Shown: piece after piece, positions 1-64,000 of the stretch
Layout: each line of letters begins with the position of its first letter
Numbering within the stretch: the stretch's first letter is position 1
Source of the DNA: a virus
Taxonomy: Duplodnaviria > Caudoviricetes
IMG/VR virus record: IMGVR_UViG_3300010049_000011
Location: 32,001-96,000 of that record
Reading direction: 5' to 3' (one strand)
DNA: 64,000 bases
Notes under the pieces: model-generated
What the model saw: only the letters and a program-made list of their open reading frames with translations
Database searches by the model: none
What the model was told of the DNA's origin: nothing
Made by a program: the position numbers and the translations under genes

Positions 1-1
1 C

Positions 2-250
2 TACAGAGAGGCCTGCGATAAAGAAACTCTACTAATAGAGAAGGTTAACCAGAATCCTGAGGAATCTAAGGTTCGTAAGAGTGTGCTTAAGGCTATTCAG
101 TGCATAGATAGGTTAAAATACTTAGAGAAATTTAGCGCAATCTCTAATAGTCAAGAGAAGAAACTCCTGTGTAAGATCCTAGAGGAACTTTACGAGGATA
201 CTCGAGTCATAAGCCTTGTGTCGAGGGCTCGTATATTCAGGATCCGCTAA
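2..250 (+). CDS. Hypothetical protein, 5'-truncated by the window edge
   Basis: Open frame read by hand from position 2 (YREACDKETLL...) to TAA at 248-250. Confidence 0.5.
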   Translation, partial: YREACDKETLLIEKVNQNPEESKVRKSVLKAIQCIDRLKYLEKFSAISNSQEKKLLCKILEELYEDTRVISLVSRARIFRIR

Positions 251-266
251 TCTTCTAAGTCCCGAC

Positions 267-506
267 ATGAATTCTGAAAGATCTTTCTTTAAATCTTTAT
301 TTAACAACGTACATGGTAGACCGTGTCTCTGTTATGTAGTAGGAGCTATAGGTTTCGCATGGATAATGGTAGTTATGACAGTCGGATTGTTCTTAAAAGA
401 GTCTATGATAGATTCGTCCGTAATACAATTCTTCGGATTAACATTTTCTGGCATGATTATGTCAAAATCTATGACGGATACAATAGTAAAACCAACAAAG
501 GAGTAA
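267..506 (+). CDS. Small two-TM membrane protein (holin-like possible)
   Basis: Two hydrophobic segments; ATG at 267 follows the upstream stop; holin role is only a guess. Confidence 0.5.
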   Translation: MNSERSFFKSLFNNVHGRPCLCYVVGAIGFAWIMVVMTVGLFLKESMIDSSVIQFFGLTFSGMIMSKSMTDTIVKPTKE

Positions 507-508
507 AT

Positions 509-1174
509 ATGGTAAAAACTACAACCGGAGATAAATCTAGCATCTCTCTCTATAATCAATTAATAATTCTCGGAGTCCTAGCTGTTACAATAGCTTTTCT
601 CCCTCAGTTCTTTGGAATGGTCTTCTGGGACTATCCTTTTATGAACTCGATCTCTCACTCTGCTAACTCCTACGGAACATCTCCGATACTTCCCTTTATT
701 CTCGGATCGATGGCTGTGTTCTTCTTTGCGTATCAAGGTTATGACCGCACAGATCGTATCCTAGCCAAGCTAATGGCTGTGGGTGCTTTAGGTGTTGCGA
801 TGTTCCAGTGTAAGGGAGGTCCTATGCAGGGAGATCTAGCATCTATCCTTGCTCTCTCAAAAGATACTGCTAACCTCGTACACTCTCTCACGGCCCTCGT
901 TCTCTTCGTGTCCTACATTATTTGGGTTAGGTTCCAATTTACTAAGGGAATCTTAGATCAAAAGCAGACAGAAGGTAAGAAGAAACGTAACAAGGTCTAT
1001 AAGTATTGCGGTAATGCAGCATTCTTCGGGACTCTTGCTTACGGGGTCTTGACTCTAATCCCTGGAGTTCTCAAAGGTTTTGATGCCAACATCTGGGTTA
1101 TCGAAGTTATAATTCTTCTCCCTCTTGGGTTCGCGACTCTCGTTAAAGGTGGTTGCTTCCTTAAAGACAAATAA
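509..1174 (+). CDS. Multi-pass membrane protein (DUF998-like)
   Basis: AAGGAG SD before ATG 509; about 6 TM helices; SISH and H-x3-A-x2-F patterns. Confidence 0.65.
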   Translation: MVKTTTGDKSSISLYNQLIILGVLAVTIAFLPQFFGMVFWDYPFMNSISHSANSYGTSPILPFILGSMAVFFFAYQGYDRTDRILAKLMAVGALGVAMFQCKGGPMQGDLASILALSKDTANLVHSLTALVLFVSYIIWVRFQFTKGILDQKQTEGKKKRNKVYKYCGNAAFFGTLAYGVLTLIPGVLKGFDANIWVIEVIILLPLGFATLVKGGCFLKDK

Positions 1175-1196
1175 CTACATACAAACGTACCAAGAC

Positions 1197-1221
1197 AAGT
1201 CCCTGCTTCGGTAGGGACTTT
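1197..1221 (+). terminator. Rho-independent terminator with cUUCGg tetraloop
   Basis: AAGTCCCTGC-TTCG-GTAGGGACTT then T, just after the 509-1174 gene. Confidence 0.75.
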
Positions 1222-1237
1222 CTAAATCCTAACTAAT
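1220..1237 (+). promoter_or_regulatory. Putative late promoter (TTCTAAAY-N6-TAAT motif)
   Basis: TTCTAAATCCTAACTAAT, a repeated intergenic motif, upstream of the 1275 gene. Confidence 0.65.
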
Positions 1238-1274
1238 AATCTAGTTTATTCACTCGTTATCCCTAGGTGTCTTC

Positions 1275-2279
1275 GTGAAATTACTCACTCAAAAAGTTGC
1301 TAATCTTCTTAACTCGAAAAAATCCGAAATAGACAAACTCCAGGCCCCGAGCGACAAGCTTATAAAAGCGATGGAGTTGGTTCAGGACGCTGGTCTAGGT
1401 GTTGGTGTGATAGAGGGTGGAACAGTCCGTTTTAAGGGATCTGAAGGAGTAGATTTCATAATCCAACCAGGTAACGTACTAAGAGGTATCTACGAAGTTA
1501 TTCTTGTGGATAAAAAGCCTGAGGAAGCTGTGGTTGAGTCTGCTGCAATAAACAACTCTACATCTGAAGAAGCTATTAAGTACATGAGCGAGATCTTGAT
1601 GCGTTTAGTATGCTTATATTCTTTACTTAAACAGAAGCACTGGAACTCCAAGATCCAAGGAGAACATCTAGGATACGATGCCGCCGCTGATGAGATCTAT
1701 GAAACGATCGATGAGTTCGCGGAAGAATATTTTATGGCTCGTAATATCCCGACTCCTAATACAGTTGAGTTTGGCAACATACTAGCTTCTGGAGAACCCG
1801 AAGACCGCACTAAAGAGCTCTACAAGTTAATCAACACCGCCGCGACTAAAGAGGGTCTCTTAGACCCGTCAATGCAGTCTCTAGTTACAGGGGTTGGTGA
1901 AGAAGTTTCTCACGCAATGGGTTTCATACGACTAGCAGAGAACGGTGTTACTCCTGAAGCTGTTAGCGAGATGACTGCATCCGCAGCTATAACTCCAGCT
2001 ATGACTGCTGTGGGTGGTCAGAGAATGGAGATCGACGTTAAAGCAGATAAGAAAAAGAAAGTCGAAGAATCTGCCTCTGATAGGTCTAACGTCAAAGAGA
2101 TGATCTCTGAAGCAATAGATTGGATCGAGGACGCAAACGAGAATCTAGACAAGATTAAAGAGGTATCTAAATCAGAACCTGATCTAGTCAAGATCTACCG
2201 CGCTTCAAACCTACCCTCCATACTCAAGTCTTGTGCTCGTATGGCTAAGGACTACAGGAAGTCTGTCGAAGGGCTTTAG
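1275..2279 (+). CDS. Putative internal head protein with a central Dps/ferritin-like domain
   Basis: KHWN...EH..YD...I...IDEFAE ferritin-like pattern flanked by VVESA, VSEM and VEESA sites. Confidence 0.65.
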   Translation: MKLLTQKVANLLNSKKSEIDKLQAPSDKLIKAMELVQDAGLGVGVIEGGTVRFKGSEGVDFIIQPGNVLRGIYEVILVDKKPEEAVVESAAINNSTSEEAIKYMSEILMRLVCLYSLLKQKHWNSKIQGEHLGYDAAADEIYETIDEFAEEYFMARNIPTPNTVEFGNILASGEPEDRTKELYKLINTAATKEGLLDPSMQSLVTGVGEEVSHAMGFIRLAENGVTPEAVSEMTASAAITPAMTAVGGQRMEIDVKADKKKKVEESASDRSNVKEMISEAIDWIEDANENLDKIKEVSKSEPDLVKIYRASNLPSILKSCARMAKDYRKSVEGL

Positions 2280-2282
2280 CAC

Positions 2283-2972
2283 ATGAGAGTTCCTCTTCGT
2301 TTAATAGAGATGTACAGAGAATACAAGTCTAAGTCTAAATTCTCAGATTACGACAACGATAGAGACGTAACTAAGAAATCTAAGACAGGGTATACTCGCA
2401 AGAGAATAGAGGACATGAAACCCCACGAGAAGAAAAGGGCATGCAAGGAATCCTCTCGAACCCCTGAAGAAATTCGTAAAGAAATAAACGATCTACACAA
2501 TCTCTATGAAACTCAACTCCGACTTCCTACAGGAGATAGAGACTTTACGCCAGAAGAATTCGAAGACAAGCTAAGCTCTCTTGTTAAAGAACTCGAGACT
2601 TCCGGAGATGACGATCTTAGTAAGAGGTCTAGATCCGAAATCTCTCGAGAATCTAAGATAAAGCATTTGGCCGATCTAGACTCGAGAATTTGGAGAGCAG
2701 AAGATCGAGGAGATTGGGATTCTGTTAGATACTTCGAAAACAAAAAAGCTTCGTACTTAAAGGCGTCTGAGAAGAAGGTTCAAGAGTCTCTATATATATC
2801 GACTACATCCCTAGTAGAGGCGCAGATAGATCAAGGAGATAACGTGGAGTGGTTCTCTCACCACGGAAAAAGCCACGGGATCGTTGTCGGGGAAGACAAC
2901 ACCAGACTAGTAGTAGATTGGGATAACGGTGGAACATCTACTCAACTACCGAGATACTTAAGGAAAATATAG
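2283..2972 (+). CDS. Putative internal head protein with C-terminal SH3/KOW-like module
   Basis: LIEM, CKESS, VQESL and LVEAQ sites; GDNVEW...GIVVG...VVDWDNG module. Confidence 0.6.
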   Translation: MRVPLRLIEMYREYKSKSKFSDYDNDRDVTKKSKTGYTRKRIEDMKPHEKKRACKESSRTPEEIRKEINDLHNLYETQLRLPTGDRDFTPEEFEDKLSSLVKELETSGDDDLSKRSRSEISRESKIKHLADLDSRIWRAEDRGDWDSVRYFENKKASYLKASEKKVQESLYISTTSLVEAQIDQGDNVEWFSHHGKSHGIVVGEDNTRLVVDWDNGGTSTQLPRYLRKI

Positions 2973-2973
2973 C

Positions 2974-4734
2974 ATGGGACTTACTCATAAAGCTCAACTA
3001 CACGAAGGTTGGTTAAGAGACACAGCAGTAGCTGCTGGCACAGCTGGAGCAATTATGGCTGGCGCGGGTGCTTACAACAAGGCGAAGAATGCCCGAGCAG
3101 AACATTTCAGGGAGCTACCTAGAGAGAGCAAGGAACTCCTTCGAGACGACTATCTATCCCTCCCCAAGAACCCTTCGTTGGGTCAGTTTGTAGAGCATCG
3201 TAGGAGAGATTTAGGATCTACTAAATGGTTGGGTTGGAAACCTGGATACCTACTACCCGGAGCTCCGGCTAAAAAGGATGCATGGATAGAACATATATCT
3301 TCCTACCAGCTATCGGGCTCAGATTACAATAGAGCTGTTCAGGATTATTACGAAAAGTTCGGTAACGGATCTATTGCAGAATCTGTAGCAAGGGCTATGC
3401 TTATGGAGGACGACTCTGACGATGCGGCAGGTCTTGTGGACGCTCCTGTCCCTCCTGTAGACGATGCTTCTTTAGACGTGGGGGCTATGAACGAGTTCAA
3501 TGTGGGTGATGATGTAAACATGAGTGCTCCACCGAATACTGGGCCCGGCGCTCCTGATGTCGGAGGAGATGAAGAACGGATTCCTGATACAGAGATCTAT
3601 ATGCCAGAAGAGAGCACCCCTCCTAAGAGAGTGGGAACAATTATTGGGTTTGAAGAAGAAGTTAAAGACTATTCTGGTATTATTAAATTGATGCGAGAAG
3701 GAAAGTCAATCGAAGAAGCTCTAAACGTATCACACGAAGAGGAAAAGGAAGATGCAAAAGCAAAGAAGATCCGGGTTAGGTGGTCTGATGGAACGGAAAC
3801 CCTCGAGAACCCCTCAGTCCTCGCGATTGCAGAATCAGTTCCTTTCGTCCAGCAGAATCCAACCGAGATCCCCCTCGAGTCTAAAGATGAAGTCCTCAAG
3901 ACCTTCCTTAGGATGCTCGGAAGGATTTCAGATAAGCTTCCGAACCAAAATCTAAGCGAGATAGAGAATAGGATTGTTCCTGGTATATTCTCTTGGTTAT
4001 TCTCCCCCAAGACTAAGTATGCTAAAGGAGCTGTAGCCGTTCCAGAAGTGATTGACTACACGTCGTATACTGCAGGTTGTTGGCTTAACTCGATAGACTT
4101 CATGACTAATTATGGAGAGGACTACACTAATTACAAACTTGCTCACGGAGTGTGCTTCTCTGAAGACCAACTTAAGGCCTTGATAGATAAGTTAGACAAA
4201 GATCTTGTTCCGGTAAATTTCCACTTCGTAAAACATGGATTTATAGAAGTAGACGGAGATAAGATTTTCGACGCTACGCTGAAGGATAACACGAACTATT
4301 ACTATTTCTATAGGACAATCCCTGAAGAGATATGGAACTCGTTAAGATATACAATAAAGAAAGAACAAGGAGAATGGAATGTCGAAGATTTCGCTAACTA
4401 CACGGCAGCGCAGATCCTCGATTCTCGCATCGAGAGAGTTATTCCTTTACAGGAGGCGTATGTTAGGTTTACTTCGCTTTTGGAGTCTACGAAGTCTGAG
4501 GACGAGATAGAGGCTGATATCAACCACATCTTAGGATGGTACTTTGCTAAGGATGAGGACACCCGTTCCGAAACCGCTACATTCAATATGTTGAGGAAAT
4601 ACTTACAGGATAATAACCTCTCTGAGGAAGAATATAAGTGGGCTTTCGATCTATTAGACAGGAACTGGAGCGATAAGTATAAGAACTACGACGCTCTCTG
4701 GGACTCCGTAATGGAGAAGAAACGTGCAAATTAG
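2974..4734 (+). CDS. Putative modular internal head protein
   Basis: 586 aa; LHEG, IAESV x2, LMED, LQEAY, LLEST and VMEK sites separate distinct segments. Confidence 0.6.
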   Translation: MGLTHKAQLHEGWLRDTAVAAGTAGAIMAGAGAYNKAKNARAEHFRELPRESKELLRDDYLSLPKNPSLGQFVEHRRRDLGSTKWLGWKPGYLLPGAPAKKDAWIEHISSYQLSGSDYNRAVQDYYEKFGNGSIAESVARAMLMEDDSDDAAGLVDAPVPPVDDASLDVGAMNEFNVGDDVNMSAPPNTGPGAPDVGGDEERIPDTEIYMPEESTPPKRVGTIIGFEEEVKDYSGIIKLMREGKSIEEALNVSHEEEKEDAKAKKIRVRWSDGTETLENPSVLAIAESVPFVQQNPTEIPLESKDEVLKTFLRMLGRISDKLPNQNLSEIENRIVPGIFSWLFSPKTKYAKGAVAVPEVIDYTSYTAGCWLNSIDFMTNYGEDYTNYKLAHGVCFSEDQLKALIDKLDKDLVPVNFHFVKHGFIEVDGDKIFDATLKDNTNYYYFYRTIPEEIWNSLRYTIKKEQGEWNVEDFANYTAAQILDSRIERVIPLQEAYVRFTSLLESTKSEDEIEADINHILGWYFAKDEDTRSETATFNMLRKYLQDNNLSEEEYKWAFDLLDRNWSDKYKNYDALWDSVMEKKRAN

Positions 4735-4912
4735 AGACCCTATGAGGATCGATGCGTTTTTAGAGAGTATCGGAACTTACTGGAAGAATAATCCCGATTT
4801 AAGATTTTACCAGATGTTGTTTAACTTAGGTATCTACGATCCTAAGAGAGATCAATACAACGATGAGGAGTCTCACTTTGTTATCGACGTTACAAGAACG
4901 GAACCTATATAA
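4724..4912 (+). CDS. Small conserved phage protein (DUF1040/YihD-like)
   Basis: RDPxRI...W...PDLRFxQ motif. Confidence 0.6.
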   Translation: MQIRDPMRIDAFLESIGTYWKNNPDLRFYQMLFNLGIYDPKRDQYNDEESHFVIDVTRTEPI

Positions 4913-5087
4913 GAAGACCTTAGAGATCGTTGAGAGTGAATCTTCCCGATTACTGGGACTGCAACGTTCAAATATCTCTACAGAGGGCCGCCTTAAGCGT
5001 GTAAATACTCACCAGATAGACGGTACTCAGCCGATACTTCCTCTTAGAGGTCAAGCTGCAGCTAAGAAATTCAACCAGGTAGCTTAG
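4863..5087 (+). CDS. Hypothetical protein
   Basis: 74-aa ORF filling the gap before the next promoter motif; contains LQER and IVES. Confidence 0.45.
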   Translation: MRSLTLLSTLQERNLYKKTLEIVESESSRLLGLQRSNISTEGRLKRVNTHQIDGTQPILPLRGQAAAKKFNQVA

Positions 5088-5105
5088 GTTATACCTAGGG
5101 AATTG

Positions 5106-5123
5106 TTCTAAATCCTAGTTAAT
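5106..5123 (+). promoter_or_regulatory. Putative late promoter
   Basis: TTCTAAATCCTAGTTAAT; the context CCTAGGGAATTG..TTCTAAATCCTAGTTAATTT is near-identical to 11862-11894. Confidence 0.7.
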
Positions 5124-5164
5124 TTCTCTCTATTATGTGTAAATATTCCTAAGGAATACGAATT

Positions 5165-7264
5165 ATGGCTCTCAAAGCTCTAAAAGAAGCTCTAACCGCT
5201 GTAGCAGCAAATCTCACGTACGACTGGACTCAAAAAACCTGGAAGGTCTCTAATAGAGATTCCGGAGAAGTCCTTGTTCAAGGTAATCGCTTTAAGGTTG
5301 CCTCTTACATGCATTCTATGGGCGCAAGAATAATGCAGCCCACTCGTCAGATGTCTGGGTTCTCGACGTCCTATCCGAATTTTAACGCTCTCCCCGATCT
5401 CTGGCATATGGGTGTCGAGGCTCTCTTGAACTTGTTCCTTGTTCGCGGTATGGAAAACGAGACGATTGAAATTATGCTCTACCCCCGCACGTACATAAAA
5501 GAAGGTGAGGAGCTTAAGTCTGCTGTATTGTTTGCGCAGCTCAAGGATAACTTACAGGATCAGAAAGTAGTCAATAAACTTACAGTCTACGTTCCAGTCA
5601 GTGCAGAAGAGAACATTGAATTCGCTATTCATGCTGACAAGATACACGAGCTCGAAGTAGGACGTGAAGATCTATCTGTGTTGAACGATCTAGTCGTTAT
5701 GTTGAACGATAAACAGCTCCCAGTTAATTCTCTAGATATACTCAACTCCTATGACGAATCCGGGGTATATACATTCGAGTTCGAAGCCCCGAATAAGATC
5801 GTCCGTAAAGAAGATATAAAGACGGTAAAGAAGTTCGAGATCCTGTTTAAGGACGCAGACCAAATCAACAAGTTTATCGAGGACTTCAAAGTCGCTGAGA
5901 TCTACGCTGATTCAATCGTTTATCACGATTCCTTAATTGCTAAGGAAGATGGGTCCTTTGTCCTGTGTATTAAGTCTACCGACAAGCTCAAACCGTATCT
6001 CGGTAATAAGGGACTCAAATTCGTGGTTGAAGAGGAAGCTCTATCCAATCTGCCGGATAACTTCGAAGACCTCTCTATAGACGATCTAGTCAACTTCTCG
6101 GTTAAAAATCTTGCTGCACGTAAGTTCCTCATAAAATCTCACTCAGTCTACGGCGCGTTCCCTCTGTGTGGTTGGGAATCTATGTCTGAGAAGACGGCTA
6201 AGTCTGAGTTCATGAGGATGAACCCTAAATACAAGGAAGAAAACATCGAGGTTGTAGTTGCTGGAGATATCTCTACAGCACCTTCCGGGGTTATTTATGA
6301 AGCTGTTGAAGACTTAAATCTACACTTCGAGAAGAGAATAGACGGTAATCTGGTTGTCGCTACACCTAAGATGGTTGGTGGCTCTCTTGTGGTCGTTGAT
6401 AACGATGGTAACTTCTTGGAGATCAATCCAGAGTTGTCTGTAGACTCTCTGATCGCTGAGATGCAGAATAACGGATGGGTCATGATCCGTGACGTAAGAG
6501 AATCTTCCCCAGAAGTTATTGCGTTAGTTGAAGCTGTCGACGACGATTTTATAGCGAACGTTAGAGACAACTTCCTAGCCTCCAACGGATCTGTCGGAGA
6601 GGTAGATTTTGCGATATCTGCTCTGAAACCCCTCGGATTCTCTAACGAGAAGGCTGAGGCTGAAGTAGGTAAGTGGATCGCAGGGACAAAGAAATGGCAG
6701 AACCTCGATAAGTCTAGAGACGAGAAACGCCAGAAGACTCTAGATACTGTCGCTAAGGCCCGAGATGTCCGCGCTGCTCAGTTGGCTGCTAAGACACAAG
6801 TTAAGGAATCATCTTACGAGATCGGAGACGCTTACTACGACGGTAACTTAGACCTCTATGGAGACATAACAGACTCTGTTAAATGTGACGAGGAAGGGTT
6901 CTTTATTCGTGTGCGTTTCGAGGACGGGAAAGAGAGGGTTGTTAGGTTGGAAGAATCTATAGATCTAAACTATTCCAAGAGCTCGGTCGACGAATTAGGA
7001 GATGACTTAGAGTTCTGGCGTAAGAGAGAGGAATCTTCAGACCGAGAGTATCGTGAACAAGCAGCTAAGAGAATCCCCTTAATTCTTAAAGAACTTAAGA
7101 AGAGAAGTGGGGTTACCGAATCCTCCCCGTTCAAGCCCGGAGACACGATAGAGACCTCGGATGGTGAAGTCGAAGTTTCAGGAGTCGCGGATAAGGACGG
7201 CAAGACTACCTTAATAACTAAAGATTCGAGCGGCGAGAAATCAACCCTCGAAATTAAAGAATAA
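5165..7264 (+). CDS. Large modular putative internal head protein
   Basis: AAGGA SD; LKEA, IYEA, VRESS, LVEA, VKESS, LEESI and VTESS sites bound short C-terminal modules. Confidence 0.65.
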   Translation: MALKALKEALTAVAANLTYDWTQKTWKVSNRDSGEVLVQGNRFKVASYMHSMGARIMQPTRQMSGFSTSYPNFNALPDLWHMGVEALLNLFLVRGMENETIEIMLYPRTYIKEGEELKSAVLFAQLKDNLQDQKVVNKLTVYVPVSAEENIEFAIHADKIHELEVGREDLSVLNDLVVMLNDKQLPVNSLDILNSYDESGVYTFEFEAPNKIVRKEDIKTVKKFEILFKDADQINKFIEDFKVAEIYADSIVYHDSLIAKEDGSFVLCIKSTDKLKPYLGNKGLKFVVEEEALSNLPDNFEDLSIDDLVNFSVKNLAARKFLIKSHSVYGAFPLCGWESMSEKTAKSEFMRMNPKYKEENIEVVVAGDISTAPSGVIYEAVEDLNLHFEKRIDGNLVVATPKMVGGSLVVVDNDGNFLEINPELSVDSLIAEMQNNGWVMIRDVRESSPEVIALVEAVDDDFIANVRDNFLASNGSVGEVDFAISALKPLGFSNEKAEAEVGKWIAGTKKWQNLDKSRDEKRQKTLDTVAKARDVRAAQLAAKTQVKESSYEIGDAYYDGNLDLYGDITDSVKCDEEGFFIRVRFEDGKERVVRLEESIDLNYSKSSVDELGDDLEFWRKREESSDREYREQAAKRIPLILKELKKRSGVTESSPFKPGDTIETSDGEVEVSGVADKDGKTTLITKDSSGEKSTLEIKE

Positions 7265-7284
7265 GTTTAACTAAAAGGAATACG

Positions 7285-8307
7285 ATGACAACCAACAACA
7301 CCGTAAATAACGCATTTACTAAAGAAGAGAATAAAATGGTCAAGAACAACGAGTCGAAGACCGATAAAATAGAGCAGTCAGTTAATAACGCTCAGAAGGT
7401 TCGTCAATCTGATCCTAAAGGTGAGAACGCCAAGCTTGTTAAGACTCCTGTAAGAGAGTCTGATTCTTCTCTTATTCGCACCGCTCGTAGGCTTCGTGAC
7501 GAGAATCCTGGTATGACTGTCGAAAAGTCTACAGAAAAGGCTAAGAAAATTCCTCAGAACATGAGAGAGTCTCGTATGGACGTAGTCAGCCATAACGTGG
7601 GAGACCGGGTCAAGTGGTGGAATCCTAACGAACCTATGACGGGTTCCGTAACAGGTCTCGCGAAGGATAGGAACGACCCCCGTCTCGTCTCTTATAAAGT
7701 AAAGTGGGACAACGGGAAACATGAAGGACAGTTCGCTCCAAACATGTTGATTGCAGAATCCGTTAAGACTCCTATCCAGAAACTAGTCGAGTCTTACATG
7801 CTTGCAGAATGCTACGAACTTCACATAACCTATAGGGATGGGTCCAAGGGTGTTGTAGATGTTGAAGGCACGATGGACGAGATCTTGTATCAGGCAGCTA
7901 AGATTAAGAGTGATGAAGACGCGCACGTTGACATCGTTAAGGTAGACATTAAAGAGTCAGTTAGGAATGTTAATACCTCGACGGTTGGAAGGGAACCTGC
8001 GAACATCGCTAAGGCCCCAGATAATGTACGGGATCCTCGCGAACTGAATAACGTTAAGAATGCCCCAGTAAAGGGAGCTGCTGAAGGTACGTATATTAAA
8101 GAATCTACCTATAAGACAGACAAGAATAACGATCTAGACTTCCCCGCTATGACTGCTGAAGAATTGGAGGATGTTATAGAAAGTCTCCAGGATCAGATGC
8201 ATGGTCCGAGCCATGCATCTCGTATAGCTGCTCAAGAAGACTACGAAAGGGCTTTAGAGGAATATACGAAACGCCAAAACAATCATCTAACAAGTGAAGA
8301 GTACTAA
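7285..8307 (+). CDS. Modular putative internal head protein
   Basis: AAGGA SD; VRESD, MRESR, IAESV, LVESY, LAEC, IKESV and IKEST sites; SH3-like VGDRVKW...VKWDNG module. Confidence 0.65.
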   Translation: MTTNNTVNNAFTKEENKMVKNNESKTDKIEQSVNNAQKVRQSDPKGENAKLVKTPVRESDSSLIRTARRLRDENPGMTVEKSTEKAKKIPQNMRESRMDVVSHNVGDRVKWWNPNEPMTGSVTGLAKDRNDPRLVSYKVKWDNGKHEGQFAPNMLIAESVKTPIQKLVESYMLAECYELHITYRDGSKGVVDVEGTMDEILYQAAKIKSDEDAHVDIVKVDIKESVRNVNTSTVGREPANIAKAPDNVRDPRELNNVKNAPVKGAAEGTYIKESTYKTDKNNDLDFPAMTAEELEDVIESLQDQMHGPSHASRIAAQEDYERALEEYTKRQNNHLTSEEY

Positions 8308-8778
8308 GTGGCAACCTTTAAGGAACTTCTCGCTAACGTAGGACACGTCCTTCCGACAATAAGAAGGAACGCAGATTACGTACCCGATAAGATCTATGAC
8401 TTAAAGGTTATGCCCTACGTGGGAACTAAATCAATCTTATTCTCTGGGTTCATCCATTCGGCCGAAAACAACAAGAGATATTCTTGTCAGATGGCCTTTT
8501 ATGGAATAGATGATCCTGAGAATTCCTTTCCTAGCGCTAGTGAGAACGTCTGCAGATGTAGGTGTTCGTGTATGTTTTTTAGATTCGTCTTTGGGTGGGC
8601 TAATAAGATTGCAGGGGCGTTACAGGGCGCTGCGTTCCCTCCTTACGTGAGGAAGACCCCACTCCCTCCTGCTAAAGGAGCCAGACCGCAATGGAATCCC
8701 GCAGACCTTCCGGGTCTCTGTAAACATCTCATAGTGTTTGGTAACGAACTTATGATGTCGGGAAGAATTAAACCTTAG
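8308..8778 (+). CDS. SWIM-type zinc-finger protein
   Basis: CRCSCxFF...LCKH motif. Confidence 0.65.
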   Translation: MATFKELLANVGHVLPTIRRNADYVPDKIYDLKVMPYVGTKSILFSGFIHSAENNKRYSCQMAFYGIDDPENSFPSASENVCRCRCSCMFFRFVFGWANKIAGALQGAAFPPYVRKTPLPPAKGARPQWNPADLPGLCKHLIVFGNELMMSGRIKP

Positions 8779-8792
8779 GAGTACCTACTACT

Positions 8793-9152
8793 ATGAAAGT
8801 CAGAGTAATATCGCAAGACGCAAACGGCAACAACATAACTAACGAGACTCTTGAAGTAAGAAGCTGGAGGAAACTCAAAGATCTCCTCCAGGAAGAAGAA
8901 GCTGCTTTCGCACAGGCTGAAGAAAAGTTCACGGGAGAAGGTAATACTCCTTTCGAATTTTATGGACCTGTAACAGGAGCTAAGTGGGAACTTCAAGGAT
9001 CTATAAAAGTAGTTGACGAATCCACCGGAGCAGAGTATTATTGGACGGGAGATGATTTCGATCCTATTGGAGATGCTCAGAATATCAACATCACGGAATC
9101 TCTTTCCAACTCTCTTTACGATAAGACTCTAAGATTGGTGGAATCTCTATAG
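8793..9152 (+). CDS. Hypothetical, putative head-associated protein
   Basis: AGGAG SD; ends ITESL...LVESL. Confidence 0.55.
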   Translation: MKVRVISQDANGNNITNETLEVRSWRKLKDLLQEEEAAFAQAEEKFTGEGNTPFEFYGPVTGAKWELQGSIKVVDESTGAEYYWTGDDFDPIGDAQNINITESLSNSLYDKTLRLVESL

Positions 9153-9164
9153 ATAGGATGTAAT

Positions 9165-9800
9165 ATGCATAAAGATTCAGTACGTCAACTAGTCGAACAT
9201 TACCTCCTAAAGGAAGAGCAGGAGTATAGAGGGTGGTATCCTTCCTTCACGGTGGTTGATAACGAGAAAACCGGAGACAGCTTAGACACTAGCGGTAAAG
9301 AGTTCTGGATACTTTGGGTAGCCAACACAGACCAAGTACGCCTCAGGATTAAAGAAGGTAAGATAAGCGATATAATGGGTACGTCTGAATATACAACTAC
9401 CCTCTCAGATCTGGACGTGAACTTTACGAACCTTGGAATAAAAGAGGATCTATCGACCTTGGCGGAGAAACATCTAGCAGAAGGTGGGTGTCTTTTAGTG
9501 TGTCAGGATTACATTACCACAACAGACCGATTCGGTCAGTCTACTAACTTCATGCCTGGAGACGAAGTACTAATACAGCAATCCTACCACGACCCCGAAG
9601 ATTTCGGAATAGCTATCTGGAACAAGTATGGAAAAGAGTCTCTGAACGATGCATTCGGGTTCGACGAGAAATGGTGGCAGGAAGAGCAAGGGAAGACTCC
9701 AGAGAATTACGAGTATTCTGGCTGGGAGCCTGGAGAAGGAGCTTGGATATTTAAGAGAAACGAACTAAATAAACTGAAGAAATATTTTGAGGTGAAATAA
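9165..9800 (+). CDS. Hypothetical, putative head-associated protein
   Basis: AGGA SD; N-terminal LVEHYLLKE leader; internal IKEDLSTLAEKHLAEG. Confidence 0.55.
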   Translation: MHKDSVRQLVEHYLLKEEQEYRGWYPSFTVVDNEKTGDSLDTSGKEFWILWVANTDQVRLRIKEGKISDIMGTSEYTTTLSDLDVNFTNLGIKEDLSTLAEKHLAEGGCLLVCQDYITTTDRFGQSTNFMPGDEVLIQQSYHDPEDFGIAIWNKYGKESLNDAFGFDEKWWQEEQGKTPENYEYSGWEPGEGAWIFKRNELNKLKKYFEVK

Positions 9801-9801
9801 C

Positions 9802-10554
9802 ATGACGGCCTACACGAAGAATTACCCAGGTTGGGGACTTACAGCAAGACATAAGAAGCCCGAATGGCGAATGGTGGGTAGTGATAGAGGCATGGATGTT
9901 TGGGAGGATGCCGAAGGAAAGCAGCAAAGGAGACCCCGTCTTAATATGCAAACAGGCCTATATGATAAATCTACAGAACCTCAATACGGGAATATACCTG
10001 AGGGTTACGAAAACCCGATGTTCGCTCGTGCTAAAGCCAAAGAGGCTGAATGGGGTTTAGGTTCAGACCTTAAACCTGGAGAAAAGAGCAAGAAGAACGC
10101 CGAGAAAGATGCACAGGCCCACCGATCTGTTAAGGACGGACAAGCAGAACTCTGGGCTTACGCTTGTGGACGAGACCTTAAGTACCAGGACTACGATTTA
10201 TTCCTATCTGAGTTCCTGCCAGAGTGGCAGAGGTATAAAGGGAACAACGCTGTCTCAGAATCTCTTTTCAACAAGGCTTGCACTTTAGTCGAAGCATATC
10301 TCCTTACCGAAGACGAAGCTATAATACAGAATATGGCTTCTGCTGTAGCTGGTTCCGAGGTATCTCCCAACACTGAGAGATTCCTAGACTCTGTCGAAGT
10401 GGCTACTCTCGGGGACATGATCGGTTCTGTCTCTAAGATTATAGAAGATTACCCTGAGATTATTGCGGTAGACATAGAGATTGGAGCATCTCTCAATAAC
10501 GTCATAAATCGCCTCTCTCAATTACAATTCTTTAAGACTAAGGCTCCTAAATAA
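9802..10554 (+). CDS. Hypothetical, putative head-associated protein
   Basis: GAGG SD; internal VSESLFNKACTLVEAYLLTED linker. Confidence 0.55.
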   Translation: MTAYTKNYPGWGLTARHKKPEWRMVGSDRGMDVWEDAEGKQQRRPRLNMQTGLYDKSTEPQYGNIPEGYENPMFARAKAKEAEWGLGSDLKPGEKSKKNAEKDAQAHRSVKDGQAELWAYACGRDLKYQDYDLFLSEFLPEWQRYKGNNAVSESLFNKACTLVEAYLLTEDEAIIQNMASAVAGSEVSPNTERFLDSVEVATLGDMIGSVSKIIEDYPEIIAVDIEIGASLNNVINRLSQLQFFKTKAPK

Positions 10555-10745
10555 TGCGTGAAGGTCAGAAACTCAGAATACACGGTAGAGACGCAGAGTT
10601 CCTTAGGCGAATTACTGATGCTGTAGTGTCTGTATACTACCCTGATGACGATTCTAAAGTCAACGTAAAGATCGTAGATTGTATCTATGAATCTCTAATC
10701 GAGAGTTATGATCGTACACTATTACCAAGTAAAGAAGCTAAATAG
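10554..10745 (+). CDS. Small SH3-like protein
   Basis: TAATG coupling to the upstream gene; IYESLIESY near the C-terminus. Confidence 0.5.
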   Translation: MREGQKLRIHGRDAEFLRRITDAVVSVYYPDDDSKVNVKIVDCIYESLIESYDRTLLPSKEAK

Positions 10746-10971
10746 TCAGAATTACGTTCTGGTTAAGCTTAGTTCGTCTTTAGAGATCGATAAGGTCTTT
10801 AATGTTAAGTTTGTGGATAAGAACGTGGAGACATGTTCTTGCGGAAATTGTAGGAACCCGAGGAAACACTCACATATAAGAGTAGTTAAGTCTTGGGTAT
10901 CTAATAAGATGCTCGAAAAGAGTATCGCAATTCACAACCCTAAAACCAACGAACTTACTTGGAAGAGATAG
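10708..10971 (+). CDS. Small SWIM-like zinc-binding protein
   Basis: CSCxxC...HxHI motif. Confidence 0.5.
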   Translation: MIVHYYQVKKLNSQNYVLVKLSSSLEIDKVFNVKFVDKNVETCSCGNCRNPRKHSHIRVVKSWVSNKMLEKSIAIHNPKTNELTWKR

Positions 10972-11142
10972 ATGCCTAAGTCTGAAGATAAAGATTTCCT
11001 CACTAAATCGGATTTTAATAAGTTAGCTCAAGCTCTCTTTAAGAAGGCTGGAATAGACCCTAAATCGTTCAGTAAGAAAAAATCCGTAAAGAATCCATAT
11101 AAGTATAAGAAAGTCTACTCTAAAGACGGGACTAAGAATTAA
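10972..11142 (+). CDS. Small basic protein (56 aa, not in the ORF track)
   Basis: ATG right after the upstream TAG; MPKSEDKDFL...DGTKN; fills the gap to 11144. Confidence 0.55.
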   Translation: MPKSEDKDFLTKSDFNKLAQALFKKAGIDPKSFSKKKSVKNPYKYKKVYSKDGTKN

Positions 11143-11143
11143 C

Positions 11144-11866
11144 ATGACGACTAATTACGCGAACACCTGGACAGAAGTAGACACCGAGATGGAGACGATC
11201 TTCCTCCATATCGCAAGAGGAGCCTCTCCTAACGCCTCAGAAATAGATATGTTCACAAAGGATAGAATTCAGTTTGTGAATAGTGTTGAAGATGTTGCCG
11301 AGTTGTTTGATATCTACCAACGCAAGACTAAGCAAACTCAGATCACGTATCCTCTCTTGTCATACACTCCTAACGGGACGACGGAATCCATCCAGCACGG
11401 AACCGGAGTCAGGTCAACTGTGTTCGGTATCAGGACCAACCTCCCTAACGGGGAAACTAAGGTATCTAAGGCTAAGGGAGTAGAATCTGACTACAACTAT
11501 GCTATTTGGACTGACAGCTTCGAGAAGGCCAGGTACTACCAGAACAATCTAACTGTAAACTGTCTAGATAGGTACCATTTCCATAAATACCACTCGAACG
11601 TGTTGAATAGAGAGTCTTACATATTTACGATGTTAGACGCGCCTGTCTTAAATAAAATACCTAAATTCGACGATAAGAAGAAGCAATCCGGTTACATATA
11701 CGTAGTTGCCGGAATCTGTGATGTCTGGGCAATATTGTCGGAACCTTCCTTCCCGATGTCTACAATAGAGCAGATCTCTCTAACCGTTCGTGGAATGGAG
11801 GGACAGAACCAAGCGTTCAAGTCTACGATCGTAGTAGACGGGGACGACGCGGAACGTCCTTCCTAG
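11144..11866 (+). CDS. Putative tail terminator / sheath stabiliser (T4 gp15-like)
   Basis: 240 aa; I.YPLLSY...YNYAIW pattern; near the sheath gene. Confidence 0.45.
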   Translation: MTTNYANTWTEVDTEMETIFLHIARGASPNASEIDMFTKDRIQFVNSVEDVAELFDIYQRKTKQTQITYPLLSYTPNGTTESIQHGTGVRSTVFGIRTNLPNGETKVSKAKGVESDYNYAIWTDSFEKARYYQNNLTVNCLDRYHFHKYHSNVLNRESYIFTMLDAPVLNKIPKFDDKKKQSGYIYVVAGICDVWAILSEPSFPMSTIEQISLTVRGMEGQNQAFKSTIVVDGDDAERPS

Positions 11867-11874
11867 GGAATTGG

Positions 11875-11928
11875 TTCTAAATCCTAGTTAATTTGTCCTC
11901 GGACTCCTCTAGTTCTTTTATATAAATA
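11875..11928 (+). promoter_or_regulatory. Putative late promoter motif plus an exact T4-type TATAAATA box
   Basis: TTCTAAATCCTAGTTAAT at 11875-11892; TATAAATA at 11921-11928, upstream of ATG 11950. Confidence 0.65.
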
Positions 11929-11949
11929 CAATAACCTAAGGAAAATCTT

Positions 11950-13179
11950 ATGTTGAAATCTCTACAAGAGAAATGGAATAGCGTACCGGCCTCTAAGCTG
12001 TTTGCCCTATCCGAGATGAATTTCGAAACGGACGCTGGAGTCTTAACTGTAAACAAGGGAGATGAGGTAGATCTCCGTAACGTGAACGCAAACCTCGTTA
12101 TACATACTAAAGAGAAATCTGTAGTAATCGCCGACGAGAATATTGCTAAAGCGGTAGTCAATAACGTAGTGTCTCGCGAAGACATGTCTGAGATGGTCGA
12201 AAAGAAGATCTCTATAATGGAGTCTATCAACGAATTCGGAGCGGAAGCAACAGTTCGTAAACTCGCAGAATCCGATACTGCAGGCAATACAAGCTACGGA
12301 AACATCTCTAACGAATCCCAAGAAACGTTCAACGCGGTGCGCAACACTGTCAAAGCTTCCGAGACCCTCAAGTCTTCCGAAGTTATGAACGAAAAATCTA
12401 CCCAAGTCAAGACGGATCTCGAAGGAGACGAGCTTGTGACTGGTGAAGTTGTTCAGACCCGAGACATACCTGCGGAAGTTCGCCTAAACAACGTTATGAA
12501 CAACCTCGGTAAGAACCGCCCTAATTCTCCCCTAGTGCGGGCCGTAGACATCGAAGAGAATTCCACGAAATCTCTCACAGTCGAATCTGTCCGCCTAATC
12601 GCAGAGGAAGAGAACGAGATGTTCTTCAACGTAGAGGAGTTCAAAGGCGCAGTAAGTAACGCTGGAAACACTCTCACACTGAAAGACAACAACATTTACT
12701 CTAACACCCCCAACGGCGTTAATGGTCGCTTCGATAACGAAAGTGGAGAAGGAGTTATCTACAACACTCTCAATGCAGCGAACCCTGAAGAGTTGGATGT
12801 AATTATCCTTGCTCCTACAATGTTCATGACTGTAGCAGAGCTTCCTGAAGTTGAGAACACTAACGATTCTGTCAACGTTGTAGCGGAAGAACCTGCTGTA
12901 GTAGTTACTGAGGCCGCAACAGATTCCGGAATCGAAGTTGAATCGGGCCGTATGAAAGAACTTCTCGGTATCCCTGAAGAAGATCAGATTGCTGACCACT
13001 ACACCTCTGGTGTTAAGCTTGCTGACGACCTCATGAAGAAGGTTGGACGCGCCGACGCCATGAAGATGATCAACTTTGCCGCTAACTTCACAGGTGAAGA
13101 CCTCTTCCGTATAGCTCGCGATCACCTTGCTAACGTCCGTGACGAACAAGAAGCAGCTAAAGAAGAGCGTAAAGACTAA
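11950..13179 (+). CDS. Acidic putative prohead core / internal head protein
   Basis: AAGGA SD; many [ILVM]-x-E sites (LQEK, LSEM, IMES, LAES, MNEK, IAEE, VTEA). Confidence 0.5.
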   Translation: MLKSLQEKWNSVPASKLFALSEMNFETDAGVLTVNKGDEVDLRNVNANLVIHTKEKSVVIADENIAKAVVNNVVSREDMSEMVEKKISIMESINEFGAEATVRKLAESDTAGNTSYGNISNESQETFNAVRNTVKASETLKSSEVMNEKSTQVKTDLEGDELVTGEVVQTRDIPAEVRLNNVMNNLGKNRPNSPLVRAVDIEENSTKSLTVESVRLIAEEENEMFFNVEEFKGAVSNAGNTLTLKDNNIYSNTPNGVNGRFDNESGEGVIYNTLNAANPEELDVIILAPTMFMTVAELPEVENTNDSVNVVAEEPAVVVTEAATDSGIEVESGRMKELLGIPEEDQIADHYTSGVKLADDLMKKVGRADAMKMINFAANFTGEDLFRIARDHLANVRDEQEAAKEERKD

Positions 13180-13193
13180 TTAAGGAGGCTACT

Positions 13194-13466
13194 ATGCGTG
13201 TTCGAGTCTATAACTCCAACCCAATACAGAAGCCTGTTAAAACAGTGAATGGGGACGTAGCTTATGTCCCCTCTCGCGTTGAGACTGTCGTTTTTGTAAA
13301 CAACCTATCCGATCTTCCTGCTGGGGTTCGCGTGGTTCAGATATACCCCGTAGTAGAGAAACCTTCAGGTCGTCCTACGTTTAAGAAACGTGAGAGGGTT
13401 GTGGCAAAGACTAAGGCTAAACCTGCTCCTATAGAAGAAGCAGAAGACTCTAAGTCTGCTAAATAG
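13194..13466 (+). CDS. Hypothetical protein preceding tail sheath
   Basis: AAGGAGG SD; 90 aa. Confidence 0.6.
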   Translation: MRVRVYNSNPIQKPVKTVNGDVAYVPSRVETVVFVNNLSDLPAGVRVVQIYPVVEKPSGRPTFKKRERVVAKTKAKPAPIEEAEDSKSAK

Positions 13467-13523
13467 ATCCGGCTACTATAAAAACTCTACTATCTCGCTA
13501 ACACTAGTTAGGAAATAAATAAC

Positions 13524-15893
13524 ATGGCAAATTTTCCCGGAGTATATCCTGAAATAAGAGAATTACCTGCCGTCATCTCGGGAATATCTTCGAGCGTTGT
13601 CGCTGTCGTGGGATCCGCAGAGAGAGGCCCTGTCTTCGAGAGGAACTTCTTAGGTAATTTCAGAAACTACAATTCCACTTTCGGAACCCCCAACCTTAAA
13701 TACGGGTACATGGGGCACTGCGCTGCAGCATTCTTCGAGACAGCTCGCGAAGTATACATAACTCGAGTAGTTCATGACGACGCAACCTACGCAGGAGTTA
13801 AGATCCCGATGCAATCCGCTGGAGGAGGTTATTCTTCTGGTCAGGGGTACTCCTTAGACGAAGTAGATACTGATCTATTTACGTCTGTTACGAATATAGG
13901 GGTGTCTGACGGAACTACAACCAACTTCAATGGAATTCTCAGGACCCCCTTCTCTCCTAACACCGTAGTCGTGATCGCAGGATCTGTTGTCGCTCAAGAT
14001 GATGGCTTAGGAAACCTGGTAGGAGACGGTGTTACTTCTGGCAGCGTAGATTACGTTACAGGGCTTATAGAGATAGTTTACACGACCTCCCCCTCCAAGG
14101 GTACGTCGGTGTCTGCTCAAGCTACGGATAACGCATCTATCCTAGCTATACTTGCGGATAACCCTAACCAACTCGATGTTCGTGTTCAGCTACAAGATGC
14201 AACTACCCTTCCTGCAAACACCTTAGCTGCCTACACTGAAGGAGATCCGACTTCTGGATTGGTTACTATAACCACAGTTAACCCGCACGGCATGGATGTG
14301 GGGGATAGAGTTGTTGTGTCTAACTCGACTGACTCCGCTTATAACGGATCTTGGACGGTGGTGTCTAACGGAGATGTGACTTCTTCTTATACAAACGTAG
14401 TTACGGACATGGTTACGGCCCTCACAAACATCGGGGCTACGTGGGGTGCCGCTAACATTCCACTATATCTAACTTACGTGTATTCGGTCGACACCGGATA
14501 CATCTGCACAATCGAGAATCCTACAGGTATTACTTACCAGCTTGAGGGAACTATTCTGAACGCTCTAGGTTTCAAAACTGGTGTGTACTCGGAAGCTGAT
14601 CTCGTTGGAGTATCTGTAACTGGAGATGATGTTGTCTCTGGTCTCACAATAAAGGTTACTCAGAAGGCTCTAAACAGCACGATGTTTACCTATAACGTGA
14701 TTCCTGATACAATCACCCAGGTTCTCCCTTCGGCCACTCGTTGGGTACAATATCCTCCTCTCACGGACCAGAGATTCAATATACAGGTCTACGAAGTAAT
14801 AAACGGATCTAACACGCTCGTAGAGACTTGGGCTAACTGTACTCTGTTCAACAACAGAATAAACGGATCTAATACATTCGTCGAGAGTAGAGTAAACGGA
14901 CGCTCAACCTACATTAGAGTGAGTGTAAATCAGGCTGCTCTAGATCTAACTAACGATTACGCTAACCCTGTCTTTCTATCTTACGCATTCCCTCTACAGG
15001 GAGGATCTAACGGTTCTGCTGTGACCTCCTCAGACATTGCTAACGGTTGGGAACTCTATAGGAAGCGTAACGATGTAGCGATAAACTACATGTGTAATGC
15101 GGGGTATGTCTCGGAAGACGATGTCCTTGTCCAGAACACTATGAAGTCTATAGCTGAGTCTCGTAGGGATTGTTGCGCTATACTAGATATACCGTTTAAC
15201 ATGACCTCTAACTCCCCCCGTCAAGATGCTATTGACTGGAGAAGGAATACTCAAGCCTTTAACTCTCGTAAGACTCGTCTCTACACTCCGTGGATCCAGG
15301 TCTTCGACAGCTTCTCTAATACTTCTGGAGTCTGGCTACCTCCTTCAGGATTCGTAACCCAAGCGTACTGTCGTAAGCCTTCTCCTTGGGATGCCGCTGC
15401 AGGCTTCGACTTCGGTACTCTATCTAGCTCTGTACTCCCTCCTACAGGTCTTTCGGAGAACTATGACGAGGAATCTGACGGAGAACAGCTCTACGCTAAC
15501 GGACTTAACTGTATATTACAATTCCCCTCGATAGGTTACGTCGTGTGGGGACAGAAGACTCAAGTAGTTGGTGATAATATCTTCGATCGAGTAAATCGTG
15601 AAGAGACAGTCACATACATCGAAACGGTCCTAAGAGATGCTGCTAAGTTCAACATCTTCAGAGCCAACACTCCGATAGTGCGTGCTCAGATTCAGGAACA
15701 ATTCTCTACGTTCTTAGGGACTGTTGGCGGTCTGGATAGGTTCGCTGTGGACATGTCTGCGAATACTCCTGAAGTGGTTGCGTCTAATCAGATGATAATA
15801 GACCTGTACCTCTGGCTTACTTCTGTGGCCGAAGTAATTCGCCTACGTTCTAACCCATTAGATGGAACAGTAGACATCACGATTGGTGGGTAA
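13524..15893 (+). CDS. Contractile tail sheath protein (T4 gp18-like) with inserted domains
   Basis: PGVYxEIRE...AVVG.AERGP; AESRRDCCAILD; WLPPSG; VVWGQKT. Confidence 0.93.
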   Translation: MANFPGVYPEIRELPAVISGISSSVVAVVGSAERGPVFERNFLGNFRNYNSTFGTPNLKYGYMGHCAAAFFETAREVYITRVVHDDATYAGVKIPMQSAGGGYSSGQGYSLDEVDTDLFTSVTNIGVSDGTTTNFNGILRTPFSPNTVVVIAGSVVAQDDGLGNLVGDGVTSGSVDYVTGLIEIVYTTSPSKGTSVSAQATDNASILAILADNPNQLDVRVQLQDATTLPANTLAAYTEGDPTSGLVTITTVNPHGMDVGDRVVVSNSTDSAYNGSWTVVSNGDVTSSYTNVVTDMVTALTNIGATWGAANIPLYLTYVYSVDTGYICTIENPTGITYQLEGTILNALGFKTGVYSEADLVGVSVTGDDVVSGLTIKVTQKALNSTMFTYNVIPDTITQVLPSATRWVQYPPLTDQRFNIQVYEVINGSNTLVETWANCTLFNNRINGSNTFVESRVNGRSTYIRVSVNQAALDLTNDYANPVFLSYAFPLQGGSNGSAVTSSDIANGWELYRKRNDVAINYMCNAGYVSEDDVLVQNTMKSIAESRRDCCAILDIPFNMTSNSPRQDAIDWRRNTQAFNSRKTRLYTPWIQVFDSFSNTSGVWLPPSGFVTQAYCRKPSPWDAAAGFDFGTLSSSVLPPTGLSENYDEESDGEQLYANGLNCILQFPSIGYVVWGQKTQVVGDNIFDRVNREETVTYIETVLRDAAKFNIFRANTPIVRAQIQEQFSTFLGTVGGLDRFAVDMSANTPEVVASNQMIIDLYLWLTSVAEVIRLRSNPLDGTVDITIGG

Positions 15894-15914
15894 TTACGCT
15901 AACAATACAAATAG

Positions 15915-15943
15915 CTCCCTGTTCAATCGGACGGGGAGTTTTT
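15915..15943 (+). terminator. Terminator hairpin that also contains the SD of the next gene
   Basis: CTCCCTGTTC-AATC-GGACGGGGAG-TTTTT; ATG at 15946. Confidence 0.7.
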
Positions 15944-15945
15944 AT

Positions 15946-17508
15946 ATGCAGAAAGTGTATGCCAGACAATGCGACTTAAGAGATATATCTTATGAAGATC
16001 TAGACATATTCTTAGTTCAGCATCATAGACAGAAAACTTGTAACGGACAAGAGTTTAGGTATGGATTGTTCTTTGAAGATACTCTCGTAGGAGTGATGAC
16101 TTTCGGGAAACCTAGATATAATCGCCATTTTCAATACGAATTGTTAAGATTGTGTTACCACTCTGAGTATCAAATAGTTGGTGGGTCCGAGAGGTTACTA
16201 AAGAAATTTATCGAGGAAAACAAGCCTGTTTCAATATTGTCTTACTGTGATAAAAGGTATTATAAGGGGGAGGTGTACGAGAGACTTGGGTTTAAAAAAT
16301 TATACGATTCCCCTCCTCAGAAAATTTGGGTAAAGGGTGGTAAGAAAATAACCTCAAATCTTCTTAGACAGCACGGAGCAGATAGATTAATAGGAACAAA
16401 GGAGGGTAAAGGCTCTAATAACGAAGAGATTATGCTGAGAGAAGGGTGGAAATTTGAAGAGGATGCAGGTCAGTCTGTTTGGGTTTTAGAGTTCTCAAGA
16501 GGAAAAGTAGGATATATTTACAGGACTACAAACAATATAGACGCTAAGACTTATATAGGACAGCATTATTGGTGTAACGAGGGTGTTGACCCTACTTATT
16601 TTGGCAGTGGAACTAAAATACGGAATGCTATTAACAAGCACGGCAAAGATAATTTTAGTATTGAATTGGTTGAAGAATGTCTATCTATATTTGATCTAAA
16701 TAGTAGGGAAATATACTATATAAGGAAGGAAAAAGAATTAGGTAAGGGGGAATATAATCTTAGATCTGGAGGGTTTTGGGGATACACATTCGACTCCGAA
16801 GAAACTAAATTAAAAAAATCTGTTGCGTCTAGGGCAATGTGGGAATCAGAAGAATATAGAGGGAAACACAGAGAAGCTATGGAGAGGGTTTACCAGGACC
16901 CTGATTACTTAGCGAGACGGTCTGCGACATCCAAAGCCACGTGGGAGGATCCTAAGTATAGGGAAAGAATGCGAGAAATCTACTCTTCAGTAGAGTGTAT
17001 GCAGAATCGATCCGATAAATCTAAAGAACTGTGGCAGGATCAACGTTTTAGAGACAACCAAATAAAGGTCCGTACTTCGGAGGAGTTTAGAGATAATCAA
17101 TCCAAAAAATCTAAGGAACTGTGGCAGACTGAAGAGCACAAAAAGAATCACGACGATGGTCAGAAGAAGAGATTAGCCGACGAAGATCTAGGGAAGAAAC
17201 TATCGGATGGGTGTAAGAAAGGTTGGCAGAATAGAGAGTCTAAAAAGAGAAGAATAGAGATTCAAAACAGTGATGAAGTTCGACAGAAAAGGTCAGAATC
17301 TGTAAAGTTAAGCCACTCTAATAGAGAGGTTCTCGATAAAATATCCACTGCATCTAAGGAGCTCTGGAAAAATCCCGAACATAAAGAAAAGATGGCTGCA
17401 GCATCTAAAAGCCGTTGGAACGATCCCGAGTACAGGGAAAGAATGTCAAGGATACAGGCCGAGGCTTGGGAGAGACGCAGGAACTCTAAAGCTAATTCGT
17501 CTTTCTAA
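15946..17508 (+). CDS. Free-standing homing endonuclease: Mom/GNAT-like domain + GIY-YIG + helical W-repeat DNA-binding tail
   Basis: YARQC...ELLRLC...GG...SYCD..Y.G.VY..LGF; GYIYRTTNNIDAKTYIGQH...YFGSG...E..YI...YN; S-K-x-L-W repeats. Confidence 0.8.
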   Translation: MQKVYARQCDLRDISYEDLDIFLVQHHRQKTCNGQEFRYGLFFEDTLVGVMTFGKPRYNRHFQYELLRLCYHSEYQIVGGSERLLKKFIEENKPVSILSYCDKRYYKGEVYERLGFKKLYDSPPQKIWVKGGKKITSNLLRQHGADRLIGTKEGKGSNNEEIMLREGWKFEEDAGQSVWVLEFSRGKVGYIYRTTNNIDAKTYIGQHYWCNEGVDPTYFGSGTKIRNAINKHGKDNFSIELVEECLSIFDLNSREIYYIRKEKELGKGEYNLRSGGFWGYTFDSEETKLKKSVASRAMWESEEYRGKHREAMERVYQDPDYLARRSATSKATWEDPKYRERMREIYSSVECMQNRSDKSKELWQDQRFRDNQIKVRTSEEFRDNQSKKSKELWQTEEHKKNHDDGQKKRLADEDLGKKLSDGCKKGWQNRESKKRRIEIQNSDEVRQKRSESVKLSHSNREVLDKISTASKELWKNPEHKEKMAAASKSRWNDPEYRERMSRIQAEAWERRRNSKANSSF

Positions 17509-17563
17509 ACAACACAAGAGTAGTTCTTATTCTTGTTCAGGTAAGCCCTTATCTGACTCCTTA

Positions 17564-17609
17564 TCCTGGCGGTTCTCCTTCCTTCTCTCCTTTCCTCCTT
17601 CCGCCAGGA
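17564..17609 (+). promoter_or_regulatory. Leader hairpin with a 28-nt all-pyrimidine loop upstream of uvsX
   Basis: TCCTGGCGG/CCGCCAGGA 9-bp stem; loop TTCTCCTTCCTTCTCTCCTTTCCTCCTT. Confidence 0.55.
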
Positions 17610-17651
17610 GCTTTATTCTAGTCCTTACATCAAAACTGAGAGAGGAGAATA

Positions 17652-18785
17652 ATGTCGTTTTTATCAGAATTATTAGACAGCAATAAAGAACTAAAAGGCA
17701 TCAGTGTCCTAGCGGATATCCCGACCTATGAAGAAGCTGTCCTATCGACTGGGTTGTTGCCTCTAGACATTGCTTGGGGAGGAGGAGTACAGAGAGGTCG
17801 TATATACACGATGTATGCTCCTAAAAGTGCCGGTAAGACCACTCTAGCGTTTACTATAGCAGCTTCTTGGCAGAAAGAATTCCCTAAAGGCATCGTCTGC
17901 GTTATTGAATCTGAGAGAGCTTTAGACCCAATTCGATGTAAAATAATGGGTTTAGACCCTGAGAGAGTAGCTGTTAACCACACCCTATGTCTAGAGGACG
18001 CCTTTGACTACATGAAGGATTTTGGTAAGACTGTGTTCGACAAATACGGTATGGACGCTCCTGTATTGTTTATATGGGATTCCTGGTCTACATGCACTGC
18101 TAAGACAATCATAGAGTCTGAGAATATTTGGGCCGGAGGAATGCAGTTAGACGCCAGACAGACTACGCAGGGGCTTAAAAAGCTTAATGCGCAGTTAGCA
18201 GACACTCAACACGCAGCGATCATAATACAACACGTTCAAGACGGCGGTACGGACAGAAACGGTAACCAGCTTTATACCACATCCAACATACAAGCGCTCA
18301 AACACTACCCTTCGGCTATTGTAGAGCTTTCTCGTAGCGGTTCTCAAGACGATCAGATTTATCGTGATCCAGTAACCAAGAAGGATAAGATTGGAACAGT
18401 GGTCAGGGTTAAACTAGTTAAAAATAAACTAACAGGGATGGATGATCGAACAGTTGAACTGGTCATGTATATGGCGACCGGATTTAATCGAGAGGAATCC
18501 ACGATACGATACCTCGAGACTGGAAACTGTAATAAGTACTTCCAAGTGGGTGGTGGTGGAAATTACACCCTCCTTAACCACAAAGAGGAGGAATATAAGA
18601 AGGTCAGAGGAAAAGACGCCTTAAAGGAACTCCTTAAGACAGATAAATACTTCCTTACTTTAATAGAGTATGCTGGATATAAACACTACGCAGACTCCGA
18701 GCCTCTGTTCGCGGAGAAATACGCTCAGAAACTAAAGAACCTTGAGGATAGGTTGAATAACCTCCTTCTAGATTCCGTCAAATAA
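17652..18785 (+). CDS. uvsX: RecA/UvsX-like recombinase
   Basis: STG.LPLDIA.GGG; Walker A APKSAGKTT; IESE; IWDS; VKNK. Confidence 0.9.
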   Translation: MSFLSELLDSNKELKGISVLADIPTYEEAVLSTGLLPLDIAWGGGVQRGRIYTMYAPKSAGKTTLAFTIAASWQKEFPKGIVCVIESERALDPIRCKIMGLDPERVAVNHTLCLEDAFDYMKDFGKTVFDKYGMDAPVLFIWDSWSTCTAKTIIESENIWAGGMQLDARQTTQGLKKLNAQLADTQHAAIIIQHVQDGGTDRNGNQLYTTSNIQALKHYPSAIVELSRSGSQDDQIYRDPVTKKDKIGTVVRVKLVKNKLTGMDDRTVELVMYMATGFNREESTIRYLETGNCNKYFQVGGGGNYTLLNHKEEEYKKVRGKDALKELLKTDKYFLTLIEYAGYKHYADSEPLFAEKYAQKLKNLEDRLNNLLLDSVK

Positions 18786-18800
18786 AATTAGGAGAATACG

Positions 18801-19256
18801 ATGGATCGTAAAGAGCTAACCCCCGACGAAATTAAAGCAGCCAAGCTAGCAGACCAGCAGAAGATTATGGCGTCTATGCCTCCGATCGGAGGATTCACGA
18901 CATTTTACTATGCTAAGGAAGCTGGGATGTTTGCAGGCCACAAGATCTGCCCTAAAGGGTTAAGCTTCGTTGGTTTAGAGCCAGAACTTGAGAGACTCGT
19001 TACGCTTGGGTTCCTCACTAAGAAAGTTGCAGGACTGGCTCCTGCGGTAGATAAGGTTGTCAAAGGCCCCGACGTCTACGCAGACCCGACAGAAACGACA
19101 TCTAACGCTATGAAGGGTACTTCGGGAGTGAACTCTTCGAGTCTCTCGAACACTCTCTCCGTTGAGCCAGAACCGGAGATGTCTCCTGAAGAGGCCGCAG
19201 CCGAGGCGGAAGCTGAGAAGAAACTCCAGGAAATGCTGAACGCTCCTAAAGTTTAG
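18801..19256 (+). CDS. Hypothetical protein
   Basis: AGGAG SD; 151 aa with acidic C-terminus. Confidence 0.65.
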   Translation: MDRKELTPDEIKAAKLADQQKIMASMPPIGGFTTFYYAKEAGMFAGHKICPKGLSFVGLEPELERLVTLGFLTKKVAGLAPAVDKVVKGPDVYADPTETTSNAMKGTSGVNSSSLSNTLSVEPEPEMSPEEAAAEAEAEKKLQEMLNAPKV

Positions 19257-19311
19257 CTACACGATTGATTCTCTGTTGATTGGATTATTTCTTTGTTGTT
19301 AAAGTGTAGTT

Positions 19312-19342
19312 AAAAAGACCCCTCTTCGGAGGGGTTTGTTTT
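19312..19342. terminator. Bidirectional terminator between convergent genes
   Basis: AAAAAGACCCCTC-TTCG-GAGGGGTTTGTTTT. Confidence 0.8.
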
Positions 19343-20339
19343 AAGATCTAGGAAGAAACTTTCTTCCGCCCTTACAGCCGTACGTCTTAAATCTGTGATA
19401 CTTGCTAGCTTCACACGCAATGTTCTCAACAACCAAGTAGTTAATCCTCTCATCATCTTGTAAAGGAACCTCTATATCTAAGAGGCGACAGAGTTCGTCC
19501 CAGTTTTTATAGATCGTAATAAGAGTTCCTGACGTCTTCGAAGAGGAATATAGTGCGAGGGTTTCTTTCCCTACGTTACACTTAAATAGATAGTTGCAGA
19601 ATATCCTCGGCCCGATACCTGGAGACATCCAGGAATTTATATCTAGATTAATCCAATCAACGGGTATCATAGTTAAGTGGTAGAGAACCTCCATCGATAT
19701 AAAATCACCAATCCCCCTAAACGAACCCATTAGATGCTTCCGTGCAACGTATAGGTCTCTTTCCCCTAAGATCTTCCATGTAATATCTGGGAGCTTTGGG
19801 ACAAAATCTTGAAACATCCCTCGGACAGTATTGTGAGCCTTCGAGTCAAGTTCTTTGGTACCTGTCTTATAGGACATACATCCATAAGTGTAGTAAGCAG
19901 TCGCGTATACTGGTAATTTCCTCTTCAACCTGTCCGAGATTATACCCAGTATTCTCTCCTTCTCTTTATCGGGGTCGTCTAGGCGTATTACACCTACGGC
20001 TCTAAGGAACTCTTCGTTATTGAAGATCCTAGAGAATGTGGTCGCAAATATCAGTTCTTGCTGGTTAAGTTCTCGGAATGTCCCTGAGTAGTTAGGAACT
20101 ATGTGGTTTAGGTAGTATTCAGTGAGTCTGTCGTACTCTCTAAATATGTTGCAGAACCTCTGCTCTCTTATTATTGGGTTGTCGGTCCATTCTCCCCGAG
20201 GGAGTCCTGCCCGCCGATTCAAGTACGCTTGGTGACGGTCTCTAGCGAACTCGAAGTAGTTGTAGATGACTTGTTCGTTTAGAGATTCTGATTTAAAGAT
20301 CTCCCTCAGTCTTTCTTGGCCTTTTTGAGAGAGGTTCAT
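19341..20339 (-). CDS. aGPT-PPlase / amino-acid:DNA transferase family protein (thymidine hypermodification)
   Basis: F...R...RR.G....WTDNPI....RFCNIFREYDR.T; RIFN; HhH-like GIGDF...E; E...CE..KY. Confidence 0.75.
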   Translation of the reverse strand: MNLSQKGQERLREIFKSESLNEQVIYNYFEFARDRHQAYLNRRAGLPRGEWTDNPIIREQRFCNIFREYDRLTEYYLNHIVPNYSGTFRELNQQELIFATTFSRIFNNEEFLRAVGVIRLDDPDKEKERILGIISDRLKRKLPVYATAYYTYGCMSYKTGTKELDSKAHNTVRGMFQDFVPKLPDITWKILGERDLYVARKHLMGSFRGIGDFISMEVLYHLTMIPVDWINLDINSWMSPGIGPRIFCNYLFKCNVGKETLALYSSSKTSGTLITIYKNWDELCRLLDIEVPLQDDERINYLVVENIACEASKYHRFKTYGCKGGRKFLPRS

Positions 20340-20572
20340 GGAACGAGTTTTTTAAGCTTTTCTGCGAAATCTTGTGGATTCTTACACTTGTCCAAAGCAA
20401 ATAGTAAGAACTTAAGAGTATCCACGTTTGCGTTGAACTTCCCGTCAGAAGGGGTTATGGTTAAGCAACGGAGCTGGTCGTTGAACTCCACCTCGTACTC
20501 TCTATAGTCGTCGTCTCTTAAAGTAAAGGTAGTAGAGTTAGTCTTAGCAAACTTAGCCTTAAGTGCGTCCAT
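20336..20572 (-). CDS. Hypothetical protein
   Basis: Probable ATG at 20572; ATGA overlap with the downstream gene. Confidence 0.55.
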   Translation of the reverse strand: MDALKAKFAKTNSTTFTLRDDDYREYEVEFNDQLRCLTITPSDGKFNANVDTLKFLLFALDKCKNPQDFAEKLKKLVP

Positions 20573-20766
20573 TAATTTCAAGATTTTTATCCTTATATAA
20601 ATGTGGCGAGAGGCGCAATGCTCTAAATCACTTAGGATTCTCAACGACGGACGCCACAGGTTTTAGAAGGAATAAGAAGACTGTTTTAGTAAATTGATGA
20701 GGGTTGATCTCGGTTACGAGACGCTCTGCAATGTAATTACTCTGTAGAGGTTCCTTGAAGAACACG

Positions 20767-20900
20767 CCTCTTCGCTAAACCCGCGAGAGAATAAGGAAAG
20801 GAGAGGGCAGCGACGCAAGAAACAGGAGACTTGCGGGCACCCAAGGAGACGCGGGTTTAGTAAAGAGGATCCGGGAGGACTTTCGAGGGTCCTCCCTTTT
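20767..20900 (+). ncRNA. Candidate structured ncRNA (rod with purine-rich bubble) ending in a terminator
   Basis: GCTAAACCCGCG/CGCGGGTTTAGT and CCTCT/AGAGG outer stems; CGCAAG/CTTGCG inner stem; GGGAGGAC/GTCCTCCC-TTTT; 5' end unknown. Confidence 0.5.
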
Positions 20901-21099
20901 AGGGCCAAGGTCAAACGTACTTGGAATGTCTTACTAAAAGAAGCTCACCCCTTCGGTTTTTACGATTACGCCCTAAATTCTTTTTACACAATCTTCTTAT
21001 TCACGATGTAAAACACGAAACTGTAGAAGTGTGTTGTTTACAACTCTTTCTCGTTTCACTCAAGCTTGGTTTGTTTTAACTCTCCTTGCTTGATAATTT

Positions 21100-21184
21100 C
21101 AACTATAGCTTGCTTCTTTCCAAAAGTCAAGTGAAAAGTTTGGTTGCGGGAGCAGGAACCTAGCAAAGCTAATAAATAAATTTG
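21100..21184 (-). promoter_or_regulatory. Sigma70-type early promoter module, copy 1
   Basis: TTGACT (21130-21125) - 17 nt - TATAGT (21107-21102) with an AT-rich upstream element; inverted copy of 51959-52043. Confidence 0.75.
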
Positions 21185-21365
21185 TTTTCCATGAAGAAGT
21201 GCGTCAGTTTCCTAAAAAGTTAATCGACAACCTATTCTACTTCTCATGTTAATTATAACACCAGACTGTCCTGGTAGTTGTAGCACAAGCTACTCTACTC
21301 TCGGACTTAACGTCAAACCCTCACCCTACATCGTTGGCTGATAACTAATAATTGGAGAACCTTCA

Positions 21366-22064
21366 GTGAAGAAGTACGCTACCTATTTTTTATGCTCTTT
21401 CCTAATTTCTTTAGGATTGTATCTAAAAATCACAGACACCAATCTATCTATAAAATTAATAAACAAACAACAAGACACCATATACGTTGTAAAAGCTCCA
21501 GAACCTCCTAGATTTAACCCTTTCTTCTCTTCTTCTGAAATCTCTTACGAAGAACGTACATGCCTCCTAGACGCAATGCTTGGAGAGCAAGGAGGAGAGA
21601 CAGACTACGAGAAGATAACCTTCCTATTCTTCTTCGATGCTCAATCTAAACGATTTGGCCGAGGATATTGCGAAGAATTCTACGCCATTGAAGGGGGAGG
21701 AGCGAGAAGGTATTCGGCGACATCGAGACACCACCTAAACCGTATAGCTAATAAGAAAAAGAAAGTTGAGTTTATAAAACACAACTTACAAATAATTAAC
21801 GACTTCTTAGACGGTAAACTACTCCCAGACGAAGTACAAACAGCCGTTACTACGACCACTAACTGTCTTCAGACTAGCTTCAGCAAGTCTAACAAAGCAC
21901 CTAGTTGGCATAAAGATTATTTAATAACCCAAATTAGAGTAGGAAACACAATATACTCTAGATACGATTGGTCTCGTAAGAACGGGTTCTGGAGGGAACT
22001 TAGGTATATGGATCTAGACTGGGTCGACGTGGCGTCGTACGGATCTATCCTAAAGAGCTCCTAG
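21366..22064 (+). CDS. Membrane-anchored SleB/Hydrolase_2-like cell wall hydrolase
   Basis: N-terminal TM; ERTCL..AM.GEQGGE; PSW...IRVGN.IY. Confidence 0.6.
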   Translation: MKKYATYFLCSFLISLGLYLKITDTNLSIKLINKQQDTIYVVKAPEPPRFNPFFSSSEISYEERTCLLDAMLGEQGGETDYEKITFLFFFDAQSKRFGRGYCEEFYAIEGGGARRYSATSRHHLNRIANKKKKVEFIKHNLQIINDFLDGKLLPDEVQTAVTTTTNCLQTSFSKSNKAPSWHKDYLITQIRVGNTIYSRYDWSRKNGFWRELRYMDLDWVDVASYGSILKSS

Positions 22065-22106
22065 ACGTTAGCCTTCTAAACGAGGTTAATAGTTGTCGGA
22101 AAATTA

Positions 22107-22631
22107 ATGGTAAATTTTGTAGATCTATCCGGGACAGAGAAGGCAAAGGACGGCCTTCCAACCGACTCTCTAGATCTAGAGACTAAGCAGCTCGCTAAAA
22201 TAGCTCGAGACTTCCAAGCATTGGTAGACTTCGGATCTTCCCTCCAAGAAGGTCAGCTGAAGAAGGCTACAGAGGCTGCCGAAATGTCTGAAGCCGTGCT
22301 AGACACCAAGATCGACCGACTAGCTGACGCGCTCCTGAAAAGGATAGAGAATAACTTAGAGGGAGTCGATCTAGAGACCGCTGGAAAAGTACTAGTAGAC
22401 CTTTACAAAGCACGAAAAGGCACTGGAAAGGGTCCGACAGTGTCTGTTGGGGTAGGTGTCGGGTTAGGAATTTCAGGAGAACCAAAAGCTCTCCACCCGA
22501 CCGCAGACGTGTCTACGTTGAAGGCCGTAGGTAAAATAGCAGAGGCGGTAGACGTCTTTAGAGAAGAGAACCTAAAGGAGAGGAAAGCAATAGACGTTGA
22601 GGTAATCGAGACCTCGTCTAATCCTGTCTAG
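22107..22631 (+). CDS. Putative terminase small subunit
   Basis: Helical 174-aa protein directly upstream of TerL; late-type motif TTCTAAAC at 22074. Confidence 0.45.
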   Translation: MVNFVDLSGTEKAKDGLPTDSLDLETKQLAKIARDFQALVDFGSSLQEGQLKKATEAAEMSEAVLDTKIDRLADALLKRIENNLEGVDLETAGKVLVDLYKARKGTGKGPTVSVGVGVGLGISGEPKALHPTADVSTLKAVGKIAEAVDVFREENLKERKAIDVEVIETSSNPV

Positions 22632-22634
22632 AGA

Positions 22635-24596
22635 TTGCATAAATATCAGATCCCAAAACACGATTTCTCTAACATCCAGTCTTTATTGGAATATTGTTCG
22701 TCGGAAAAATTCCAAGAGATATACGACGACTTAGTACCAGATTTAGATCTCCCTAGATTAAACGAATTACCAGACCTCGAGAAGAAGGTTGCCTTATACT
22801 TTTACCTAACGGATCAACAAGAACCTATAGATAGGATCAAACAGGCCTTATATTGCCGTAAAGTCCCTACTATAGAAGAGTGGTTAACCGACCGCAAGTA
22901 TTTCGGTAAGGAAGCTAAGACCTGGTATCCGTACTGGATCGATATGGTTAAGAGGTTTTTCCAACCCAACTCCCCACTAAATTACTGCATCTATGAAGGC
23001 AGCATTGGTATCGGAAAATCTACGATTGCTAGGGGTTGTTGCTTTTACGCCCTATACAGAGCATTGTGTCTGAGGGACCCCCACGCTGTGTTTAGTCTAA
23101 CTAAAGACACCCCAATATCTATGTTGTTGATTTCACTTTCCTTAACTCAGGTGGACGAGACTCAACTCCAGCCATTTAAAACCATGCTGTCTATGTGCGA
23201 TCAGTTCGTTAAGGTAAAATCTGACGAATTATTATTGATGCCTATTAACCCAGACGACCCCATCCCTTACAAGGAGTCTTCTGAGAACATTAAGTTCCCC
23301 AACAACATATCTATTATTGTGGGTTCGCAGTTTCAACACTCGGTCGGCAGGGCGATTCTTATTTCTCTCTGGGACGAAGCTAACGAGGCTAGTGGGGGTA
23401 AAGCTGAAAAGGCGTTTGGCTTACTAGGGTCGATAAAAGAACGCATAAGAACTAGGTTCGCTGGTTCAAACCTTACGTATATGGCTTTAGTGTCTTCCGC
23501 TAAGGTAAAAGACGCAATAGTATCTCAGCATATTAGCGAGATCCCCCTGGACGATAGAAACACATTAGTGCTGAGACCCAAACAGTGGGAGGTCAGAGGG
23601 TCCTCTTTTTACGTGGACCCACGAACATTCCCTGTATTCGTAGGGAACTCCATAATCCCTCACAAAGTTCTGTCCGAACAAGAGTACGAAGAATATCTAA
23701 TAAAACCCGACACCATGCCTGAACATTGTGAACTGCTCAGGGTCCCTATGCTCTATTTTAACGACTTCAAGGGACGCATAAACGAGGCCATACAGAATAT
23801 CGCAGGTATCGCCACGGACACGTCTAATAAGCCCTTCAACAACTTAAAGACCCTTAAACACTCTAGGTTGTGCCCAGAGCTAACTCTATGGGACGACTAC
23901 AACTCAGACACCCCTCTATTCAATCAGATACCGAAGACGTACTTTAGGGAAACCCCTAAGGGCCTTAGGTTAAAAAGATACCCTGAAGTGAAGAGATACG
24001 GCCATCTTGACCTTGCCGTGGCTAAGGGATCCTACGCGGGACTAGCGATATGTCACAAAGAACTGTACCAGGACCCGGAGACTAAAGCTCGAAAAGTGAT
24101 GTTTGTTTATGACTTCGTTATAGGTATAACCACCAAGAACAGAATACGTATTCAGCACGTAGAGGACCTTATTAGAGACCTAGAGGAGAAAGCTGGGATA
24201 AACCTAGCCAGGATAAGCTGTGACCAGTTTCAAAGCCGTTTCTTGCAAGAGAGATGGGAGAAAATGGGTATTGCGGATTCCGTAGAGTACCAATCAGTGG
24301 TAACTAAAGCGGATGCCTATCTACAAGCAGCCTCTTTCATCTCAGAGGGACTAGTTAAGACAGGAGACTGTCCTATCCTTAGGAAAGAGCTGCTGTCCCT
24401 CTGCATAGAGAATAATAAACCGAGATCTAGGGATAAGACTGACCATTCTGACGCGTTCGTAGGATCTCTAAATCTGGCAGCTACAGACCTCAAGAACCAA
24501 CCTTCGGTACAATATCTACATGACGACATCTCAGAAGACGAGCACTTAGAGTCTGAGAGAGCGAAGATTATGGAAGGTTACGAGGAAGTAAGCTAG
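22635..24596 (+). CDS. terL: Terminase large subunit
   Basis: PTIEEWL.D..YFG; Walker A GSIGIGKS; Walker B LWDEANE; nuclease HLDLA, CDQFQS, D.SDAF. Confidence 0.9.
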   Translation: MHKYQIPKHDFSNIQSLLEYCSSEKFQEIYDDLVPDLDLPRLNELPDLEKKVALYFYLTDQQEPIDRIKQALYCRKVPTIEEWLTDRKYFGKEAKTWYPYWIDMVKRFFQPNSPLNYCIYEGSIGIGKSTIARGCCFYALYRALCLRDPHAVFSLTKDTPISMLLISLSLTQVDETQLQPFKTMLSMCDQFVKVKSDELLLMPINPDDPIPYKESSENIKFPNNISIIVGSQFQHSVGRAILISLWDEANEASGGKAEKAFGLLGSIKERIRTRFAGSNLTYMALVSSAKVKDAIVSQHISEIPLDDRNTLVLRPKQWEVRGSSFYVDPRTFPVFVGNSIIPHKVLSEQEYEEYLIKPDTMPEHCELLRVPMLYFNDFKGRINEAIQNIAGIATDTSNKPFNNLKTLKHSRLCPELTLWDDYNSDTPLFNQIPKTYFRETPKGLRLKRYPEVKRYGHLDLAVAKGSYAGLAICHKELYQDPETKARKVMFVYDFVIGITTKNRIRIQHVEDLIRDLEEKAGINLARISCDQFQSRFLQERWEKMGIADSVEYQSVVTKADAYLQAASFISEGLVKTGDCPILRKELLSLCIENNKPRSRDKTDHSDAFVGSLNLAATDLKNQPSVQYLHDDISEDEHLESERAKIMEGYEEVS

Positions 24597-24654
24597 ATCC
24601 TGTAAGTTCTAATCTTCGCTCTAATTTCACCTAAATTAACTAAGGAATGTAACG

Positions 24655-24810
24655 ATGGTAAAAGCTAAGAAAGATGTAGTTATCGAAACTGCAGAGACGA
24701 TTCTTGAGAAGAAAGAAGCTGATAAGGTATCTAAGAAAGAAGTCAAGAAAGTCGAGAAGAAGGTAGTGGGTACCACAGGTCTCTCGCAGTACGAAGACGG
24801 GGAAGTCTAA
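24655..24810 (+). CDS. Small Lys/Glu-rich protein (51 aa, not in the ORF track)
   Basis: AAGGA SD; MVKAKKDVV...YEDGEV. Confidence 0.55.
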   Translation: MVKAKKDVVIETAETILEKKEADKVSKKEVKKVEKKVVGTTGLSQYEDGEV

Positions 24811-24859
24811 ACTCAACCATTCTACGCCTCCGGTTAACCAAACTGAAAGAGGTGCTGTA

Positions 24860-25096
24860 ATGGCTAAGAAACCAAAAAAGAAAGTAGTTAAAAAGACTGC
24901 TAAGAAGGTCGGTGTGATTAAGAATCCTACATTCGAAGATTACGCCAAAGAACTCCGTGTCGTATCTAAGGAGATTGCTCTCCTGGAGGACAAACTCCGT
25001 ACTTATCTCTCGCATAAAAAGGAAGTGACTATAGAATTCTATAAGTATCTTTATCCATTCACGGACATCTTCCCTGGCGTCGAAGAGATCGTCTAG
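24860..25096 (+). CDS. Hypothetical basic coiled-coil protein
   Basis: GAGG SD; 78 aa. Confidence 0.6.
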   Translation: MAKKPKKKVVKKTAKKVGVIKNPTFEDYAKELRVVSKEIALLEDKLRTYLSHKKEVTIEFYKYLYPFTDIFPGVEEIV

Positions 25097-25606
25097 ATGA
25101 ACCTCGGGGAAGCATTCGAGCTGTCTCGTAAATCGTTCCCAGAGTATATCGAGGGTCAGTATTTATTGCTGGCCCTTGCGTATTTGAGTAATAAAAATTA
25201 CTACATATTCGTCCTAAACAGTAAATCTGAGAATGTTGACGTTCTTAGACCTGAAGGAGACTGCCTTCTTAGAGCGCAAGGGTATGGAAAGCTCGATGTT
25301 TACGAATATTTAAACGACCTAAAGATGACCGACGGTTACGAAGTAACGACAGACTCTTCGATCCAGTCTAGGATGGTTAAAGCACCACGTGGGGTTAATC
25401 TACGTAAAGGCTGTTTAAGACTCCTAACTGAACTTATTGAAAATAAGGATAGAGACTCTCTAAAAGTAGTTCTGACAGAATCTAACAACGCAGCCTACGA
25501 ACTCCCTACGATTAGAGGAGTTTTGAGCAAAGAATTCTCTAACCTGAACCCTCCAGATAAGTACGCGAGGAACGAAGTCTTTCTCAGTTGGGTAAACAAC
25601 TTATAA
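25097..25606 (+). CDS. Hypothetical protein
   Basis: Abuts the upstream stop; 169 aa. Confidence 0.6.
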   Translation: MNLGEAFELSRKSFPEYIEGQYLLLALAYLSNKNYYIFVLNSKSENVDVLRPEGDCLLRAQGYGKLDVYEYLNDLKMTDGYEVTTDSSIQSRMVKAPRGVNLRKGCLRLLTELIENKDRDSLKVVLTESNNAAYELPTIRGVLSKEFSNLNPPDKYARNEVFLSWVNNL

Positions 25607-25622
25607 CAAAAGGAAAACGACG

Positions 25623-25769
25623 ATGAAGAAGCTAAAAGAGATTTGGGTTAAATTTTATGACGAACACTATATCGATATAGAGAATATAGTAATAACTTTC
25701 TTTTCGTGGATTGTTCGAGGAGCAGGGGCGGCTATCGGAGCAGGCCTGATAATCAAGGTTATGTTTTAG
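25623..25769 (+). CDS. Small membrane protein (48 aa, not in the ORF track)
   Basis: AAGGA SD; hydrophobic C-half. Confidence 0.5.
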   Translation: MKKLKEIWVKFYDEHYIDIENIVITFFSWIVRGAGAAIGAGLIIKVMF

Positions 25770-25783
25770 AGGAGAATTAAAAG

Positions 25784-26245
25784 ATGGAAAGACCTACGAT
25801 TGAAATCTATAAGAGCAGACCTAACAAGACTTCTGGTTCGGCCCACTTCGATGATGCAGGTATAGACATATACACTCCAGACGACTACGAACAAAAAATA
25901 ATTAATCCCGGAGAAACCTTCACAATAGAGACGGGGCTGCATTTTAATGTTCCCCAACACCACATGCTTAAAATCTGTAATAAGACAGGAACAGCTAAAA
26001 GAGGTATACAATTCGCTGCCGAAGTCGTTGATGCAGGATTCACTGGAGAACTCACTCTCTGTCTGAGGAATCTCGGAAAGGACCCCTACGTTATTAATCC
26101 CGGAGAGAAGATAGTCCAAGGAGTCTTACTACCAATCATACAAGGCCCTGTGTGCCGGGAAGTATCCTCAGTCGAAGAATTTACTGACCTCGATAAGAAG
26201 TCCTCAAGAGGAGCTGGTAAGTTCGGAAGTACAGGTCTCTCATAA
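25784..26245 (+). CDS. dut: Trimeric dUTPase
   Basis: DAGIDI; VVDAGFTGE; GEKIVQ; RGAGKFGSTG. Confidence 0.92.
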   Translation: MERPTIEIYKSRPNKTSGSAHFDDAGIDIYTPDDYEQKIINPGETFTIETGLHFNVPQHHMLKICNKTGTAKRGIQFAAEVVDAGFTGELTLCLRNLGKDPYVINPGEKIVQGVLLPIIQGPVCREVSSVEEFTDLDKKSSRGAGKFGSTGLS

Positions 26246-26475
26246 TGGATCCAGAAGAACTACAGTCAATACGAGAGACTCTTCAAGAATATGAGGAGTC
26301 TTTTGAGTCTCTAACTAAATCTCTCCTTGAAGATTTAGGTAATATATGTAGAGCTTCTGGTCTCTCCGAAACACGTATCGAAGGAGTTTCTAAGCAGGTG
26401 CGTAAAGCCATTAATCTAGGCGTACATATCCAACTTCTCCGTCAGTCTATAAAAGTCTCTCAATCCCAAGATTGA
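26245..26475 (+). CDS. Hypothetical protein
   Basis: TAATG coupling to dut. Confidence 0.55.
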   Translation: MDPEELQSIRETLQEYEESFESLTKSLLEDLGNICRASGLSETRIEGVSKQVRKAINLGVHIQLLRQSIKVSQSQD

Positions 26476-26571
26476 CTGCTTTCTAACTTCCCGTCCCTAA
26501 TACAATTAGGCACTGCAATAAACTTGGTTAGACGTTTCTAACCTACTATTAATCTTCAGAAAGTAGTAATA

Positions 26572-27057
26572 GTGGCCTTAAAGTTTCTTAATTACGGTGT
26601 TTGTTTTCAAGAAATTCCTGGAGAGGTTTCCTTGTTCTTTAACGTAACCGGATGTCCCCGAAAATGTCCTGGGTGTCACACCCCCGAGCTTCAAACAGAG
26701 GCAGGAGAAACCTTAGATTCTGATACTGTTAAATCGATAGTACGCTACCACGCGATAACCGAGAAAGAACCCATAACTACAATACTGTTCTTCGGAGGGG
26801 ACCACGACCCTGAATTTATAAGCTTGTTAGAGGAGGTCTGGGAAGAATACTACATGCAGTTCTCTCTAGCTCTATACACGGGGGTGGAGACCAAGGAGGA
26901 AGTTTCTCCTTACTTACGTAGATACCTTAGGTATCTGAAGGTAGGTTCTTATAAAGAGAGCTTGGGACCTATTACCTCCAACACTACGAATCAGAGACTG
27001 TGGGACTTGTCTAAAAACCTAGATATAACTCACAAATTCTGGAAAACCAACATCTAA
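26572..27057 (+). CDS. nrdG: Anaerobic ribonucleotide reductase activase (radical SAM)
   Basis: FQEIPGEVSL; CPRKCPGCH; GGD; YTG; KVGSY; TTNQR. Confidence 0.93.
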   Translation: MALKFLNYGVCFQEIPGEVSLFFNVTGCPRKCPGCHTPELQTEAGETLDSDTVKSIVRYHAITEKEPITTILFFGGDHDPEFISLLEEVWEEYYMQFSLALYTGVETKEEVSPYLRRYLRYLKVGSYKESLGPITSNTTNQRLWDLSKNLDITHKFWKTNI

Positions 27058-27089
27058 TTTAAAACCAACTTGATCGGAGAAAATCTGCT

Positions 27090-28814
27090 ATGTACTCAAA
27101 ATTTAACGAAGAGCAACTGGCTGGTATGGCTAAGTACGCAGAGACCTTTGCAGAAGCGGTGAATACGGCCTCTGGAAGCGCAACAGACGCCAATGCTAAC
27201 GTTTCATGTAAGAATATCGCAACGTGGCGTTCGGAGTCTTGCAAGGAGCTCGAAAAGCAGTTTAACAGGTACTACGTAAGTAAACAGATAGAGAAGGATT
27301 GGGGTAAGGAGGTATCTGATAAATACAACGAGCTCCTCGAAGATCGTGTGATCTACAAGCATGATGAGTCAATCTCCCCGGGCATACCTTATTGTTGCGC
27401 TATGAACTCCGAGGAATTCCTCCGGTCAGGAACTACTAAGTTGGGGGGAGAATCTGAAGCTCCTATGCACTTGGATTCTTTCTGCGGGGCCTTTGTAAAT
27501 TACATATATGCCGTGTCTTCTCAATTCGCGGGTGCTGTCGCTACCCCAGACTTCTTACTCTACTTCGATTACTTTGCTCGGTTGGATTACGGAGACGACT
27601 ATCTTAAGACTCATAAAAGCGAGATAGAGAATCACCTGCAGACAATAATCTACGGTATTAACCATCCGGCAGGTAATAGAGGGTATCAGTCTGTGTTCTG
27701 GAACATCTCTTTCTTCGACAAGCATTACTTCGAAGGTATGTTTGGGGGCGATTTACAAGATGACGGATCTAGGATTAATCAGTTTAAGTTCCCAGATCTA
27801 GACTCGTACTCCAAGGACTCTATGCGTAAATGTCTGCGGAAGAAATCCCTAAGATCCCTAGGACTCTACGGAAAAACCGACTTATCCTGTGAAGACTTGG
27901 ACCTGGTTGAGGCTAAGGTTAGGTCGGAAGTGGCTAGATTCAACAAACTTCGCACTCCGAATTACAACTCTATTCATAAACTTCAGAAATTCTTCATGCC
28001 TTGGTTTAGGAAAGAACGTCTGAAAGGGAGAACCTTAACTTTCCCCGTCTTGACCTCGGCGGCCCTGATAGATACAAGCACAAACACTCTCAGAGATAGA
28101 GACTACGCCGATTGGATGGCCCACGAGTTATCTGAAGGGTCTTCGTTCTTTATATATAGTGATAAAGATGTGAGTTCCCTCAGCTCGTGTTGTAGATTAC
28201 GTAACACCCTAGACAAGAACCAGTTCTCCCACTCTATGGGCGGAGGTGGGTTAGCTACTGGGTCCATTTCGGTTATTACAATAAACTTCAATCGACTAAT
28301 ACAGAAGAAGTACGACCTAGAGGAGATTGTAAATTACATACACAAGTTCCACGTGTCCTACCGTAGAGTTACAGAATACTATCTAGCTAGGAAGATGTTG
28401 CCTGTCTACGACGCTGGGTTTATCTCCCTGTCTAGACAGTTCTTAACTGTGGGAGTTAATGGGTTCGTGCAGGCCGCTGAATACTTAGGTATTAGAGTCT
28501 CGGATAACGACGAGTATAAAAAATTCTGTATTGACAATTTAGGTAAGATAGGCGAGCTGAACAAGATAGCGGGCAAGAAATACGGAGTAAAATTCAATAC
28601 TGAATTTGTTCCTGCGGAGGGTCTTGGTGTTATAAATTGTTCTAAAGATAAGGAAGATGGTTTAATAGTAAGAAAACCTCACTTCATAATTACTCTAAAC
28701 GATGGAACATCTCGTGTTGTAAATTCAGGAGATTCAGTATTAGTAAAGGACCTAAATGGAAAAGAACTTGCAATACCAGTCGAAAATCTGTCCCAAGAGC
28801 ACTATCTGCTTTAA
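27090..28814 (+). CDS. nrdD: Anaerobic ribonucleotide reductase, N-terminal fragment of a split gene
   Basis: IYKHDE..PYC; SSQFAGAVAT; LTFPV; LSSCCRLRN; VITIN; TEFVPAEGLG; lacks the glycyl-radical C-terminus. Confidence 0.92.
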   Translation: MYSKFNEEQLAGMAKYAETFAEAVNTASGSATDANANVSCKNIATWRSESCKELEKQFNRYYVSKQIEKDWGKEVSDKYNELLEDRVIYKHDESISPGIPYCCAMNSEEFLRSGTTKLGGESEAPMHLDSFCGAFVNYIYAVSSQFAGAVATPDFLLYFDYFARLDYGDDYLKTHKSEIENHLQTIIYGINHPAGNRGYQSVFWNISFFDKHYFEGMFGGDLQDDGSRINQFKFPDLDSYSKDSMRKCLRKKSLRSLGLYGKTDLSCEDLDLVEAKVRSEVARFNKLRTPNYNSIHKLQKFFMPWFRKERLKGRTLTFPVLTSAALIDTSTNTLRDRDYADWMAHELSEGSSFFIYSDKDVSSLSSCCRLRNTLDKNQFSHSMGGGGLATGSISVITINFNRLIQKKYDLEEIVNYIHKFHVSYRRVTEYYLARKMLPVYDAGFISLSRQFLTVGVNGFVQAAEYLGIRVSDNDEYKKFCIDNLGKIGELNKIAGKKYGVKFNTEFVPAEGLGVINCSKDKEDGLIVRKPHFIITLNDGTSRVVNSGDSVLVKDLNGKELAIPVENLSQEHYLL

Positions 28815-30678
28815 TTGTAAAAATAGTTACGTACGCTTACCAGGACAACCTTCTTGGACTAAAAACGACAGCGGGACAGGTCGAAAGTATACTTCAGAAA
28901 AATTTTGCAGCTATAATTGCGGATCTCAATTCACATTAAATCGGATGAAAGAAACGTACTTTAAGAGGACAGGTTATAAAAATCCTAGTCATAATCCTGC
29001 TGTTAGTAAATTAAAAGAGGAAATTTTTTTAAAAAAATATGGATCTAAATCGTTTCTTGGATCTAAAGAATGTTTGGAAAAAACTAAAAGAACTAACTTA
29101 TTAAAGAGAGGTGTTGAAAATGTTGGTCAAGACCCTTCTGTAAGAGAAAAAACCAAACACACCTGCTTAGAGAAATATGGAGGGATTGGAAACTCCTCTA
29201 CAGAACTCTTGAATAAGTACAAAAAATCTAATTTAAGCAAGTACGGTTCAGAAAACCCTATGAATTGTGAAGAGATTAAAAAAAGACATATGGATTCCGT
29301 TTTTAGATCGTATGGAGTAAATAACCCTTATAATATTCCTCAAGTTAAAGAAAACAGAGAAGAAACCTTGCGTAGAGACAAGGAAATCTTAGATAAAAAG
29401 CGCGCGGCAACTAGTAGACAAAATAGAGGTTTTGATAACTATCTGCTGGATCGAAATTCTCTGAAAAAAGATTGGATAAATACAATAGGCGTAGATAATC
29501 CATTTAAATCAGAGGATGTGAAGAAGAAGATAAAGAAAACTAACATTGACAGATATGGTGTTGAAAATTGGATTCAAGATCCAAAAAATAAAGACACAGC
29601 TAAACGATCTCTAAGGGAAAATAATTATGAAGAATTCTTAAAGAAGGTATCAAATTTAGGACTTGAGCTTATGTCTCCTAGGGAAGATTATATTAATTAT
29701 AAAATTCTTTCGTTTTTCTGTAAAGAGCATTCCCTAACATTCTCTCAAGATTTTTATCAAGTAGACGCAATTAGATGTCCTGCTTGTTTAAGCTCTCACC
29801 ATACTAAGTGGGAAATTGATTTAAAGAATTTTCTTCAAGATCTAGGAGTCAGTGTACTATCGAACGACAGATCTACTGTCCTGGGTTCCAAGGGTAGGTA
29901 TTTAGAGATAGATTTATTAGTTCCGGAAAAGAATATAGGTATAGAATTAAACGGAATATACTGGCATACAGAAGATCAGAGAGAGGAATCTCAACACCTA
30001 CTACGTAAAACGCAATTAGCAGAATGCGCAGGGTTGAGAGTAATTCACTTTTTAGATAACGAATACAATTTAAAGCCTGAAATTGTAAAGTCTATGATAA
30101 GAGTTAAGTTAGGTTTATGCAGAGACAGGATATACGCAAGAAAGTGTGAAGTGAAGGAATTATCTACTGAAGATTATAGAAATTTCCTAGAGAAAAACCA
30201 CCTACATGGATATATTCCCTCAAGTACTAGGTTGGGTTTATATTATAAGAGTGAATTGGTCTTTGTTTGCGGATTCGGTGTTTCGAGATTTTCCCGAAAT
30301 GGAAACTCATCTACAGAGTTGTATAGGAGTTGTTCAAAACTTAACACTAATGTCTTAGGAGGGTTGAGTAAATTATTGAAGAACTTTTTAGATAAAAAAC
30401 CACATGTGAGAGAAATACAGACTTTTGCAGATAGAAGATTTTCTACCCCCCACAGCTATGAAAAAGTGGGGTTCAAGTTATGTGATACAACTGACCCAAA
30501 TTACTATTACACTAAGGATTTTGTGAATCTAGAATCGCGAATCAAGTATCAGAAACACAAACTTAAAGATATTCTCCCGATATTTGACCCTGTAAAAACT
30601 GAAGTAGAGAATATGAGAGATAATGGATTTAAAATATTCAAAGACTGCGGAAACTATAAATTAAAACTAACGAGGTAA
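28756..30678 (+). mobile_element. Hef-like free-standing endonuclease inserted in nrdD (KYG repeats + Vsr/PD-(D/E)xK + Mom/GNAT-like domain)
   Basis: T.L.KYG.ENP repeats; EIDLLVP...IELNGIYWH; IYARKC...GGLSKLL...TFAD; visibly more AT-rich than the flanks. Confidence 0.85.
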
Positions 30679-30680
30679 GT

Positions 30681-31157
30681 ATGAAAAGTAATATAAAAAA
30701 CATAGAATTTGTGAACTGTAACGAAGGAATAAGTGATATAGCTTACAATTCTTACTTCTTCCGCCCAGAAGATACCTCTCTTTCGATTTTCGAAAAGATG
30801 CGTATGCACGGAGATGGTGTAGTAGAGTCTCTAGACGGAGGTTCTGCTTGCCACTTAAACTTAGAGGAGCACCTCTCTAAAGAACAGTACCTTAAGACTC
30901 TTGATTATGCAGCCCAGGTAGGTTGTAACTACGTGACTTTCAACATCCCTTCCTCTAGGTGCGGTAATTGCGAACATCAAGATATAAATTACTGGCACTC
31001 CCCTGCTAGATGTCCTAAATGCGGAAGCGACAACATAGATTATTGTACTAGAGTAGTTGGATACCATCGATGGATCTCAAGCTGGCAGAACAAGAGACAG
31101 ATAGAAGGCAGATCTAGACATAACCACAAGATTGAGGGGTTTAGTAGTGGTGAATAA
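30681..31157 (+). CDS. nrdD: Anaerobic ribonucleotide reductase, C-terminal fragment (Zn site + glycyl radical)
   Basis: GAGG SD; YNSYFF; LDGGSACHLNLEE; CxxC...CPKCGS; TRVVGY. Confidence 0.92.
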   Translation: MKSNIKNIEFVNCNEGISDIAYNSYFFRPEDTSLSIFEKMRMHGDGVVESLDGGSACHLNLEEHLSKEQYLKTLDYAAQVGCNYVTFNIPSSRCGNCEHQDINYWHSPARCPKCGSDNIDYCTRVVGYHRWISSWQNKRQIEGRSRHNHKIEGFSSGE

Positions 31158-31698
31158 TTCTTTTGGTATCCCTGAGAAAACTTGGGTTAAGTGGGAGAAC
31201 CACGCTCGAGAGCGCACTAAGAAGCACATAGGTCTATATAAAAAATATATGGATGTAATTTACCCTGAAAGAGATAATACTAATCATGATCTAAGTAAGT
31301 TTACGGAAGATTTTTGGGGTCCATACGTTCTGATCAACGCTAAGTATAATTTCGGATTCAAACCTAACGAAGATCAAGAAAAAGCAATGGCTTTAGCTAC
31401 TTACAACCACATACTGACTGAAGATCACCATCCTGAATTTTGGGCTCCAGAAGTTGATTACGATTGGACAGCTAAAGATCGAACTAAAAATGTTAAGATG
31501 TGTGACTGCAGAGGGATGCCTGATGCATGTTTGATTAAAGCCGTAGCTGATTGGTGCGCTATGTCGGAAGAGATTGGAGAGAATACTCCAATGGATTGGA
31601 TTAATAATCAGTTTGGAAAAAGATGGGTTTTTACCCCCAAGCAGAAAAGGTTCTCCTTAGATATTGCTGAGAAGATGTGGAAAGATGAAGAACTCTAG
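31132..31698 (+). CDS. HD-like metal-dependent hydrolase (DUF5662-like)
   Basis: HDLSKF; H...EDHHPE; MP...ADWCAMS. Confidence 0.65.
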   Translation: MRGLVVVNNSFGIPEKTWVKWENHARERTKKHIGLYKKYMDVIYPERDNTNHDLSKFTEDFWGPYVLINAKYNFGFKPNEDQEKAMALATYNHILTEDHHPEFWAPEVDYDWTAKDRTKNVKMCDCRGMPDACLIKAVADWCAMSEEIGENTPMDWINNQFGKRWVFTPKQKRFSLDIAEKMWKDEEL

Positions 31699-31870
31699 AC
31701 ACTTACTCCTTGAAGTTAATGCCGTAATAGAAGAAGGTTTGTCGATTGGACAATCAAACACTCTTACTGCATTGTACGAATCAGAATCCCTGGATTTTAT
31801 TAGACTTGATTATGGGTGCAGAGTTGTCCAACCTAAAACACCTCTGCTGCTGGTAGACGCTTCTGCTTAA
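31685..31870 (+). CDS. Hypothetical protein
   Basis: Short ORF overlapping the upstream stop and meeting the convergent endonuclease stop. Confidence 0.4.
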   Translation: MKNSRHLLLEVNAVIEEGLSIGQSNTLTALYESESLDFIRLDYGCRVVQPKTPLLLVDASA

Positions 31871-33393
31871 TTTTCTCTAACCCATGTCCACGTAGACTGA
31901 CCCTCGTCGTAAACAATTTTGTATCCGTTCTCCAGCATTAACTTTTCGTTAGACTCTCCTTTTTTGGCAAGTTCATAGTTACTGTCTCCGTGAAGTTGGG
32001 AATATCCCCGTTGACGCAACAAAGAATCCGTTATATGTCTTTTTGTTTCTTCGTTGTAGTAGTGTTTGTTTGAGGACCCTTTAGATTTTAAATTAAACCC
32101 GAGACGTCTATAAACCTCACCACCAAATTTAGAGTTATCGCAATAAGAGACTACAGATTCTGGAGAACATGTTTCTGAGAAGTGTTTGAATAGCTTCTCC
32201 GATCCCCCAACCACAGCATATCCCGATTTAGTGCAGAGTCTGAGTAGCTCCCACTCTACTTTCTTATTATATCTAGGTTTACCGAAAGTTATGACCTGTA
32301 TAAGATTGTTTTCGTCGAATAAACCTAACCTAACTTCCTGACCTCTGCAAGAATTCTGTAAGTGGTGTGTCTTGAGAAAGTCTTCACAATCTTCTTCGGA
32401 AAGTTTCTTAATGTCTAGATTCCTGGCATACAGTTTCGTTTTGTTTACAAAAATCATGTCATAAACTTTTACTAGATCTTCCCAGGGATACGCTTTGAAG
32501 AATTCCTCGGAAAACTCACACACGAAACTAGGGTTGTCGTAATACTGAGATTCCCAACAATGCATAATCCTGTATCCTGACTTCTTAAGATAGCATAATT
32601 TCTCGATAGTTTTTAAAAACTTGTCCGATTTTTCAGGAAAGCTCCGAGGATTTCCATGCCAATAATCTCCGCTAAACTCGTAAACAGTTTTGGAGTCGTT
32701 TAAATACCCGTCCACTAACCTGTGATTGACTGTAACTTGCCTATTTTCTTCTTTATCGGGAACTCCGATATTATCCAACCAGACATTTTCAACTTTAGAG
32801 GAATAATACGATTTTCCATCAAGCTCCATTTTCTTGTATGCTTCATCTATCTTCTTGAGACCTTCCTGAGAAGTTAGGAAATTGATTGACCCGTACCTTT
32901 CAATGTTGGTTTTTCTCCTAGTCTCAATAGTTCGCTCTTTCACTCCCGGAATTTTCCATTGGTCCCCAGACATCTTCCTACCTTCATCTGTTTGTCTCCA
33001 GTAAGCTTTCCCGTAGGTTTTTATGCATGTCTCTTCTTTCTTTCTTAGAGCTTCTGGTGTAGAGTTTAGTATAATCGCCTTTTTCAATATTTCTGGATTC
33101 TCGTACGTGTACTTATACCCTGTAGACTCTAAGCAAGTTGCCTCTTTCTTTCTTTTTATGTCCTCTACCTGGCTGATGTTGTCAACTCCGTATTTTCTTC
33201 GAACTGTTTCCTTTGACTTTCTGTGTATCTCTGGGTTATGCAGCGGAGATTCATACCCGTATTTATCTAAATTAGATTGCTTGACTTTATCCTTAACGGC
33301 CTTACTAGATGCAGGCCAGGGAACACCCCACTTCGCAACATTTGCTGCGATTCTTTTTTGTCTCTCTTCCTCAGTCCACTTTGTTTTGGGCAC
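31867..33393 (-). mobile_element. Hef-like free-standing endonuclease (KYG repeats + Vsr-like + Mom/GNAT-like domain)
   Basis: KYG/RYG repeats; VDGY...YEFSGDYWHG; WESQY; LYAR...ELLRLC...GG...SYCD; opposite to the local strand. Confidence 0.82.
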
Positions 33394-33477
33394 ACAACAC
33401 TCCTTTGTTCAATAATAAATCAAACATATACATGTGTATGCTAGAACTATTGTAAGTTAGACACCCTACATAAAAGG

Positions 33478-33495
33478 TTCTAAATCCTAGCTAAT
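33478..33495 (+). promoter_or_regulatory. Putative late promoter
   Basis: TTCTAAATCCTAGCTAAT upstream of the neck/tail operon. Confidence 0.7.
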
Positions 33496-33497
33496 TC

Positions 33498-34277
33498 TTG
33501 TTAGGTTTCGATCACGTGTCCAATAATATATTCCAGATGACTCCAGAGATAAAGCCGATCGTAGAGAAAAATCTCCGACTCATGCTTGGTGCTAATATCT
33601 TAGGTATGGCTGAGTGGGAAGAGACTACTATGCAAGATGCTATGTCTCTAGGTCTTATGGATTACTTTAGGTGCCAGCCATATATAATAAGGACCTTTGA
33701 ATATATATCCGGAGTCAATACTCCGTCTCGTGTTGTTCCATTTGAGCAGATCCTAGCGAGAATACCCGAAGGGCATCGCAAGTATGCATATTTCCTAGGA
33801 ATCGTGCGTACTGACGTGGCTATTGGTACCTTTAACCTAGGTCTATACAGCTTTGATCAGTTCCTTATGGGATTCAACGTAGGCACACAATCTAACCAAT
33901 CAATCTTTGATCCTCTCAAGCAGGTAGCTATGAACTCTATCTCAGACTTAGTGACTGGAGAAGTAGAGTACGAGATAGATAGAGTCAATAACCAGGTTAA
34001 CTTCACGTTCCCTGTTACAATAGGGCAGTGTGTAGTAGATTACGCTATTGGATTCCAGGACAGGTGGGAATATGTCAAACCTAACCACACAGAATTCCTC
34101 GCTAAATTATGCGCAGTAAAGTTTCTTAACTCTATTATAACCTCTAGGACAGCGAGCACTCTGACTGCCGACTTTACAGTCGACACATCAGCACTGCAAA
34201 AGACTGTCGACCGCCTCGAAGAAGAGCTGAAGAAGGATAAGTTGCATTATCGTCGCTTACCTATGCTTTGGTCTTAA
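33498..34277 (+). CDS. Neck protein / head-tail adaptor (T4 gp13-like)
   Basis: N-terminal L.L.LGA; C-terminal helix ...RLEEELK...LPM; position; true start may be the ATG at 33537. Confidence 0.6.
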   Translation: MLGFDHVSNNIFQMTPEIKPIVEKNLRLMLGANILGMAEWEETTMQDAMSLGLMDYFRCQPYIIRTFEYISGVNTPSRVVPFEQILARIPEGHRKYAYFLGIVRTDVAIGTFNLGLYSFDQFLMGFNVGTQSNQSIFDPLKQVAMNSISDLVTGEVEYEIDRVNNQVNFTFPVTIGQCVVDYAIGFQDRWEYVKPNHTEFLAKLCAVKFLNSIITSRTASTLTADFTVDTSALQKTVDRLEEELKKDKLHYRRLPMLWS

Positions 34278-34340
34278 TTGAGTTAGTTAGTAAGAGTCTT
34301 AACCAAATCACATTAACTAGTAATAAATAGGATTACTAAC

Positions 34341-34847
34341 ATGGCAATAGCAGAAATTCAGAAAGTCCAATCTATGACGGATCCTCTGAAGCGCTTTATG
34401 TTCCACATGGTTCTGGCAGAAACTCGTGGTGGATTTATAAACGCAGAGAACTTCGAACTACAGTGTACGGCTTACGATTACCCCGGATACCAATTCACCA
34501 AGACCTCGGTAACATTAGGAGCTATAAAACGCACAGATGCAGCGATCCAAGACCGTTCTGGTGCGTGGAACACCTCTATGGTCGAGACTTGGGATGCAAC
34601 CGTAGACCAGGAATTCTCGGCGTGGGCTAATATTGCTCACAACCCAATCACTGGAGTGATACAACCTTCGAGAGCATATAAGACTTCGGCCCGTATATCG
34701 ATCATAGACGGAGACTTTAACGACATCGTTGTTAAGTCTCTTAAGGGTCTGTGGCCTGAGACTTACAAGTCTAACGGATTTGATTCTTCGAACTCTGGGG
34801 AGGCTGTAGCTCCTACAATCACCTGGTCCTACGACTATTGGGAATAG
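34341..34847 (+). CDS. Tail tube protein (T4 gp19-like)
   Basis: DPLKRFMF; C..YDYPG; F..W; LKGLWP; T.SYDYWE. Confidence 0.82.
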   Translation: MAIAEIQKVQSMTDPLKRFMFHMVLAETRGGFINAENFELQCTAYDYPGYQFTKTSVTLGAIKRTDAAIQDRSGAWNTSMVETWDATVDQEFSAWANIAHNPITGVIQPSRAYKTSARISIIDGDFNDIVVKSLKGLWPETYKSNGFDSSNSGEAVAPTITWSYDYWE

Positions 34848-34870
34848 AGTCTTAATATAGGAAATCTACT

Positions 34871-35617
34871 ATGTTGAGATTCTGGAACCAGGAGTCGGTT
34901 GCTGGAATTGCAGATGCTCTCCGCAACGACCGATTCGAAGCTTTCTTCCCAACCATAAACGGTTATTCACCGATCGTGGAAGACGTCAATATAACCTTCC
35001 CTACATTTGAGTACCACGAGATCCCTTACGGGTCTAGAGACATATTTTACGCATCTGCCATCAAGAACGCTTCTCTAACTGCTGTGTTTTACGTAGATAT
35101 CTCAGGAGAGACTCTAAACTATATTGCTGAGTGGAAACGTCTAGTTCGAGATCCACGAACCCACCTATTTGGGTACGCTGATGACTACAAACGCAACGCA
35201 GTAATATATATATACGGGCCTGATGTCTCTGGGTTAGCTGGAGGGCTTATCGGGGGGGTTGTTGATCAAGTAACCAATACAATAAACAAGACTCTCCGCC
35301 TAGATAAATTAAGCAATGTCGCTTCTAACATAACGTCTAAGGTCGGCCTAGGAAGCGTAGACCTTAAGATAAAAATACCGCCTATTGCTCTTCCCTCTAT
35401 TAAGATAAAATTAGACGGGATATGGCCTAAGGGAGGAGAGAGTTTGCAGCTCAAATACTCAGGTAAACCAGACAGAGTTAAGTTAAGTGTAAACTTTGCA
35501 ATAGACGCAATGTATCCCGTCCCTCAGCAAGTAGGAAGGACGATCGGAAGGCTCTACGGAGGAGCACTGTTCTCTGCTTCCGACTTAATTTCAGAAGGTT
35601 TTACCCAACTAATATAA
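34871..35617 (+). CDS. Tail tube-like initiator (T4 gp54-like)
   Basis: Tube-fold pattern (FY.D...YI.EW...V; Y..DYK; L.GIWP; L.V.F) with an insertion. Confidence 0.6.
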   Translation: MLRFWNQESVAGIADALRNDRFEAFFPTINGYSPIVEDVNITFPTFEYHEIPYGSRDIFYASAIKNASLTAVFYVDISGETLNYIAEWKRLVRDPRTHLFGYADDYKRNAVIYIYGPDVSGLAGGLIGGVVDQVTNTINKTLRLDKLSNVASNITSKVGLGSVDLKIKIPPIALPSIKIKLDGIWPKGGESLQLKYSGKPDRVKLSVNFAIDAMYPVPQQVGRTIGRLYGGALFSASDLISEGFTQLI

Positions 35618-35635
35618 TAACGAGAGGAATCTACT

Positions 35636-36436
35636 ATGGATGTAAAAGACAAACTACTTAAGATTGAACTACCCGGACATGCCTTTTACAAGGAGGAGAT
35701 GACAGGAAGGACCTTAACAGAGCTAGAGGTTAAGAAGCTAGCGGCTCTCACTCACGGAGACAATATTAAGGGTATTGTCCAACTGCTGAACGACGCAGTC
35801 AGCAACGACCTGTTCGAGCTATATACTGACGACTTCTGGTACCTTATGTGGTGGTTGAGGGTTCAGACATTCCCTAGCTACCCAATCGTTGTGCCTTGGA
35901 CCTGTAAGTGTGGTGCGGAGAACAAGTCTGATTTAACAGCAGATAAATTGAAGTACATAGACATTCCTGAAGAGTTTAACCCTCTACACGCTCAAGTAAG
36001 GCTCTCCAACGGGGAACTGATCTCCATCAGACCTCAGAAGGTTAAAGACGAGTTCGATGTAGACGCCTACCTGAAGCAAAGGATGATTAAAGACCCAGAC
36101 AGATCTATTAAAGGGGTCCTGTTAGACCTGGCTTGCTTAGGAGAGGGGAAGACTATCGACGACCTATACAAGTCTTACAAAGCAGGGAACTTCTCAACAG
36201 AAGACTTCTTTACCATCCAAGGTTTCAAAACTCTCTATACGTGGGGTGTTAATAAGATCGCAGACTTCTCCTGCTACAAGTGTAAGGAGGGAGTTAGTGT
36301 TGAATACGAAGTCACACTAACAAACTTCTTTCCCGACATTCTCCATCGAGAGTATCTTAAGCAGAGAATACTTTTTAATGTACCATCTACACCAACCGAG
36401 GAACCAGTTAGAGATGATGGACTTCAGCGAGTTTGA
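35636..36436 (+). CDS. Baseplate hub / tail assembly chaperone (T4 gp26-like)
   Basis: LP; R.LT..E.K; LY.DD..YL..WLR; CxC and CxxC; NFFP. Confidence 0.65.
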   Translation: MDVKDKLLKIELPGHAFYKEEMTGRTLTELEVKKLAALTHGDNIKGIVQLLNDAVSNDLFELYTDDFWYLMWWLRVQTFPSYPIVVPWTCKCGAENKSDLTADKLKYIDIPEEFNPLHAQVRLSNGELISIRPQKVKDEFDVDAYLKQRMIKDPDRSIKGVLLDLACLGEGKTIDDLYKSYKAGNFSTEDFFTIQGFKTLYTWGVNKIADFSCYKCKEGVSVEYEVTLTNFFPDILHREYLKQRILFNVPSTPTEEPVRDDGLQRV

Positions 36437-36512
36437 TTGGTTTTACAAGAAACACGTGGAACACCTAACTAAAGAACAAGAAAAGATAGAACAGAGTAAG
36501 AATAGTGGCTAG
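36321..36512 (+). CDS. gp51-like C-terminal module in the +1 frame (probable frameshift product; alternative ATG 36378)
   Basis: ...SIESILSREYFLMYHLHQPRNQLEMMDFSEFDWFYKKHVEHLTKEQEKIEQ; frame open from 36321; candidate shift site TTC TTT CCC. Confidence 0.6.
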   Translation, partial: QTSFPTFSIESILSREYFLMYHLHQPRNQLEMMDFSEFDWFYKKHVEHLTKEQEKIEQSKNSG

Positions 36513-37806
36513 CGCATCTGCAGTATTGATCGGAAAGGACTCTAAGATCCAGTTAGATTTTGGAGGACATTCTCCCGTTCGAAGGGCTCAGAAGAACGCG
36601 GACAAACCCGAGAACAAGCAACAAGAATCTCTAGATAAGATCGCTAGTATTCTCTCTCAGAAGCAGGAAGAAAGTTCTGACTCCTCTAACACAATAAAAG
36701 CTGACAATCTTAAAAAAGAAAGTGAACCTGAAAATTTCTGGGGAAATCTAGGAAATGGTTTTATAAAGTTCTTCACGGAGATGAAAGCTCCAATCGTCGA
36801 TACCGTCAGGGCCTGGGGAGGAGCTGTCAAGAATATCGCTAAGACCATAACTGCTCCATTCGCTGCTGTGTGGAGCGCTGGGTCTGCGATAGCTGGGTGG
36901 TTTAAGGGGGACGATAAGAAGAAAGGAGGGAAAGGAGAAGACTCCGCAGAAGATGCCGAGAAAGCTAAGGAGGAGGAACAACAAGGAAAACTAACGGGGG
37001 CCGTGTTAGATATCCGGGACCACCTCTTCGGTATGGATAGAGGAGAAGGGAAGCCAGAAGAAGAGAAGAAAACCGTCTGGGATTATATTAAGAGGGCTGG
37101 TGCGATACTGGCGGGAGCTATAGGAGCCGTCTTAGGTCCTCTGAAGTGGCTTGCTGCTGCGCTGGGAGGAGGTCTGAAGTTAGCGCTTAAGAGTCTGGCA
37201 GCGGCCTTGACTCCTCTAGGATTGAAGATTGCCGCTGTAGCTGCTGTTGGGTATGGGTTGTACAAGATTTACGAATTCTTTAAAGAGCACGGCTTTGTTG
37301 AGGGTATGAAGATCGCGTTAGGGAAGGTCGGAGACGCCTTTACCGCTGTTGGTAAATTCTTCGGGGGAGTTATTGATAGGATCCAGTTGTGGCTCCCTAG
37401 CTGGATGGGGGGTATCTCGCAGGAAGAATACGACTCTAGAGCAGAAGCTCGGGAATTAGGAGTCCGCAGAGAAGAATTCGACGCGGAGAACACGCAACGT
37501 AGATCTCACGGTTTACGAGAATTTACGATGGCCGAGTTCGCATCCCTTAAGAAGGGTGCTTCGACAGTACAACAGCACAACATGACTTCTCTTTTAGACG
37601 GAGGAACAGCCTACAGCTCGAGCCAAGAAGAATTACAGACCTCGCAGATGCCTACAGAGTCTAGCATTCAAACCCAGGCTACTAGAGAGGCACTCCTAAT
37701 GGGAGTTAAAGCTCACGGAGGCAACGTACAGAACATAAACGTGGCTGTCAAGAATTCCAACGTTTCCACAAACCCTCGTCCACTAGACGGGACAGGAGGT
37801 AGGTAA
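36505..37806 (+). CDS. Tape measure / baseplate hub protein (T4 gp29-like)
   Basis: Ala/Gly-rich amphipathic helices, hydrophobic segment, NN-rich C-terminus; follows the chaperone. Confidence 0.6.
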   Translation: MASASAVLIGKDSKIQLDFGGHSPVRRAQKNADKPENKQQESLDKIASILSQKQEESSDSSNTIKADNLKKESEPENFWGNLGNGFIKFFTEMKAPIVDTVRAWGGAVKNIAKTITAPFAAVWSAGSAIAGWFKGDDKKKGGKGEDSAEDAEKAKEEEQQGKLTGAVLDIRDHLFGMDRGEGKPEEEKKTVWDYIKRAGAILAGAIGAVLGPLKWLAAALGGGLKLALKSLAAALTPLGLKIAAVAAVGYGLYKIYEFFKEHGFVEGMKIALGKVGDAFTAVGKFFGGVIDRIQLWLPSWMGGISQEEYDSRAEARELGVRREEFDAENTQRRSHGLREFTMAEFASLKKGASTVQQHNMTSLLDGGTAYSSSQEELQTSQMPTESSIQTQATREALLMGVKAHGGNVQNINVAVKNSNVSTNPRPLDGTGGR

Positions 37807-38774
37807 TGGTTGTAAGTCTAGCTAATCTCGGGTTAGGGAGCGGTTTTGCGGGAGAAGATAAGAAGGTAGCTGCATCGAAAGTTCCTACGGGTTCGTCTTC
37901 TTTTACGTTTACTTTAACAGCCGAAGCGAGCGCCGCTCAGAAGCTCCCCAAGCTAGACTTTGTTGGAGTACTTCCGAGAGAAGGTATTGAGCTTAAGGCA
38001 GAATCCATCTATGAAGATTTAGATGTAATGGATCAACTCGGAGCAGGAGCCTTGTCTGGTGGGGGTTCTGGAGCTCTGTTTGGAGGGATAAACCAACTAC
38101 TCGGAACCGCTAACGTAGCTAAGAACAAATATTACAATCTCCAAGTCTGGCAGAAATCGACCCCCTTCGAGTTTAATTTCAAAGTGTATCTAACAGCGGA
38201 TAACGAAACCCAAGCTCGCACCATGCAAAGCCAAGCTAGAGGTCTTATGAAGCTAGCTCTACCAAAAGAGAGTGAAACCTTAGGAGCATTAATAGCACCT
38301 GGTCCGTCTCCGATAGGATCAAGTATGTCTAAAGAGATCCAAAGCACGATAAATTCGGGACGTGAGTCTGCTTCTTCCTTTCTGGAAATCAAACCTAAAA
38401 CCCGAAGCCCTTGGTCCTTGCCCGCAGAAGGAGGTAGGAACGTAACTATCCAGGTTGGAAACATACTAACTCTATACGACGTTATAGTCAAGAGTGTTGC
38501 CGTTAAGTTTTATAATAATTTCGCTAGATCATCTTCGGGAGACTCTCGTTTCTCTATGCCTGTTGTTGGCGAGGTATCTATATCTGTTAAGTGTCTATAT
38601 CAAGCAACTCAAGACCAGTTGGATAAGATGTATAACGTAAAACCTGACCAACCAAATACAGATAGGACTCCGCAAGTTGGAGGTAATAAGCTGTTAGGTG
38701 CTCTTAAAACTGCAGTGAAGAGTGTGACTGGGGTAGATCTCAACCAACCAGAAGATCTATATACGGAGAAGTGA
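37806..38774 (+). CDS. Baseplate-tail tube cap (T4 gp48-like)
   Basis: VWQKSTPFEFNF; L.KL.LP; IQVGN..L..VI..SV.V.F. Confidence 0.55.
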   Translation: MVVSLANLGLGSGFAGEDKKVAASKVPTGSSSFTFTLTAEASAAQKLPKLDFVGVLPREGIELKAESIYEDLDVMDQLGAGALSGGGSGALFGGINQLLGTANVAKNKYYNLQVWQKSTPFEFNFKVYLTADNETQARTMQSQARGLMKLALPKESETLGALIAPGPSPIGSSMSKEIQSTINSGRESASSFLEIKPKTRSPWSLPAEGGRNVTIQVGNILTLYDVIVKSVAVKFYNNFARSSSGDSRFSMPVVGEVSISVKCLYQATQDQLDKMYNVKPDQPNTDRTPQVGGNKLLGALKTAVKSVTGVDLNQPEDLYTEK

Positions 38775-38775
38775 T

Positions 38776-39153
38776 ATGGATGAAAACGCACGTCTGTCTC
38801 TAGATGATTACCTTTCCTCTTATAGGAACCCGGAGACTGGAAAATACGAGATAGCATTCGCTACGGGAGTTTTTTCAGTCTTGAGAGACTACCTACTGTC
38901 CTCTACTCTAGAGGAAGTAGTGGTGTCTAATCTAGAGGAAAATACCCCAGATTTGATATCTTTCAAGTACTACGGGACTATGTCTTACTGGTGGTTCGTC
39001 TGTTTGGTGAACGGAATAAACGACCCTTTTACAGAGCTAGTTCCGGGCACAAGGTTATTAATGCCTCTAGCTTCTGATATCTCTCAGTTCGCCGAAACTT
39101 TAAACATATCCCCCAACTCTGGTTTTAACTCCGGAACAATAATATCTCTCTAG
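38776..39153 (+). CDS. LysM-like baseplate wedge protein (T4 gp53-like)
   Basis: PDLISFKYYG...YWW.V..VNGI.DP..EL.PG..L..P. Confidence 0.8.
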   Translation: MDENARLSLDDYLSSYRNPETGKYEIAFATGVFSVLRDYLLSSTLEEVVVSNLEENTPDLISFKYYGTMSYWWFVCLVNGINDPFTELVPGTRLLMPLASDISQFAETLNISPNSGFNSGTIISL

Positions 39154-39162
39154 GACCCCTAA

Positions 39163-40287
39163 ATGTTTATCTCTCAGAAGATGTATGGTTTAAAGATCTT
39201 CCTAGCGGGAGATGAGTACACCGAGGATTCGGGGCAGCTTTCTTACATAACTATAACCGAAGATGTAACCAACCCCATACCTAAACTAGATATAGTTTTA
39301 GTTATGAAGGCCTCTTACGTCGAATCAAACCCAATCAGGGATGGGATGTCGATAGTTATTGAAGAGAACTCGACTGAATCCCGTTGGGAATTTAGAGCTT
39401 CGTCAGAAACCTCAGATGTAGATAGAGCAACAGGGTTGGTTACAACGAGGATCTTAGGTTGGTTAGACGTTCCTGGTATCTGGGTTGTGAACTCCTCCTA
39501 CAGCGGGGTATACACATCGAGCTCTGTGTTTCAGACCGTAGCACAGGGTTTAGGTCTGTCTTATGTCGGGTCCTCTACGAACGATCGACAAGCCTGGTGT
39601 TCGGGGAACCAGCGGGTGTTGGACTACTTGAATTTTGTAGCGGACCACGCTTATTCCGACGATCTATCTGTGTTTATATGGTACATAGACAAACGTAAGA
39701 ACATAACGTTGAATAATTTAACCAGGACAATGCAAAACAGTTCAAACACTAGCTTTGAACCAGGAATATTCACTTCTCCAAGAAAGTCTGGTTTAGTCCA
39801 CTATATAAGCTATAAAGTCAACTCTGACTTTGGAGTTGATAACGTATACCAAGGTTACGGAACGGACTTCCTGATATTTGACGCTCTGGAGAACAAAAAT
39901 TCTCCTATACACCCAGAAAACTATGTTAAGTTCTCGGCATCCCTAAATATAAATAAGAACTTCGCTAGTACCGTGAACGTGGAGAATTACGAACTGAATG
40001 CTGGAAACGACCACCCTAAGATGTATTTTGCGGAGAACCATAACCAGAGAGGACGCGCCTTATGGAACCGGAGAATAACTCTGCAGAGTTCTTTTTTACA
40101 GCCGGAGATAACTTTAGGGAGTAAAGCCGAACTCCGAGCTGATTTGGTTGAAGGTGTTAGATCGGATAGGTTTTCAGGGCCTCACCTAATCACTCTTATA
40201 AAGACCACGTTTAGGGTGGATGAGTGCGAGGTTATATACGAGTTAACCTCTCAGGGGTTCTTCTCTAACACTAAGGACATGTTGTAA
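39163..40287 (+). CDS. Baseplate hub protein (T4 gp27-like)
   Basis: Position between gp53 and the spike; C-terminal SG..LIT.I pattern. Confidence 0.6.
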   Translation: MFISQKMYGLKIFLAGDEYTEDSGQLSYITITEDVTNPIPKLDIVLVMKASYVESNPIRDGMSIVIEENSTESRWEFRASSETSDVDRATGLVTTRILGWLDVPGIWVVNSSYSGVYTSSSVFQTVAQGLGLSYVGSSTNDRQAWCSGNQRVLDYLNFVADHAYSDDLSVFIWYIDKRKNITLNNLTRTMQNSSNTSFEPGIFTSPRKSGLVHYISYKVNSDFGVDNVYQGYGTDFLIFDALENKNSPIHPENYVKFSASLNINKNFASTVNVENYELNAGNDHPKMYFAENHNQRGRALWNRRITLQSSFLQPEITLGSKAELRADLVEGVRSDRFSGPHLITLIKTTFRVDECEVIYELTSQGFFSNTKDML

Positions 40288-40697
40288 TGCTCTATAACGA
40301 AGACAGAAAGATTAATCCTTTCCTAGACGGCTATATGTCTGCCGCAGTACTAGATAATATAGACCCTGTGAACAAGCAGAGATGTAGGATCAGAGTAGAC
40401 GGGTTGCATGATGGTCTACAAGACAAAGAGTGTCCCTGGGCATTACGGCTTAAATCCCCATTCTTCGGATCAGGGGACGGGTCGGGAGTTAGGTCCTCAA
40501 TAAACATTGGGTCGAGAGTTATTGTTGTGTTCATGAATAACGACCCTATGAATCCTCTAATGGTCGGGGAACTAGATGATGGGTCGAGCACAATACCGGA
40601 CGGATCCTATGGGTTCGTTGGGCAGAACGGGGAGTCTGTCCAATGCGACACTGAAGGGAATCTAAGAATTAAAGCAACGAAAATCTACTTAAACTAG
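40287..40697 (+). CDS. Short baseplate spike (gp5 OB-fold, no lysozyme)
   Basis: V.DNIDP....R.RIRV.GLH; PWA; IGSRV.V.F..NDP..P..VG. Confidence 0.8.
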   Translation: MLYNEDRKINPFLDGYMSAAVLDNIDPVNKQRCRIRVDGLHDGLQDKECPWALRLKSPFFGSGDGSGVRSSINIGSRVIVVFMNNDPMNPLMVGELDDGSSTIPDGSYGFVGQNGESVQCDTEGNLRIKATKIYLN

Positions 40698-40706
40698 CGC
40701 AAAATG

Positions 40707-40724
40707 TTCTAAATAACGAATTAT
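40707..40724 (+). promoter_or_regulatory. Putative late promoter variant
   Basis: TTCTAAATAACGAATTAT directly before ATG 40726. Confidence 0.5.
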
Positions 40725-40725
40725 T

Positions 40726-41091
40726 ATGGACTCACAAGACGTAAATCTTTTCTTTTTCGACGATCCGCAACCCCTAATAGTTAGCGGTAATATTGCTATA
40801 CAGAGAAGAATTGCTAACGTCGTCGGAAATATAAGGGGGTCGAGGTTCTTCAATAGAGGGTTCGGTTCTGGTGCTTGGGATTTCGTCTTCAGGCCAATAA
40901 CAGAAGAGAATGCGGGGTTTCTCCGACTTACTTTGTACCACGATTTCTTGCGAATGGACTCGGACTTGAATATACTAGTGTCTGATATATACGTAACACC
41001 ACAACCAGAGCAGAAAGCATACTCTGTGTTAGTATTGTACGACCCCGAAGTTGAACCTTACAGCTTTACGCTGTCCGATAGGAGTGCCTAG
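40726..41091 (+). CDS. Baseplate wedge / sheath initiator (T4 gp25-like)
   Basis: AI...I.N....RGSRFFN..FGS....VF.P. Confidence 0.78.
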   Translation: MDSQDVNLFFFDDPQPLIVSGNIAIQRRIANVVGNIRGSRFFNRGFGSGAWDFVFRPITEENAGFLRLTLYHDFLRMDSDLNILVSDIYVTPQPEQKAYSVLVLYDPEVEPYSFTLSDRSA

Positions 41092-43443
41092 ATGCCTACA
41101 CTTGAAAAAGAAAGGATTAGTACAATAAGGGTCGACGACCCATCGACAGACTTCAACGCACTAAGGAATCTGCTTTCCGAAGACCTGTTGAATGTCTCTC
41201 CTAGCTTTTCTTCGATACACCCTTCTGCCACATCCCAATACATCCTAGACCTATTGTCTGGTTACGGCGCGATGCTCTCCTATAGAACAGTCTCGGCAGT
41301 TAATAATAACTTCCTTGAGGACGCTGTAGACCCCCAAGTGATCTATAGATTAGCAGACTTTTTAGGAAATTACCAAACAGGATCCAAAGCTGCCGCATGT
41401 ACTGTTAGACTTGTGAAGAGCTCTCAATCCACTGGTCAGTCCTTCTTTATCCCGCAATTTAGTGAGTTCCAGATTAACGGACAACCATTCTATAACCCCA
41501 ACCCAATTAACTGGGCGTCTTTCCTAAATACGATAAACGTACAACTCAAACAAGGCAGAATCCAGACGACTGACTTCGTTGCTCAAGGTAAAGATTTTGA
41601 GAGATTTTATTTCTCCTCAGGGTTCCAAACAGACATAACCTCCGACGTCTCGATCTTCTCTAACGGAGCAGTAATTCCCTTCGTGGTTGAGTTTGTATCT
41701 TATAGATTAGATGAGATGAGGAATTCTGTCTTCCTCAGAACGTCCGGAGACGGTAGATCTTACATTATGTTCGGTAATGGGTCCTTAGGGCTGTCTTCTT
41801 CTTCTGGGAGCCTAGTTACGGCGAGGTACTTCGAAAATATAGGGGAATCTGGGAATATTCTGCAAGTAGGCGTTCCTGTCCAACTATCCTCGGGAGTTCC
41901 AGGACTTATCCTAGATCCTACTTCCGTTACTATAACTTCTGCCCTGGGAGGTACTAACGTACCTTCTCCAGACGTAGTCAAATGGTCGTCCCCTAAATTA
42001 TTCGCGGCAGCGGATAGGTGTGTAACGAGAAACGATTATCGTGCCAGGATCCTCGAATTAAACAATTCTCTTATTGCTGCCCAGGCCTGGGGGGAATACG
42101 AGATGGCTCAATTATTAGGTTACTCAGACAACACTCTTATGAATAGAGCTTATATATCTGCGATCAAGAACGTACTACGTTACCCGAACCAACCTATGCC
42201 TACACTACCTTCTCCAGGATTCGTCGAAGTTCCGACCACGGACGACTACGTACCGGGAACATTCTCAAACACAGTCAATTGGATGTACGACGACATACCT
42301 CGGTCTCAGACGTATGTAGACGACAGAGGTTATGGTTGGTTAACCAGCCCCTCATATCCTAACGAGGTTAGAGGGTTTGTTAACTTTACTCTCTCGGACA
42401 ACCCCAATAACAACACCAACCCGACCTATCCTGTATCAAACATTCAACCGCAGCAACAGGATCCTGGTAATCCCGTTAATTACGACGCGAGCTGGATCTA
42501 TGCAATTGATAACAGCCAATATTGGCAGACGACAAGGCAACCAGACATCTCGAATTCTGTAATCCTCCAGTTACAAATGCCGGACGAGACAGCAATACTG
42601 GGTTCTATAGTCCTTAGAGCCAACAACCAAATAACTGCGTCTGGTAGGGCATTTCCTAAGACTATGAAGGTTTTCGGTTGGCCTAGCGACTACGCTCTGA
42701 AGCAAGGTGTAACTGATCCTACCACAGTGCTTACGATCGGGAATCAAATTAATAACCCATATTTTGACAACATAACCGACTTACTAAACATTCCAGAACC
42801 CGGAATTAATGGGGCCGTGGAGGTGTCGCTCAACACTCTTCACCAATTTCAAGACCCGACAGCTGTGACTCCGAAAGTTTATTCCCAATACTTTGTTGAG
42901 TTTTACGATTCTTACGGATCCGGATCTATATCTCTCGGGGGAATTAAAGCAGCTCATCTTATGATTGACTTATCAGACGGGGACATAAGCTACCAGAATA
43001 CTTATGGGGGGTTCACTCTAGGAACCAAGCTTTATTCCTATACCGGTTTTTACTTCTTTTACACCAACGGTATGACTCAGACCGAGAAGGACTCTTTAGT
43101 CTATTTATTAAAGCCGAGGAAAAACTTCACTCCCGTAATAAAGTTTATTGACCCAACAATATCTCTGATAGATATAGATCTGTCAGTGAAACTAAACGAG
43201 TACGTAAACAGTAGCGATACATTAAACGAGGTAGAGAGAATAACCACGTCTCTGATAAACCCGAAAGTGGGGGAAGATAGTGGATATGGCACTAGATATG
43301 TAAAGATGTCCGACCTTAACGCAGAACTCCGTGAGATCGATGGAGTAGATAACGTAAGAATCAACTTACCATCCCAAGACGTCTTCCTCCTTTGGAACGA
43401 AGTAGCGTTACTAGGCAATCTAACTATAAGCACGCTTGAATAA
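41092..43443 (+). CDS. Baseplate wedge protein (T4 gp6-like) with an inserted discoidin-like domain
   Basis: DFN.L; ILDLL.Y; FL..A.D...YRLA..LG; I.FGNG.LG; GG; DRCVT.NDY; AWG. Confidence 0.85.
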   Translation: MPTLEKERISTIRVDDPSTDFNALRNLLSEDLLNVSPSFSSIHPSATSQYILDLLSGYGAMLSYRTVSAVNNNFLEDAVDPQVIYRLADFLGNYQTGSKAAACTVRLVKSSQSTGQSFFIPQFSEFQINGQPFYNPNPINWASFLNTINVQLKQGRIQTTDFVAQGKDFERFYFSSGFQTDITSDVSIFSNGAVIPFVVEFVSYRLDEMRNSVFLRTSGDGRSYIMFGNGSLGLSSSSGSLVTARYFENIGESGNILQVGVPVQLSSGVPGLILDPTSVTITSALGGTNVPSPDVVKWSSPKLFAAADRCVTRNDYRARILELNNSLIAAQAWGEYEMAQLLGYSDNTLMNRAYISAIKNVLRYPNQPMPTLPSPGFVEVPTTDDYVPGTFSNTVNWMYDDIPRSQTYVDDRGYGWLTSPSYPNEVRGFVNFTLSDNPNNNTNPTYPVSNIQPQQQDPGNPVNYDASWIYAIDNSQYWQTTRQPDISNSVILQLQMPDETAILGSIVLRANNQITASGRAFPKTMKVFGWPSDYALKQGVTDPTTVLTIGNQINNPYFDNITDLLNIPEPGINGAVEVSLNTLHQFQDPTAVTPKVYSQYFVEFYDSYGSGSISLGGIKAAHLMIDLSDGDISYQNTYGGFTLGTKLYSYTGFYFFYTNGMTQTEKDSLVYLLKPRKNFTPVIKFIDPTISLIDIDLSVKLNEYVNSSDTLNEVERITTSLINPKVGEDSGYGTRYVKMSDLNAELREIDGVDNVRINLPSQDVFLLWNEVALLGNLTISTLE

Positions 43444-45206
43444 TGGTTCCTTTTTATAGATACGTGACTCAGGAATCTCAGGACTCTCAGTTCTTGCTGT
43501 TCCATGAGGGCAGGGCCTTACTTACTAAAGGATTAGTAAGCTTTGCACGTAATACTTTCACTGTAGATTTTATTACAAAAGAAGGAGAATCCGTTTCCGT
43601 ATGTAACGTGAGGAACTACAGCATACAGGATTGGATATATTTGGAATACGTGGTTTCCTCTCCAGACGGGGTTGTGGTAGGGTACGACCTCGGAAGTGTT
43701 TTATTAGACCTACCCAACCCCGCAGAATCTTTAGTATTCTTAGACGGCCTTCTGTTAAACTCTACTCAATACACGATCTCTAGCGATACCTTAACAATCC
43801 CATCCGCTCAGGTAGGGGAAAGTGTTATTATCCTAGGGTCCAAAACTCCCGGGAACATTTCGGTGATATCGAGCTTTAGGAGGGGTGCAGCGCTGTATTT
43901 TGACGCGAGCGGTACGCAGAGTGTTGACGCGAGCGGTACGACTTCTGTGTTCTTCAGCAATTCGAACACCTACTACTTCACTGCCCAAGACTCCCAGACT
44001 ACATTCGGTTTCGTAGATTCCTTAGGAACGAGATATATAACTGCCCCAGTCGGGTTGAACCATAGACTATATTCGAACTTCCATAAGAGACATGTCGGAT
44101 GGTCAGTTGTAGAGTCCAGGAAGTCCGGTCTGAACGGAGAGGCCTTGATAGTAAACGAAGAGGAAGCCTCTGTTGTAAGTCTATTCTCGGATATGTCTTT
44201 ACTGGCCCCTACTTCAGGGGATAAGGTTACAGTTATTCCTAACCCTGTAAGAAACTCGGTAATTCAAAGAGAAACTGGAACTATATCTGAAGTCCTAGTA
44301 GATGGAACGGTTAACGTTTTCCTAGACACATCCCAAGTAGAGGTGAATGTATCCCTTGGGGACATAGAGAGAGCATCTAACGTTCTTTACATAGCTCCTC
44401 CTCCGAGGAAGAACATAGCTTCCTACCTAACCCCAAGAGAGCTTAAGACCAGCTTTATTCCTGACATAATGGAGTCTTTTCAGAGGACAATCTTAGACCC
44501 CATACAATCTACGATAGATTACATAACTAATATTAGAGACACGACCTACCTAAACGAACTAGATTTCCAAAAGTCCCTGAGGTTGCGAGGTTTTGACCTT
44601 CCAGTATCTGCGTACTCCCGAGAAACTGCAATAGCTCTAGACGCCTTATTACCTCAACTGCAGAAGGCCCGAGGATCTGAGAGTTCCTTATTGCTGCTTA
44701 ACTTAATAACCGTGAATGGTCAACTTTCTGAAGAGCTCTGGACCGACGACTATAGAAACTTCTTCACTAGAGGAGACTTAGGTGTCGGGCAAACCCCTAT
44801 AATTCAATATTTTAAGGTTGATTATCTCCCCATAACGTTGTCGGCCATAAACACTGTTGATTATGAATATGTATCTCTCCCTAACCAAGAACTAGTAGAT
44901 TACGATCTAATCACAAGCCCCGATTTTGTGGTTTTAGGTTTGCAAGATGCAGGAGAACCACCAGCACCATACTACCCCACAAATCACGTAGTACTGACTG
45001 TTGCGCAGGGTAAGGAGATCACCGACGCAGACTACCGTATCCTAGAGGAGATGTTCTACAAGCTAGCTCCGATCGAACTACTTCTTTACGGTACTGTTGA
45101 AGAACTCAACCTAGGTTCCAACACCACAAATCTAGTAGGATCCGAAATATTTGTATCAGAAGAATTTATAATGGCATCACCAATCCAATACATCGAAGGA
45201 CTATAG
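43443..45206 (+). CDS. Baseplate wedge protein (gp7-like)
   Basis: Follows gp6; LP......GS...L; ELWT.DY..F; YYPT.HV; FY.LAPI.L. Confidence 0.6.
   Translation: MVPFYRYVTQESQDSQFLLFHEGRALLTKGLVSFARNTFTVDFITKEGESVSVCNVRNYSIQDWIYLEYVVSSPDGVVVGYDLGSVLLDLPNPAESLVFLDGLLLNSTQYTISSDTLTIPSAQVGESVIILGSKTPGNISVISSFRRGAALYFDASGTQSVDASGTTSVFFSNSNTYYFTAQDSQTTFGFVDSLGTRYITAPVGLNHRLYSNFHKRHVGWSVVESRKSGLNGEALIVNEEEASVVSLFSDMSLLAPTSGDKVTVIPNPVRNSVIQRETGTISEVLVDGTVNVFLDTSQVEVNVSLGDIERASNVLYIAPPPRKNIASYLTPRELKTSFIPDIMESFQRTILDPIQSTIDYITNIRDTTYLNELDFQKSLRLRGFDLPVSAYSRETAIALDALLPQLQKARGSESSLLLLNLITVNGQLSEELWTDDYRNFFTRGDLGVGQTPIIQYFKVDYLPITLSAINTVDYEYVSLPNQELVDYDLITSPDFVVLGLQDAGEPPAPYYPTNHVVLTVAQGKEITDADYRILEEMFYKLAPIELLLYGTVEELNLGSNTTNLVGSEIFVSEEFIMASPIQYIEGL
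43900..43940 (+). repeat. 17-bp direct repeat with 24-bp period inside the CDS
   Basis: TTGACGCGAGCGGTACG at 43900 and 43924 (DASGT twice). Confidence 0.85.
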
Positions 45207-45207
45207 A

Positions 45208-46860
45208 ATGGCTAATTCAGTACTCATGACAACCGCAGCAGGTCGTAGGGCAGCGTATGACGCTATTATGGCGGGTATTAAGATCAAAATAGGATCGGTA
45301 GTTTTCGGCGATACTGTAATTTCTGACCCAACCACCATAGACTCCATGACTCAGGTTCCCGGAAACCAGGTTATCGTCCTATCTGGTGCTGATTTCGATT
45401 CTGCTGTATTCGTGTCTGGAAAGTTTATGGGAGACGGATTGCCTGGGTCGGACGGATTCCAGATATCTATTAACTTATCGAACGAATGGCCTACTGCTTC
45501 CCAACAACCTGATCCGTCAATCAGCACAGTAAATATCGGTTCTGTTGGGTTGGTGTTAGATAACAACGTGTTGTTTGCTGTAGGGACGATCTCTCAGATA
45601 GTCAACGGAGCGGAAGTTCCAATAACTAAGACAAGAGTAACTAACGAAGGCGCAGGAGACTCAAAAAAGTTCTTTGGAGTAGTAAATCTAGTTCAAGGAG
45701 GTAATGCGGTCGAGACCAACGTAGTTCAATCCCCTATAACGGCCCTATATAGGGTCTCTAACGACAGACCTCAAGACCCCAACACAAACCCAGGAGGAAT
45801 CCCTCCTACTCTACAGTCTCCTTTAAACTCGTTATTCGTGGAGAATTTCTGCAATACAGGAATGTCGGCTTTCGCAGTTCGAGACGAGACCTCTCCCAGA
45901 AACTGGAGATTCAGTACTATGGAGGGTAGGATCCAACAGATAGATCAATCTCAGTTCCCTCTTTATGCTGCTTCCGTAGGTTTATATATATCTTACGACC
46001 CGTCCACAGGAACCTACCTACCCACTAACGGAACCAACGCAGCTACGAACAACTTCAACCCGATAGGTTTATACGTTGGGGACGGAGGATATAATAACGT
46101 TGGATATGTGGTCGTCTCCGGCCCCGTCCCTAACTACGCCGGATCGAACACTATAAGCCCCGAACCCTACTTAGCGAACACTAGATATACTATAGGAGTT
46201 TCCGGTTCACTGATCCCTGCGACAGGTCAGGACTCGTTTGTTGTTGGGTTATCTGATGTTAACGGAAACTTAAGAATAAATCTAGAGAGACCCACAGCAA
46301 CAACAGTTCAGGTCAATTCATCTATTAGCGACTGCCCTATCCCTTCGAGAATGGCCTCCAGGTTCGCCTTAATAGATTCAGCTAGGACTATCTCCGGAAA
46401 CTGGACATTCACAGGATCTCAGACATTCTCCCAAGTTATTCAGGGAACAGCTCTACGCGCTCAGTGGGGAGACTTAGCTGAGTATTACGAATCGGATGAA
46501 GATTACGCTCCTGGAACCCTAGTTAAGTTTGGAGGATCTAAAGAGATTACGACAGCAGGCATTGACGATGTTGAGGTTAACTTCGTTGTATCCACCAAGC
46601 CTGGACTAGAGTTGAATGCTCCGAAGAAAGAAGAGAACTCCCCTGACGAAAGGATTATGCTTCCATGTGCCTTAGTGGGGAGAGTTCCAGTTCGAGTTTG
46701 TGGATCAGTTAAAAAGTTCGATAAGTTATATCTTAGCCATGAATTCTCAGGGACGGCTACCAACGTAGTGTCGAACACTCACGAGCTTATCGGTGTTGCT
46801 TTAGAGGATTCCGTAGACGGATATGTGCTGGCGTCCGTTAAATTAAATCTTGGAGCGTAA
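45208..46860 (+). CDS. Tail fiber / baseplate protein with C-terminal DLAEYY (intramolecular-chaperone-like) domain
   Basis: N-terminal T.AG..A and IGSVGL...LFAVG fibre-attachment pattern; GDLAEYY...PGTLV.FGG.KEIT...VVS..PG...AL.GRVPV. Confidence 0.72.
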   Translation: MANSVLMTTAAGRRAAYDAIMAGIKIKIGSVVFGDTVISDPTTIDSMTQVPGNQVIVLSGADFDSAVFVSGKFMGDGLPGSDGFQISINLSNEWPTASQQPDPSISTVNIGSVGLVLDNNVLFAVGTISQIVNGAEVPITKTRVTNEGAGDSKKFFGVVNLVQGGNAVETNVVQSPITALYRVSNDRPQDPNTNPGGIPPTLQSPLNSLFVENFCNTGMSAFAVRDETSPRNWRFSTMEGRIQQIDQSQFPLYAASVGLYISYDPSTGTYLPTNGTNAATNNFNPIGLYVGDGGYNNVGYVVVSGPVPNYAGSNTISPEPYLANTRYTIGVSGSLIPATGQDSFVVGLSDVNGNLRINLERPTATTVQVNSSISDCPIPSRMASRFALIDSARTISGNWTFTGSQTFSQVIQGTALRAQWGDLAEYYESDEDYAPGTLVKFGGSKEITTAGIDDVEVNFVVSTKPGLELNAPKKEENSPDERIMLPCALVGRVPVRVCGSVKKFDKLYLSHEFSGTATNVVSNTHELIGVALEDSVDGYVLASVKLNLGA

Positions 46861-46884
46861 GAAAACTCTAAGAATCTAGGTACT

Positions 46885-48582
46885 CTACACCCAAACTAAA
46901 GCCTCTTGGAAGTATTTGGGAAATAGATTCTTGTTCCTCTTCCACAGAGACTCGAAACTCCCGTCCAGGATCCAAGTATCCGCGTAATCCGATACTGACC
47001 TCACAGACCTTCCAGAACCTTGGACTATCTGCTCGATAGTCTTACCGGCATACCACTCAGAATCTCTCTCCATACGAGCTTTTATCGCGTTATCCCCTAA
47101 CGACAGGTAGGGAACTTTTACGAACATCTGGAACCTCGAAAGATCGTCGTCTAGACTTATTCCTTCAGTACAGGAAGGAGATAGTAAGATCCCGTTTTTG
47201 CTCTTGTAAAACGCTTCCAACACCTCTTCTTTTGTCTCGGACGTATGGATAAGCATTCTTTTGGCGTTTCGAGAGTGTTCGAACACAAATCTAGCATTTG
47301 CGTAGGAAGTTGTGTGAACAATACCTTTCGAGGTACTGTAGGACTTTTCGATTAAGTCATCCATGAAGGAAACCATCTTAGGGAGCGTCTTTTCTTTATT
47401 CGCGTAATTCATGTATCCAACAGGGCAGAAGAAGATCTTACGATTCTCCACAGGAAAGGACATCGGTAGTTCGAGAACTTCACATTGGTCGAACGGTATT
47501 CCTAGATCCTTAGCGAATCTTCGGGGGTCGATTGTTCCAGACATAAAGATCAGCTTACGTGCAAATTGGTTGAGAATATCTTCCGTCATGAATTCCACAG
47601 AGATTGGAATAACCTCGAACCCCACCACATCTTCCTTCTCATCGAGGTAGTAGTTCGTAGCCCAATCGGTCTTTTCTTTGTGTTTGCGGTAGTTTGCTAT
47701 CTTACAAATTACGTGTTCGATCTCGTAGGAAAACTCACCCAAGCAGCAATTCTTGAAGTATTGGTCTATGACGAATTGATCCTTCTCAGTCTGTTTCATG
47801 TATTCTTGGATATTCTCGGAGTATTCGTCTATGTCTTTTTTGAATTTGCAGAGGTTTGAGAATAAAGAATCTATCCAGCGAAACAGCTCCTTTTCTTTAC
47901 GAACCTCGTTATCGATAACTAACTCTTGAGGGATAAATCCTGAGTAATTCTCAAAGCCCTTCGTTTGGTTTTTCGCGTAGGATACGACCTTATTGAAGTA
48001 TGTTAGGAATTTCTGATCGACAACTATAGCTCGATAGCCTTGGATCACTTTCTCAGCGCAATGGCATTCGTCGATAACAGCTAAATCCCTTGTCCCGAAG
48101 GAGCCGGTGAAGTCGAAATCAAGCAAGAGGAAGTGTAGGTTGGTCAGACAGATTGGATGGTTCTTCGCTCTCTCTTTAGCGCACTTATACGGGCATTCTC
48201 CAGCACATCTCATGGAGAATTTTTTATTGCTTCTGCACGGAGCTTCGGTATACTTGCAGGGACGAATAATACAGTCGTAATTATCCTGACCCTTTATGAG
48301 GGCCAATTGTTGTGGCGAGAACGTCCTCTCGTACTGCTCGAGTAGCGCATTAAATGGTGCAAGTAAGAAGGTAGAGCCACCGCCTCTTTGAACTAATTTC
48401 GAGGTAATATAAGCAATCAGGCTTTTCCCTGCTCCTGTTGGTGCCGAGATAATCATGTATTTCTTGGGGTTGTCCTGTGTGTTATACCACTTTTTGATGG
48501 TATCAAGAGCATCGATCTGCTGAGGACGGAGAGTGTCTGAAACAGTATTAAACTGCTGATAAGTTAGGTTTTCGGGAATCAT
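46885..48582 (-). CDS. DinG/XPD-like SF2 helicase
   Basis: RPQQ; APTGAGKS; four-Cys Fe-S-type cluster; IDECH; MSGT; EGISL; KVPY; QGSGRSVRS..D. Confidence 0.88.
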   Translation of the reverse strand: MIPENLTYQQFNTVSDTLRPQQIDALDTIKKWYNTQDNPKKYMIISAPTGAGKSLIAYITSKLVQRGGGSTFLLAPFNALLEQYERTFSPQQLALIKGQDNYDCIIRPCKYTEAPCRSNKKFSMRCAGECPYKCAKERAKNHPICLTNLHFLLLDFDFTGSFGTRDLAVIDECHCAEKVIQGYRAIVVDQKFLTYFNKVVSYAKNQTKGFENYSGFIPQELVIDNEVRKEKELFRWIDSLFSNLCKFKKDIDEYSENIQEYMKQTEKDQFVIDQYFKNCCLGEFSYEIEHVICKIANYRKHKEKTDWATNYYLDEKEDVVGFEVIPISVEFMTEDILNQFARKLIFMSGTIDPRRFAKDLGIPFDQCEVLELPMSFPVENRKIFFCPVGYMNYANKEKTLPKMVSFMDDLIEKSYSTSKGIVHTTSYANARFVFEHSRNAKRMLIHTSETKEEVLEAFYKSKNGILLSPSCTEGISLDDDLSRFQMFVKVPYLSLGDNAIKARMERDSEWYAGKTIEQIVQGSGRSVRSVSDYADTWILDGSFESLWKRNKNLFPKYFQEALVWV

Positions 48583-48605
48583 ACTCCCTAGAAGGTGGCG
48601 ATGTT

Positions 48606-48962
48606 TTACGAATTCGCGTTAAGATCGTTTGGGTGTTGAGGACAGGTTATGTGTGGGAATTTTCCAGACAACAACTCCAAGACATCGAACTTATTCTGCC
48701 TTAGAGCGCCCATTCGAGATTTGTAGTATTCTCTCTTAACACTAGACGACGCTTTAAGTGTACAATCTATTCCTACCCAACTCTTACCGTCGTCATGAAC
48801 CTCAGCTTCAGGATATTGCTTATCTTCGTAATCGTAGTAGATTGAAATATCTTTCGCCTGACAATACGTCTTCTCGTCGAAGTAAATCCTACAACCCTTC
48901 CATATTGAAATATTGAATCCAGAGTCTCTTAACTGCTTTGCTGCTAATTCGATTTTCTTCAT
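48606..48962 (-). CDS. Hypothetical protein
   Basis: 118-aa ORF upstream of the helicase. Confidence 0.55.
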   Translation of the reverse strand: MKKIELAAKQLRDSGFNISIWKGCRIYFDEKTYCQAKDISIYYDYEDKQYPEAEVHDDGKSWVGIDCTLKASSSVKREYYKSRMGALRQNKFDVLELLSGKFPHITCPQHPNDLNANS

Positions 48963-49013
48963 ACAGACGCGTAGAAGTAATTAAAAATTCCTCAGAGTAA
49001 ATATTCTGAGGTT

Positions 49014-49044
49014 CAAATAATTTTAATACGTTTGCTAGGTTCTT
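49014..49044 (+). repeat. Third, partial copy of the early-promoter upstream element
   Basis: CAAATAATTTTAATACGTTTGCTAGGTTCTT vs CAAATTTATTTATTAGCTTTGCTAGGTTCTT at 51959 (25/31 identical). Confidence 0.65.
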
Positions 49045-49070
49045 AGAGAGAATGCAGTGGCTCCCCTTGC

Positions 49071-49872
49071 CTCGTAATACTCGTTCGATAAATCTCACTC
49101 GTATTACTCACCATACCCCACTTAGCTCGTTCGCTTCGCTCACTCGGTCTATGTGTTACTCGCTCCTCGAATACAGAGTATTCTCGTCGACATTTCAAGC
49201 GTTCACTCACTTACGTTCGTTCACTGTGAAATGTATCGTAACAGAATCAATATTAACTCGCAAAGTATTGCTCGTAAATTGATTCTTGGACCCTAGAACC
49301 TATGTTTAGTCGAGAAAGAGCGCTACGCTACTTTCCTCCTAGTTGGCTACCCGCCAGGTCAGATCTACTCTCGAAACAGAGTTTCTCGTAATTAACTTCA
49401 CTACACAACTGCGTCTTTTAGAGACTTGTTGTTGGTTCAATTAATTAAAGTTCGCTTCGCTCACGATCTGAGAACAGGTAGACCTTTCGGTCCTAAGGGT
49501 AGCAAGTTCAAGTACTGTTTAATTTCTTCTCTCATGCATGTGTAGATCTATTCGAATACTACTAGATAAATCTAGTAGATATTCTCATATCTCTATCATC
49601 TGTTATGTTTCTTCTTAATCTTCTTAATCTACTCTACTATTATTTTTATTTATTCTTTCTTCTTACTTATTCTTAAATAATTAATCTATAATGTTATAAA
49701 AACTAGGATAACTAGATCTTAATAAGAATTATTCTGTTTATTATGTTAAGAATATTAAATTATGTATCCAGTTATTTTTAAGATTCTACATCTACAGTAT
49801 TTATTCAGTATTGTTAAGACTTAGTATTACTCAATTACTCACTTCGTTCGTAATCTCGTAAACATAAGTCTT
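49071..49872 (-). other. Non-coding array of tandem-G.A / GNA-loop hairpins plus an AT-rich tract; candidate replication origin
   Basis: About ten hairpins, two with GCGAAGC; AT-rich stretch ~49600-49815; no credible ORF. Confidence 0.6.
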
Positions 49873-49893
49873 GTAAACCTAGGTAATTTGAAC

Positions 49894-50529
49894 ATGTTCC
49901 AGAAGTTAATAGAATACCTCGAGAAGCTGTTTAAGAAATTACTAGGTGTTCGTGAAGAAGGTTTGGAAAAACGTCTCTCGAAGGACTCTAAGGAAGATAA
50001 TAACCAATCTAAAGGTGTAGTTATGACGGAAGTAAGAGAATTTGTAAAAAAGAACGATATGTGGGTAGATTTTGATCCTAAGGATATTTCAGACGAGATC
50101 AAAGTGAGGTTGGAGATTACAAGATCTAAAGTTAATCTCCTGTTAGCTGAAGCACCCGAAGAGCTTACTAAGTTAGTAATTGTTCAGAGAGGTTGGAGAT
50201 CTCCTGAAAAGAATACTTCAGTAGGAGGAGTATTGAATTCACCTCACGAGTCTGGAGAAGGAATAGATATTAGGGAACTCAAATTTAGTAAACAAGAACT
50301 AGCTAAGTGGTGTGCTAAGAACCAAAACTTACTAAAGAAGCATGGGTTGTATCTTGAAGATCCAGCTGTAACTGTTGGGAACTTTACTGATTGGTGTCAC
50401 TTACAGACTCGCCCAACTAAATTAGGTAATGTTGTGTTCATGCCTTATTCTTACACAGGGTATAATTCGTCTAAGGAATCAGTGTCTCAAAAGTGGTGGT
50501 CTGATTTAGGTGTTAAGAGGCCGTTTTAA
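49894..50529 (+). CDS. Peptidase M15-family endolysin
   Basis: GWRS..KN..VGG..NS.H..G.GID...WCH zinc ligands; second possible start at ATG 50023. Confidence 0.8.
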   Translation: MFQKLIEYLEKLFKKLLGVREEGLEKRLSKDSKEDNNQSKGVVMTEVREFVKKNDMWVDFDPKDISDEIKVRLEITRSKVNLLLAEAPEELTKLVIVQRGWRSPEKNTSVGGVLNSPHESGEGIDIRELKFSKQELAKWCAKNQNLLKKHGLYLEDPAVTVGNFTDWCHLQTRPTKLGNVVFMPYSYTGYNSSKESVSQKWWSDLGVKRPF

Positions 50530-50578
50530 GGTTCTAAACCACAATCGTAACCTGACAGCAAGCCAACACTAAATCGAA

Positions 50579-50618
50579 AAATTACTAAGATGTGCAAGAA
50601 ATTACTAAGATGTGCAAG
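50579..50618 (+). repeat. Exact 20-bp tandem duplication over a start codon
   Basis: AAATTACTAAGATGTGCAAG twice. Confidence 0.9.
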
Positions 50619-51944
50619 ACTCTCCAGTTAAAGAGGGGTAGTGCTTCCGACAATAATTCTTTTACAGGACTTCCTGGAGAATTGACTGTTGATCTAGACA
50701 CTCCTTCTCTAAGGCTCCACGACGGATTAACATCAGGCGGCTTAACTATCCAGACATCTCCAAGAACGGTCTACGGGTACTACTACTTTCCTACAGATAT
50801 GTTTTATTGGGATCCAGGTTGCACCTTTCCTATAACAGAGGACTACCAGGGAAACGTAGGCTCAGATCCACAAGAAGGAAACAAGTTCTTCGATATTCGG
50901 TACGGTGTGGGGAATGCTAAAGAGTTTATATATTGCCTCGCTGGAGGCGGTAGGTATAGTAGTCGTAGGTTCTTGCGTAAGAGATCGAACTTGGGTGTTA
51001 GACCTAATTTCAAGGCCGTAGATTACACCCAATCCGTTAGTTCGAACTCTCAATCTCTGGTGTGTAATTTTCGCGGGTCTCTGTTTCACGGAAATCGTGC
51101 TAATACCGGTATGGGTTTTCATACGTTTATAGGCTCTCCTGAGGTTATTAGATTCTCGGGTCATAGTATAATTTGGCCTGCATCTAGAGATTGGATAGCA
51201 GGGACTTACGTTGGTCGTAGATCTAGTGACGGTTCGGATGTGTATTTGTTGGGGTGGACTAATAGAGGGTTAGCGAGAATTGTAGTAGACAACCCTGATA
51301 GCGGTACTCCTGCGTTAAACCCTGAGAGTGCTGAATTACCTCTTCCTGTAGGATGGGTGAACGATATACGTAAATTGAATACGTCGTATTATTGTTGGGA
51401 TAACTCAGGAACACCAACAACGGTGTTGGTGGGTAATGGAAACCAGATAGTTGCGTGTACTTATGATGTAGACCTTAACCCTGTTTGGGGAACCGTTAAC
51501 ACCACACCTATAGCTATAGATACGTATGCTACTGCCTGTGGGGTGTCTGGACTTCCCTTCGACGACGATATCGTGGAACACTTTCAGACTCAATACGGTG
51601 GATCTCAAGGTGTAGTTTCTTATATATCTAGATCCACAGGGGAACTGTTAAACTCCATTGCATTCCCTAATGTCGGAACAGGTTTAAATTCCTCGGCGGC
51701 GTTTTGGGATCTACAATTAGACGTAATAATCCACCAACAGAACGCCTCAGCGAACAATTTCGGCGGTTTTAGTGTGAACACCGACGACTTAGGGGATTCT
51801 CCTTCTTGGGTTGCTTACAGGTTCTGGTTGACGGATACTGCAAACACAACTAATGGAGAGTTCGCTAACTGCGCCTTTGACGGTCTCGGTAACTTCTGGT
51901 CTGGTAGGAACGCTGCGGTTCTCCAGTACGGAAGTTTGGATTAA
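50610..51944 (+). CDS. Receptor-binding / tail fibre protein with Mtd-like N-terminal domain
   Basis: LQLKRG...FTG.PGELTVDLD...LRLHDG.T.GG; beta-rich remainder. Confidence 0.7.
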   Translation: MCKTLQLKRGSASDNNSFTGLPGELTVDLDTPSLRLHDGLTSGGLTIQTSPRTVYGYYYFPTDMFYWDPGCTFPITEDYQGNVGSDPQEGNKFFDIRYGVGNAKEFIYCLAGGGRYSSRRFLRKRSNLGVRPNFKAVDYTQSVSSNSQSLVCNFRGSLFHGNRANTGMGFHTFIGSPEVIRFSGHSIIWPASRDWIAGTYVGRRSSDGSDVYLLGWTNRGLARIVVDNPDSGTPALNPESAELPLPVGWVNDIRKLNTSYYCWDNSGTPTTVLVGNGNQIVACTYDVDLNPVWGTVNTTPIAIDTYATACGVSGLPFDDDIVEHFQTQYGGSQGVVSYISRSTGELLNSIAFPNVGTGLNSSAAFWDLQLDVIIHQQNASANNFGGFSVNTDDLGDSPSWVAYRFWLTDTANTTNGEFANCAFDGLGNFWSGRNAAVLQYGSLD

Positions 51945-51958
51945 TTATCCTACCCAAT

Positions 51959-52043
51959 CAAATTTATTTATTAGCTTTGCTAGGTTCTTGGTTCAAAAAC
52001 CAAATTTTCCGCTTGACTTTTGGAAGGAAGCGAGCTATCGTTG
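51959..52043 (+). promoter_or_regulatory. Sigma70-type early promoter module, copy 2
   Basis: TTGACT (52013-52018) - 17 nt - TATCGT (52036-52041); 85-bp homology with 21100-21184. Confidence 0.75.
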
Positions 52044-52075
52044 GAAAGCATGGAACAAAAAGAAAGGGGACAAGG

Positions 52076-53047
52076 TTGGAGAAAGTGAGCAAATCGGGCC
52101 ATGTGGGGATTTATCCACTCCCGGAGGACGTCGGGGGATACAGGGTTTGTGTTTTCAAAGATGGGTGGGAGTATAGAATTTCGAAAGTGTCGTCGATCGA
52201 AGAAGGTTTGGAGAGACAAGTCGGTCTCAAAAAATTATTCTTCAAGGCGAGAGAAGGTTTGTGGAGCCCAAACGACGTGAAAAGTCAAGCGGAACTTCTT
52301 GGTTGGAGGGTGAAAGACAACTATAGAAAACCTGCGGAGATAAAAACAAACCAGGACAAAGTTTCCAGACCAAAAAGACACCTGGGAGCCTGGAGGATAT
52401 ATTTCACAGCCAAAGAAGGTTACAAAACCTCGAGGTCGTGGAAGACCGAGGAGGAGGCTCAGAAAGCTTATAAGGATTTTCAGAACTGGATCCTCGAAGG
52501 CCGGGATATCTCAACTTGTTTTGGTCGAGGGAAGAAAGCTCCAGGATGCAGTGCTGTGAAAGAGACGAATTTCAGCAAGCTAACTTTCGAGAACTGGAAA
52601 GATAACATACCTTTGGTTCGAGAGAAGATCAGATTCTCTAGGGAAGAGGGAGTTAACGAGATATACGACCTTTTTGAGAATTCTCTCGAAGGATCCACCC
52701 ACTTATACCTTAAAGTTTGGGACTCGGAGAGAAAAGATTGGGTTATAGAGATCCGTCCAAACACAGAAACCTGCGAGGAGGAGCTATTCTCCATCTATAG
52801 AACTTATCAGACCTCTCCCAAGCCTAGCGTTGGTGTTGTGGAAGAGAGTGGAGATCTCTTGAGACTTTCTGATCCTTGTGGTGGAAAGAAGCAAGGGACG
52901 TATAACACGAGAACTCTTCAACTGACCACTGAATTTTATGAGGTTAGGTTCTTTTCTCAGGAACAAGCGGACAAGGCTCTTGCTCCGTACGACGTTATAG
53001 ATTTGGCGGGTTCTGATTTGAAGTTGATTAAAACAAGAACAAAGTAA
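52076..53047 (+). CDS. Early protein with AP2-like DNA-binding segments
   Basis: Start moved to TTG 52076 (AAGGGG SD, downstream of the promoter); SGHVGIY..YRV; WRIYF...W.TEEEA..AY. Confidence 0.5.
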   Translation: MEKVSKSGHVGIYPLPEDVGGYRVCVFKDGWEYRISKVSSIEEGLERQVGLKKLFFKAREGLWSPNDVKSQAELLGWRVKDNYRKPAEIKTNQDKVSRPKRHLGAWRIYFTAKEGYKTSRSWKTEEEAQKAYKDFQNWILEGRDISTCFGRGKKAPGCSAVKETNFSKLTFENWKDNIPLVREKIRFSREEGVNEIYDLFENSLEGSTHLYLKVWDSERKDWVIEIRPNTETCEEELFSIYRTYQTSPKPSVGVVEESGDLLRLSDPCGGKKQGTYNTRTLQLTTEFYEVRFFSQEQADKALAPYDVIDLAGSDLKLIKTRTK

Positions 53048-53069
53048 TATAAACTGGAAGGAAAAGAGT

Positions 53070-53801
53070 ATGGAAAACCAAGAGATAGTCAGCGTTGTGA
53101 CTGACGTAACGGAAGAAATAAAAGATATTGTTCGAGACAAGGATGTTCGAGAAAAAATTCTCAAGGAATCTCGGATCACGCGAGAAAAGTGGCTTGAAGA
53201 CGCTTACTCAAAGCTGAAAGGCGTGTTCCCAGCGTCCTATGATCTCCCTCAAACAGCCTCTATAAGCGTTGGAGATTGCGGGATGGATGTTTTAGGTAGG
53301 TGTTATAACGCAACAATCCATACGGGGAACTTGTTCACAATTATCTTGGATTTTACAGAAGACCGACCACTCAATGTCTTGGGAACTCTCCTCCATGAGA
53401 TGATCCACTGTCTCGAAGGGTGCAGGAATCACGGAAATAAATTCATGAAGGTCTGTTTTGAGGTCGGCCTCGCTATGGTTTGTAAAAATGGCCACACAGA
53501 AATTACGGAGCAGCTCAAACCTAGGCTCGAAAAGATCGCACAAGAGCTTGGTCCTTTCCCCCACAAGAAAATTGTCAGACCTATCAGGGACAGAAATATG
53601 AGGGAACCTGCGATAAAACTGATCTGCATCAACGGACACGAAGGACCCGACACAGAGAATCTTCACTGCGAATATCGGATAAAAGAGAAATTCTTCAAGG
53701 TAAAGATGGAAGCTTTCAAATGCCCTGTCTGTGATAGATTGATGCAGGATCTCAGAGTTCATCTCGGAACCAAGAAAGGGGTCGAAGTTGAAGACGTATA
53801 A
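53070..53801 (+). CDS. SprT-like zinc metalloprotease
   Basis: TLLHEMIH...HG..F; C-terminal C...CPVC. Confidence 0.8.
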   Translation: MENQEIVSVVTDVTEEIKDIVRDKDVREKILKESRITREKWLEDAYSKLKGVFPASYDLPQTASISVGDCGMDVLGRCYNATIHTGNLFTIILDFTEDRPLNVLGTLLHEMIHCLEGCRNHGNKFMKVCFEVGLAMVCKNGHTEITEQLKPRLEKIAQELGPFPHKKIVRPIRDRNMREPAIKLICINGHEGPDTENLHCEYRIKEKFFKVKMEAFKCPVCDRLMQDLRVHLGTKKGVEVEDV

Positions 53802-54171
53802 CAAAATATTCGAGAAAGACGTCGAGAGGACTTGGGGGTTCTCCCATAAGGATATACCTAATAGGGAGCAAGACATTCTCCACGCTGCGTTAGGGTTGTC
53901 TGGAGAAGTTGGAGAAGTCTGTGATGTACTTAAGAAGTCTCTAGCGGTTGGAAAACCTATAGATGAAGAAAATCTACTAGAGGAACTAGGGGATGTAGCT
54001 TATTACGTCTTCATAATCCTAAACAGAATCGGGAGATCCCTCTCAGAAGCTCAGAAGAAGAATATAGCTAAGAGGGCTGTCAGGTTCCCTAGAGGATTCT
54101 CAGAAGATAGGTTCGATCGTAAAAACAGAAACCTAACCCAGGAAAGGAAAGCCCAAGATGGACAAAGATAG
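53788..54171 (+). CDS. MazG-like nucleotide pyrophosphohydrolase
   Basis: LGLSGEVGEV.D.LKK...EELGDV.YY...NIAK...RFP. Confidence 0.88.
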   Translation: MKTYNKIFEKDVERTWGFSHKDIPNREQDILHAALGLSGEVGEVCDVLKKSLAVGKPIDEENLLEELGDVAYYVFIILNRIGRSLSEAQKKNIAKRAVRFPRGFSEDRFDRKNRNLTQERKAQDGQR

Positions 54172-54451
54172 CGCAATAACGTATTTCCTAGACCACTTCG
54201 ATGCGTTATTAATATCAGGATCGGTATGTAGCAAGTGTCGTGTAGTTAAGGATTTATTGTTTAGGAAATTTTCCAGTGTTCCTGTTGGAATTGTAGAGGC
54301 AGACTCTGCAACAAGAGATGAAGACGTGATAATCTTAGAGGCCTTTAATGTCCAATCCATTCCTGTAGTGATAAATCTAAAGACGAAAGAGAAGTTGGTT
54401 GGGGACGAGATCACCGAACTCTCTCTTAAGGAGCTGCTGCATGTACAGTAA
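54158..54451 (+). CDS. Thioredoxin/glutaredoxin-like protein
   Basis: CSKC; FNVQSIP. Confidence 0.7.
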   Translation: MDKDSAITYFLDHFDALLISGSVCSKCRVVKDLLFRKFSSVPVGIVEADSATRDEDVIILEAFNVQSIPVVINLKTKEKLVGDEITELSLKELLHVQ

Positions 54452-54803
54452 GACGGATAGACAGGTCCTGGTTTCTGTGCAAGAGATAATAGACGAGGCC
54501 TACCTAAACCTTGAGGATAAAGGAGATCTTTGTGAGTTTCACGAGAGCCTAAAGGGGTTGTTGAGGGTGGTTAAAAACCACCTATATTTCGAGCACTACA
54601 AAACTCTCTACATTGAGGAGTTAGGTTTGGGAAACAGGTTGGTTTCCGCCTTAAGACGTATAGACGTGAGAGTAGTAGGGGATTTATATAAGCCTCAGGG
54701 TCCTGTCCTTAAGGGAATCGCAGGTATCGGCGCTAAGTCCCTTCTAGACTTGAAAAAGAAACTAAAAGAGCTAGGCCTCGAACTACCGCAAAGGAAGATA
54801 TGA
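54441..54803 (+). CDS. Protein with an RNA polymerase alpha C-terminal-domain-like module
   Basis: AAGGAG SD before ATG 54441; IEELGL.NR...AL...I.....DL.....L..I.GIG.KSL..L...L.ELGL.L. Confidence 0.75.
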   Translation: MYSKTDRQVLVSVQEIIDEAYLNLEDKGDLCEFHESLKGLLRVVKNHLYFEHYKTLYIEELGLGNRLVSALRRIDVRVVGDLYKPQGPVLKGIAGIGAKSLLDLKKKLKELGLELPQRKI

Positions 54804-55123
54804 TGGATATAAGAATTGAAACACTACTAGGTAAAGTCGAGAACATTCTTGAGTCAAAGAATTCGAGTTCCGAGACTTTGAATATCTTCCTAGATGATGT
54901 AGCAGATTTTGCCAAAAATTGTGGTATTTTTTACAACCAGCAGGTTGAGAAGTTTAAAGATCTATCAGAAGATGGTAAGGCTTGTGTTGTTGCTCTCGAG
55001 TCCTTGCTGGGGGAGTTTAAAGAGCTCCAGAACACGTCATCTAAAGACACTTTTCACATAGACGTGATGGAACTGATTCGGGCCATCGTCACAGTGTTGG
55101 TGAAGTTCGAGCAACCTGCTTAG
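54800..55123 (+). CDS. Hypothetical helical protein
   Basis: ATGA overlap; AAGGA SD. Confidence 0.6.
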   Translation: MMDIRIETLLGKVENILESKNSSSETLNIFLDDVADFAKNCGIFYNQQVEKFKDLSEDGKACVVALESLLGEFKELQNTSSKDTFHIDVMELIRAIVTVLVKFEQPA

Positions 55124-55136
55124 GTTAGGAACCGAC

Positions 55137-56753
55137 GTGGTAAGGGTTGAAGCAAGAAGTTGTGAACTGAGATCCGTCTCCCTAAAAGAGGCGGATTTAT
55201 TTTTAATTAACCACCACAGACAGAAGTCGTGCGTAGGACAAGAACATAGATATGGCCTATTTTATAATAAAGATTTAATTGCGGTTATGACGTTCGGAAA
55301 ACCTAGATACAATAGACATTTTCAGTTCGAAATTCTTAGGTTGTGTTTCCGAGAAGGGTACTTAGTGGTCGGCGGCAGCGAGCGGATGTTCGCTAACTTC
55401 TTAAAAGACGTTTCCCCTATTTCTATACTATCTTACTGTGATAAGAGATATTACACAGGGGAAGTCTACAAAAGATTAGGGTTCAACCACTTATACGATT
55501 CTCCTCCTCAGAAGATCTGGTGTAAGGGAGACAAGAAGATAACGTCCAATCTTCTGAGGAGATACGGACCAGATAGACTTATAAGAACCGGGGACGGGAA
55601 AGGGTCTGATAACGAAGAGATTATGTTGAGGGAAGGGTGGGTTCCCGAGGAAGATCTAGGTCAGGGAGTTTGGGTTTGGGAATCTCCGGTTAGAGGGAAA
55701 GTTGGTTACATATGTAGGATAATAAACAAGATAAACAACAGTACTTACGTAGGGCAGAAGTATTGGGGAGAGGAAGGTATAGACCCCACGTACTTAGGGA
55801 GCGGTACTCTAATAAAGAAGGCTGTAGAGAAGTACGGAAAAGACAATTTTAAGGTTGAGTTAATCGAGGAGTGTTATTCTGTTTTTGATCTTAATAGGAA
55901 AGAAATCGAGTACATAGAGTCTGAACGGAAGGTGGGGGGAGCTGAGTATAACATCACCTCCGGAGGGTTCTGGGGGTATGGTGTTGTTTCGGAAGAGACT
56001 AAGAGAATTATCTCCCAAAACAGCAAGAAGATGTGGGAAGATGAGGAATTTAAAGAACACATGACTAAAGTGTTTAAAGACCGTTGGAAGGATCTGGAGT
56101 ATAAGAAGAGGGTAGTAGAGGCTATAGTTGCTTCTCAGAAAACCGAGTCTTACATACAAAAAGCAACCAACTCGGCTAGGGACCGTTGGATCGATCCCGA
56201 GCAGCGGAAGAAGGTATCGGAGGCCGTCAAAGAATACTACGACAAAACCGAAGGATCTAGAGAGAAGTGTTCGGAGATCTCTAAAAAGACGTGGGAAGAT
56301 GAAGAGTTAAGAACTCGACAATCTAACACTTATAAAGAAAAATGGAAAGATCCTAAGTTCAGGGCAGAGAGGATTAAAAAGACTCAAGAAGCGAGAAGTA
56401 CTGAAGAGGCTAAGAAGAAGACATCCCAAGCTTCAATAGAGATGTGGAAGGACCCAGAATTCAGGGAAAGAGAGACGTTGAGAAAGAAAGAATCCGTGAC
56501 TGAAGAATTCCGAGACTTAGTTTCCCAAAACAGCAAGAATCTCTGGAAAGACGAAGAGTATAGAAGAAAACGTAAGGAATCCTTAGATAAATATAGATCC
56601 TCTAGAGAGGGCAAAGAGAAGTGCTCTGCTGTTTCAAAGAAAGTTTGGGTAGACCCAGAGAGAAGGAAGGCAGCGTCGGAGAAGAGAAAGGTCCTGTGGA
56701 AGGACCCAGAATTCAGGGAAAAGATGAGATTAAACTCCGGTTCTAAACCCTAA
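55137..56753 (+). mobile_element. Free-standing endonuclease: Mom/GNAT-like + GIY-YIG + W-repeat tail (paralog of 15946-17508)
   Basis: Shared blocks MTFGKPRYNRHFQ, SILSYCDKRYY, YDSPPQKIW, ITSNLLR, EEIMLREGW, RGKVGYI, DPTY.GSGT. Confidence 0.82.
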
Positions 56754-56758
56754 CTAAC
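56741..56758 (+). promoter_or_regulatory. Putative late promoter overlapping the endonuclease stop codon
   Basis: TTCTAAACCCTAACTAAC upstream of ATG 56778. Confidence 0.6.
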
Positions 56759-56777
56759 TCTCGCTAGGACTTAACGT

Positions 56778-57377
56778 ATGCCGACTAATCAAATTTCTTC
56801 CCAACAGCTGCAACCAGAAGTTCTTCTCTCGCTCGTAACTCAGCTTGGGTCCAATTTCCTACCGACTCAGATAATTTTAGGACAACCAGGGTCCACTCGT
56901 GCCCTTCAAGCTGTCGTTAATACGTATACCTTGTTTAATAAGACTATAAACGGGACTGGAAACGATGTGAACGGCGTAGCATTCAATGGAATAGCATACG
57001 GCGCTAATTATATGGATGTAGCGGAATACTACGTGTCGGATAGAGATTACGCGCCAGGCACGTTGATCAGGTTTGGTGGATCTAAAGAGATCACCCAAAC
57101 AGAACCAGATATGGAAGTACATGGAGTTGTCTCTGAGAAGCCGGGATTGATATTAGGGGAGCCTGGAGAGGGTAAACTGAAGGTTGCGCTCATAGGTCGG
57201 GTTCCCGTCCTATTCGACGGTGCTGAGTGCCCTCCTAAGGGAACTAAGTTGTATAGATCGAGAAGTATCCCTGGAAAGGCATCTACGTCAATCACCGGTA
57301 TTCCTTTCGGGGTAGTCGTCGGAGAAGCTCTCGATTCCAAGGGACGTGTAGAGTGTGTTGTTCGCCTTTCCTTCTAG
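56778..57377 (+). CDS. Small virion protein with DVAEYY (intramolecular-chaperone-like) domain
   Basis: DVAEYY...YAPGTLIRFGGSKEIT...VVSEKPGL...ALIGRVPV, paralogous to the C-terminus of 45208-46860. Confidence 0.7.
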   Translation: MPTNQISSQQLQPEVLLSLVTQLGSNFLPTQIILGQPGSTRALQAVVNTYTLFNKTINGTGNDVNGVAFNGIAYGANYMDVAEYYVSDRDYAPGTLIRFGGSKEITQTEPDMEVHGVVSEKPGLILGEPGEGKLKVALIGRVPVLFDGAECPPKGTKLYRSRSIPGKASTSITGIPFGVVVGEALDSKGRVECVVRLSF

Positions 57378-57418
57378 TCGGTTAGTTAAATTCGCTAATC
57401 TATTGTAAGGAATCTAAT

Positions 57419-57739
57419 ATGTCTGCAAGTCAATATTCTGACTTAACCCCGTTTAATAATACCTTAATCGTTAAAGAAATAGATACCTCAGAGCAAGATC
57501 TCGGGGCCGGTTTGTATTCTCCTCCTTCTTCAGGCAGCGTTGTTGAAGCAGAGGTACTAGCTGTCTCTGAGTTGGTCTACAACGATCGAGAATCGAAGAT
57601 CGTGCCCTCCAACAGTCCTGTGGTTGCTGGAGATATCGTTATTTTTAGTAAGTTCTCGGGGACTGACTACGACTACAACGAATCTAAGTGTAAGTTGATA
57701 AAAATCACAGACATAATGTCCTATAGGAGGAAAATCTAA
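57419..57739 (+). CDS. groES: Co-chaperonin GroES
   Basis: L.P....LIV; GL..P; AEVLAV; V..GD.V.FSKFSGT; LI...DI. Confidence 0.85.
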   Translation: MSASQYSDLTPFNNTLIVKEIDTSEQDLGAGLYSPPSSGSVVEAEVLAVSELVYNDRESKIVPSNSPVVAGDIVIFSKFSGTDYDYNESKCKLIKITDIMSYRRKI

Positions 57740-59373
57740 TGCAGATGGTAGCGACTAAAGTTCTCTTCGGAAAAGAGGCTCAGGATAAACTAATAGAGGG
57801 AATCGAGCTCGTCCATAACGCGGTCTCTTCGACTCTAGGGCCTGGAGGTCGTTGTGTTCCTATTATGGTAAGCAATGCTCTCAACTTTAAGATCAGCAAA
57901 GATGGAGTTAGCGTGGCTAAATGTATCTCCTCTAGAGATGCGGCGGTCAATGTTGGTGTTAGACTGATCAAGCATGCAGCAGAAACCGCAGGTAGAGTGG
58001 GAGACGGAACGACGACAGCTACAGTTCTCGCATACTCTCTAATTAGAGAGGCCCAGAAATATATAGTTCCTGGTACTAACGTAAACTCCTTGACGGAGGG
58101 AATAGATCTCGAACTCACGAGAGTCCTAAACTATCTAGACGATAAGAAAGTTAAGATTGATATAAGCAGCTCTATGCTTGATCATGTGGCGGCAGTTTCT
58201 TGTAATGGAGACATTAAATCTTCTTCGATAGTCGTCGAGGCTATTAGATTCGCCGGAGAAGACGGGTCTGTTGTAGTCGAAAAATGTCCCGAGTACCAAC
58301 ACACACAGATCAAGAAGGTTGAAGGGATGAAATTCGCTAAGGGTTTGTTCTCGTCCAACTTCGTAAACACTCCTGAATCTGGAGAAGCTGTATACGAAGA
58401 TGGTATAATCTTAGTGACGGATAAGTCGATAGTGTCTAAGAACTCCCTCATGCCTTTATTAAGAGAGCTTGCAGGATCTAACACTCCAGTTGCAATAGTC
58501 TGTCCTAAACTGTCTGGAGAGGCCCTCGAGTTTTTATCTTTCAATAGGTTAAAATCAAATCTCCCTGTAGCGGCTATCTTGGCTCCTGGGATTGAGGGGT
58601 CGGAACACCAGAAAGAAATCCTAAAAGACATAGCGGCCTACACAGGAGGAACTTTCATCTCCTCTGAGACAGGGTACTCCAGTATAGAGACTGTTAAGAT
58701 CTCTAATCTAGGGAAATTCCGCAAGATAGTTTCTTCGAGAGGAGATCACCCCGAGACCACCATCCTTGGCACTACAGACTCTACGATACAAGCAGTAAGA
58801 GACGATCGAATACTTCTTCTTAAGTCCCAGAAAGAAGCAGCTACTAATACGTTCGACAAGGAAAGGTTCGCTGAGAGAATCGGTTGCCTTAGCAGCGGAA
58901 TAGCTGTGATCCAGGTTGGAGCTAAAACAGAACAAGAAATCCCTGAGATAAAAGACCGTATAGACGACGCTTTGTGCTCAGTTAGATCGGCTCTGAGAGA
59001 TGGAGTGCTTCCTGGAGGTGGTTCCTCTCTGATCTCTGCAAAAAGTTCTCTCGGGAAACCCTCAGACTCCGATAGGGATGTAGAGAGCGGTAAGATGGTC
59101 CTCTGGAATGCTTTAGAGTCCCCTCTCAGGGTGATAATGGCGAACGTGGGAATATCCTTCGACGAGTATAAGAAGGATCTGCAATCGTGCGACTTTGGTC
59201 TCGGTTATAATGCTAAATCTAAGAAGATGAGTAATCTCATAGAAGATGGAGTTATGGATTCCTTTGGGGTTGTGTCTTCCTCCCTAAAAGCAGCAGTAAG
59301 TACCGCAACGCTTATTCTTAAATCCTCTGCTCTTATATGTCCTGACATAGACATTAGTGGGATTGAGGGGTAG
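57739..59373 (+). CDS. groEL: Chaperonin GroEL
   Basis: TLGPGGR; KDGVSVAK; GDGTTTATVLA; EGM.F..G; KDRIDDAL; GVLPGGG. Confidence 0.95.
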   Translation: MQMVATKVLFGKEAQDKLIEGIELVHNAVSSTLGPGGRCVPIMVSNALNFKISKDGVSVAKCISSRDAAVNVGVRLIKHAAETAGRVGDGTTTATVLAYSLIREAQKYIVPGTNVNSLTEGIDLELTRVLNYLDDKKVKIDISSSMLDHVAAVSCNGDIKSSSIVVEAIRFAGEDGSVVVEKCPEYQHTQIKKVEGMKFAKGLFSSNFVNTPESGEAVYEDGIILVTDKSIVSKNSLMPLLRELAGSNTPVAIVCPKLSGEALEFLSFNRLKSNLPVAAILAPGIEGSEHQKEILKDIAAYTGGTFISSETGYSSIETVKISNLGKFRKIVSSRGDHPETTILGTTDSTIQAVRDDRILLLKSQKEAATNTFDKERFAERIGCLSSGIAVIQVGAKTEQEIPEIKDRIDDALCSVRSALRDGVLPGGGSSLISAKSSLGKPSDSDRDVESGKMVLWNALESPLRVIMANVGISFDEYKKDLQSCDFGLGYNAKSKKMSNLIEDGVMDSFGVVSSSLKAAVSTATLILKSSALICPDIDISGIEG

Positions 59374-59407
59374 AGTTCGCTAGCGAACTTTCTAAATAAT
59401 GCGTAAT
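59374..59407 (+). promoter_or_regulatory. 16-bp palindrome (possible terminator) followed by a late promoter motif
   Basis: AGTTCGCTAGCGAACT then TTCTAAATAATGCGTAAT. Confidence 0.55.
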
Positions 59408-59430
59408 AATCAGTGGTTTTGAGCTAATTT

Positions 59431-60096
59431 ATGGATCACAATAAGAACCTTCGAAGTGAAGTGATAAATAGATCGGCTCTTTACCAATCTGAGCTTAGAG
59501 ACAGAGCAATACGTATGTACGGCATTAAGGTCTCCCATAAGAGGCCTAAAGAAGACCCTAAATATCAGGGCGTGTATACAGACTATGACAACGAGACGGA
59601 ATTTGAGACTAAAGAGGTGTATGTACATCCTCAATTCAAAGAATACTACTCTGTAATAAACGAAGCAGGATATAACGCAGAGGACAACTACCCTCTAACA
59701 GTCTCTATAATGTCTAAGGAATACGTTCCAGAGAACTCGAGATTTATTATAGACAGGCTCGGAGATAACGGCGAGACGTACAATCAAGAATGGAAGGTAC
59801 TGTCGACAGAAGTAAAACAGATCGACGGGACTTATTCAAGGATAGCTTCCTGTGTTCCCGCGAGGACCAACAAAACTCGAACGAGTCGCTTAGGTCTAGT
59901 TGTCGCTCGGTTCGATATCTCTTCAGTAGAGATGCACTCATCTAAGAACGCATCTACAGATAACGTGCAATTAGCTCCGATCGAGGAAAGGTTTATATTT
60001 AATCTTGAGACTGGGGTGCAGAGAACCGACCACAGACTGAGGCCTTTAATGGTTCGGTTCTCGGCCCGCATAAGACAACCATCAATACTAGCATAA
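59431..60096 (+). CDS. Putative head closure / neck protein (T4 gp14-like)
   Basis: Q....D..I.MYG..V...D..Y pattern; location near the portal. Confidence 0.45.
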   Translation: MDHNKNLRSEVINRSALYQSELRDRAIRMYGIKVSHKRPKEDPKYQGVYTDYDNETEFETKEVYVHPQFKEYYSVINEAGYNAEDNYPLTVSIMSKEYVPENSRFIIDRLGDNGETYNQEWKVLSTEVKQIDGTYSRIASCVPARTNKTRTSRLGLVVARFDISSVEMHSSKNASTDNVQLAPIEERFIFNLETGVQRTDHRLRPLMVRFSARIRQPSILA

Positions 60097-60105
60097 GGAA
60101 TTAAT

Positions 60106-60516
60106 ATGTCTGGACTAACAAACACAGCTCGCGATGCTATACTAAATTGGGTCGCTCTAGGGAATTCTGGAGAGTTTCTCCCCCCTAAGAATCTAACGGT
60201 GGGACTTTTCCTCGAGGATCCGACCCCCGGAAACGTGGGGGTGGAGGTATCTACTGAGAATACAGGGTACCAGCGCATGTCTATGTCTTTTATCCCTGGC
60301 CTGAATCCAGGTTCCGTCCGAAACGGGAGTGCGATTATATATCCTCAGGCGACCTCTAACTGGGGTATTGTAAAGTTCGTTGGAGTATTCGGAGTTATAG
60401 ACGATACTAACGTAGAGCAGCTACTCTTTTACACCAACTTAATCTCTCCGACTGAGGTTCCTGTTGGAGCTGTTACGTCGTTTAACCCAGGAAATCTGGA
60501 AATATCTTTGGTCTAA
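60106..60516 (+). CDS. Virion structural protein (fibre-anchoring type)
   Basis: VGLF..DP...EVS...GYQR...N...I.YP.AT..WG.V..VG...F.PG.L.I. Confidence 0.65.
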   Translation: MSGLTNTARDAILNWVALGNSGEFLPPKNLTVGLFLEDPTPGNVGVEVSTENTGYQRMSMSFIPGLNPGSVRNGSAIIYPQATSNWGIVKFVGVFGVIDDTNVEQLLFYTNLISPTEVPVGAVTSFNPGNLEISLV

Positions 60517-60526
60517 GAGGCGTATT

Positions 60527-60673
60527 GTGGATAAACAGAATCTATTAGAGCAGCTTGGAGTGTCCCAGGCCCCTGTTCAAGAACAAATAGTTAAGATAAA
60601 CGAGACAGGTACTCACGTAGCCTACCTGAACGAGGACTCTCAGATGGTTGTTAAAACGATCCTCAACGGTTAA
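60527..60673 (+). CDS. Small putative head-associated peptide
   Basis: GAGG SD, GTG start; LLE, VQE, INE and LNE sites; ends ILNG. Confidence 0.5.
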   Translation: MDKQNLLEQLGVSQAPVQEQIVKINETGTHVAYLNEDSQMVVKTILNG

Positions 60674-60687
60674 GGAAGGATTTAGTT

Positions 60688-61149
60688 TTGAACCCTCTAG
60701 TATTGTCTTATTATGCGTCAGTTAAAAATCTAAGAGATGAAAAACACTCTTACGTTTTCGCATTCAGGTTTTACAACTACATAATCGAGTGCGATGTACC
60801 GTTTGCTAGAGGGGATGTGTTAGAGATAATCTCCCTTGAATGCGGAGATAAGTACAAGAAGATTACTGTAAAAGTTAAGGAAGATTTTCAAGGAGACAGA
60901 AAGACCTTGAAAACATTAATATTTACATCTGTTCGCATGATATATAGTAGGTATAGTTCTTTTGACTTTGTCTCTAGAGATGTGTCTAAGCTAGATCTTT
61001 ACGATAAATCAGAATTTTTAATTAATCACAATCTGTCTGTTGTTTGTGCGGTTTTAGTCGCGGAAGGTAAGCATGTTGCCACCCTGGTGGATAAATACCT
61101 AAAGAACAAGCTACAGTTAAAGTATGACCTTAAATTTATAGAGGTATAA
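60688..61149 (+). CDS. Hypothetical protein
   Basis: AAGGA SD, TTG start; 153 aa. Confidence 0.55.
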   Translation: MNPLVLSYYASVKNLRDEKHSYVFAFRFYNYIIECDVPFARGDVLEIISLECGDKYKKITVKVKEDFQGDRKTLKTLIFTSVRMIYSRYSSFDFVSRDVSKLDLYDKSEFLINHNLSVVCAVLVAEGKHVATLVDKYLKNKLQLKYDLKFIEV

Positions 61150-61151
61150 GT

Positions 61152-62879
61152 ATGTCGAAGATAATAGACCAAATCAGGGGCCTCTCTAAGAGATCTACAA
61201 TAATTGAGGGCCTCTCTTACAATGCTAAATCTAAAACGGCAACCGTAGGGGTAGACAATAAGTACCTCAACAACTTAAAAGAGTTTGCTCGTAGACAAGG
61301 TCTAGACATTAAGACCGATAGGGAAGGTAAATATATAACAATCCCTGGAGGATACTCTAGAGATGAGCAGAACTCCTTTATATCTGATTGGCTTACCTCG
61401 TTCAATCTTCCTGGGACTGAAGTAGTTAAATCTTATTACGACGCTTACGACCTTATGGATTCCAACGTCAGTTTGATAACCTTAGCTCTCGATACTTACG
61501 CAGATGAAGCTCTGTCTGTTGGGTTCCTCGACAACGACCCTCTCAAGATAGAGATATCTGATAAAGAGATTCAGGAGAAAGTAGAGAAGGTACTAGATAT
61601 TAATAAGTACTATAAGAAACAGCGTGGTATAGTTAGATCTCTCGCCAAATACGGGGACATAGGAATCGAGTTACAACCGGAAGGGGTAGTGTCTGAAGAG
61701 CATAGTATTAAGTTAACAACTAGGAGAGCGACTTTAATCACCCCTATCGTGATGGATGACTCAGAAGTAATCTCTTCTTTCAAAATTAAGATGGATCTAA
61801 AGCGTCTGTCGCGCCTCAGGAACTTTACTAAGACACGCTCTGAGAGAGTGGTTCAATCCTACGACTTTGCCTACTATTCCCTTTACGACGAAGAACTGTT
61901 CCCGTACGGTCGGTCTATGCTGTATAACGCCAAACCTATAGCTGACCAGCTTACAACTCTAGAGACTCTTCTGGCTCTTGGCCGCGCTAATAATGTAAAT
62001 CGCTTAATTATTAAGGTTCCCGCTCCTGAAGGAGACGCTGTTGAAGCCTTCGAGAAAGTCTCGCAAGTTAAAGGGATGTATAAAAACACTCTGTTCGACG
62101 AACCTAACCTAGGTCAGAAGGCTGGTAGGAAGATTCCGGGTGTGAACGAGATACTTTGGATGCCTAATACCGAAGGGTTCGATATATCGAACCTAAAAGT
62201 CGATGTTAATATGGCAGACACTGCTGACGTTGACCATTTTGAAAATAAATTAAAAGACGCCACGAGGCTGCCCAAGGGCTTCTTCTCGGGTGATGAAGTA
62301 ACTTCCCGAGGGGGTGCATTAGCCGAACAAGACTTGAAGTTCTCTCGGTTACTCCTCACGCTCCAGGACGCGTATTGTGAGGGAGTAGCTGATCTTGTTC
62401 TCCGAATAATCCTTAAACTGGGATGTGAGATTACAGACGATCTAGAGATTAAAGTCTCCCTAGAGAAACCGATACAGCTCTCTGCAGACATGATCGCTCA
62501 ATTCTCAGATAAGATTAATCTCGCTAAAGAATTCCTCAGCCTGAACTCTGAAATAACGGCAGTTCCAGGGCAGGAATCCCCCAAACCTATGGTGCAATCT
62601 AACGCTTATCAGCTCCTACAGCTTCTCGGTATACCCGAACAGATAGCTAAGTTGGTTACATCTGTGGGTGCCCTCGAAGTTATGCCTAAGGCCCAGGATA
62701 ATTTCCTGCTAGGCCAGAAGGTTGCAATATCTGAAGGTAGTAAGAACGAAAGCAAGAATAAAGACGTAAAGGATTCTGGGTACTCAATAAGAGTCCCGAT
62801 TACATCTTATACTTTAAAGTGTAAGGACACTGCTCCTAAGACTCTGATAGAATCGTGCCGAAATCCTGTAAAGGTCTAG
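61152..62879 (+). CDS. Portal protein (T4 gp20-like)
   Basis: YD.MD...I..ALDTYADEA; R.L.KYGD; PYGRS.L; QL..LE; DV..F..KL..A..LP..F; LA.QD.KFSR...LQ. Confidence 0.9.
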   Translation: MSKIIDQIRGLSKRSTIIEGLSYNAKSKTATVGVDNKYLNNLKEFARRQGLDIKTDREGKYITIPGGYSRDEQNSFISDWLTSFNLPGTEVVKSYYDAYDLMDSNVSLITLALDTYADEALSVGFLDNDPLKIEISDKEIQEKVEKVLDINKYYKKQRGIVRSLAKYGDIGIELQPEGVVSEEHSIKLTTRRATLITPIVMDDSEVISSFKIKMDLKRLSRLRNFTKTRSERVVQSYDFAYYSLYDEELFPYGRSMLYNAKPIADQLTTLETLLALGRANNVNRLIIKVPAPEGDAVEAFEKVSQVKGMYKNTLFDEPNLGQKAGRKIPGVNEILWMPNTEGFDISNLKVDVNMADTADVDHFENKLKDATRLPKGFFSGDEVTSRGGALAEQDLKFSRLLLTLQDAYCEGVADLVLRIILKLGCEITDDLEIKVSLEKPIQLSADMIAQFSDKINLAKEFLSLNSEITAVPGQESPKPMVQSNAYQLLQLLGIPEQIAKLVTSVGALEVMPKAQDNFLLGQKVAISEGSKNESKNKDVKDSGYSIRVPITSYTLKCKDTAPKTLIESCRNPVKV

Positions 62880-62881
62880 GC

Positions 62882-63214
62882 ATGAAGCTTCCGGATCTCT
62901 TTATTCTTAGGTTCAATCCCGACGATAACTTAAACCAGGTTAGTATAGAGGATCCCTTAAACAAACAGAGGTTTAGATATGGGTTCGAACCTTTCTTCTT
63001 CGCTTTAGGGGGGAAATTAACCGAGGACTTAATTGACAAGGTTAAGAGCCTACTGTTTGGGGGAGAGCAAGTAATAATAAACTACGATGCTGGGAAGATC
63101 TACAGAGAGAAGAAGAGCGACACACCTCCCGAACTACAATTCTTCCTAAACGAGATGAAAGAATTTAGAGAAGACATAGATTCTGGAAATAAAAAAGGAG
63201 TTACACAATGGTAA
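62882..63214 (+). CDS. Hypothetical protein
   Basis: ATG 62882 just after the portal stop. Confidence 0.55.
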   Translation: MKLPDLFILRFNPDDNLNQVSIEDPLNKQRFRYGFEPFFFALGGKLTEDLIDKVKSLLFGGEQVIINYDAGKIYREKKSDTPPELQFFLNEMKEFREDIDSGNKKGVTQW

Positions 63215-63504
63215 GGTTGGTACCAACGGCTACTACTAAGACTTTAGTGTTAAACACTAAAACTCTAACAGAGGAGGAGAAGAGAGATTTAGACGCCATC
63301 CTCAGGGACGTCTTCTCCTCAGAGAAGGGTAACAAGTTTTACGATAACGTGTCCTACATGAGAGAGAACTCTAAGACGTGGGATTTCTTGTTTCCTGACG
63401 AAACTCCCGCAATATATGTTCCGATTAGAGATATGTTTTATAAACTGGATCCGGACCTACAGTTTCTTATTATGGGATATATAGTCTCTCGTCGGCAGTT
63501 CTAA
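63208..63504 (+). CDS. Hypothetical protein
   Basis: AAGGAG SD; 98 aa. Confidence 0.6.
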   Translation: MVRLVPTATTKTLVLNTKTLTEEEKRDLDAILRDVFSSEKGNKFYDNVSYMRENSKTWDFLFPDETPAIYVPIRDMFYKLDPDLQFLIMGYIVSRRQF

Positions 63505-63516
63505 ATCCTAGGATAT
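63499..63516 (+). promoter_or_regulatory. Putative late promoter
   Basis: TTCTAAATCCTAGGATAT followed by CTCTATTATGT, as at 5106-5138. Confidence 0.65.
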
Positions 63517-63554
63517 TCCCTCTATTATGTCGTTCTCTCTAGGTATATACATCA

Positions 63555-64000
63555 GTGTCTAAAGAAATTCTCATCGAATCCAGTGGATTCTCTGTAGGTC
63601 TATCTGACTTCGAGTCCTCTAAATCCCTAGTCGAATCTGTTGACGGAAATAAGCCCTTCCTAATAAAGAGGGTGCCTTGTTCTATACTCAATAAAAACAC
63701 TCTCAATGGTAGGTTTTATTCCACAGACGTTGTTAAAGCGTCTTTAATAAAAGCTGTTGAGGCTATGAAAGCTAAACGCCTGATATGCCAGGGGGATGAT
63801 CACCCAGTAAAGACATCTTATGTAAAACCCACACACACCTCGCACGTAGTCGTCAATGCTTGGGTCGAACCTCTTAAGAATAAAAGAGGGGAGACTAACG
63901 ACGTCTTGTTTAACGATTGGTTGATAATCCCTACTGTCGAGGGGGATAATCTTAAAGCGCTTATAACTTCTGGGGTATCTTTTGGTACATCGATCAGAGG
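63555..64000 (+). CDS. Prohead core protease (T4 gp21-like), 3'-truncated; not in the ORF track
   Basis: Hand translation from GTG: MSKEILIES...LVES...NGRFY...GDDHP...SH...IIPTVEG.NLKALI..G..FGTSIRG (catalytic His and Ser motifs). Confidence 0.88.
   Translation, partial: MSKEILIESSGFSVGLSDFESSKSLVESVDGNKPFLIKRVPCSILNKNTLNGRFYSTDVVKASLIKAVEAMKAKRLICQGDDHPVKTSYVKPTHTSHVVVNAWVEPLKNKRGETNDVLFNDWLIIPTVEGDNLKALITSGVSFGTSIR

Follow-up and report, generated by a model that had tools for sequence, protein, structure and literature searches.

Directly upstream of its tail sheath gene, an uncultured phage of the Caudoviricetes, known only from a metagenome, carries a block of genes whose products are punctuated by the motif [ILVM]xE[SA], like beads on a string. 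Since this motif resembles the cleavage site of a T4-type prohead protease, the locus raises the question of why proteins encoded next to tail genes should carry such sites, and what would become of the segments between them. As argued below, the block probably encodes T4-style head-internal precursors, that is, multi-module fusions cut by the prohead protease. It is best read as an enlarged, fused version of the T4 set of internal and core proteins, which would make it a novel form of the system known from the T4 internal proteins.

Source and organization of the gene block

The window, the whole stretch of DNA that was analysed, has a length of 64,000 nt and corresponds to positions 32,001-96,000 of IMGVR_UViG_3300010049_000011; coordinates count from its start. 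The putative cargo block at 1275-13179 has 16 plus-strand ORFs, named here by their first nucleotide (Table 1), and is located about 50 kb away from the portal and protease genes. Sigma-70-like promoters are scarce in the block; a TATAAATA box at 11921 precedes the last gene. Five of the 16 ORFs (4724, 8308, 10708, 10972 and 11144) have no site. One of these, the SWIM-like gene 8308, is a head-module gene and not a bead protein. It is the sole gene of the block conserved in QdP_Psa3, the nearest cultured relative; 31 metagenome loci also contain relatives of it. The doubtful ORF 4863, in the gap between two precursor genes, may be a remnant or a small gene.

No close relative of the phage was found. 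The block had no megablast match among 50,697 phage records, and no relatives were found in IMG/VR scans with 7285-8307, the portal and P0003 (a distant homologue of 5165-7264) or in a search of a genome collection with P0003. Bead proteins are absent from the syntenic block of QdP_Psa3, and genes 11144 and 11950 have no similarity to the QdP_Psa3 genes with which they were compared, CDS0103 and CDS0100. The 31 metagenome loci around the SWIM-like gene have no bead proteins either; only the protease-scaffold and the capsid protein carry the motif there.

Table 1. Features of the putative cargo block and of the head genes in the window (a slash marks a predicted cut)
Feature	Position	Strand	Sites and linkers
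Candidate cargo precursor, 334 aa	1275..2279	+	sites after residues 88, 265, 279
Precursor, 229 aa	2283..2972	+	linker VQE/SLYISTTSLVE/A at DNA 2778-2819
Precursor, 586 aa	2974..4734	+	5 sites; linker LQE/AYVRFTSLLE/S at DNA 4447-4485
Doubtful ORF, 74 aa	4863..5087	+	in 430-bp gap 4735-5164; linker-like NLYKKTLEIVE/S
Precursor, 699 aa	5165..7264	+	linker VRE/SSPEVIALVE/A at DNA 6494-6532
Precursor, 340 aa	7285..8307	+	full triple linker IAE/SVKTPIQKLVE/SYMLAE/C at DNA 7750-7809
SWIM-like zinc-finger protein, 156 aa	8308..8778	+	no sites
119-aa protein	8793..9152	+	C-terminus within linker ITE/SLSNSLYDKTLRLVE/SL-stop, DNA 9090-9149
211-aa protein	9165..9800	+	second linker half as N-terminal tag MHKDSVRQLVE/HYLLKE/, DNA 9165-9215, then 194-aa module
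Two-module precursor, 250 aa	9802..10554	+	modules joined by full linker VSE/SLFNKACTLVE/AYLLTE/D, DNA 10252-10311
63-aa protein	10554..10745	+	compressed linker IYE/SLIE/S, DNA 10683-10703
Acidic 409-aa protein, doubtful member	11950..13179	+	3 sites vs 2.1 expected
T4-type portal (Pfam Portal_T4)	61152..62879	+	IIE/G near N-terminus; ISE/G and LIE/S near C-terminus
gp21-type protease with scaffold-like coiled coil, 511 aa (profile/PHROG)	63555..64000 (to 65090; only the start in the window)	+

The head proteins and their sites

Judged by homology, the head is of the T4 type, with a Gp23 capsid protein, a Gp20 portal and a serine protease of the gp21 family. The capsid protein matches Pfam Gp23 with 55.6 bits (cut-off 24.4) and the portal matches the Gp20-family model Portal_T4 with 68.1 bits (cut-off 22.9). 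As a single sequence, the protease has no match in Pfam; it matches PHROG 207 (E 1.3e-9), and a profile of four protease domains (A2) matches the T4 prohead core protease, PDB 5JBL (E 1.5e-14). All aligned sequences keep the catalytic residues His83 and Ser146.

T4 gp21 cleaves after Glu in L/I-x-E motifs (PMC9026906, PMC5694885). The sites that the sequence-only reading had pointed out in the protease (LIES, LVES) and the portal (IIEG, ISEG, LIES) are all present. In the protease, LIE/S and LVE/S are located at the N-terminus and VVE/S after the protease domain, while the coiled coil has four more sites, including LGE/SVKKLSKLLE/A. Exon 1 of the capsid protein, its N-terminal piece, has five sites in 108 aa, two of which align with sites of the QdP_Psa3 capsid protein (LLES with MVES, LSEA/T with KLEA/T). 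The protease-scaffold and the capsid N-terminus of the related phage L016 have 12 and 3 sites, respectively, and the QdP head block has 21 sites where 7.2 are expected. The block motif agrees with the specificity to be expected of the phage's own gp21-type protease and marks the obvious substrates of that protease, here and in related phages.

Predicted pieces and modules

The ten site-bearing genes would yield 48 pieces. Of these, 16 would have at most 17 aa, 23 fall in the range of 24-100 aa and 8 in that of 101-220 aa, and the largest has 371 aa. The pieces are for the most part mutually unrelated, the exception being one small beta domain that occurs both at the C-terminus of 2283 and in the middle of 7285 (E 2.7e-4); in 2283-2972 it is a 50-aa module behind the linker, related to residues 96-158 of 7285. 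A two-seed HMM for an SH3-like bead family found no additional copies, and the 'V-R-W-x-D-G' likenesses seen by eye in 2974, 5165 and P0003 are anecdotal.

Homologues of two modules are encoded as free-standing genes by other phages, with ends at predicted cut sites. Residues 335-393 of 11950-13179 correspond to the stand-alone 69-aa protein Rm378p121 of phage RM378 (54% identity, E 2e-18), and the module begins 14 aa past VTE/A. Megaphage LR756508.1 has a stand-alone ORF of 266 aa that is homologous to residues 363-501 of 2974-4734 (E 1e-14) and whose C-terminus coincides with the linker of 2974-4734. Residues 363-501 overlap the module at residues 288-494, which has a Cys/His/Asp-like signature; it is the sole enzyme-like module of the block and could be a peptidase. 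In 1275-2279, a weak Dps/ferritin-like module begins immediately after a VVE/S site; its matches are PHROG 858/3636 (E 2.5e-4), Pfam DUF5856 (E 2.6e-5, below the cut-off) and Dps chains of the PDB (E 0.07-0.1, from residue 88-95). 5165-7264 starts with the 8-aa peptide MALKALKE/A, followed by the 371-aa module and then five small modules. An exhaustive HMMER search with it gave P0003 alone (residues 6-124; E 2e-13 in the pairwise comparison and 2.5e-4 across the library), in which 4 sites against 2.1 expected are not a significant excess (p 0.15). P0003 is encoded on a 99,976-bp contig.

Most of the other cargo proteins have no detectable relative. Tblastn against phages gave no match for 1275, 2283, 5165, 7285, 9165, 9802 or the gene at genome position 30066, and among 5.8e9 protein clusters 2974-4734 and 9165-9800 matched only themselves, with no full-length homologue. 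Pfam and PHROG gave the block proteins no match to any head-protein family, T4 proteins included, and no MuF, portal or metallopeptidase domain; no Pfam match was above threshold in any of them, and PF12699, the paralogue family of phiKZ and SPN3US, was absent. Searches for module function with Pfam on ten separate modules, PHROGs, PDB sequences and profiles, and the ESM Atlas produced no signal above noise, and the YunG-like and transglutaminase-like leads were dropped since shuffled sequences score equally.

7285-8307 is the protein densest in sites, with 7 against 0.9 expected and one predicted cut per about 40 aa. Its first 95 residues are predicted to be helical, rich in Lys and Glu and without a fold. 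A single-sequence AF2 model has folded units at 104-148, 175-224 and 291-339, with six of the eight cut positions in connectors of pLDDT <50 (overall pLDDT 52; binomial p 0.10). As structural evidence this is weak. A fold search with the model matched nothing but generic helical hairpins (Z up to 7.4), and for 2974-4734 the AF2 model (pLDDT 35) is unusable.

Such frequent cutting, in part of a foldless region, would also be expected if the sites were real and the proteins were disposable scaffold, core proteins or long propeptides, with pieces that leave the head and little or nothing delivered to the host. T4 gp21 chops core proteins to short fragments that leave the capsid (PMC5694885), and the propeptides of SPN3US and phiKZ have redundant sites for their removal (PMC10052503, PMC9026906). 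Many of the pieces predicted here are acidic and shorter than 60 aa, and the scaffold part of the protease contains the linker-like sequence given above. This explanation is nevertheless rather unlikely. The protease already provides a scaffold with its coiled-coil C-terminus, rapidly diverging ORFan sequence of about 3,200 aa would be a large amount for scaffolding, and several modules look autonomous, namely the beta units of 7285, the Cys/His/Asp module with its stand-alone homologue and the Dps-like module. Small size alone does not imply loss either; T4 IPI* has only 76 aa and is still retained and injected.

Distribution of the motif

The [ILVM]xE[SA] motif occurs 35 times in the 16 ORFs, where 12.1 +/- 3.6 occurrences are expected from composition-preserving shuffles (z 6.5); none of the 300 shuffles reached the observed count. 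Ser after Glu is the source of the enrichment: [ILVM]xES alone occurs 26 times against 6.3 expected (z 8.5), while the 9 occurrences of [ILVM]xEA alone, against 6.2, show no enrichment. The sites prefer L, V or I at P3, and S more than A at P1'. When about 7,800 tripeptide patterns were scanned without bias, I.ES and V.ES came out first for the block. The control motifs, which were the reversed motif, Asp replacing Glu, E[GTNQ] and the [SAG]xE motif of phiKZ and SPN3US (77 against 72 expected, z 0.7), are at background. The comparison with tail and metabolic proteins of the window that the sequence-only reading had proposed bears out the enrichment. The block has 0.89 sites per 100 aa, whereas 16 tail or baseplate proteins have 0.12 (7.5-fold, p 9e-9) and 11 metabolic, endonuclease and chaperonin proteins have 0.26 (3.5-fold, p 2e-5).

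Enrichment is individually clear only in 7285, 5165, 10554, 8793 and 2974, and is not significant in 4 of the 10 genes (11950-13179, 1275-2279, 2283-2972 and 9802-10554). The description of about ten genes as mosaics of unrelated segments separated by sites thus holds for the block as a whole, in the number of sites and in segments that are mostly unrelated, but has to be narrowed for single genes, given the site-free ORFs, the genes without enrichment of their own and the recurring beta domain.

The same unevenness favors a second alternative, in which the motif is not a cleavage signal and the proteins are tail, neck or intracellular proteins, with [ILV]-x-E-S as a structural or binding motif or a result of composition. 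The tail sheath gene follows directly after the block, the portal and protease genes are distant, and the rest of the genome has a mild excess of [ILVM]xEA (55 against 33), so that part of the signal would be helix-type sequence. Composition is at odds with the shuffles and with the flat reversed and Asp controls, a tail function with the scarcity of sites in the tail proteins of the window, and a role other than cleavage with the motif on the N-terminal piece of the capsid protein and the ends of the protease, both here and in relatives. Because the segments flanking the sites are mutually unrelated, shared ancestry of the surroundings does not explain why the motif recurs. Altogether, an explanation without cleavage is improbable.

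The linker

The seven linker strings quoted in the sequence-only reading are all present in the translations. The full linker consists of three stacked sites, Phi-x-E/S-x(6-7)-L-V-E/[SA]-Y-[LM]-L-x-E/. The genome has 4 copies of its 9-residue core, [LIVM][VIL]E[SAH]Y[LM][LS].E, where 0.00 are expected, and 9 copies of the double site, where 0.42 are expected. The core is found inside proteins and also as the N-terminus of products of stand-alone genes. In five of the six internal linkers the spacing is [SA]-x(6-7)-L[VL]E, which matches the M-x(4-7)-L[VI]E with which the capsid protein, the protease, 9165 and genome 30066 naturally begin. Some genes end inside a linker, as at 8793/9165, where the two genes are in the same frame and are separated by one TAG and four codons. 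An N-terminal peptide of about 10 residues ending in the motif is clear in 9165, 5165, 2283, 2974, 11950 and genome 30066.

The proposal that the linker is a reusable tag for targeting and cleavage is borne out in part. Its sites fit the expected gp21-type specificity, and it recurs as an N-terminal tag on stand-alone genes; as a class, however, N-terminal Phi-x-E tags are not significantly more frequent in the block (6 of 16) than elsewhere (42 of 181; p 0.16), and amphipathicity is not unusual. A linker in the form of an amphipathic helix was dropped, its hydrophobic moment being at about the 50th percentile of cargo 12-mers. Gene and module boundaries fall at the linker, as they would if it were chiefly a DNA-level recombination junction for module shuffling whose likeness to a cleavage site is secondary. 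That explanation is very hard to maintain. The nucleotide identity of the eight copies, 26-51%, does not exceed what the likeness of their amino acids requires; where residues agree, the third bases of the codons are mostly different, and a stretch of 15 identical bases is shared by a single pair. The back-translated core, used as a degenerate DNA pattern in IMG/VR, gave 38 matches, nearly all in short open frames, with no upstream Phi-x-E-S nearby and no relatives.

Proposed mechanism and significance

For the T4-style precursors favored here, we infer the following course of cutting, location in the head and targeting by the tag. The precursors would join the assembling prohead core along with the protease-scaffold fusion. 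Once the Gp23-type shell is closed, the gp21-type protease would cut after the Glu of Phi-x-E, with L, V or I as Phi and, in most cases, Ser behind the Glu. Cutting would remove spacers of 6-11 residues and release about 30 module-sized pieces (24-371 aa). The linker probably goes back to the tag [M]-x(5-8)-L-V-E/x-Y-L-L-x-E/, which would have stood at the N-terminus of a gene of its own and become internal by fusion of neighboring genes; after a first cut at Phi-x-E/S, the N-terminus of the downstream piece would resemble those of the stand-alone genes, the capsid protein and the protease.

Pieces may be discarded after cutting. Since many multiply cut segments in T4 and SPN3US are discarded propeptides or scaffold (PMC5694885, PMC10052503), the 'library of effectors' of the sequence-only reading goes beyond the evidence. 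A bolder form of the idea is possible but doubtful: an injected arsenal made as polyproteins, in which an internal capsid-targeting tag would serve as address label and triple cut site and cargo would be exchanged in a plug-and-play manner by fusion and fission at the linker. If this form is true, the product of any small gene placed behind a linker by fusion would enter the head and be set free as a protein of its own.

If the T4-style precursor reading is true, T4-like capsid cargo need not follow the scheme of one gene, one tag and one protein, but could consist of module chains cut within the head. Such an arrangement would account for the way in which these phages carry and rapidly swap many small host-directed proteins. 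It would also define a portable peptide of about 20 residues, or its 9-residue core, as a candidate tag for loading foreign proteins into capsids, and provide a sequence-only rule to spot packaged proteins in the genomes of uncultured phages.

Comparison with known systems

[quoted passage not shown] The ORFan status of the cargo fits this pattern. Shared features are the T4-type head, the gp21-family protease, a predicted cut after Glu in hydrophobic-x-Glu, short N-terminal peptides (8-17 residues) that end in the motif, seen here in some of the proteins, and hypervariable, mutually unrelated cargo genes. The T4 proteins are encoded by separate genes with one N-terminal tag each, whereas here several modules share a polypeptide with an internal triple-site linker. 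No sequence similarity was found between the two sets; as homology is not what defines internal proteins, they may still be alike in function. Targeting and injection, which T4 cargo undergoes, are only presumptive for the block. The residue after Glu, predominantly Ala at T4 sites, is predominantly Ser here. Like T4 gp22, gp67 and gp68, the block proteins are hydrophilic and partly helical, with many (predicted) internal prohead-protease sites. Those three, however, are conserved assembly factors whose fragments mostly exit the head, in contrast to the ORFans described here, which have folded-looking modules in a phage whose scaffold domain is already on the protease.

SPN3US gp53, gp54 and gp47 and phiKZ gp93-95 are ejection or inner-body proteins cut by gp245 or gp175 (PMC10052503, PMC5694885, PMC9026906). 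As in the block, many head proteins of these phages are processed at x-x-Glu, with several redundant sites per protein, and SPN3US prefers Ser at P1'. Their cargo is packaged with the DNA and ejected, a likeness that is only proposed for the block. Their motif, A/S/G-x-E, is not enriched here, and their cargo belongs to paralogue families such as PF12699, not found in the block. The cuts reported for SPN3US free one mature C-terminal protein from an N-terminal propeptide (except for the protease's own C-terminal propeptide), unlike a chain of modules.

The polyvalent proteins of phages and conjugative elements are also multi-module proteins encoded among virion genes; they are predicted to be packaged and injected, and release of their domains by proteolysis has been proposed (Iyer et al. 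2017, PMC5512222). They have recognizable enzymatic domains and are often anchored by MuF or portal domains, with an embedded metallopeptidase. The block proteins consist of modules that match no assigned family, no such anchor was found in them, and they would be processed at a repeated linker by the prohead protease acting in trans. Of the at least two disparate domains that define polyvalent proteins, only the sub-threshold Dps-like module and the Cys/His/Asp-type module are seen here.

Polyproteins of the virus core are also found in large DNA viruses of eukaryotes, such as African swine fever virus, where pp220 and pp62 are cut at Gly-Gly-X. Lineage, protease and motif are all different, and as an analogy only, both systems would have a virion protease that cuts polyproteins into internal components.

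Site enrichment in the candidate cargo genes

The 16 closely spaced plus-strand ORFs of the block 1275-13179, which includes the candidate head-cargo precursor genes, contain 35 copies of the site [ILVM]-x-E-[SA], where cleavage is predicted after Glu (marked by a slash in the sequences below). Shuffles made protein by protein (n = 300) give an expectation of 12.1 (z 6.5), and none of them reaches 35. The signal is due to Ser after Glu (26 observed, 6.3 expected), while Ala alone in this position is not enriched (9 observed, 6.2 expected). Control motifs that are reversed, have Asp for Glu or have other residues following Glu show no enrichment in the block, nor does the phiKZ-type [SAG]-x-E, and an unbiased scan of every three-residue pattern ranks I.ES and V.ES at the top. 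Sites are 7.5 times as dense in the block as in 16 tail and baseplate proteins (p 9e-9), and 3.5 times as dense as in 11 other proteins from this window, with metabolic, endonuclease or chaperonin roles (p 2e-5). The observation made in the sequence-only reading is borne out, also in the comparison with tail and metabolic proteins that it proposed, and all seven linker strings that it quoted are found in the block. Sites are absent from five of the 16 ORFs, only five genes are individually significant, and the membership of 11950-13179 in the cargo set is doubtful.

Head genes and expected protease substrates

The phage head is of the T4 type: its portal and capsid protein score above the Pfam thresholds for Portal_T4 and Gp23, respectively, and a profile built from the protease domain (about residues 30-200) and three relatives matches the crystal structure of T4 gp21 (5JBL, E 1.5e-14). 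His83 and Ser146 are invariant in the alignment of this domain, and the C-terminal half of the 511-aa protease is a scaffold-like coiled coil. Bases 32001-96000 of the 145,122-bp contig, which form the window, also encode a large terminase, a GroEL-like chaperonin and a contractile tail (sheath at 13524-15893, tube and baseplate). Among cultured phages, Pseudomonas phage QdP_Psa3 and Xanthomonas phage phiXF1 come closest, with a portal identity of about 30%.

Head genes of the phage (window positions unless marked genome)
Feature	Coordinates	Remarks
Portal	61152-62879	
Protease gene	from 63555	extends past window end
Capsid gene, exon 1	genome 14375-14701	108-aa ORF
Insert after exon 1		3.7 kb; two homing-endonuclease-like ORFs
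Capsid gene, exon 2	genome 18417-18608	
Group I intron between exons 2 and 3	genome 18605-19102	Rfam RF00028, 68 bits
Capsid gene, exon 3	genome 19135-20178	

The sites also occur on the proteins that the protease would be expected to cut. Exon 1 of the capsid gene, which aligns with the capsid protein of QdP_Psa3 over residues 21-92 of the latter, has five sites in 108 aa, two of them at positions aligned in that phage, including the last L-x-E-A/T ahead of the mature part. In the protease, sites flank the catalytic domain and occur again in the scaffold part, and those of the portal lie close to its two ends, in agreement with the earlier claim for these two proteins. A like pattern is found in the 724-aa protease-scaffold of QdP_Psa3 and in the metagenome locus L016, where the protease-scaffold has 12 sites and the N-terminus of the capsid protein three. 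The motif agrees with the published cutting rule of T4 gp21, and SPN3US gp245 is reported to prefer Ser after Glu, as in the block (PMC9026906, PMC10052503). The Gp23-type capsid gene itself lies upstream of the window in three pieces (genome 14375-20178; L002:2375-8178), and no RNA family was found for its first insert.

Predicted pieces and modules

Cutting ten genes at every site would give 48 pieces, 16 of them spacers of at most 17 aa and 32 of 24-371 aa. Most pieces show no relationship to one another; a single small beta domain occurs more than once, and an HMM found no further copies of it. In a single-sequence AlphaFold model of 7285-8307 (pLDDT 52), there are three folded units, joined by low-confidence connectors that contain six of the eight cut positions (p 0.10).

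Homologues of two modules occur as stand-alone ORFs. Residues 335-393 of 11950-13179 (window 12952-13128) match the entire 69-aa Rm378p121 of phage RM378 at 54% identity, the match starting 14 residues past a VTE/A site. This module of about 60 residues (LGIP...KVGR..AMKMINFAAN) is present at 46-54% identity in RM378 and in the megaphage assemblies LR756508.1 and LR756504.1; the copy in LR756508.1 closely follows a terminase-like ORF and precedes an intein-containing one. A 266-aa ORF of LR756508.1 is the homologue of residues 363-501 of 2974-4734 (pairwise E 1e-14); it keeps the Gly-Cys and His...Asp motifs, and its C-terminus coincides with the linker of 2974-4734. The shared motifs, in residues 288-494 (window 3835-4455), are Gly-Cys-[WY]-x-Asn..Asp-Phe-Met and His-x-Phe..Val-x-Gly-x-Lys-Ile-Phe-Asp-x-Thr-Leu. 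No protein family could be assigned to these residues; their sequence suggests a putative papain- or transglutaminase-like Cys/His/Asp enzyme.

In 1275-2279, a weak Dps-like similarity begins directly after VVE/S. The remaining block proteins are ORFans except for the SWIM-like gene 8308-8778, a conserved head-module gene with zero sites. Its zinc finger has the form C-x-C...C-K-H with an invariant PPYVRKT...PGLCKHL; it is conserved beside the head genes in QdP_Psa3, and 31 metagenome loci from a range of environments contain relatives.

The linker

The long linker consists of three sites in tandem, Phi-x-E/S-x(6-7)-L-V-E/[SA]-Y-[LM]-L-x-E/, where Phi is a hydrophobic residue. Its 9-residue core has four copies genome-wide (0.00 expected), two within proteins (7285 and 9802) and two that are N-terminal in genes standing alone (9165 and, immediately upstream of the window, genome 30066). 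The N-terminal tag of 9165 is 17 residues long, and the full linker of 7285 has 20 residues. The double site is found nine times against 0.42 expected, capsid exon 1 and the protease's scaffold part being among its carriers. Compared as DNA, the linker copies show no repeat. The distance to L-V-E, counted from the residue that follows the first cut, is 7-8 residues in five of six internal linkers, and at native N-termini (capsid protein MTVFKSLVE/S, protease, 9165 and genome 30066) the spacing is 5-8 residues; the first cut would therefore yield an N-terminus of the same kind as separate genes have.

One linker is divided between two genes: 8793-9152 terminates inside it and 9165-9800 opens with the remaining half. 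The two share a frame, the gap at 9150-9164 being one TAG and four codons, and a Shine-Dalgarno-like AGGA overlaps the stop. The pair may stem from one polyprotein that was split recently, or may be coupled by design. Between two long genes, the 430 bp of 4735-5164 hold only two short, overlapping ORFs, one with a linker-like LYKKTLEIVES resembling LYDKTLRLVES of 8793-9152 (19 of 39 bases identical); this stretch may be a decayed module.

Outside the block, a 97-aa ORF at 54158-54451 has the double site GIVE/ADSATRDEDVIILE/A. Genome 29698-30692 (L002:17698-18692), a short way upstream of the window, contains two more small site-bearing genes, the first with MFGVDDALLSLVE/S... and the second with MIDVKKLVE/AYMLCE/A and an internal VIE/SYLSE/A; the cargo set therefore reaches past 1275-13179. 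Membrane-protein genes stand between this pair and the block.

Interpretation and comparison with known systems

The observation of site-linked modules in the block is confirmed. Its most economical reading is a T4-style set of internal and core proteins in which adjacent tagged genes have been fused. The tag of once-separate genes would now also be positioned between modules, which the prohead protease would cut apart; the predicted sites are likely to be cut. The earlier interpretation, in which a gp21-like protease cuts polyproteins into packaged, possibly injected effectors, is partly supported: the motif on protease substrates and the two autonomous modules argue for polyproteins, while targeting by the linker, retention in the head and injection are its putative part. 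Retained cargo has precedents in the T4 internal proteins and Alt and in the SPN3US ejection proteins, and discarded material in propeptides and scaffold that are cut many times (PMC5694885, PMC10052503). The cargo-polyprotein reading is open to test by ordinary experiments.

A literature search of incomplete coverage found no account of cargo polyproteins that a prohead protease cuts in trans at a recurring linker. The nearest published concept of multi-module packaged proteins is that of the polyvalent proteins of Iyer et al. (PMC5512222), which differ in being characterized by recognisable domains and embedded peptidases.

Follow-up and report, generated by a model that had tools for sequence, protein, structure and literature searches.

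Organization of the split nrdD locus

The window, by which we mean the whole 64,000-nucleotide stretch analysed (positions 32,001 to 96,000 of IMG/VR virus record IMGVR_UViG_3300010049_000011; Duplodnaviria, Caudoviricetes), contains a class III reductase gene, nrdD, that is divided into two ORFs by a homing endonuclease gene. The following features were placed on it.

26572..27057, + strand: nrdG, the intact radical-SAM activase of NrdD, directly 5' of nrdD (Pfam Fer4_12 and Radical_SAM; ORF)
27090..28814, + strand: nrdD N part, 574 aa, with SSCCR (ORF)
27090..28670, + strand: body of the N part, barrel and SSCCR thiyl-radical loop (Pfam NRDD 10-428, E 2.4e-62)
28671..28814, + strand: N tail, 47 aa plus stop codon (alignment, GC content, AF2 model, intein matches)
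28756..30678, + strand: free-standing homing endonuclease gene, 640 aa, frame +1 (Pfam; phrog_3339; 3R3P)
30672..30675, + strand: Shine-Dalgarno GAGG of the C part, within the 3' end of the endonuclease gene (read from the sequence)
30681..31157, + strand: nrdD C part, 158 aa, zinc ribbon and RVVGY (ORF)
30681..30740, + strand: C tail, about 20 aa, extremely AT-rich (alignment; GC 0.233)
30741..31157, + strand: body of the C part, zinc ribbon and glycyl-radical loop RVVGY (Pfam NRDD 431-562, E 1.5e-24)

The split of nrdD is confirmed. ORFs and Pfam domains agree with the layout given in the initial annotation, in which an endonuclease gene separates the SSCCR fragment from the Zn/RVVGY fragment, overlapping the former and leaving a 2-nt gap to the latter. 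The break is clean, since the N part covers positions 10-428 of the NRDD profile and the C part positions 431-562. All invariant NrdD residues are kept across the two intact ORFs, and the NRDD fold, the Cys loop, the zinc ribbon, the glycyl-radical motif and the neighbouring nrdG together identify the gene as a class III nrdD. The body of the N part matches the NrdD of T. maritima (4COI) with an E-value of 9e-45; alignments show a lineage-specific insertion of about 58 aa in it (residues 231-288). No class I or class II reductase was found in 145 kb of phage sequence.

At the position of the break, the stretch ..DKEDGLxVPRD|CYNSYF.. is uninterrupted in all nine intact homologues that we aligned. 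The phage sequence reads ..DKEDGLIV followed by 47 additional residues on one side of the insert, and 20 residues followed by AYNSYFF on the other, which places the split point at 28671/30740 and agrees with the roughly 47 and 20 extra residues reported before. Each tail boundary is uncertain by about three residues, because RKP and SDI may be altered native residues.

The endonuclease ORF has its own stop codon, lies in a different frame from nrdD and is preceded by AAGGA 5 nt upstream of its ATG. Its start overlaps the N part by 59 nt, i.e. the final 19 codons of the N tail, and the C part begins 2 nt past its stop, with 5 nt between the GAGG and the ATG. Pfam domains comprise a zinc ribbon, DUF7487 repeats, a Vsr-like/EDxHD nuclease and a Mom-like C-terminal domain. 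The protein matches the homing endonuclease family phrog_3339 (E 1e-108), and its profile matches the catalytic domain of I-Bth0305I (PDB 3R3P, E 3.4e-5). The conserved D, E and WH residues (D386, E397, W403 and H404) are invariant, and the endonuclease is by sequence a member of the Vsr-like/EDxHD family typified by I-Bth0305I. Endonucleases of this kind sit between the halves of split inteins and within intein-less genes, and recA introns harbour them as well (PMC2677866). At least seven related endonuclease genes are present in the phage genome. Relatives of it in L004-L006 were discarded as parallels; they occupy intergenic positions within structural modules and are not flanked by intein sequence.

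Search for RNA and protein splicing signals

The abutting ORFs had been offered as an argument against an intron. This reasoning is weak, since abutment does not exclude one, and a separate scan was made. An Rfam scan for group I and group II introns gave no match between 28300 and 31200 at E-values up to 10, whereas introns were detected in control nrdD loci: the same scan found one ORF-less intron in control L018, where it missed a second gap, and, in control L019, portions of the two nrdD introns that bear endonucleases. Only 85 nt and 60 nt of the insert lie outside the endonuclease ORF. Its 5' region does not fold in an unusual way (z = +0.65), and folding of this region revealed no RNA hairpin that would sequester the ribosome-binding site of the endonuclease gene. 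Interruptions that lie 22 codons upstream of the present site, at VP|AENLGVK, are found in many phage nrdD genes. The nrdD intein of Clostridium phage c-st was considered as a precedent for the site and rejected, as it lies at profile position 240/245 and not at 428/431.

Residues needed for protein splicing are absent from both tails. The block-A Cys, the TxxH motif (replaced by NSGD) and the terminal His-Asn are all missing, as the initial annotation had read directly from the sequence. The junction ..GLIV|RKPHF.. provides no Cys or Ser nucleophile at intein position 1. Blocks F and G are likewise lacking from the C tail of 20 aa. It does not end in an Asn with Cys, Ser or Thr after it, and an Ala precedes YNSYF.

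Sequence and predicted structure of the N tail

With a GC content of 0.34-0.37, the N tail resembles the endonuclease gene (0.337) and not the nrdD bodies (0.44 in the N part, 0.434 in the C part). The tails are thus cassette-like in composition and unlike nrdD. An open read-through of 47 codons has a chance of about 0.018 in DNA of that composition; frame 2 is likewise open there.

AF2 predicted the same four strands, forming a beta sheet, for the N tail alone and in context (pLDDT 61-78), the in-context fold having been computed with truncated homologues; an alignment that placed the tail on the C-terminal parts of the homologues was forced and was discarded. A search of 48,161 PDB chains with the tail model (VIA-align) returned 32 chains at Z of at least 2, and 14 of them, including ranks 1-4, are inteins or Hedgehog Hint domains. 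The best match is PI-PfuI (Z 4.5, rmsd 2.1 Å, 45 residues aligned); all Z scores are below 5 and derive from a single AF2 model (pLDDT 64) made without an alignment. The intein matches cover one and the same region (for instance residues 53-94 of Npu DnaE, 44-84 of gp41-1 and 61-104 of NrdJ-1). Among the ten matches listed from a structure search of the ESM Atlas, four, including the top one, carry Intein_splicing, and five further ones belong to DnaE, PolB, reductase or terminase clusters with mostly viral members. Foldseek returned nothing significant for the same model in the PDB and BFVD.

Sequence comparisons gave a mixed picture. A profile of 67 phage inteins scored the N tail at 5.4 bits, a weak signal; shuffled sequences reach it in 0.06% of cases and real windows of the phage in 0.56%, and 4 of the 7 phage windows that reach it are Hint proteins themselves. 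A fixed-register intein matrix gave p = 0.0018, and its best register is the structural one. In this register NSGD falls on the aligned position of the block B TxxH, and the tail ends 26 residues past the equivalent of the block B histidine. The corresponding distance is 22-28 residues in nine natural split N-inteins, and in most of them an endonuclease gene comes next.

Curated intein and Hint models (Pfam and NCBIfam, E up to 10) matched neither tail. A six-frame scan of the genome for inteins found only a split intein in PolA and nothing at the nrdD tails, and a pairwise comparison of the N tail with this PolA N-intein gave p = 0.72. A phmmer search of 1.8 billion proteins with the tail retrieved only WD40, SLH-repeat and Calx-beta proteins, which suggests a generic beta-hairpin sequence. 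A word-based protein search returned the query alone, and a search of the ESM Atlas by language-model features was uninformative (score 0.79). Five records from a tblastn search of all phage records, at E of at least 1, were treated as chance, since the two that were inspected proved to be an unannotated non-coding stretch and a 108-aa protein. Neither a second copy of the tails in the rest of the phage genome nor near-identical DNA in the phage collection was found.

The Hint pattern that had been proposed for both tails holds in part. For the N tail it is backed by predicted structure and by a weak profile signal (p 0.0006-0.006), and the proposed register, from block B to the split site, coincides with the structural hits in two libraries; the curated models and the C tail speak against it. 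In its predicted structure the N tail looks Hint-like, at Z scores of 4.5 or less.

The C tail and a predicted complex of the two tails

The C tail is similar in pattern to the opening strand of a C-intein, though not significantly so. Comparison with the PolA IntC gave p = 0.013, and a profile of IntC starts gave p of about 0.03, which we judged non-significant. Its sequence is rich in I, K and N, which is what AT-rich DNA encodes anyway.

When the two tails were modelled together with short anchors, the predicted complex reached an ipSAE of 0.38, compared with 0.01 for the best control. The mark that it thereby passes, weakly, was attained by 51 out of 78 solved complexes and by 2 out of 108 mismatched pairs; scores of 0.60 or less at this mark came from 5 of the 78 solved complexes and from all four mismatches that passed (of 180), and part of the score may derive from the native NrdD anchors. 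The runs share at least 78% of contacts with a partner pLDDT of at least 51, and only when modelled with its own partner does the N tail gain in pLDDT, from 44-47 to 67-68. The predicted complex lends weak support to pairing of the tails.

Proposed origin of the tails and alternative explanations

We favour an explanation in which nrdD encodes a non-splicing, two-chain enzyme, its tails being remnants of the endonuclease-proximal halves of a split intein that perhaps act as a clasp, and we put its probability at about 0.55. A Vsr-like/EDxHD endonuclease cassette would have fractured nrdD at a surface loop, and the two polypeptides would assemble non-covalently into a class III reductase, with neither RNA nor protein splicing. 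The additional residues on either side of the insert would have come in with the cassette. The N tail would derive from the endonuclease-proximal half of an N-intein, running from block B as far as the canonical split site; the C tail would probably stem from the initial strand, or strands, of the C-intein that went with it. It is through these segments that the halves of natural split inteins first touch each other. Both tails have lost all catalytic residues. Ending and starting side by side at the broken loop, the two relics probably pair as a small beta module that would hold or position the NrdD fragments, like the tails of Aeh1 NrdA. We infer the intein ancestry of the tails, their pairing and the need for them. 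Of the half-intein clasp put forward in the initial annotation, the lack of splicing signals and the register of the N tail have held up; the curated models and the C tail argue against it, and the pairing is weak.

A bolder extension is that the endonuclease cassette brings its own antidote, in the form of catalysis-free split-intein segments that serve as a portable heterodimerisation clasp. The flanking segments, block B to the split site of the N-intein and the first strand of the C-intein, would then travel with the endonuclease gene. We regard this as tentative and more doubtful than the explanation it builds on. If true, it would allow the endonuclease to settle in an essential intein-less gene, and it would provide a molecular origin for the tails of fractured genes as well as a natural, minimal, non-splicing half-Hint binding module.

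The tails of a two-chain enzyme might also be incidental, with neither intein ancestry nor a role, having arisen by read-through of the 5' UTR of the cassette and by recruitment of a start codon in its 3' region; the intein-like model would then be AlphaFold completing a generic beta-hairpin pattern. We consider this unlikely, yet a serious contender. Their cassette composition (GC 0.23 in the C tail), the overlap of the N tail with the endonuclease start, the open frame 2, the best sequence matches to WD40 and repeat proteins, the silence of the curated Hint models and the 25- and 9-aa tails on an intein-less SbcD-like split (PMC2677866) would all fit. It is harder to reconcile with 47 open codons, with the strong enrichment of inteins in two structure libraries in one register that ends at the split site, with the intein profile signal (p 0.002-0.006), and with a rise in N-tail pLDDT that occurs only with its own partner. 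At the other extreme, the tails could form an unusually small split intein that is still active and joins the two halves. Such activity is hardly conceivable: an Asn-Cys pair in the C tail (..FVN|CNEG..) and the intein-like context are set against the missing N-junction nucleophile, TxxH and blocks F and G, the Ala at the +1 position before YNSYF, the failure of intein models to match, and a total of 67 aa compared with 88-105 plus 33-54 aa in natural split inteins (PMC2677866).

Alternatively, nrdD may have been inactivated by the insertion, so that the ORFs are decaying remnants. The phage does carry its several related endonuclease genes, and no relatives were found that could show purifying selection, but both ORFs are intact with every invariant NrdD residue, nrdG is intact, translation signals are present and the 145 kb yielded no reductase of class I or II; moreover, split reductases can be active (PMC3045599). 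Decay is very improbable. A group I intron carrying the endonuclease ORF, whose splicing would restore nrdD so that the tails are scarcely made, appears very improbable. The gene is a favoured host, as the interruptions at VP|AENLGVK and the introns of L018 and L019 illustrate, Vsr-like endonucleases are known from recA introns (PMC2677866), in-frame junctions drawn by hand give about the native length (within one residue), and Rfam did overlook one interruption in a control. Against it stand the negative Rfam scan, which did pick up introns in the controls, the little sequence available outside the ORF and its ordinary 5' folding, and the Shine-Dalgarno sequence and ATG that the C part has of its own.

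Comparison with known fractured genes and split inteins

A word-based protein search found no related locus with the same tails. Most of the short metagenomic NrdD C-terminal proteins begin at the upstream intron site. Two proteins that start near the split site (P0154 and P0178) turned out to be frameshifted bacterial genes and not endonuclease splits, and a third candidate (P0175) is an unrelated stand-alone C domain.

The closest parallel is the NrdA-a/mobE/NrdA-b arrangement of phage Aeh1 (Friedrich 2007; Crona et al. 2011), which also concerns the catalytic subunit of a phage reductase and a free-standing endonuclease. In both cases unique AT-rich tails lie at the break and were acquired with the insertion, apparently without splicing in the present phage as judged from its sequence. 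Aeh1 has a class I NrdA and the HNH endonuclease mobE, whereas here a class III NrdD is split by a Vsr-like/EDxHD endonuclease. In Aeh1 NrdA, the AT-rich tails that came with mobE serve as interaction domains which the enzyme cannot do without, and Crona et al. speculated that these tails are degenerate remnants of a split intein, relatives of which they did not detect (PMC3045599). The contrast with Aeh1 drawn in the initial annotation was overstated, since a role for the tails and the idea of an intein origin had already been published (PMC3045599). The split nrdD would be a variation on a solution documented in one other phage reductase. What differs is that the Aeh1 tails have no detectable relatives, whereas the N tail of nrdD has an intein-like predicted fold. 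As far as our searches show, it is the first tail of a fractured gene with a detectable intein signature; the signature is in the expected register and stops at the canonical split site, next to an endonuclease of the split-intein family. Class III reductase would be added to the enzymes in which a break at a defined loop is known to be tolerated.

Dassa et al. 2009 described fractured genes in which split inteins occur together with Vsr-like or GIY-YIG endonucleases; their list of hosts does not include NrdD (PMC2677866). Their loci share with ours the order host N part, N-intein, endonuclease, C-intein and host C part, the endonuclease family, the position of the endonuclease at the canonical split site and a downstream gene that abuts its 3' end. 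Their split inteins keep Cys1, TxxH and Asn plus nucleophile, whereas the nrdD tails (about 47 and 20 aa) keep none of these. An SbcD-like gene is split by a Vsr-like endonuclease with no intein and has inserted tails of 25 and 9 aa (PMC2677866); the endonuclease family is the same and the tails are short there too, but those of nrdD are longer and the N tail looks Hint-derived. If confirmed, the nrdD locus would connect fractured genes that contain inteins, those that lack them and the source of the tails. It would also offer a natural, very small, non-splicing half-Hint pair as a candidate orthogonal heterodimerisation tag.

Natural split inteins such as Npu DnaE, gp41-1 and NrdJ-1 assemble by capture and collapse (Shah 2013, as reviewed in PMC11766414). 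In its predicted structure, the N tail superposes on the stretch of their N-inteins from block B to the split site. This half of the N-intein is said, in Shah's 2013 work, to be disordered and the first to touch the C-intein. The nrdD tails lack the pre-folded N-terminal lobe of natural split inteins as well as their catalytic blocks A, B, F and G, and splicing by these tails is impossible for that reason. The charge polarity is, in a mild form, that of natural split inteins: the N tail ends with a net negative charge and the C tail begins with a net positive one.

Split nrdD and the inserted endonuclease

In the virus record that contains the window (145 kb, estimated completeness 58%), the nrdD reading frame is divided as follows:

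26572-27057: nrdG
27090-28814: nrdD N part, 574 aa
28756-30678: middle ORF (endonuclease), 640 aa, in a different frame from the N part and overlapping it by 59 nt
30681-31157: nrdD C part, 158 aa, in the frame of the N part

The C part starts 2 nt past the stop of the endonuclease ORF, with a GAGG 5 nt upstream of its ATG. The N part covers positions 10-428 of the Pfam NRDD profile and the C part 431-562, and the nearest NrdD relatives are unsplit, including a 673 aa protein with 56% identity. In an alignment with nine unsplit relatives, the native ..DKEDGLxVPRD|CYNSYF.. gives way to ..DKEDGLIV with 47 further aa (the N tail) in the N part and, in the C part, to 20 aa (the C tail) ahead of AYNSYFF, with an uncertainty of ~3 residues at each tail boundary. 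ORF layout, profile coverage and homologue alignment thus confirm the initial annotation of an nrdD split by an endonuclease gene, with extra residues on both sides. The N part also carries a Lys/Arg/Leu-rich insertion of ~58 aa at residues 231-288 (window 27780-27953), absent from the aligned phage and bacterial homologues.

The GC content of the nrdD body (0.44 and 0.434) compared with that of the N tail (0.34-0.37), the endonuclease gene (0.337) and the C tail (0.233) indicates that the tails are part of the inserted DNA, as in the Aeh1 class I reductase NrdA according to Crona et al. The chance of 47 open codons in DNA of such composition is about 0.018, yet frame 2 is also open: across window 28671-28835 (165 nt, 55 codons, 34-37% GC) frames 0 and 2 are stop-free, and frame 1 becomes the endonuclease ORF.

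The middle ORF hits PHROG 3339, whose annotation is homing endonuclease, at E 1e-108; it has DUF7487 repeats, and its C-terminal domain is Mom-like. A profile of this protein and three relatives matches the catalytic domain of I-Bth0305I (PDB 3R3P, E 3.4e-5), with the D, E and WH residues fully conserved, which places the endonuclease by sequence in the Vsr-like/EDxHD family. At least seven related endonuclease genes are found in this phage genome; relatives on other viral contigs are located between structural genes. A further endonuclease with the architecture of the middle ORF (DUF7487, Vsr-like, Mom-like) is encoded on the - strand 0.7 kb past nrdD (window 31867-33393), and at least five additional relatives are present in other parts of the genome.

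nrdD is the phage reductase gene most often split, via introns and inteins (Dwivedi et al. 2013). An Rfam search (E up to 10) detected no group I or group II intron in 28300-31200, the insert outside the endonuclease ORF amounts to only 85 nt + 60 nt, and its 5' region displays no unusual RNA folding (z +0.65). Two phage loci, with nrdD interrupted 22 codons upstream of the break here at VP|AENLGVK, served as control; this site is common among 454 short NrdD C-terminal proteins from metagenomes. At the two control loci, the same Rfam scan recovered one intron lacking an ORF, along with partial matches on the flanks of both HNH-bearing introns, and missed one interruption, a 170-290 nt stretch in L018 (about 4328-4588). 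The nrdD insert is therefore unlikely to be an intron, as far as can be read from sequence. In the control loci themselves (L018:2225-5043 and L019:1-4968), nrdD is in three pieces with the recurrent break FNTE(F/Y)VP|AENLGVK, where group I introns are detected with or without HNH endonuclease ORFs.

Comparison of the tails with inteins

Curated models gave no support for an intein at nrdD. With E values of up to 10 allowed, neither tail was matched by Pfam or NCBIfam, and a six-frame genome scan with Intein_splicing had its sole match at another locus, the family A DNA polymerase. This is a genuine split intein with an N half of 118 aa, beginning with Cys and containing TPDH, and a C half of 41 aa ending in HN|S; since it is recognised by TIGR01445 and TIGR01443, it is an internal positive control. 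When the tail was compared with 1.8 billion representatives by phmmer, only WD40, SLH-repeat and Calx-beta proteins came back, and a search of PDB sequences gave only ubiquitin-like hairpins. The catalytic Cys1, TxxH and the terminal Asn plus nucleophile are missing from the tails. With 47 + 20 aa they are also far shorter than natural split inteins (88-105 + 33-54 aa, PMC2677866). Protein splicing by the tails was set aside.

By means of the PolA intein and an alignment derived from it, we also collected 85 intein-bearing viral loci (67 distinct sequences) and made a profile of 48 columns around block B. The N tail scores 5.4 bits, a value equalled or exceeded by 0.06% of shuffled tails and by 0.56% (7 windows) of real 52-aa windows of this phage's ORFs; two of these seven belong to the PolA intein and two to a Hint-like ORF adjoining a helicase gene. 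With a fixed-register matrix (15 columns before block B) the N tail reaches p 0.0018, its best register being the structural one, at a score of -1.3 bits that is far under real inteins (median 22.8). Nine natural split N-inteins in the set end 22-28 residues past the block B histidine, most of them with an endonuclease gene within 100 nt downstream; the N tail ends 26 residues past the equivalent position. The C tail was not significant against a profile of 13 C-intein starts (p about 0.03). Sequence comparison gives a weak custom-profile signal for the N tail.

The Hint-like ORF (outside the window, at about 117.6 kb of the phage genome, G000) has two windows, containing ..GWVRVKDL.. and ..KIFERIEH.., whose 9.0 and 7.2 bits on the block B profile are the best genome scores besides PolA. 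These scores fit a second degenerate Hint element in the phage.

Predicted structure and pairing of the tails

An AF2 model of the N part from an alignment of truncated homologues was poor (mean pLDDT 58), with the tail as four strands (pLDDT 61-74). The 52-aa tail alone was predicted with the same four strands (mean pLDDT 64, core 68-78). Foldseek gave no significant match to this model. An exhaustive VIA-align search of 48,161 PDB representatives yielded 32 chains with Z >= 2. Inteins and Hedgehog Hint domains make up 14 of them and fill ranks 1-4 and 6-13, among others. The top matches were PI-PfuI (Z 4.5, with 45 residues aligned at rmsd 2.1 A) and, at Z 4.0, the P. horikoshii PolII mini-intein. 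These scores are low in absolute terms and, like all structural scores here, derive from a single AF2 model for which no alignment was used. The intein matches share one region (Npu DnaE 53-94, gp41-1 44-84, NrdJ-1 61-104, Hedgehog 310-355), the Hint register originally proposed for the N tail. An ESM Atlas shape search was headed by a viral cluster called 'Intein splicing domain-containing protein'; PF14890 occurred in 4 of the 10 rows listed, and five further rows were DnaE, PolB, reductase or terminase clusters with mostly viral membership. In BFVD, good geometry was seen only for phage DnaE, DNA polymerases and a Campylobacter phage reductase. What counts in these predictions is the intein enrichment and the constant register, not the absolute scores.

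Pairing of the tails was predicted with N part residues 515-574 and C part residues 1-32. The ipSAE was 0.38, and the highest value among three controls was 0.01; part of the 0.38 may stem from the short native NrdD anchors present in both chains. Of 78 solved complexes, 51 pass the ipSAE mark that the tails passed, as do 2 of 108 mismatched pairs. Passes at 0.60 or under comprise only 5 of those 78 complexes and all 4 of the mismatches that passed (of 180). Contact agreement between runs was at least 78% and partner pLDDT at least 51. Unrelated partners left the N-tail chain at a pLDDT of 44-47, whereas its own partner brought it to 67-68. For the suggested association of the fragments, the model lends weak support to tails that bind each other.

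Relation to known systems

The most economical explanation has a Vsr-like endonuclease cassette invade nrdD, either together with the endonuclease-proximal parts of a split intein or by insertion into them; only these parts would persist, catalytically dead, and NrdD would function as two chains. The start of the N tail and the end of the C tail meet at one broken NrdD loop, and by intein alignment the retained segments are those around the split site. In a split N-intein, the stretch from block B to the split site is the disordered half. In capture-and-collapse, the segments around the split site recognise each other first (reviewed in PMC11766414). It is plausible that the tails are a clasp holding the NrdD halves. 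No class I or II reductase was seen in the part of the genome examined (145 kb), a result that speaks for continued use of nrdD.

Dassa et al. 2009 (PMC2677866) reported fractured genes with a Vsr-like or GIY-YIG endonuclease between split-intein halves, and also an SbcD-like gene that has no intein but is split by a Vsr-like endonuclease, its inserted tails measuring 25 aa and 9 aa. The Aeh1 NrdA tails were shown to be essential as interaction domains; they have a role in large-subunit assembly, not in heterodimer formation, and the authors speculated that these tails and mobE are degenerate split intein remnants (Crona et al. 2011, PMC3045599). The c-st nrdD intein occupies a different site from the break here. 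The split NrdD with its tails is real and of interest to intein and homing endonuclease researchers; it widens a known phenomenon and does not found a new one.

Other split polymerase and NrdD-like genes

The phage's gene for family A DNA polymerase, which lies outside the window, consists of three ORFs (L020:1-3192 = G000:126935-130126). The N part ends in the 118-aa N-intein (Cys1, TPDH). An overlapping ORF encodes the 41-aa C-intein (HN|S end) and ~20 polymerase-like residues before its frame leaves the polymerase; after about 200 nt, the third ORF begins just upstream of motif A. Also outside the window, a 60-aa ORF (L003:1459-1641, G000 about 103091-103273) has the glycyl-radical motif ..TRAMGYHRP.. 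(NRDD 531-562, 27 bits) and may be a stand-alone 'spare part' in the manner of E. coli GrcA/YfiD and T4 Y06I.

A bacterial nrdD has a frameshift within the ..YRECY|NSYF.. loop that is the same in three independent assemblies (L014:1441-1510, L015, L016; 24 member sequences), and may reflect a programmed frameshift, a pseudogene or a genuine split. Finally, a 1 kb contig encodes a stand-alone NrdD C-terminal domain of 153 aa (L013:379-840) with zinc ribbon, glycyl-radical loop and 46% identity to the C part here, its ORF overlapping the stop codon of an enolase-superfamily gene.

What the first reader, a model, noticed from the sequence alone, without database searches (positions are those of the whole stretch)
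49071..49872. Strand-specific array of tandem-G.A, GNA-loop hairpins: candidate folded ssDNA element or origin
Seen on the minus strand: hairpins whose stems are repeatedly interrupted by GA/GA mismatches (TC/TC on the plus strand). Examples: 49071-49110 GTAATAC-GA-GT-GA-GAT..ATC-GA-AC-GA-GTATTAC; 49126-49146 C-GA-GT-GA-GC-GAA-GC-GA-AC-GA-G; 49166-49186; 49191-49233 (GTAA loop); 49243-49286; 49370-49388; 49450-49464; 49550-49588; 49816-49872 (AC-GAA-GT). There are also a GC-GTA-GC loop (49312-49338) and GACC-GAAA-GGTC (49481-49492). Long-range stems 49154/49243 and 49346/49503 close multibranch domains, and an AT-rich tract lies at ~49600-49815. Known: sheared tandem G.A pairs and d(GCGAAGC)/GNA triloops are unusually stable in DNA, and such mini-hairpins occur in phage origins and N4 promoters. 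Inference: a structure that forms only when this strand is single-stranded (priming or helicase-loading signal), located beside a DinG-like helicase at a strand switch. A large ncRNA is the alternative.
Basis: partly seen in the sequence, partly recalled or inferred. Interest (0 to 1): 0.82.

Follow-up and report, generated by a model that had tools for sequence, protein, structure and literature searches.

The report
Strand-specific DNA-type mini-hairpin array in phage
An orphan 145-kb myovirus contig has a 0.9-kb gene-free island whose minus strand folds into about a dozen G·A-mismatch hairpins around the genome's most AT-rich tract, which looks most like a replication-start or unwinding signal, though a large structured RNA is almost as likely.

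Summary
On the minus strand of 49045-49872 there are 8 strict hairpins with tandem GA/GA loops. Five of them have two or more loops, against 0.03 expected, and these are 5 of only 9 such hairpins in the whole record. Thirteen of 14 loops have the Y-GA-R context. GCGAAGC (twice), GCGTAGC and CCGAAAGG occur only on this strand. The hairpins lie on both sides of the most AT-rich 200 bp of the record (18% GC), which holds seven TTAAGA hexamers pointing outward from about 49730.

No Rfam family, reverse transcriptase, tRNA or credible ORF explains the island. The phage has no close relatives, so covariation could not be tested.

I favour a single-stranded-DNA reading (about 0.42), for four reasons:
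- The smallest hairpins are barely stable as RNA (-0.2 to -2.4 kcal/mol).
- They match sequences documented as extraordinarily stable in DNA.
- The same 15-nt cap is enriched in intergenic gaps of other phages.
- In those gaps it shows no tie to the sense strand.

A structured RNA or leader is the close rival (about 0.35). A promoter-like box reads leftward into the domain, and a terminator-like hairpin follows it. An R-loop origin would reconcile the two readings.

GC skew gives no support for an origin, and the replicative helicase lies 35 kb away. This scan has noted the same hairpin grammar before in other phages.

The parts
49816..49872 (-). 57-nt hairpin to the right of the AT tract. It has GA/GA loops and an AC-GAA-GT apex.
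   Evidence: RNA MFE is -17.3 kcal/mol (z -5.1) on the minus strand and -11.0 on the plus strand.
49600..49815 (.). AT-rich tract, a candidate unwinding element. It holds seven TTAAGA hexamers: four read leftward (49613, 49622, 49671, 49717) and three read rightward (49746, 49778, 49814).
   Evidence: 18% GC, the record minimum; 7 copies against about 0.3-0.5 expected, the largest cluster in the record.
49696..49716 (-). Box-A-like motif reading leftward. It is a variant, with a 2-nt longer spacer, of the motif found 20-60 nt upstream of several rightward genes.
   Evidence: The pattern has 5 matches in both strands of the record, and 3 of them are Box A copies.
49543..49597 (-). Hairpin with two GA/GA loops and a TTTA loop.
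   Evidence: -19.8 kcal/mol, z -3.8. Plus strand: -15.9.
49481..49492 (-). GACC-GAAA-GGTC hairpin. It contains CCGAAAGG, a documented DNA mini-hairpin.
49450..49464 (-). 15-nt cap GT-GA-GC-GAA-GC-GA-AC, first copy.
   Evidence: As RNA it folds at only -0.2 kcal/mol.
49389..49447 (-). 59-nt hairpin with one GA/GA loop and a G.T wobble pair.
   Evidence: -14.3 kcal/mol, z -4.2. Pair probabilities are 0.9-1.0.
49370..49388 (-). C-GA-stem-TCT-stem-GA-G hairpin. It is a paralogue of 49163-49189, with compensating stem changes.
   Evidence: -2.4 kcal/mol as RNA.
49309..49339 (-). Hairpin with a GCGTAGC apex and a G-GA-G / C-GA-C loop.
49243..49286 (-). Hairpin with a 9-bp outer stem and one GA/GA loop.
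   Evidence: -14.0 kcal/mol, z -5.2.
49190..49238 (-). Hairpin with two GA/GA loops and a GTAA loop.
   Evidence: -12.6 kcal/mol, z -2.7.
49163..49189 (-). Hairpin with two GA/GA loops and a TCT loop.
49126..49146 (-). 21-nt hairpin C-GA-GT-GA-GC-GAA-GC-GA-AC-GA-G, holding the second copy of the cap. The same 22-23 nt occur in the N4-like phage phCDa.
   Evidence: As RNA it folds at -1.6 kcal/mol, z +0.1.
49071..49110 (-). 40-nt hairpin with three GA/GA loops.
   Evidence: -10.2 kcal/mol, z -3.8. Plus strand: -6.0.
49013..49044 (+). Remnant of a dispersed 5' cassette ('Box B') of a rightward gene family. It points into the island and is followed by a stop after 4 codons.
   Evidence: (D17, I8).
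48990..49011 (-). Terminator-like hairpin followed by a T-rich tail, between the structured domain and the 118-aa ORF.
   Evidence: One such site was found against 1.1 expected by chance, so on its own it is weak evidence.
46885..48962 (-). Context: the leftward unit downstream of the island. It comprises a 118-aa ORFan (48606-48962) and a DinG/Rad3-like SF2 helicase (46885-48582).

Best explanation
The island is a strand-specific array of DNA-type mini-hairpins placed on both sides of the genome's most easily melted tract. I read it as an origin-like unwinding or priming element.

Shown:
- The hairpins exist only on the minus strand.
- They follow the sheared-G.A grammar: Y-GA-R contexts and GNA or GNNA loops closed by C:G.
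- The AT tract and its outward-pointing TTAAGA repeats are unique in the record.

Inferred mechanism:
1. The AT tract opens.
2. The purine-rich minus strand then folds into hairpins that resist re-annealing and single-strand-binding protein. The precedent is N4 promoters and the G4 origin.
3. The pyrimidine-rich plus strand is left exposed for helicase or primase loading.
4. The likeliest trigger is leftward transcription from the Box-A-like motif. That transcription makes the minus strand the displaced non-template strand, and a purine-rich RNA on a pyrimidine-rich template would favour an R-loop, as at T4 oriF/oriG or ColE1.
For: - Enrichment and strand specificity of the GA/GA hairpins.
- 13 of 14 loops are Y-GA-R, p = 1.6e-7.
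- GCGAAGC (twice), GCGTAGC and CCGAAAGG occur only on the minus strand. GCGAAGC occurs 7 times in the whole record on both strands together.
- These sequences are the documented hyper-stable DNA mini-hairpins. Tm is 76.5 C for d(GCGAAGC) and 65 C for CCGAAAGG, against 39 C for r(GCGAAAGC) (PMC13037366).
- As RNA, the four purest hairpins fold at -0.2, -1.6, -2.4 and -4.9 kcal/mol with z about 0. In the RNA ensemble they have pair probabilities of 0.06 or less.
- Hairpins lie on both sides of the AT tract on the same strand.
- The AT tract is the GC minimum of the record and holds the largest TTAAGA cluster, arranged as a dyad.
- In 106 classifiable instances of the 15-nt cap in other phage contigs, 54% are intergenic against 13% expected. 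Enrichment is highest in divergent gaps (5.5-fold). The sense:antisense ratio is 17:12.
- In the T4-like Aeromonas phage AS-szw (8 related Aeromonas records also matched) and in Aeromonas phage 85AhydR10PP, the cap lies antisense to the flanking genes.
- N4 gives a precedent for SSB-resistant DNA hairpins with a sheared G:A pair (PMC4496689).
Against: - There is no GC-skew inflection at the island.
- The DnaB-like helicase is 35 kb away.
- There are no 17-22-bp iterons.
- ViennaRNA DNA parameters show no strand asymmetry, z -2.14 against -2.09. Those parameters may not credit sheared G.A pairs or GNA loops.
- A few G.T wobble pairs sit in the stems.
- The element is much larger than known ssi or priming signals.
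- There is no conservation evidence at all, because the phage is an orphan.
- The association of the cap with AT-rich tracts in other phages is only a trend once gap length is controlled, p = 0.053.
Confidence: 0.42

Rival explanations
1. The island encodes a large structured non-coding RNA or a roughly 700-nt leader. It would be transcribed leftward from the Box-A-like motif at about 49700, folded into a compact multi-domain RNA (49045-49600), and ended or attenuated at the hairpin at 49011-48990 before the ORFan-helicase operon. The function would lie at the RNA level, either regulating the operon or acting as a free-standing ornate RNA.
For: - The RNA fold has z -4.66 on the minus strand against -1.81 on the plus strand.
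- The global MFE of -173 kcal/mol is far below the -101 of the local hairpins alone.
- A Box-A-like motif reads leftward, and the leftward operon has no other recognisable promoter.
- A terminator-like hairpin follows the domain.
- GAAA and GUAA tetraloops are present.
- 12 G.U pairs occur in the MFE.
- Tandem GA is the commonest 2x2 loop in natural RNAs (PMC5900564).
Against: - No Rfam match appears even at E <= 10.
- The purest GA hairpins are not stable as RNA and are not formed in the RNA ensemble.
- Half of the strict hairpins have triloops.
- The right-hand hairpin (49816-49872) lies upstream of the putative promoter, so it would not be in this RNA.
- The cap shows no sense-strand bias in other phages.
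- The terminator scan result equals chance expectation.
- There is no expression data.
Confidence: 0.35
2. The hairpins are promoters of the N4 type. A single-stranded template-strand hairpin with a GNA loop would be read by a phage RNA polymerase. Because the hairpins are on the minus strand, they would drive rightward transcription. For example, the hairpin at 49816-49872 would start transcription about 40 nt before the peptidase gene.
For: - An identical 22-23-nt hairpin sits in a divergent gap of the N4-like phage phCDa.
- N4 promoters are hairpins with a 3-nt loop and a sheared G:A pair on the template strand (PMC4496689).
- The spacing to the ATG at 49894 resembles the other 5' leaders in this phage.
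Against: - No virion-type RNA polymerase is visible. The largest ORF in the record is 916 aa.
- PF00940 gave no hit, although its control genomes were silent too.
- A dozen promoters within 800 bp, most of them far from any rightward gene, make little sense.
- The phage is a contractile-tailed myovirus.
Confidence: 0.05
3. The island has no dedicated structural function. It would be a divergent promoter and operator hub, with TTAAGA sites for a regulator, plus a recombination scar or cassette debris. The hairpins would be by-products of a 4-nt periodic purine-rich sequence.
For: - A remnant of a dispersed 5' cassette lies at 49013-49044.
- The genome is rich in homing-endonuclease genes.
- Another 721-bp gap (20645-21365) is also structured.
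Against: Periodicity alone does not give matched RY/RY steps on both arms, and dinucleotide shuffles essentially never give multi-loop hairpins. The concentration of 5 of the 9 multi-loop hairpins in 0.8 kb and the strict strand bias both argue for selection.
Confidence: 0.13

Closest known systems
DNA mini-hairpins d(GCGAAGC), d(GCGNNAGC) and CCGAAAGG at priming sites (G4, St-1 and alpha3 complementary-strand origins; RSF1010 ssiA)
   Same: The apex sequences are identical. The loops are GNA or GNNA, closed by C:G, with a sheared G:A pair. The elements are strand-specific and are proposed to resist SSB (PMC13037366).
   Different: The known cases are one to three hairpins, 40-140 nt in all, in single-stranded phages or plasmids. 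Here about 12 hairpins span 800 nt in a large double-stranded myovirus, and their stems are extended by repeated tandem GA/GA loops.
Coliphage N4 early promoters (vRNAP hairpin promoters)
   Same: They are DNA hairpins with a 3-nt loop and a sheared G:A pair. They are stable on one strand while SSB melts the other (PMC4496689). The same 22-nt hairpin occurs in an N4-like phage.
   Different: No vRNAP was found, the hairpins are far more numerous, and most are not placed before genes.
Transcription-activated origins: T4 oriF/oriG (promoter plus unwinding element plus R-loop), ColE1 RNA II, lactococcal phage c2 ori transcript (from my own knowledge; not checked in papers here)
   Same: The layout is a promoter-like box inside or next to an AT-rich tract, followed by a transcribed structured non-coding stretch of about 550 nt in a divergent early/late gap. 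A purine-rich transcript would favour a persistent hybrid.
   Different: There is no sequence similarity. None of these is known to use a displaced strand made of G.A mini-hairpins. R-loop formation was not tested here.
Large ornate phage-associated RNAs (GOLLD, ROOL)
   Same: They are 500-800 nt, non-coding, phage-borne and highly structured, with GNRA loops.
   Different: There is no Rfam match at any threshold. Neither homologues nor covariation are available. The hairpin grammar here is DNA-like.

Membership tests
DNA mini-hairpin motif (Hirao type) | The sequence GCGNAGC, GCGNNAGC or CCGAAAGG on the folding strand | tested here: met
   GCGAAGC at 49460 and 49139, GCGTAGC at 49328 and CCGAAAGG at 49490. 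All are on the minus strand and none on the plus strand.
DNA mini-hairpin motif (Hirao type) | Extraordinary thermal and nuclease stability of the DNA form compared with the RNA form | not testable with these tools
   Literature values only. The RNA nearest-neighbour energies of the caps are about zero.
Primase or primosome priming signal (ssi, G4 oric type) | Supports primer synthesis on the single strand in one orientation | not testable with these tools
   This needs an ssi plasmid or M13 rescue assay.
N4-type hairpin promoter | A phage polymerase that reads hairpin promoters is encoded | tested here: inconclusive
   There is no ORF above 916 aa. PF00940 gave no hit, but its controls were silent. 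The record is 58% complete.
N4-type hairpin promoter | A stem of 5-7 bp with a 3-nt purine-centred loop on the template strand, placed just upstream of genes | tested here: inconclusive
   Loops of the GAA and GTA type are present. Only the hairpin at 49816-49872 is placed before a gene.
T4-type R-loop origin | A promoter reading into a DNA unwinding element | tested here: inconclusive
   A Box-A-like motif reads leftward inside the 18% GC tract. Promoter activity is inferred only from where Box A sits before genes.
Iteron-type origin (lambda, plasmids) | Several 17-22-bp direct repeats next to an AT-rich tract, with an initiator gene nearby | tested here: not met
   Only the 6-mer TTAAGA occurs (seven copies, in dyad layout), together with a 9-bp repeat of 2.3 copies. 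No initiator was recognised.
Chromosome-type origin by base skew | A minimum or switch of cumulative GC skew at the site | tested here: not met
   Skew rises monotonically along the record, with only a local flat stretch.
Any Rfam RNA family | A covariance-model match | tested here: not met
   No match at gathering score over the window, and none at E <= 10 over 48500-50300.
Retron / DGR non-coding RNA | An adjacent reverse transcriptase, plus template and variable repeats | tested here: not met
   No RVT_1 match in the record, and no TR/VR-like repeat.

The most novel reading that the evidence does not exclude
The island is a new kind of phage replication origin. Leftward transcription through the AT tract forms an R-loop. 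The R-loop is locked open because the displaced non-template strand collapses into an 800-nt array of SSB-resistant G.A mini-hairpins. The purine-rich RNA on the pyrimidine-rich template then serves as primer. The same hairpin grammar in long AT-rich gaps of many unrelated phages would mark the same mechanism.
Probability: 0.25. Interest if true: 0.85.

Novelty: new variant of a known kind. Interest (0 to 1): 0.6.

Why it matters
Origins and priming signals are unknown for most large environmental phages. If an array of DNA mini-hairpins beside an unwinding element marks replication start, it would give a sequence-only way to locate origins. If it marks another single-strand-dependent signal, it would locate that instead. 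It would also extend a motif known from tiny single-stranded phages and from N4 promoters to large double-stranded phages. If the element is instead an RNA, it is a new large ornate phage RNA with an unusual architecture. In either case, the hairpin grammar (Y-GA-R steps, RY/RY 2-bp rungs, a GNA apex) is a compact, testable rule.

Tried and rejected
- **Rfam.** No hit at gathering score or at E <= 10.
- **tRNA/tmRNA.** None found.
- **Reverse transcriptase, retron or DGR.** An Mtd_N-like tail protein next door prompted the check, but there is no RT and no TR/VR repeat.
- **Coding potential.** No ORF of 90 aa or more lies in the gap. Genetic code 4 opens nothing convincing. The small ORFs have no Pfam hit. 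One 55-aa ORF has a weak PHROG HTH hit (E 0.0026, 18.9 bits). I judged it spurious because that ORF is made of hairpin arms.
- **Homologues of the element.**
  - BLAST against 50,697 phage records found nothing for the whole region.
  - A 22-mer from a junction has no match in metagenome contigs.
  - The helicase has no relative above 36% identity.
  - The tail sheath has no relative in IMG/VR.
  - The 118-aa protein is an ORFan.
- **Synteny.** Helicase relatives at 32-41% identity have no such island. The 36% relative shows a similar 435-nt divergent gap, but its DNA could not be fetched.
- **Promoter scans.** There is no sigma-70-like promoter on the minus strand. A Bacteroidota-type TAnnTTTG motif is not enriched in the genome.
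- **GC skew.** No signal.
- **AT-rich association of the cap in other phages.** p = 0.0012 uncontrolled, but 0.053 when gap length is matched. I treat it as a trend only.
- **Extension of the 15-nt cap into longer stems in other phages.** About 17% extend by 3 or more pairs, against 5.5% in controls. Many instances therefore stand alone or are chance matches.
- **One script timed out**.

Full report
**Context.** The window is bases 32001-96000 of a 145-kb IMG/VR virus record estimated to be 58% complete. The record is a divergent contractile-tailed phage. It encodes a sheath, baseplate wedge, tape measure, portal, UvsX-like recombinase and GroEL. Nearly all genes are on the plus strand: 105 against 13 ORFs of 150 aa or more. 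The finding lies in a 925-bp gap between two divergent units. To the left is a leftward unit made of a 118-aa ORFan (48606-48962) and a DinG/Rad3-like SF2 helicase (46885-48582). To the right is a rightward M15-peptidase-like gene, whose likely start is the ATG at 49894.

**Observation.** I defined a strict hairpin as a 3-8-nt loop, Watson-Crick or G.T pairs, and 2x2 GA/GA loops each closed by a pair.
- The minus strand of 49045-49872 has 8 such hairpins with 14 GA/GA loops, and 5 hairpins carry two or more loops.
- 500 dinucleotide shuffles gave means of 1.7 hairpins, 1.7 loops and 0.03 multi-loop hairpins (maxima 6, 6 and 1).
- The plus strand has one strict hairpin and no multi-loop hairpin.
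- In the whole record, both strands together hold only 9 multi-loop hairpins, and 5 of them are here.
- In about 1 Mb of other phage loci chosen because they contain the same cap, the density is 1.8 per 100 kb of strand.
- Thirteen of 14 loops have pyrimidine-GA-purine on both arms (p = 1.6e-7). The 2-bp rungs between loops are therefore always purine-pyrimidine steps paired GT/AC, AC/GT or GC/GC.
- Five of the eight apical loops are triloops: GAA three times and TCT twice.
- GCGAAGC occurs 7 times in the record on both strands together. Two of these copies are here, as are one GCGTAGC and one CCGAAAGG, all on the minus strand.

**The AT tract.** The stretch 49638-49837 has 18% GC, by far the lowest 200 bp in the record; the next lowest is 27.5%. 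It holds seven TTAAGA hexamers against 0.3-0.5 expected, the largest cluster in the record. Four read leftward in the left half and three read rightward in the right half, so they point outward from about 49730. There are no 17-22-bp iterons. GA hairpins sit on both sides of this tract on the same strand: 49816-49872 on the right and 49071-49597 on the left.

**What the island is not.**
- It matches no Rfam family, even at E <= 10.
- There is no tRNA and no reverse transcriptase.
- No credible ORF exists under code 11 or code 4.
- Cumulative GC skew shows no switch; it rises along the whole record.
- The DnaB-like helicase is 35 kb away.

**No comparative test was possible.**
- The helicase has no relative above 36% identity among 5.8 billion clusters.
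- The 118-aa protein is unique.
- The sheath has no close relative in IMG/VR.
- BLAST against phage records and a 22-mer scan of metagenome contigs found nothing.
- More distant helicase relatives lack a comparable island.

**RNA or DNA?** The evidence for RNA is as follows.
- The 591-nt minus strand folds with z = -4.66, against -1.81 for the plus strand.
- The larger hairpins are 2.5-6.3 kcal/mol better on the minus strand.
- Tandem GA is the commonest 2x2 loop in natural RNAs (PMC5900564).
- A variant of 'Box A' reads leftward at 49716-49696. Box A itself lies 20-60 nt before at least five rightward genes.
- A terminator-like hairpin (49011-48990) follows the domain.

The evidence for DNA is as follows.
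- As RNA, the purest hairpins are marginal. The 15-nt cap folds at -0.2 kcal/mol, the 21-nt hairpin at -1.6 and the two TCT-loop hairpins at -2.4 and -4.9, all with z near 0.
- In the RNA partition function these hairpins are essentially not formed, and long-range helices replace them.
- Yet these are exactly the sequences documented as extraordinarily stable in DNA. d(GCGAAGC) melts at 76.5 C and CCGAAAGG at 65 C, whereas r(GCGAAAGC) melts at 39 C (PMC13037366).
- The right-hand hairpin lies upstream of the putative leftward promoter, so it would not be part of that RNA.
- ViennaRNA's DNA parameters give no strand asymmetry, but they may not credit sheared G.A pairs or GNA loops.

- Of 106 classifiable instances, 54% are intergenic against 13% expected. 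Enrichment is 5.5-fold in divergent gaps, 3.5-fold in co-directional gaps and 3.9-fold in convergent gaps (chi-square p = 1e-35).
- In co-directional gaps the sense:antisense ratio is 17:12, so there is no tie to the mRNA strand.
- In the T4-like Aeromonas phage AS-szw (one of 8 matching Aeromonas records) and in Aeromonas phage 85AhydR10PP, the cap lies antisense to the flanking genes.
- In the N4-like Pseudomonas phage phCDa, an identical 22-23-nt hairpin sits in a divergent gap.
- Identity is not homology here. The grammar leaves only about four choices per rung, so identical caps are expected by convergence (inference).
- Only about 17% of instances extend into longer stems, against 5.5% in controls.
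- The link to AT-rich tracts is a trend once gap length is matched, p = 0.053.

**Mechanism.** I favour, at 0.42, an origin-like single-strand element. Opening of the AT tract lets the purine-rich minus strand (57-62% purine) fold into hairpins. These would resist re-annealing and SSB, as at N4 promoters, where SSB melts one hairpin and spares the other (PMC4496689). The pyrimidine strand would be left free.

Leftward transcription from the Box-A-like motif would make the minus strand the displaced non-template strand and produce a purine-rich RNA on a pyrimidine-rich template. Those conditions favour an R-loop. This reconciles the RNA-type and DNA-type evidence and resembles T4 oriF/oriG and ColE1, which I cite from my own knowledge. 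The steps from 'the hairpins exist' onward are inference.

The pure-RNA reading (a leader or ornate ncRNA) stands at 0.35. N4-type promoters stand at 0.05. A reading with no dedicated function stands at 0.13.

**Earlier notes of this scan.** Earlier notes describe the same hairpin grammar in other phages: a Goslar-like non-coding element, a CPR phage upstream of terminase, N4-like promoters, and a hairpin-rich unit near replication genes. I used them as leads only. Only the promoter-box lead was tested here.

**Verdict.** The element is a new variant of a known kind. Its function is unproven, and the orphan status of the phage makes bench tests the only way forward.

Noticed in passing
window 1221, 5107, 11876, 33479, 63500 (plus two more copies outside the window): A 17-nt 'Box A' motif (TCTAAATCCTAGTTAAT and variants) lies 20-60 nt upstream of rightward ORF starts. 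It is probably a phage promoter class. Five matches were found against 0.47 expected.
   Followed up: partly
window 21097-21187, 51956-52046, 49013-49044 (plus at least 5 copies outside the window): A dispersed cassette of about 90 nt with the invariant core TTTGCTAGGTTC and a small hairpin. Read on the plus strand, it precedes or overlaps the starts of several rightward genes. Some copies are remnants followed by early stops. It resembles the mobile promoter plus stem-loop cassettes of T4-type phages.
   Followed up: partly
window 20645-21365: A second large ORF-free gap of 721 bp lies upstream of another leftward unit. It has GC-rich hairpins and folds equally well on both strands (z -2.8 and -2.7), with no GA grammar.
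   Followed up: partly
window 50592-51944: A 450-aa protein has an N-terminal Mtd_N domain (major tropism determinant), but the record has no reverse transcriptase and no template/variable repeat.
   Followed up: partly
window 16225-16486 and 55416-55677; 55137-56753: A 262-nt repeat (76% identity) links two ORFs that carry tandem W-x-D-P-E-like repeats. The ORF at 55137 matches HNH and homing-endonuclease PHROGs.
   Followed up: no
window 49888-50529: The M15-peptidase-like ORF listed from a TTG at 49888 more likely starts at the ATG at 49894. A CTAGG-type ribosome-binding motif lies 12 nt upstream, as at other genes of this phage.
   Followed up: no
L127 2501-2523 (Pseudomonas phage phCDa, record 67260-67282): An N4-like phage carries the identical 22-23-nt GA hairpin in a 494-bp divergent gap between a tail-fibre gene and genes leading to a P4-type primase. 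If it is a template-strand hairpin, it would drive leftward transcription.
   Followed up: partly
window 49043-49210 (minus strand): A 55-aa ORF made of hairpin arms has a weak PHROG hit to an HTH DNA-binding family (E 0.0026) and no Pfam hit. It is probably spurious.
   Followed up: yes
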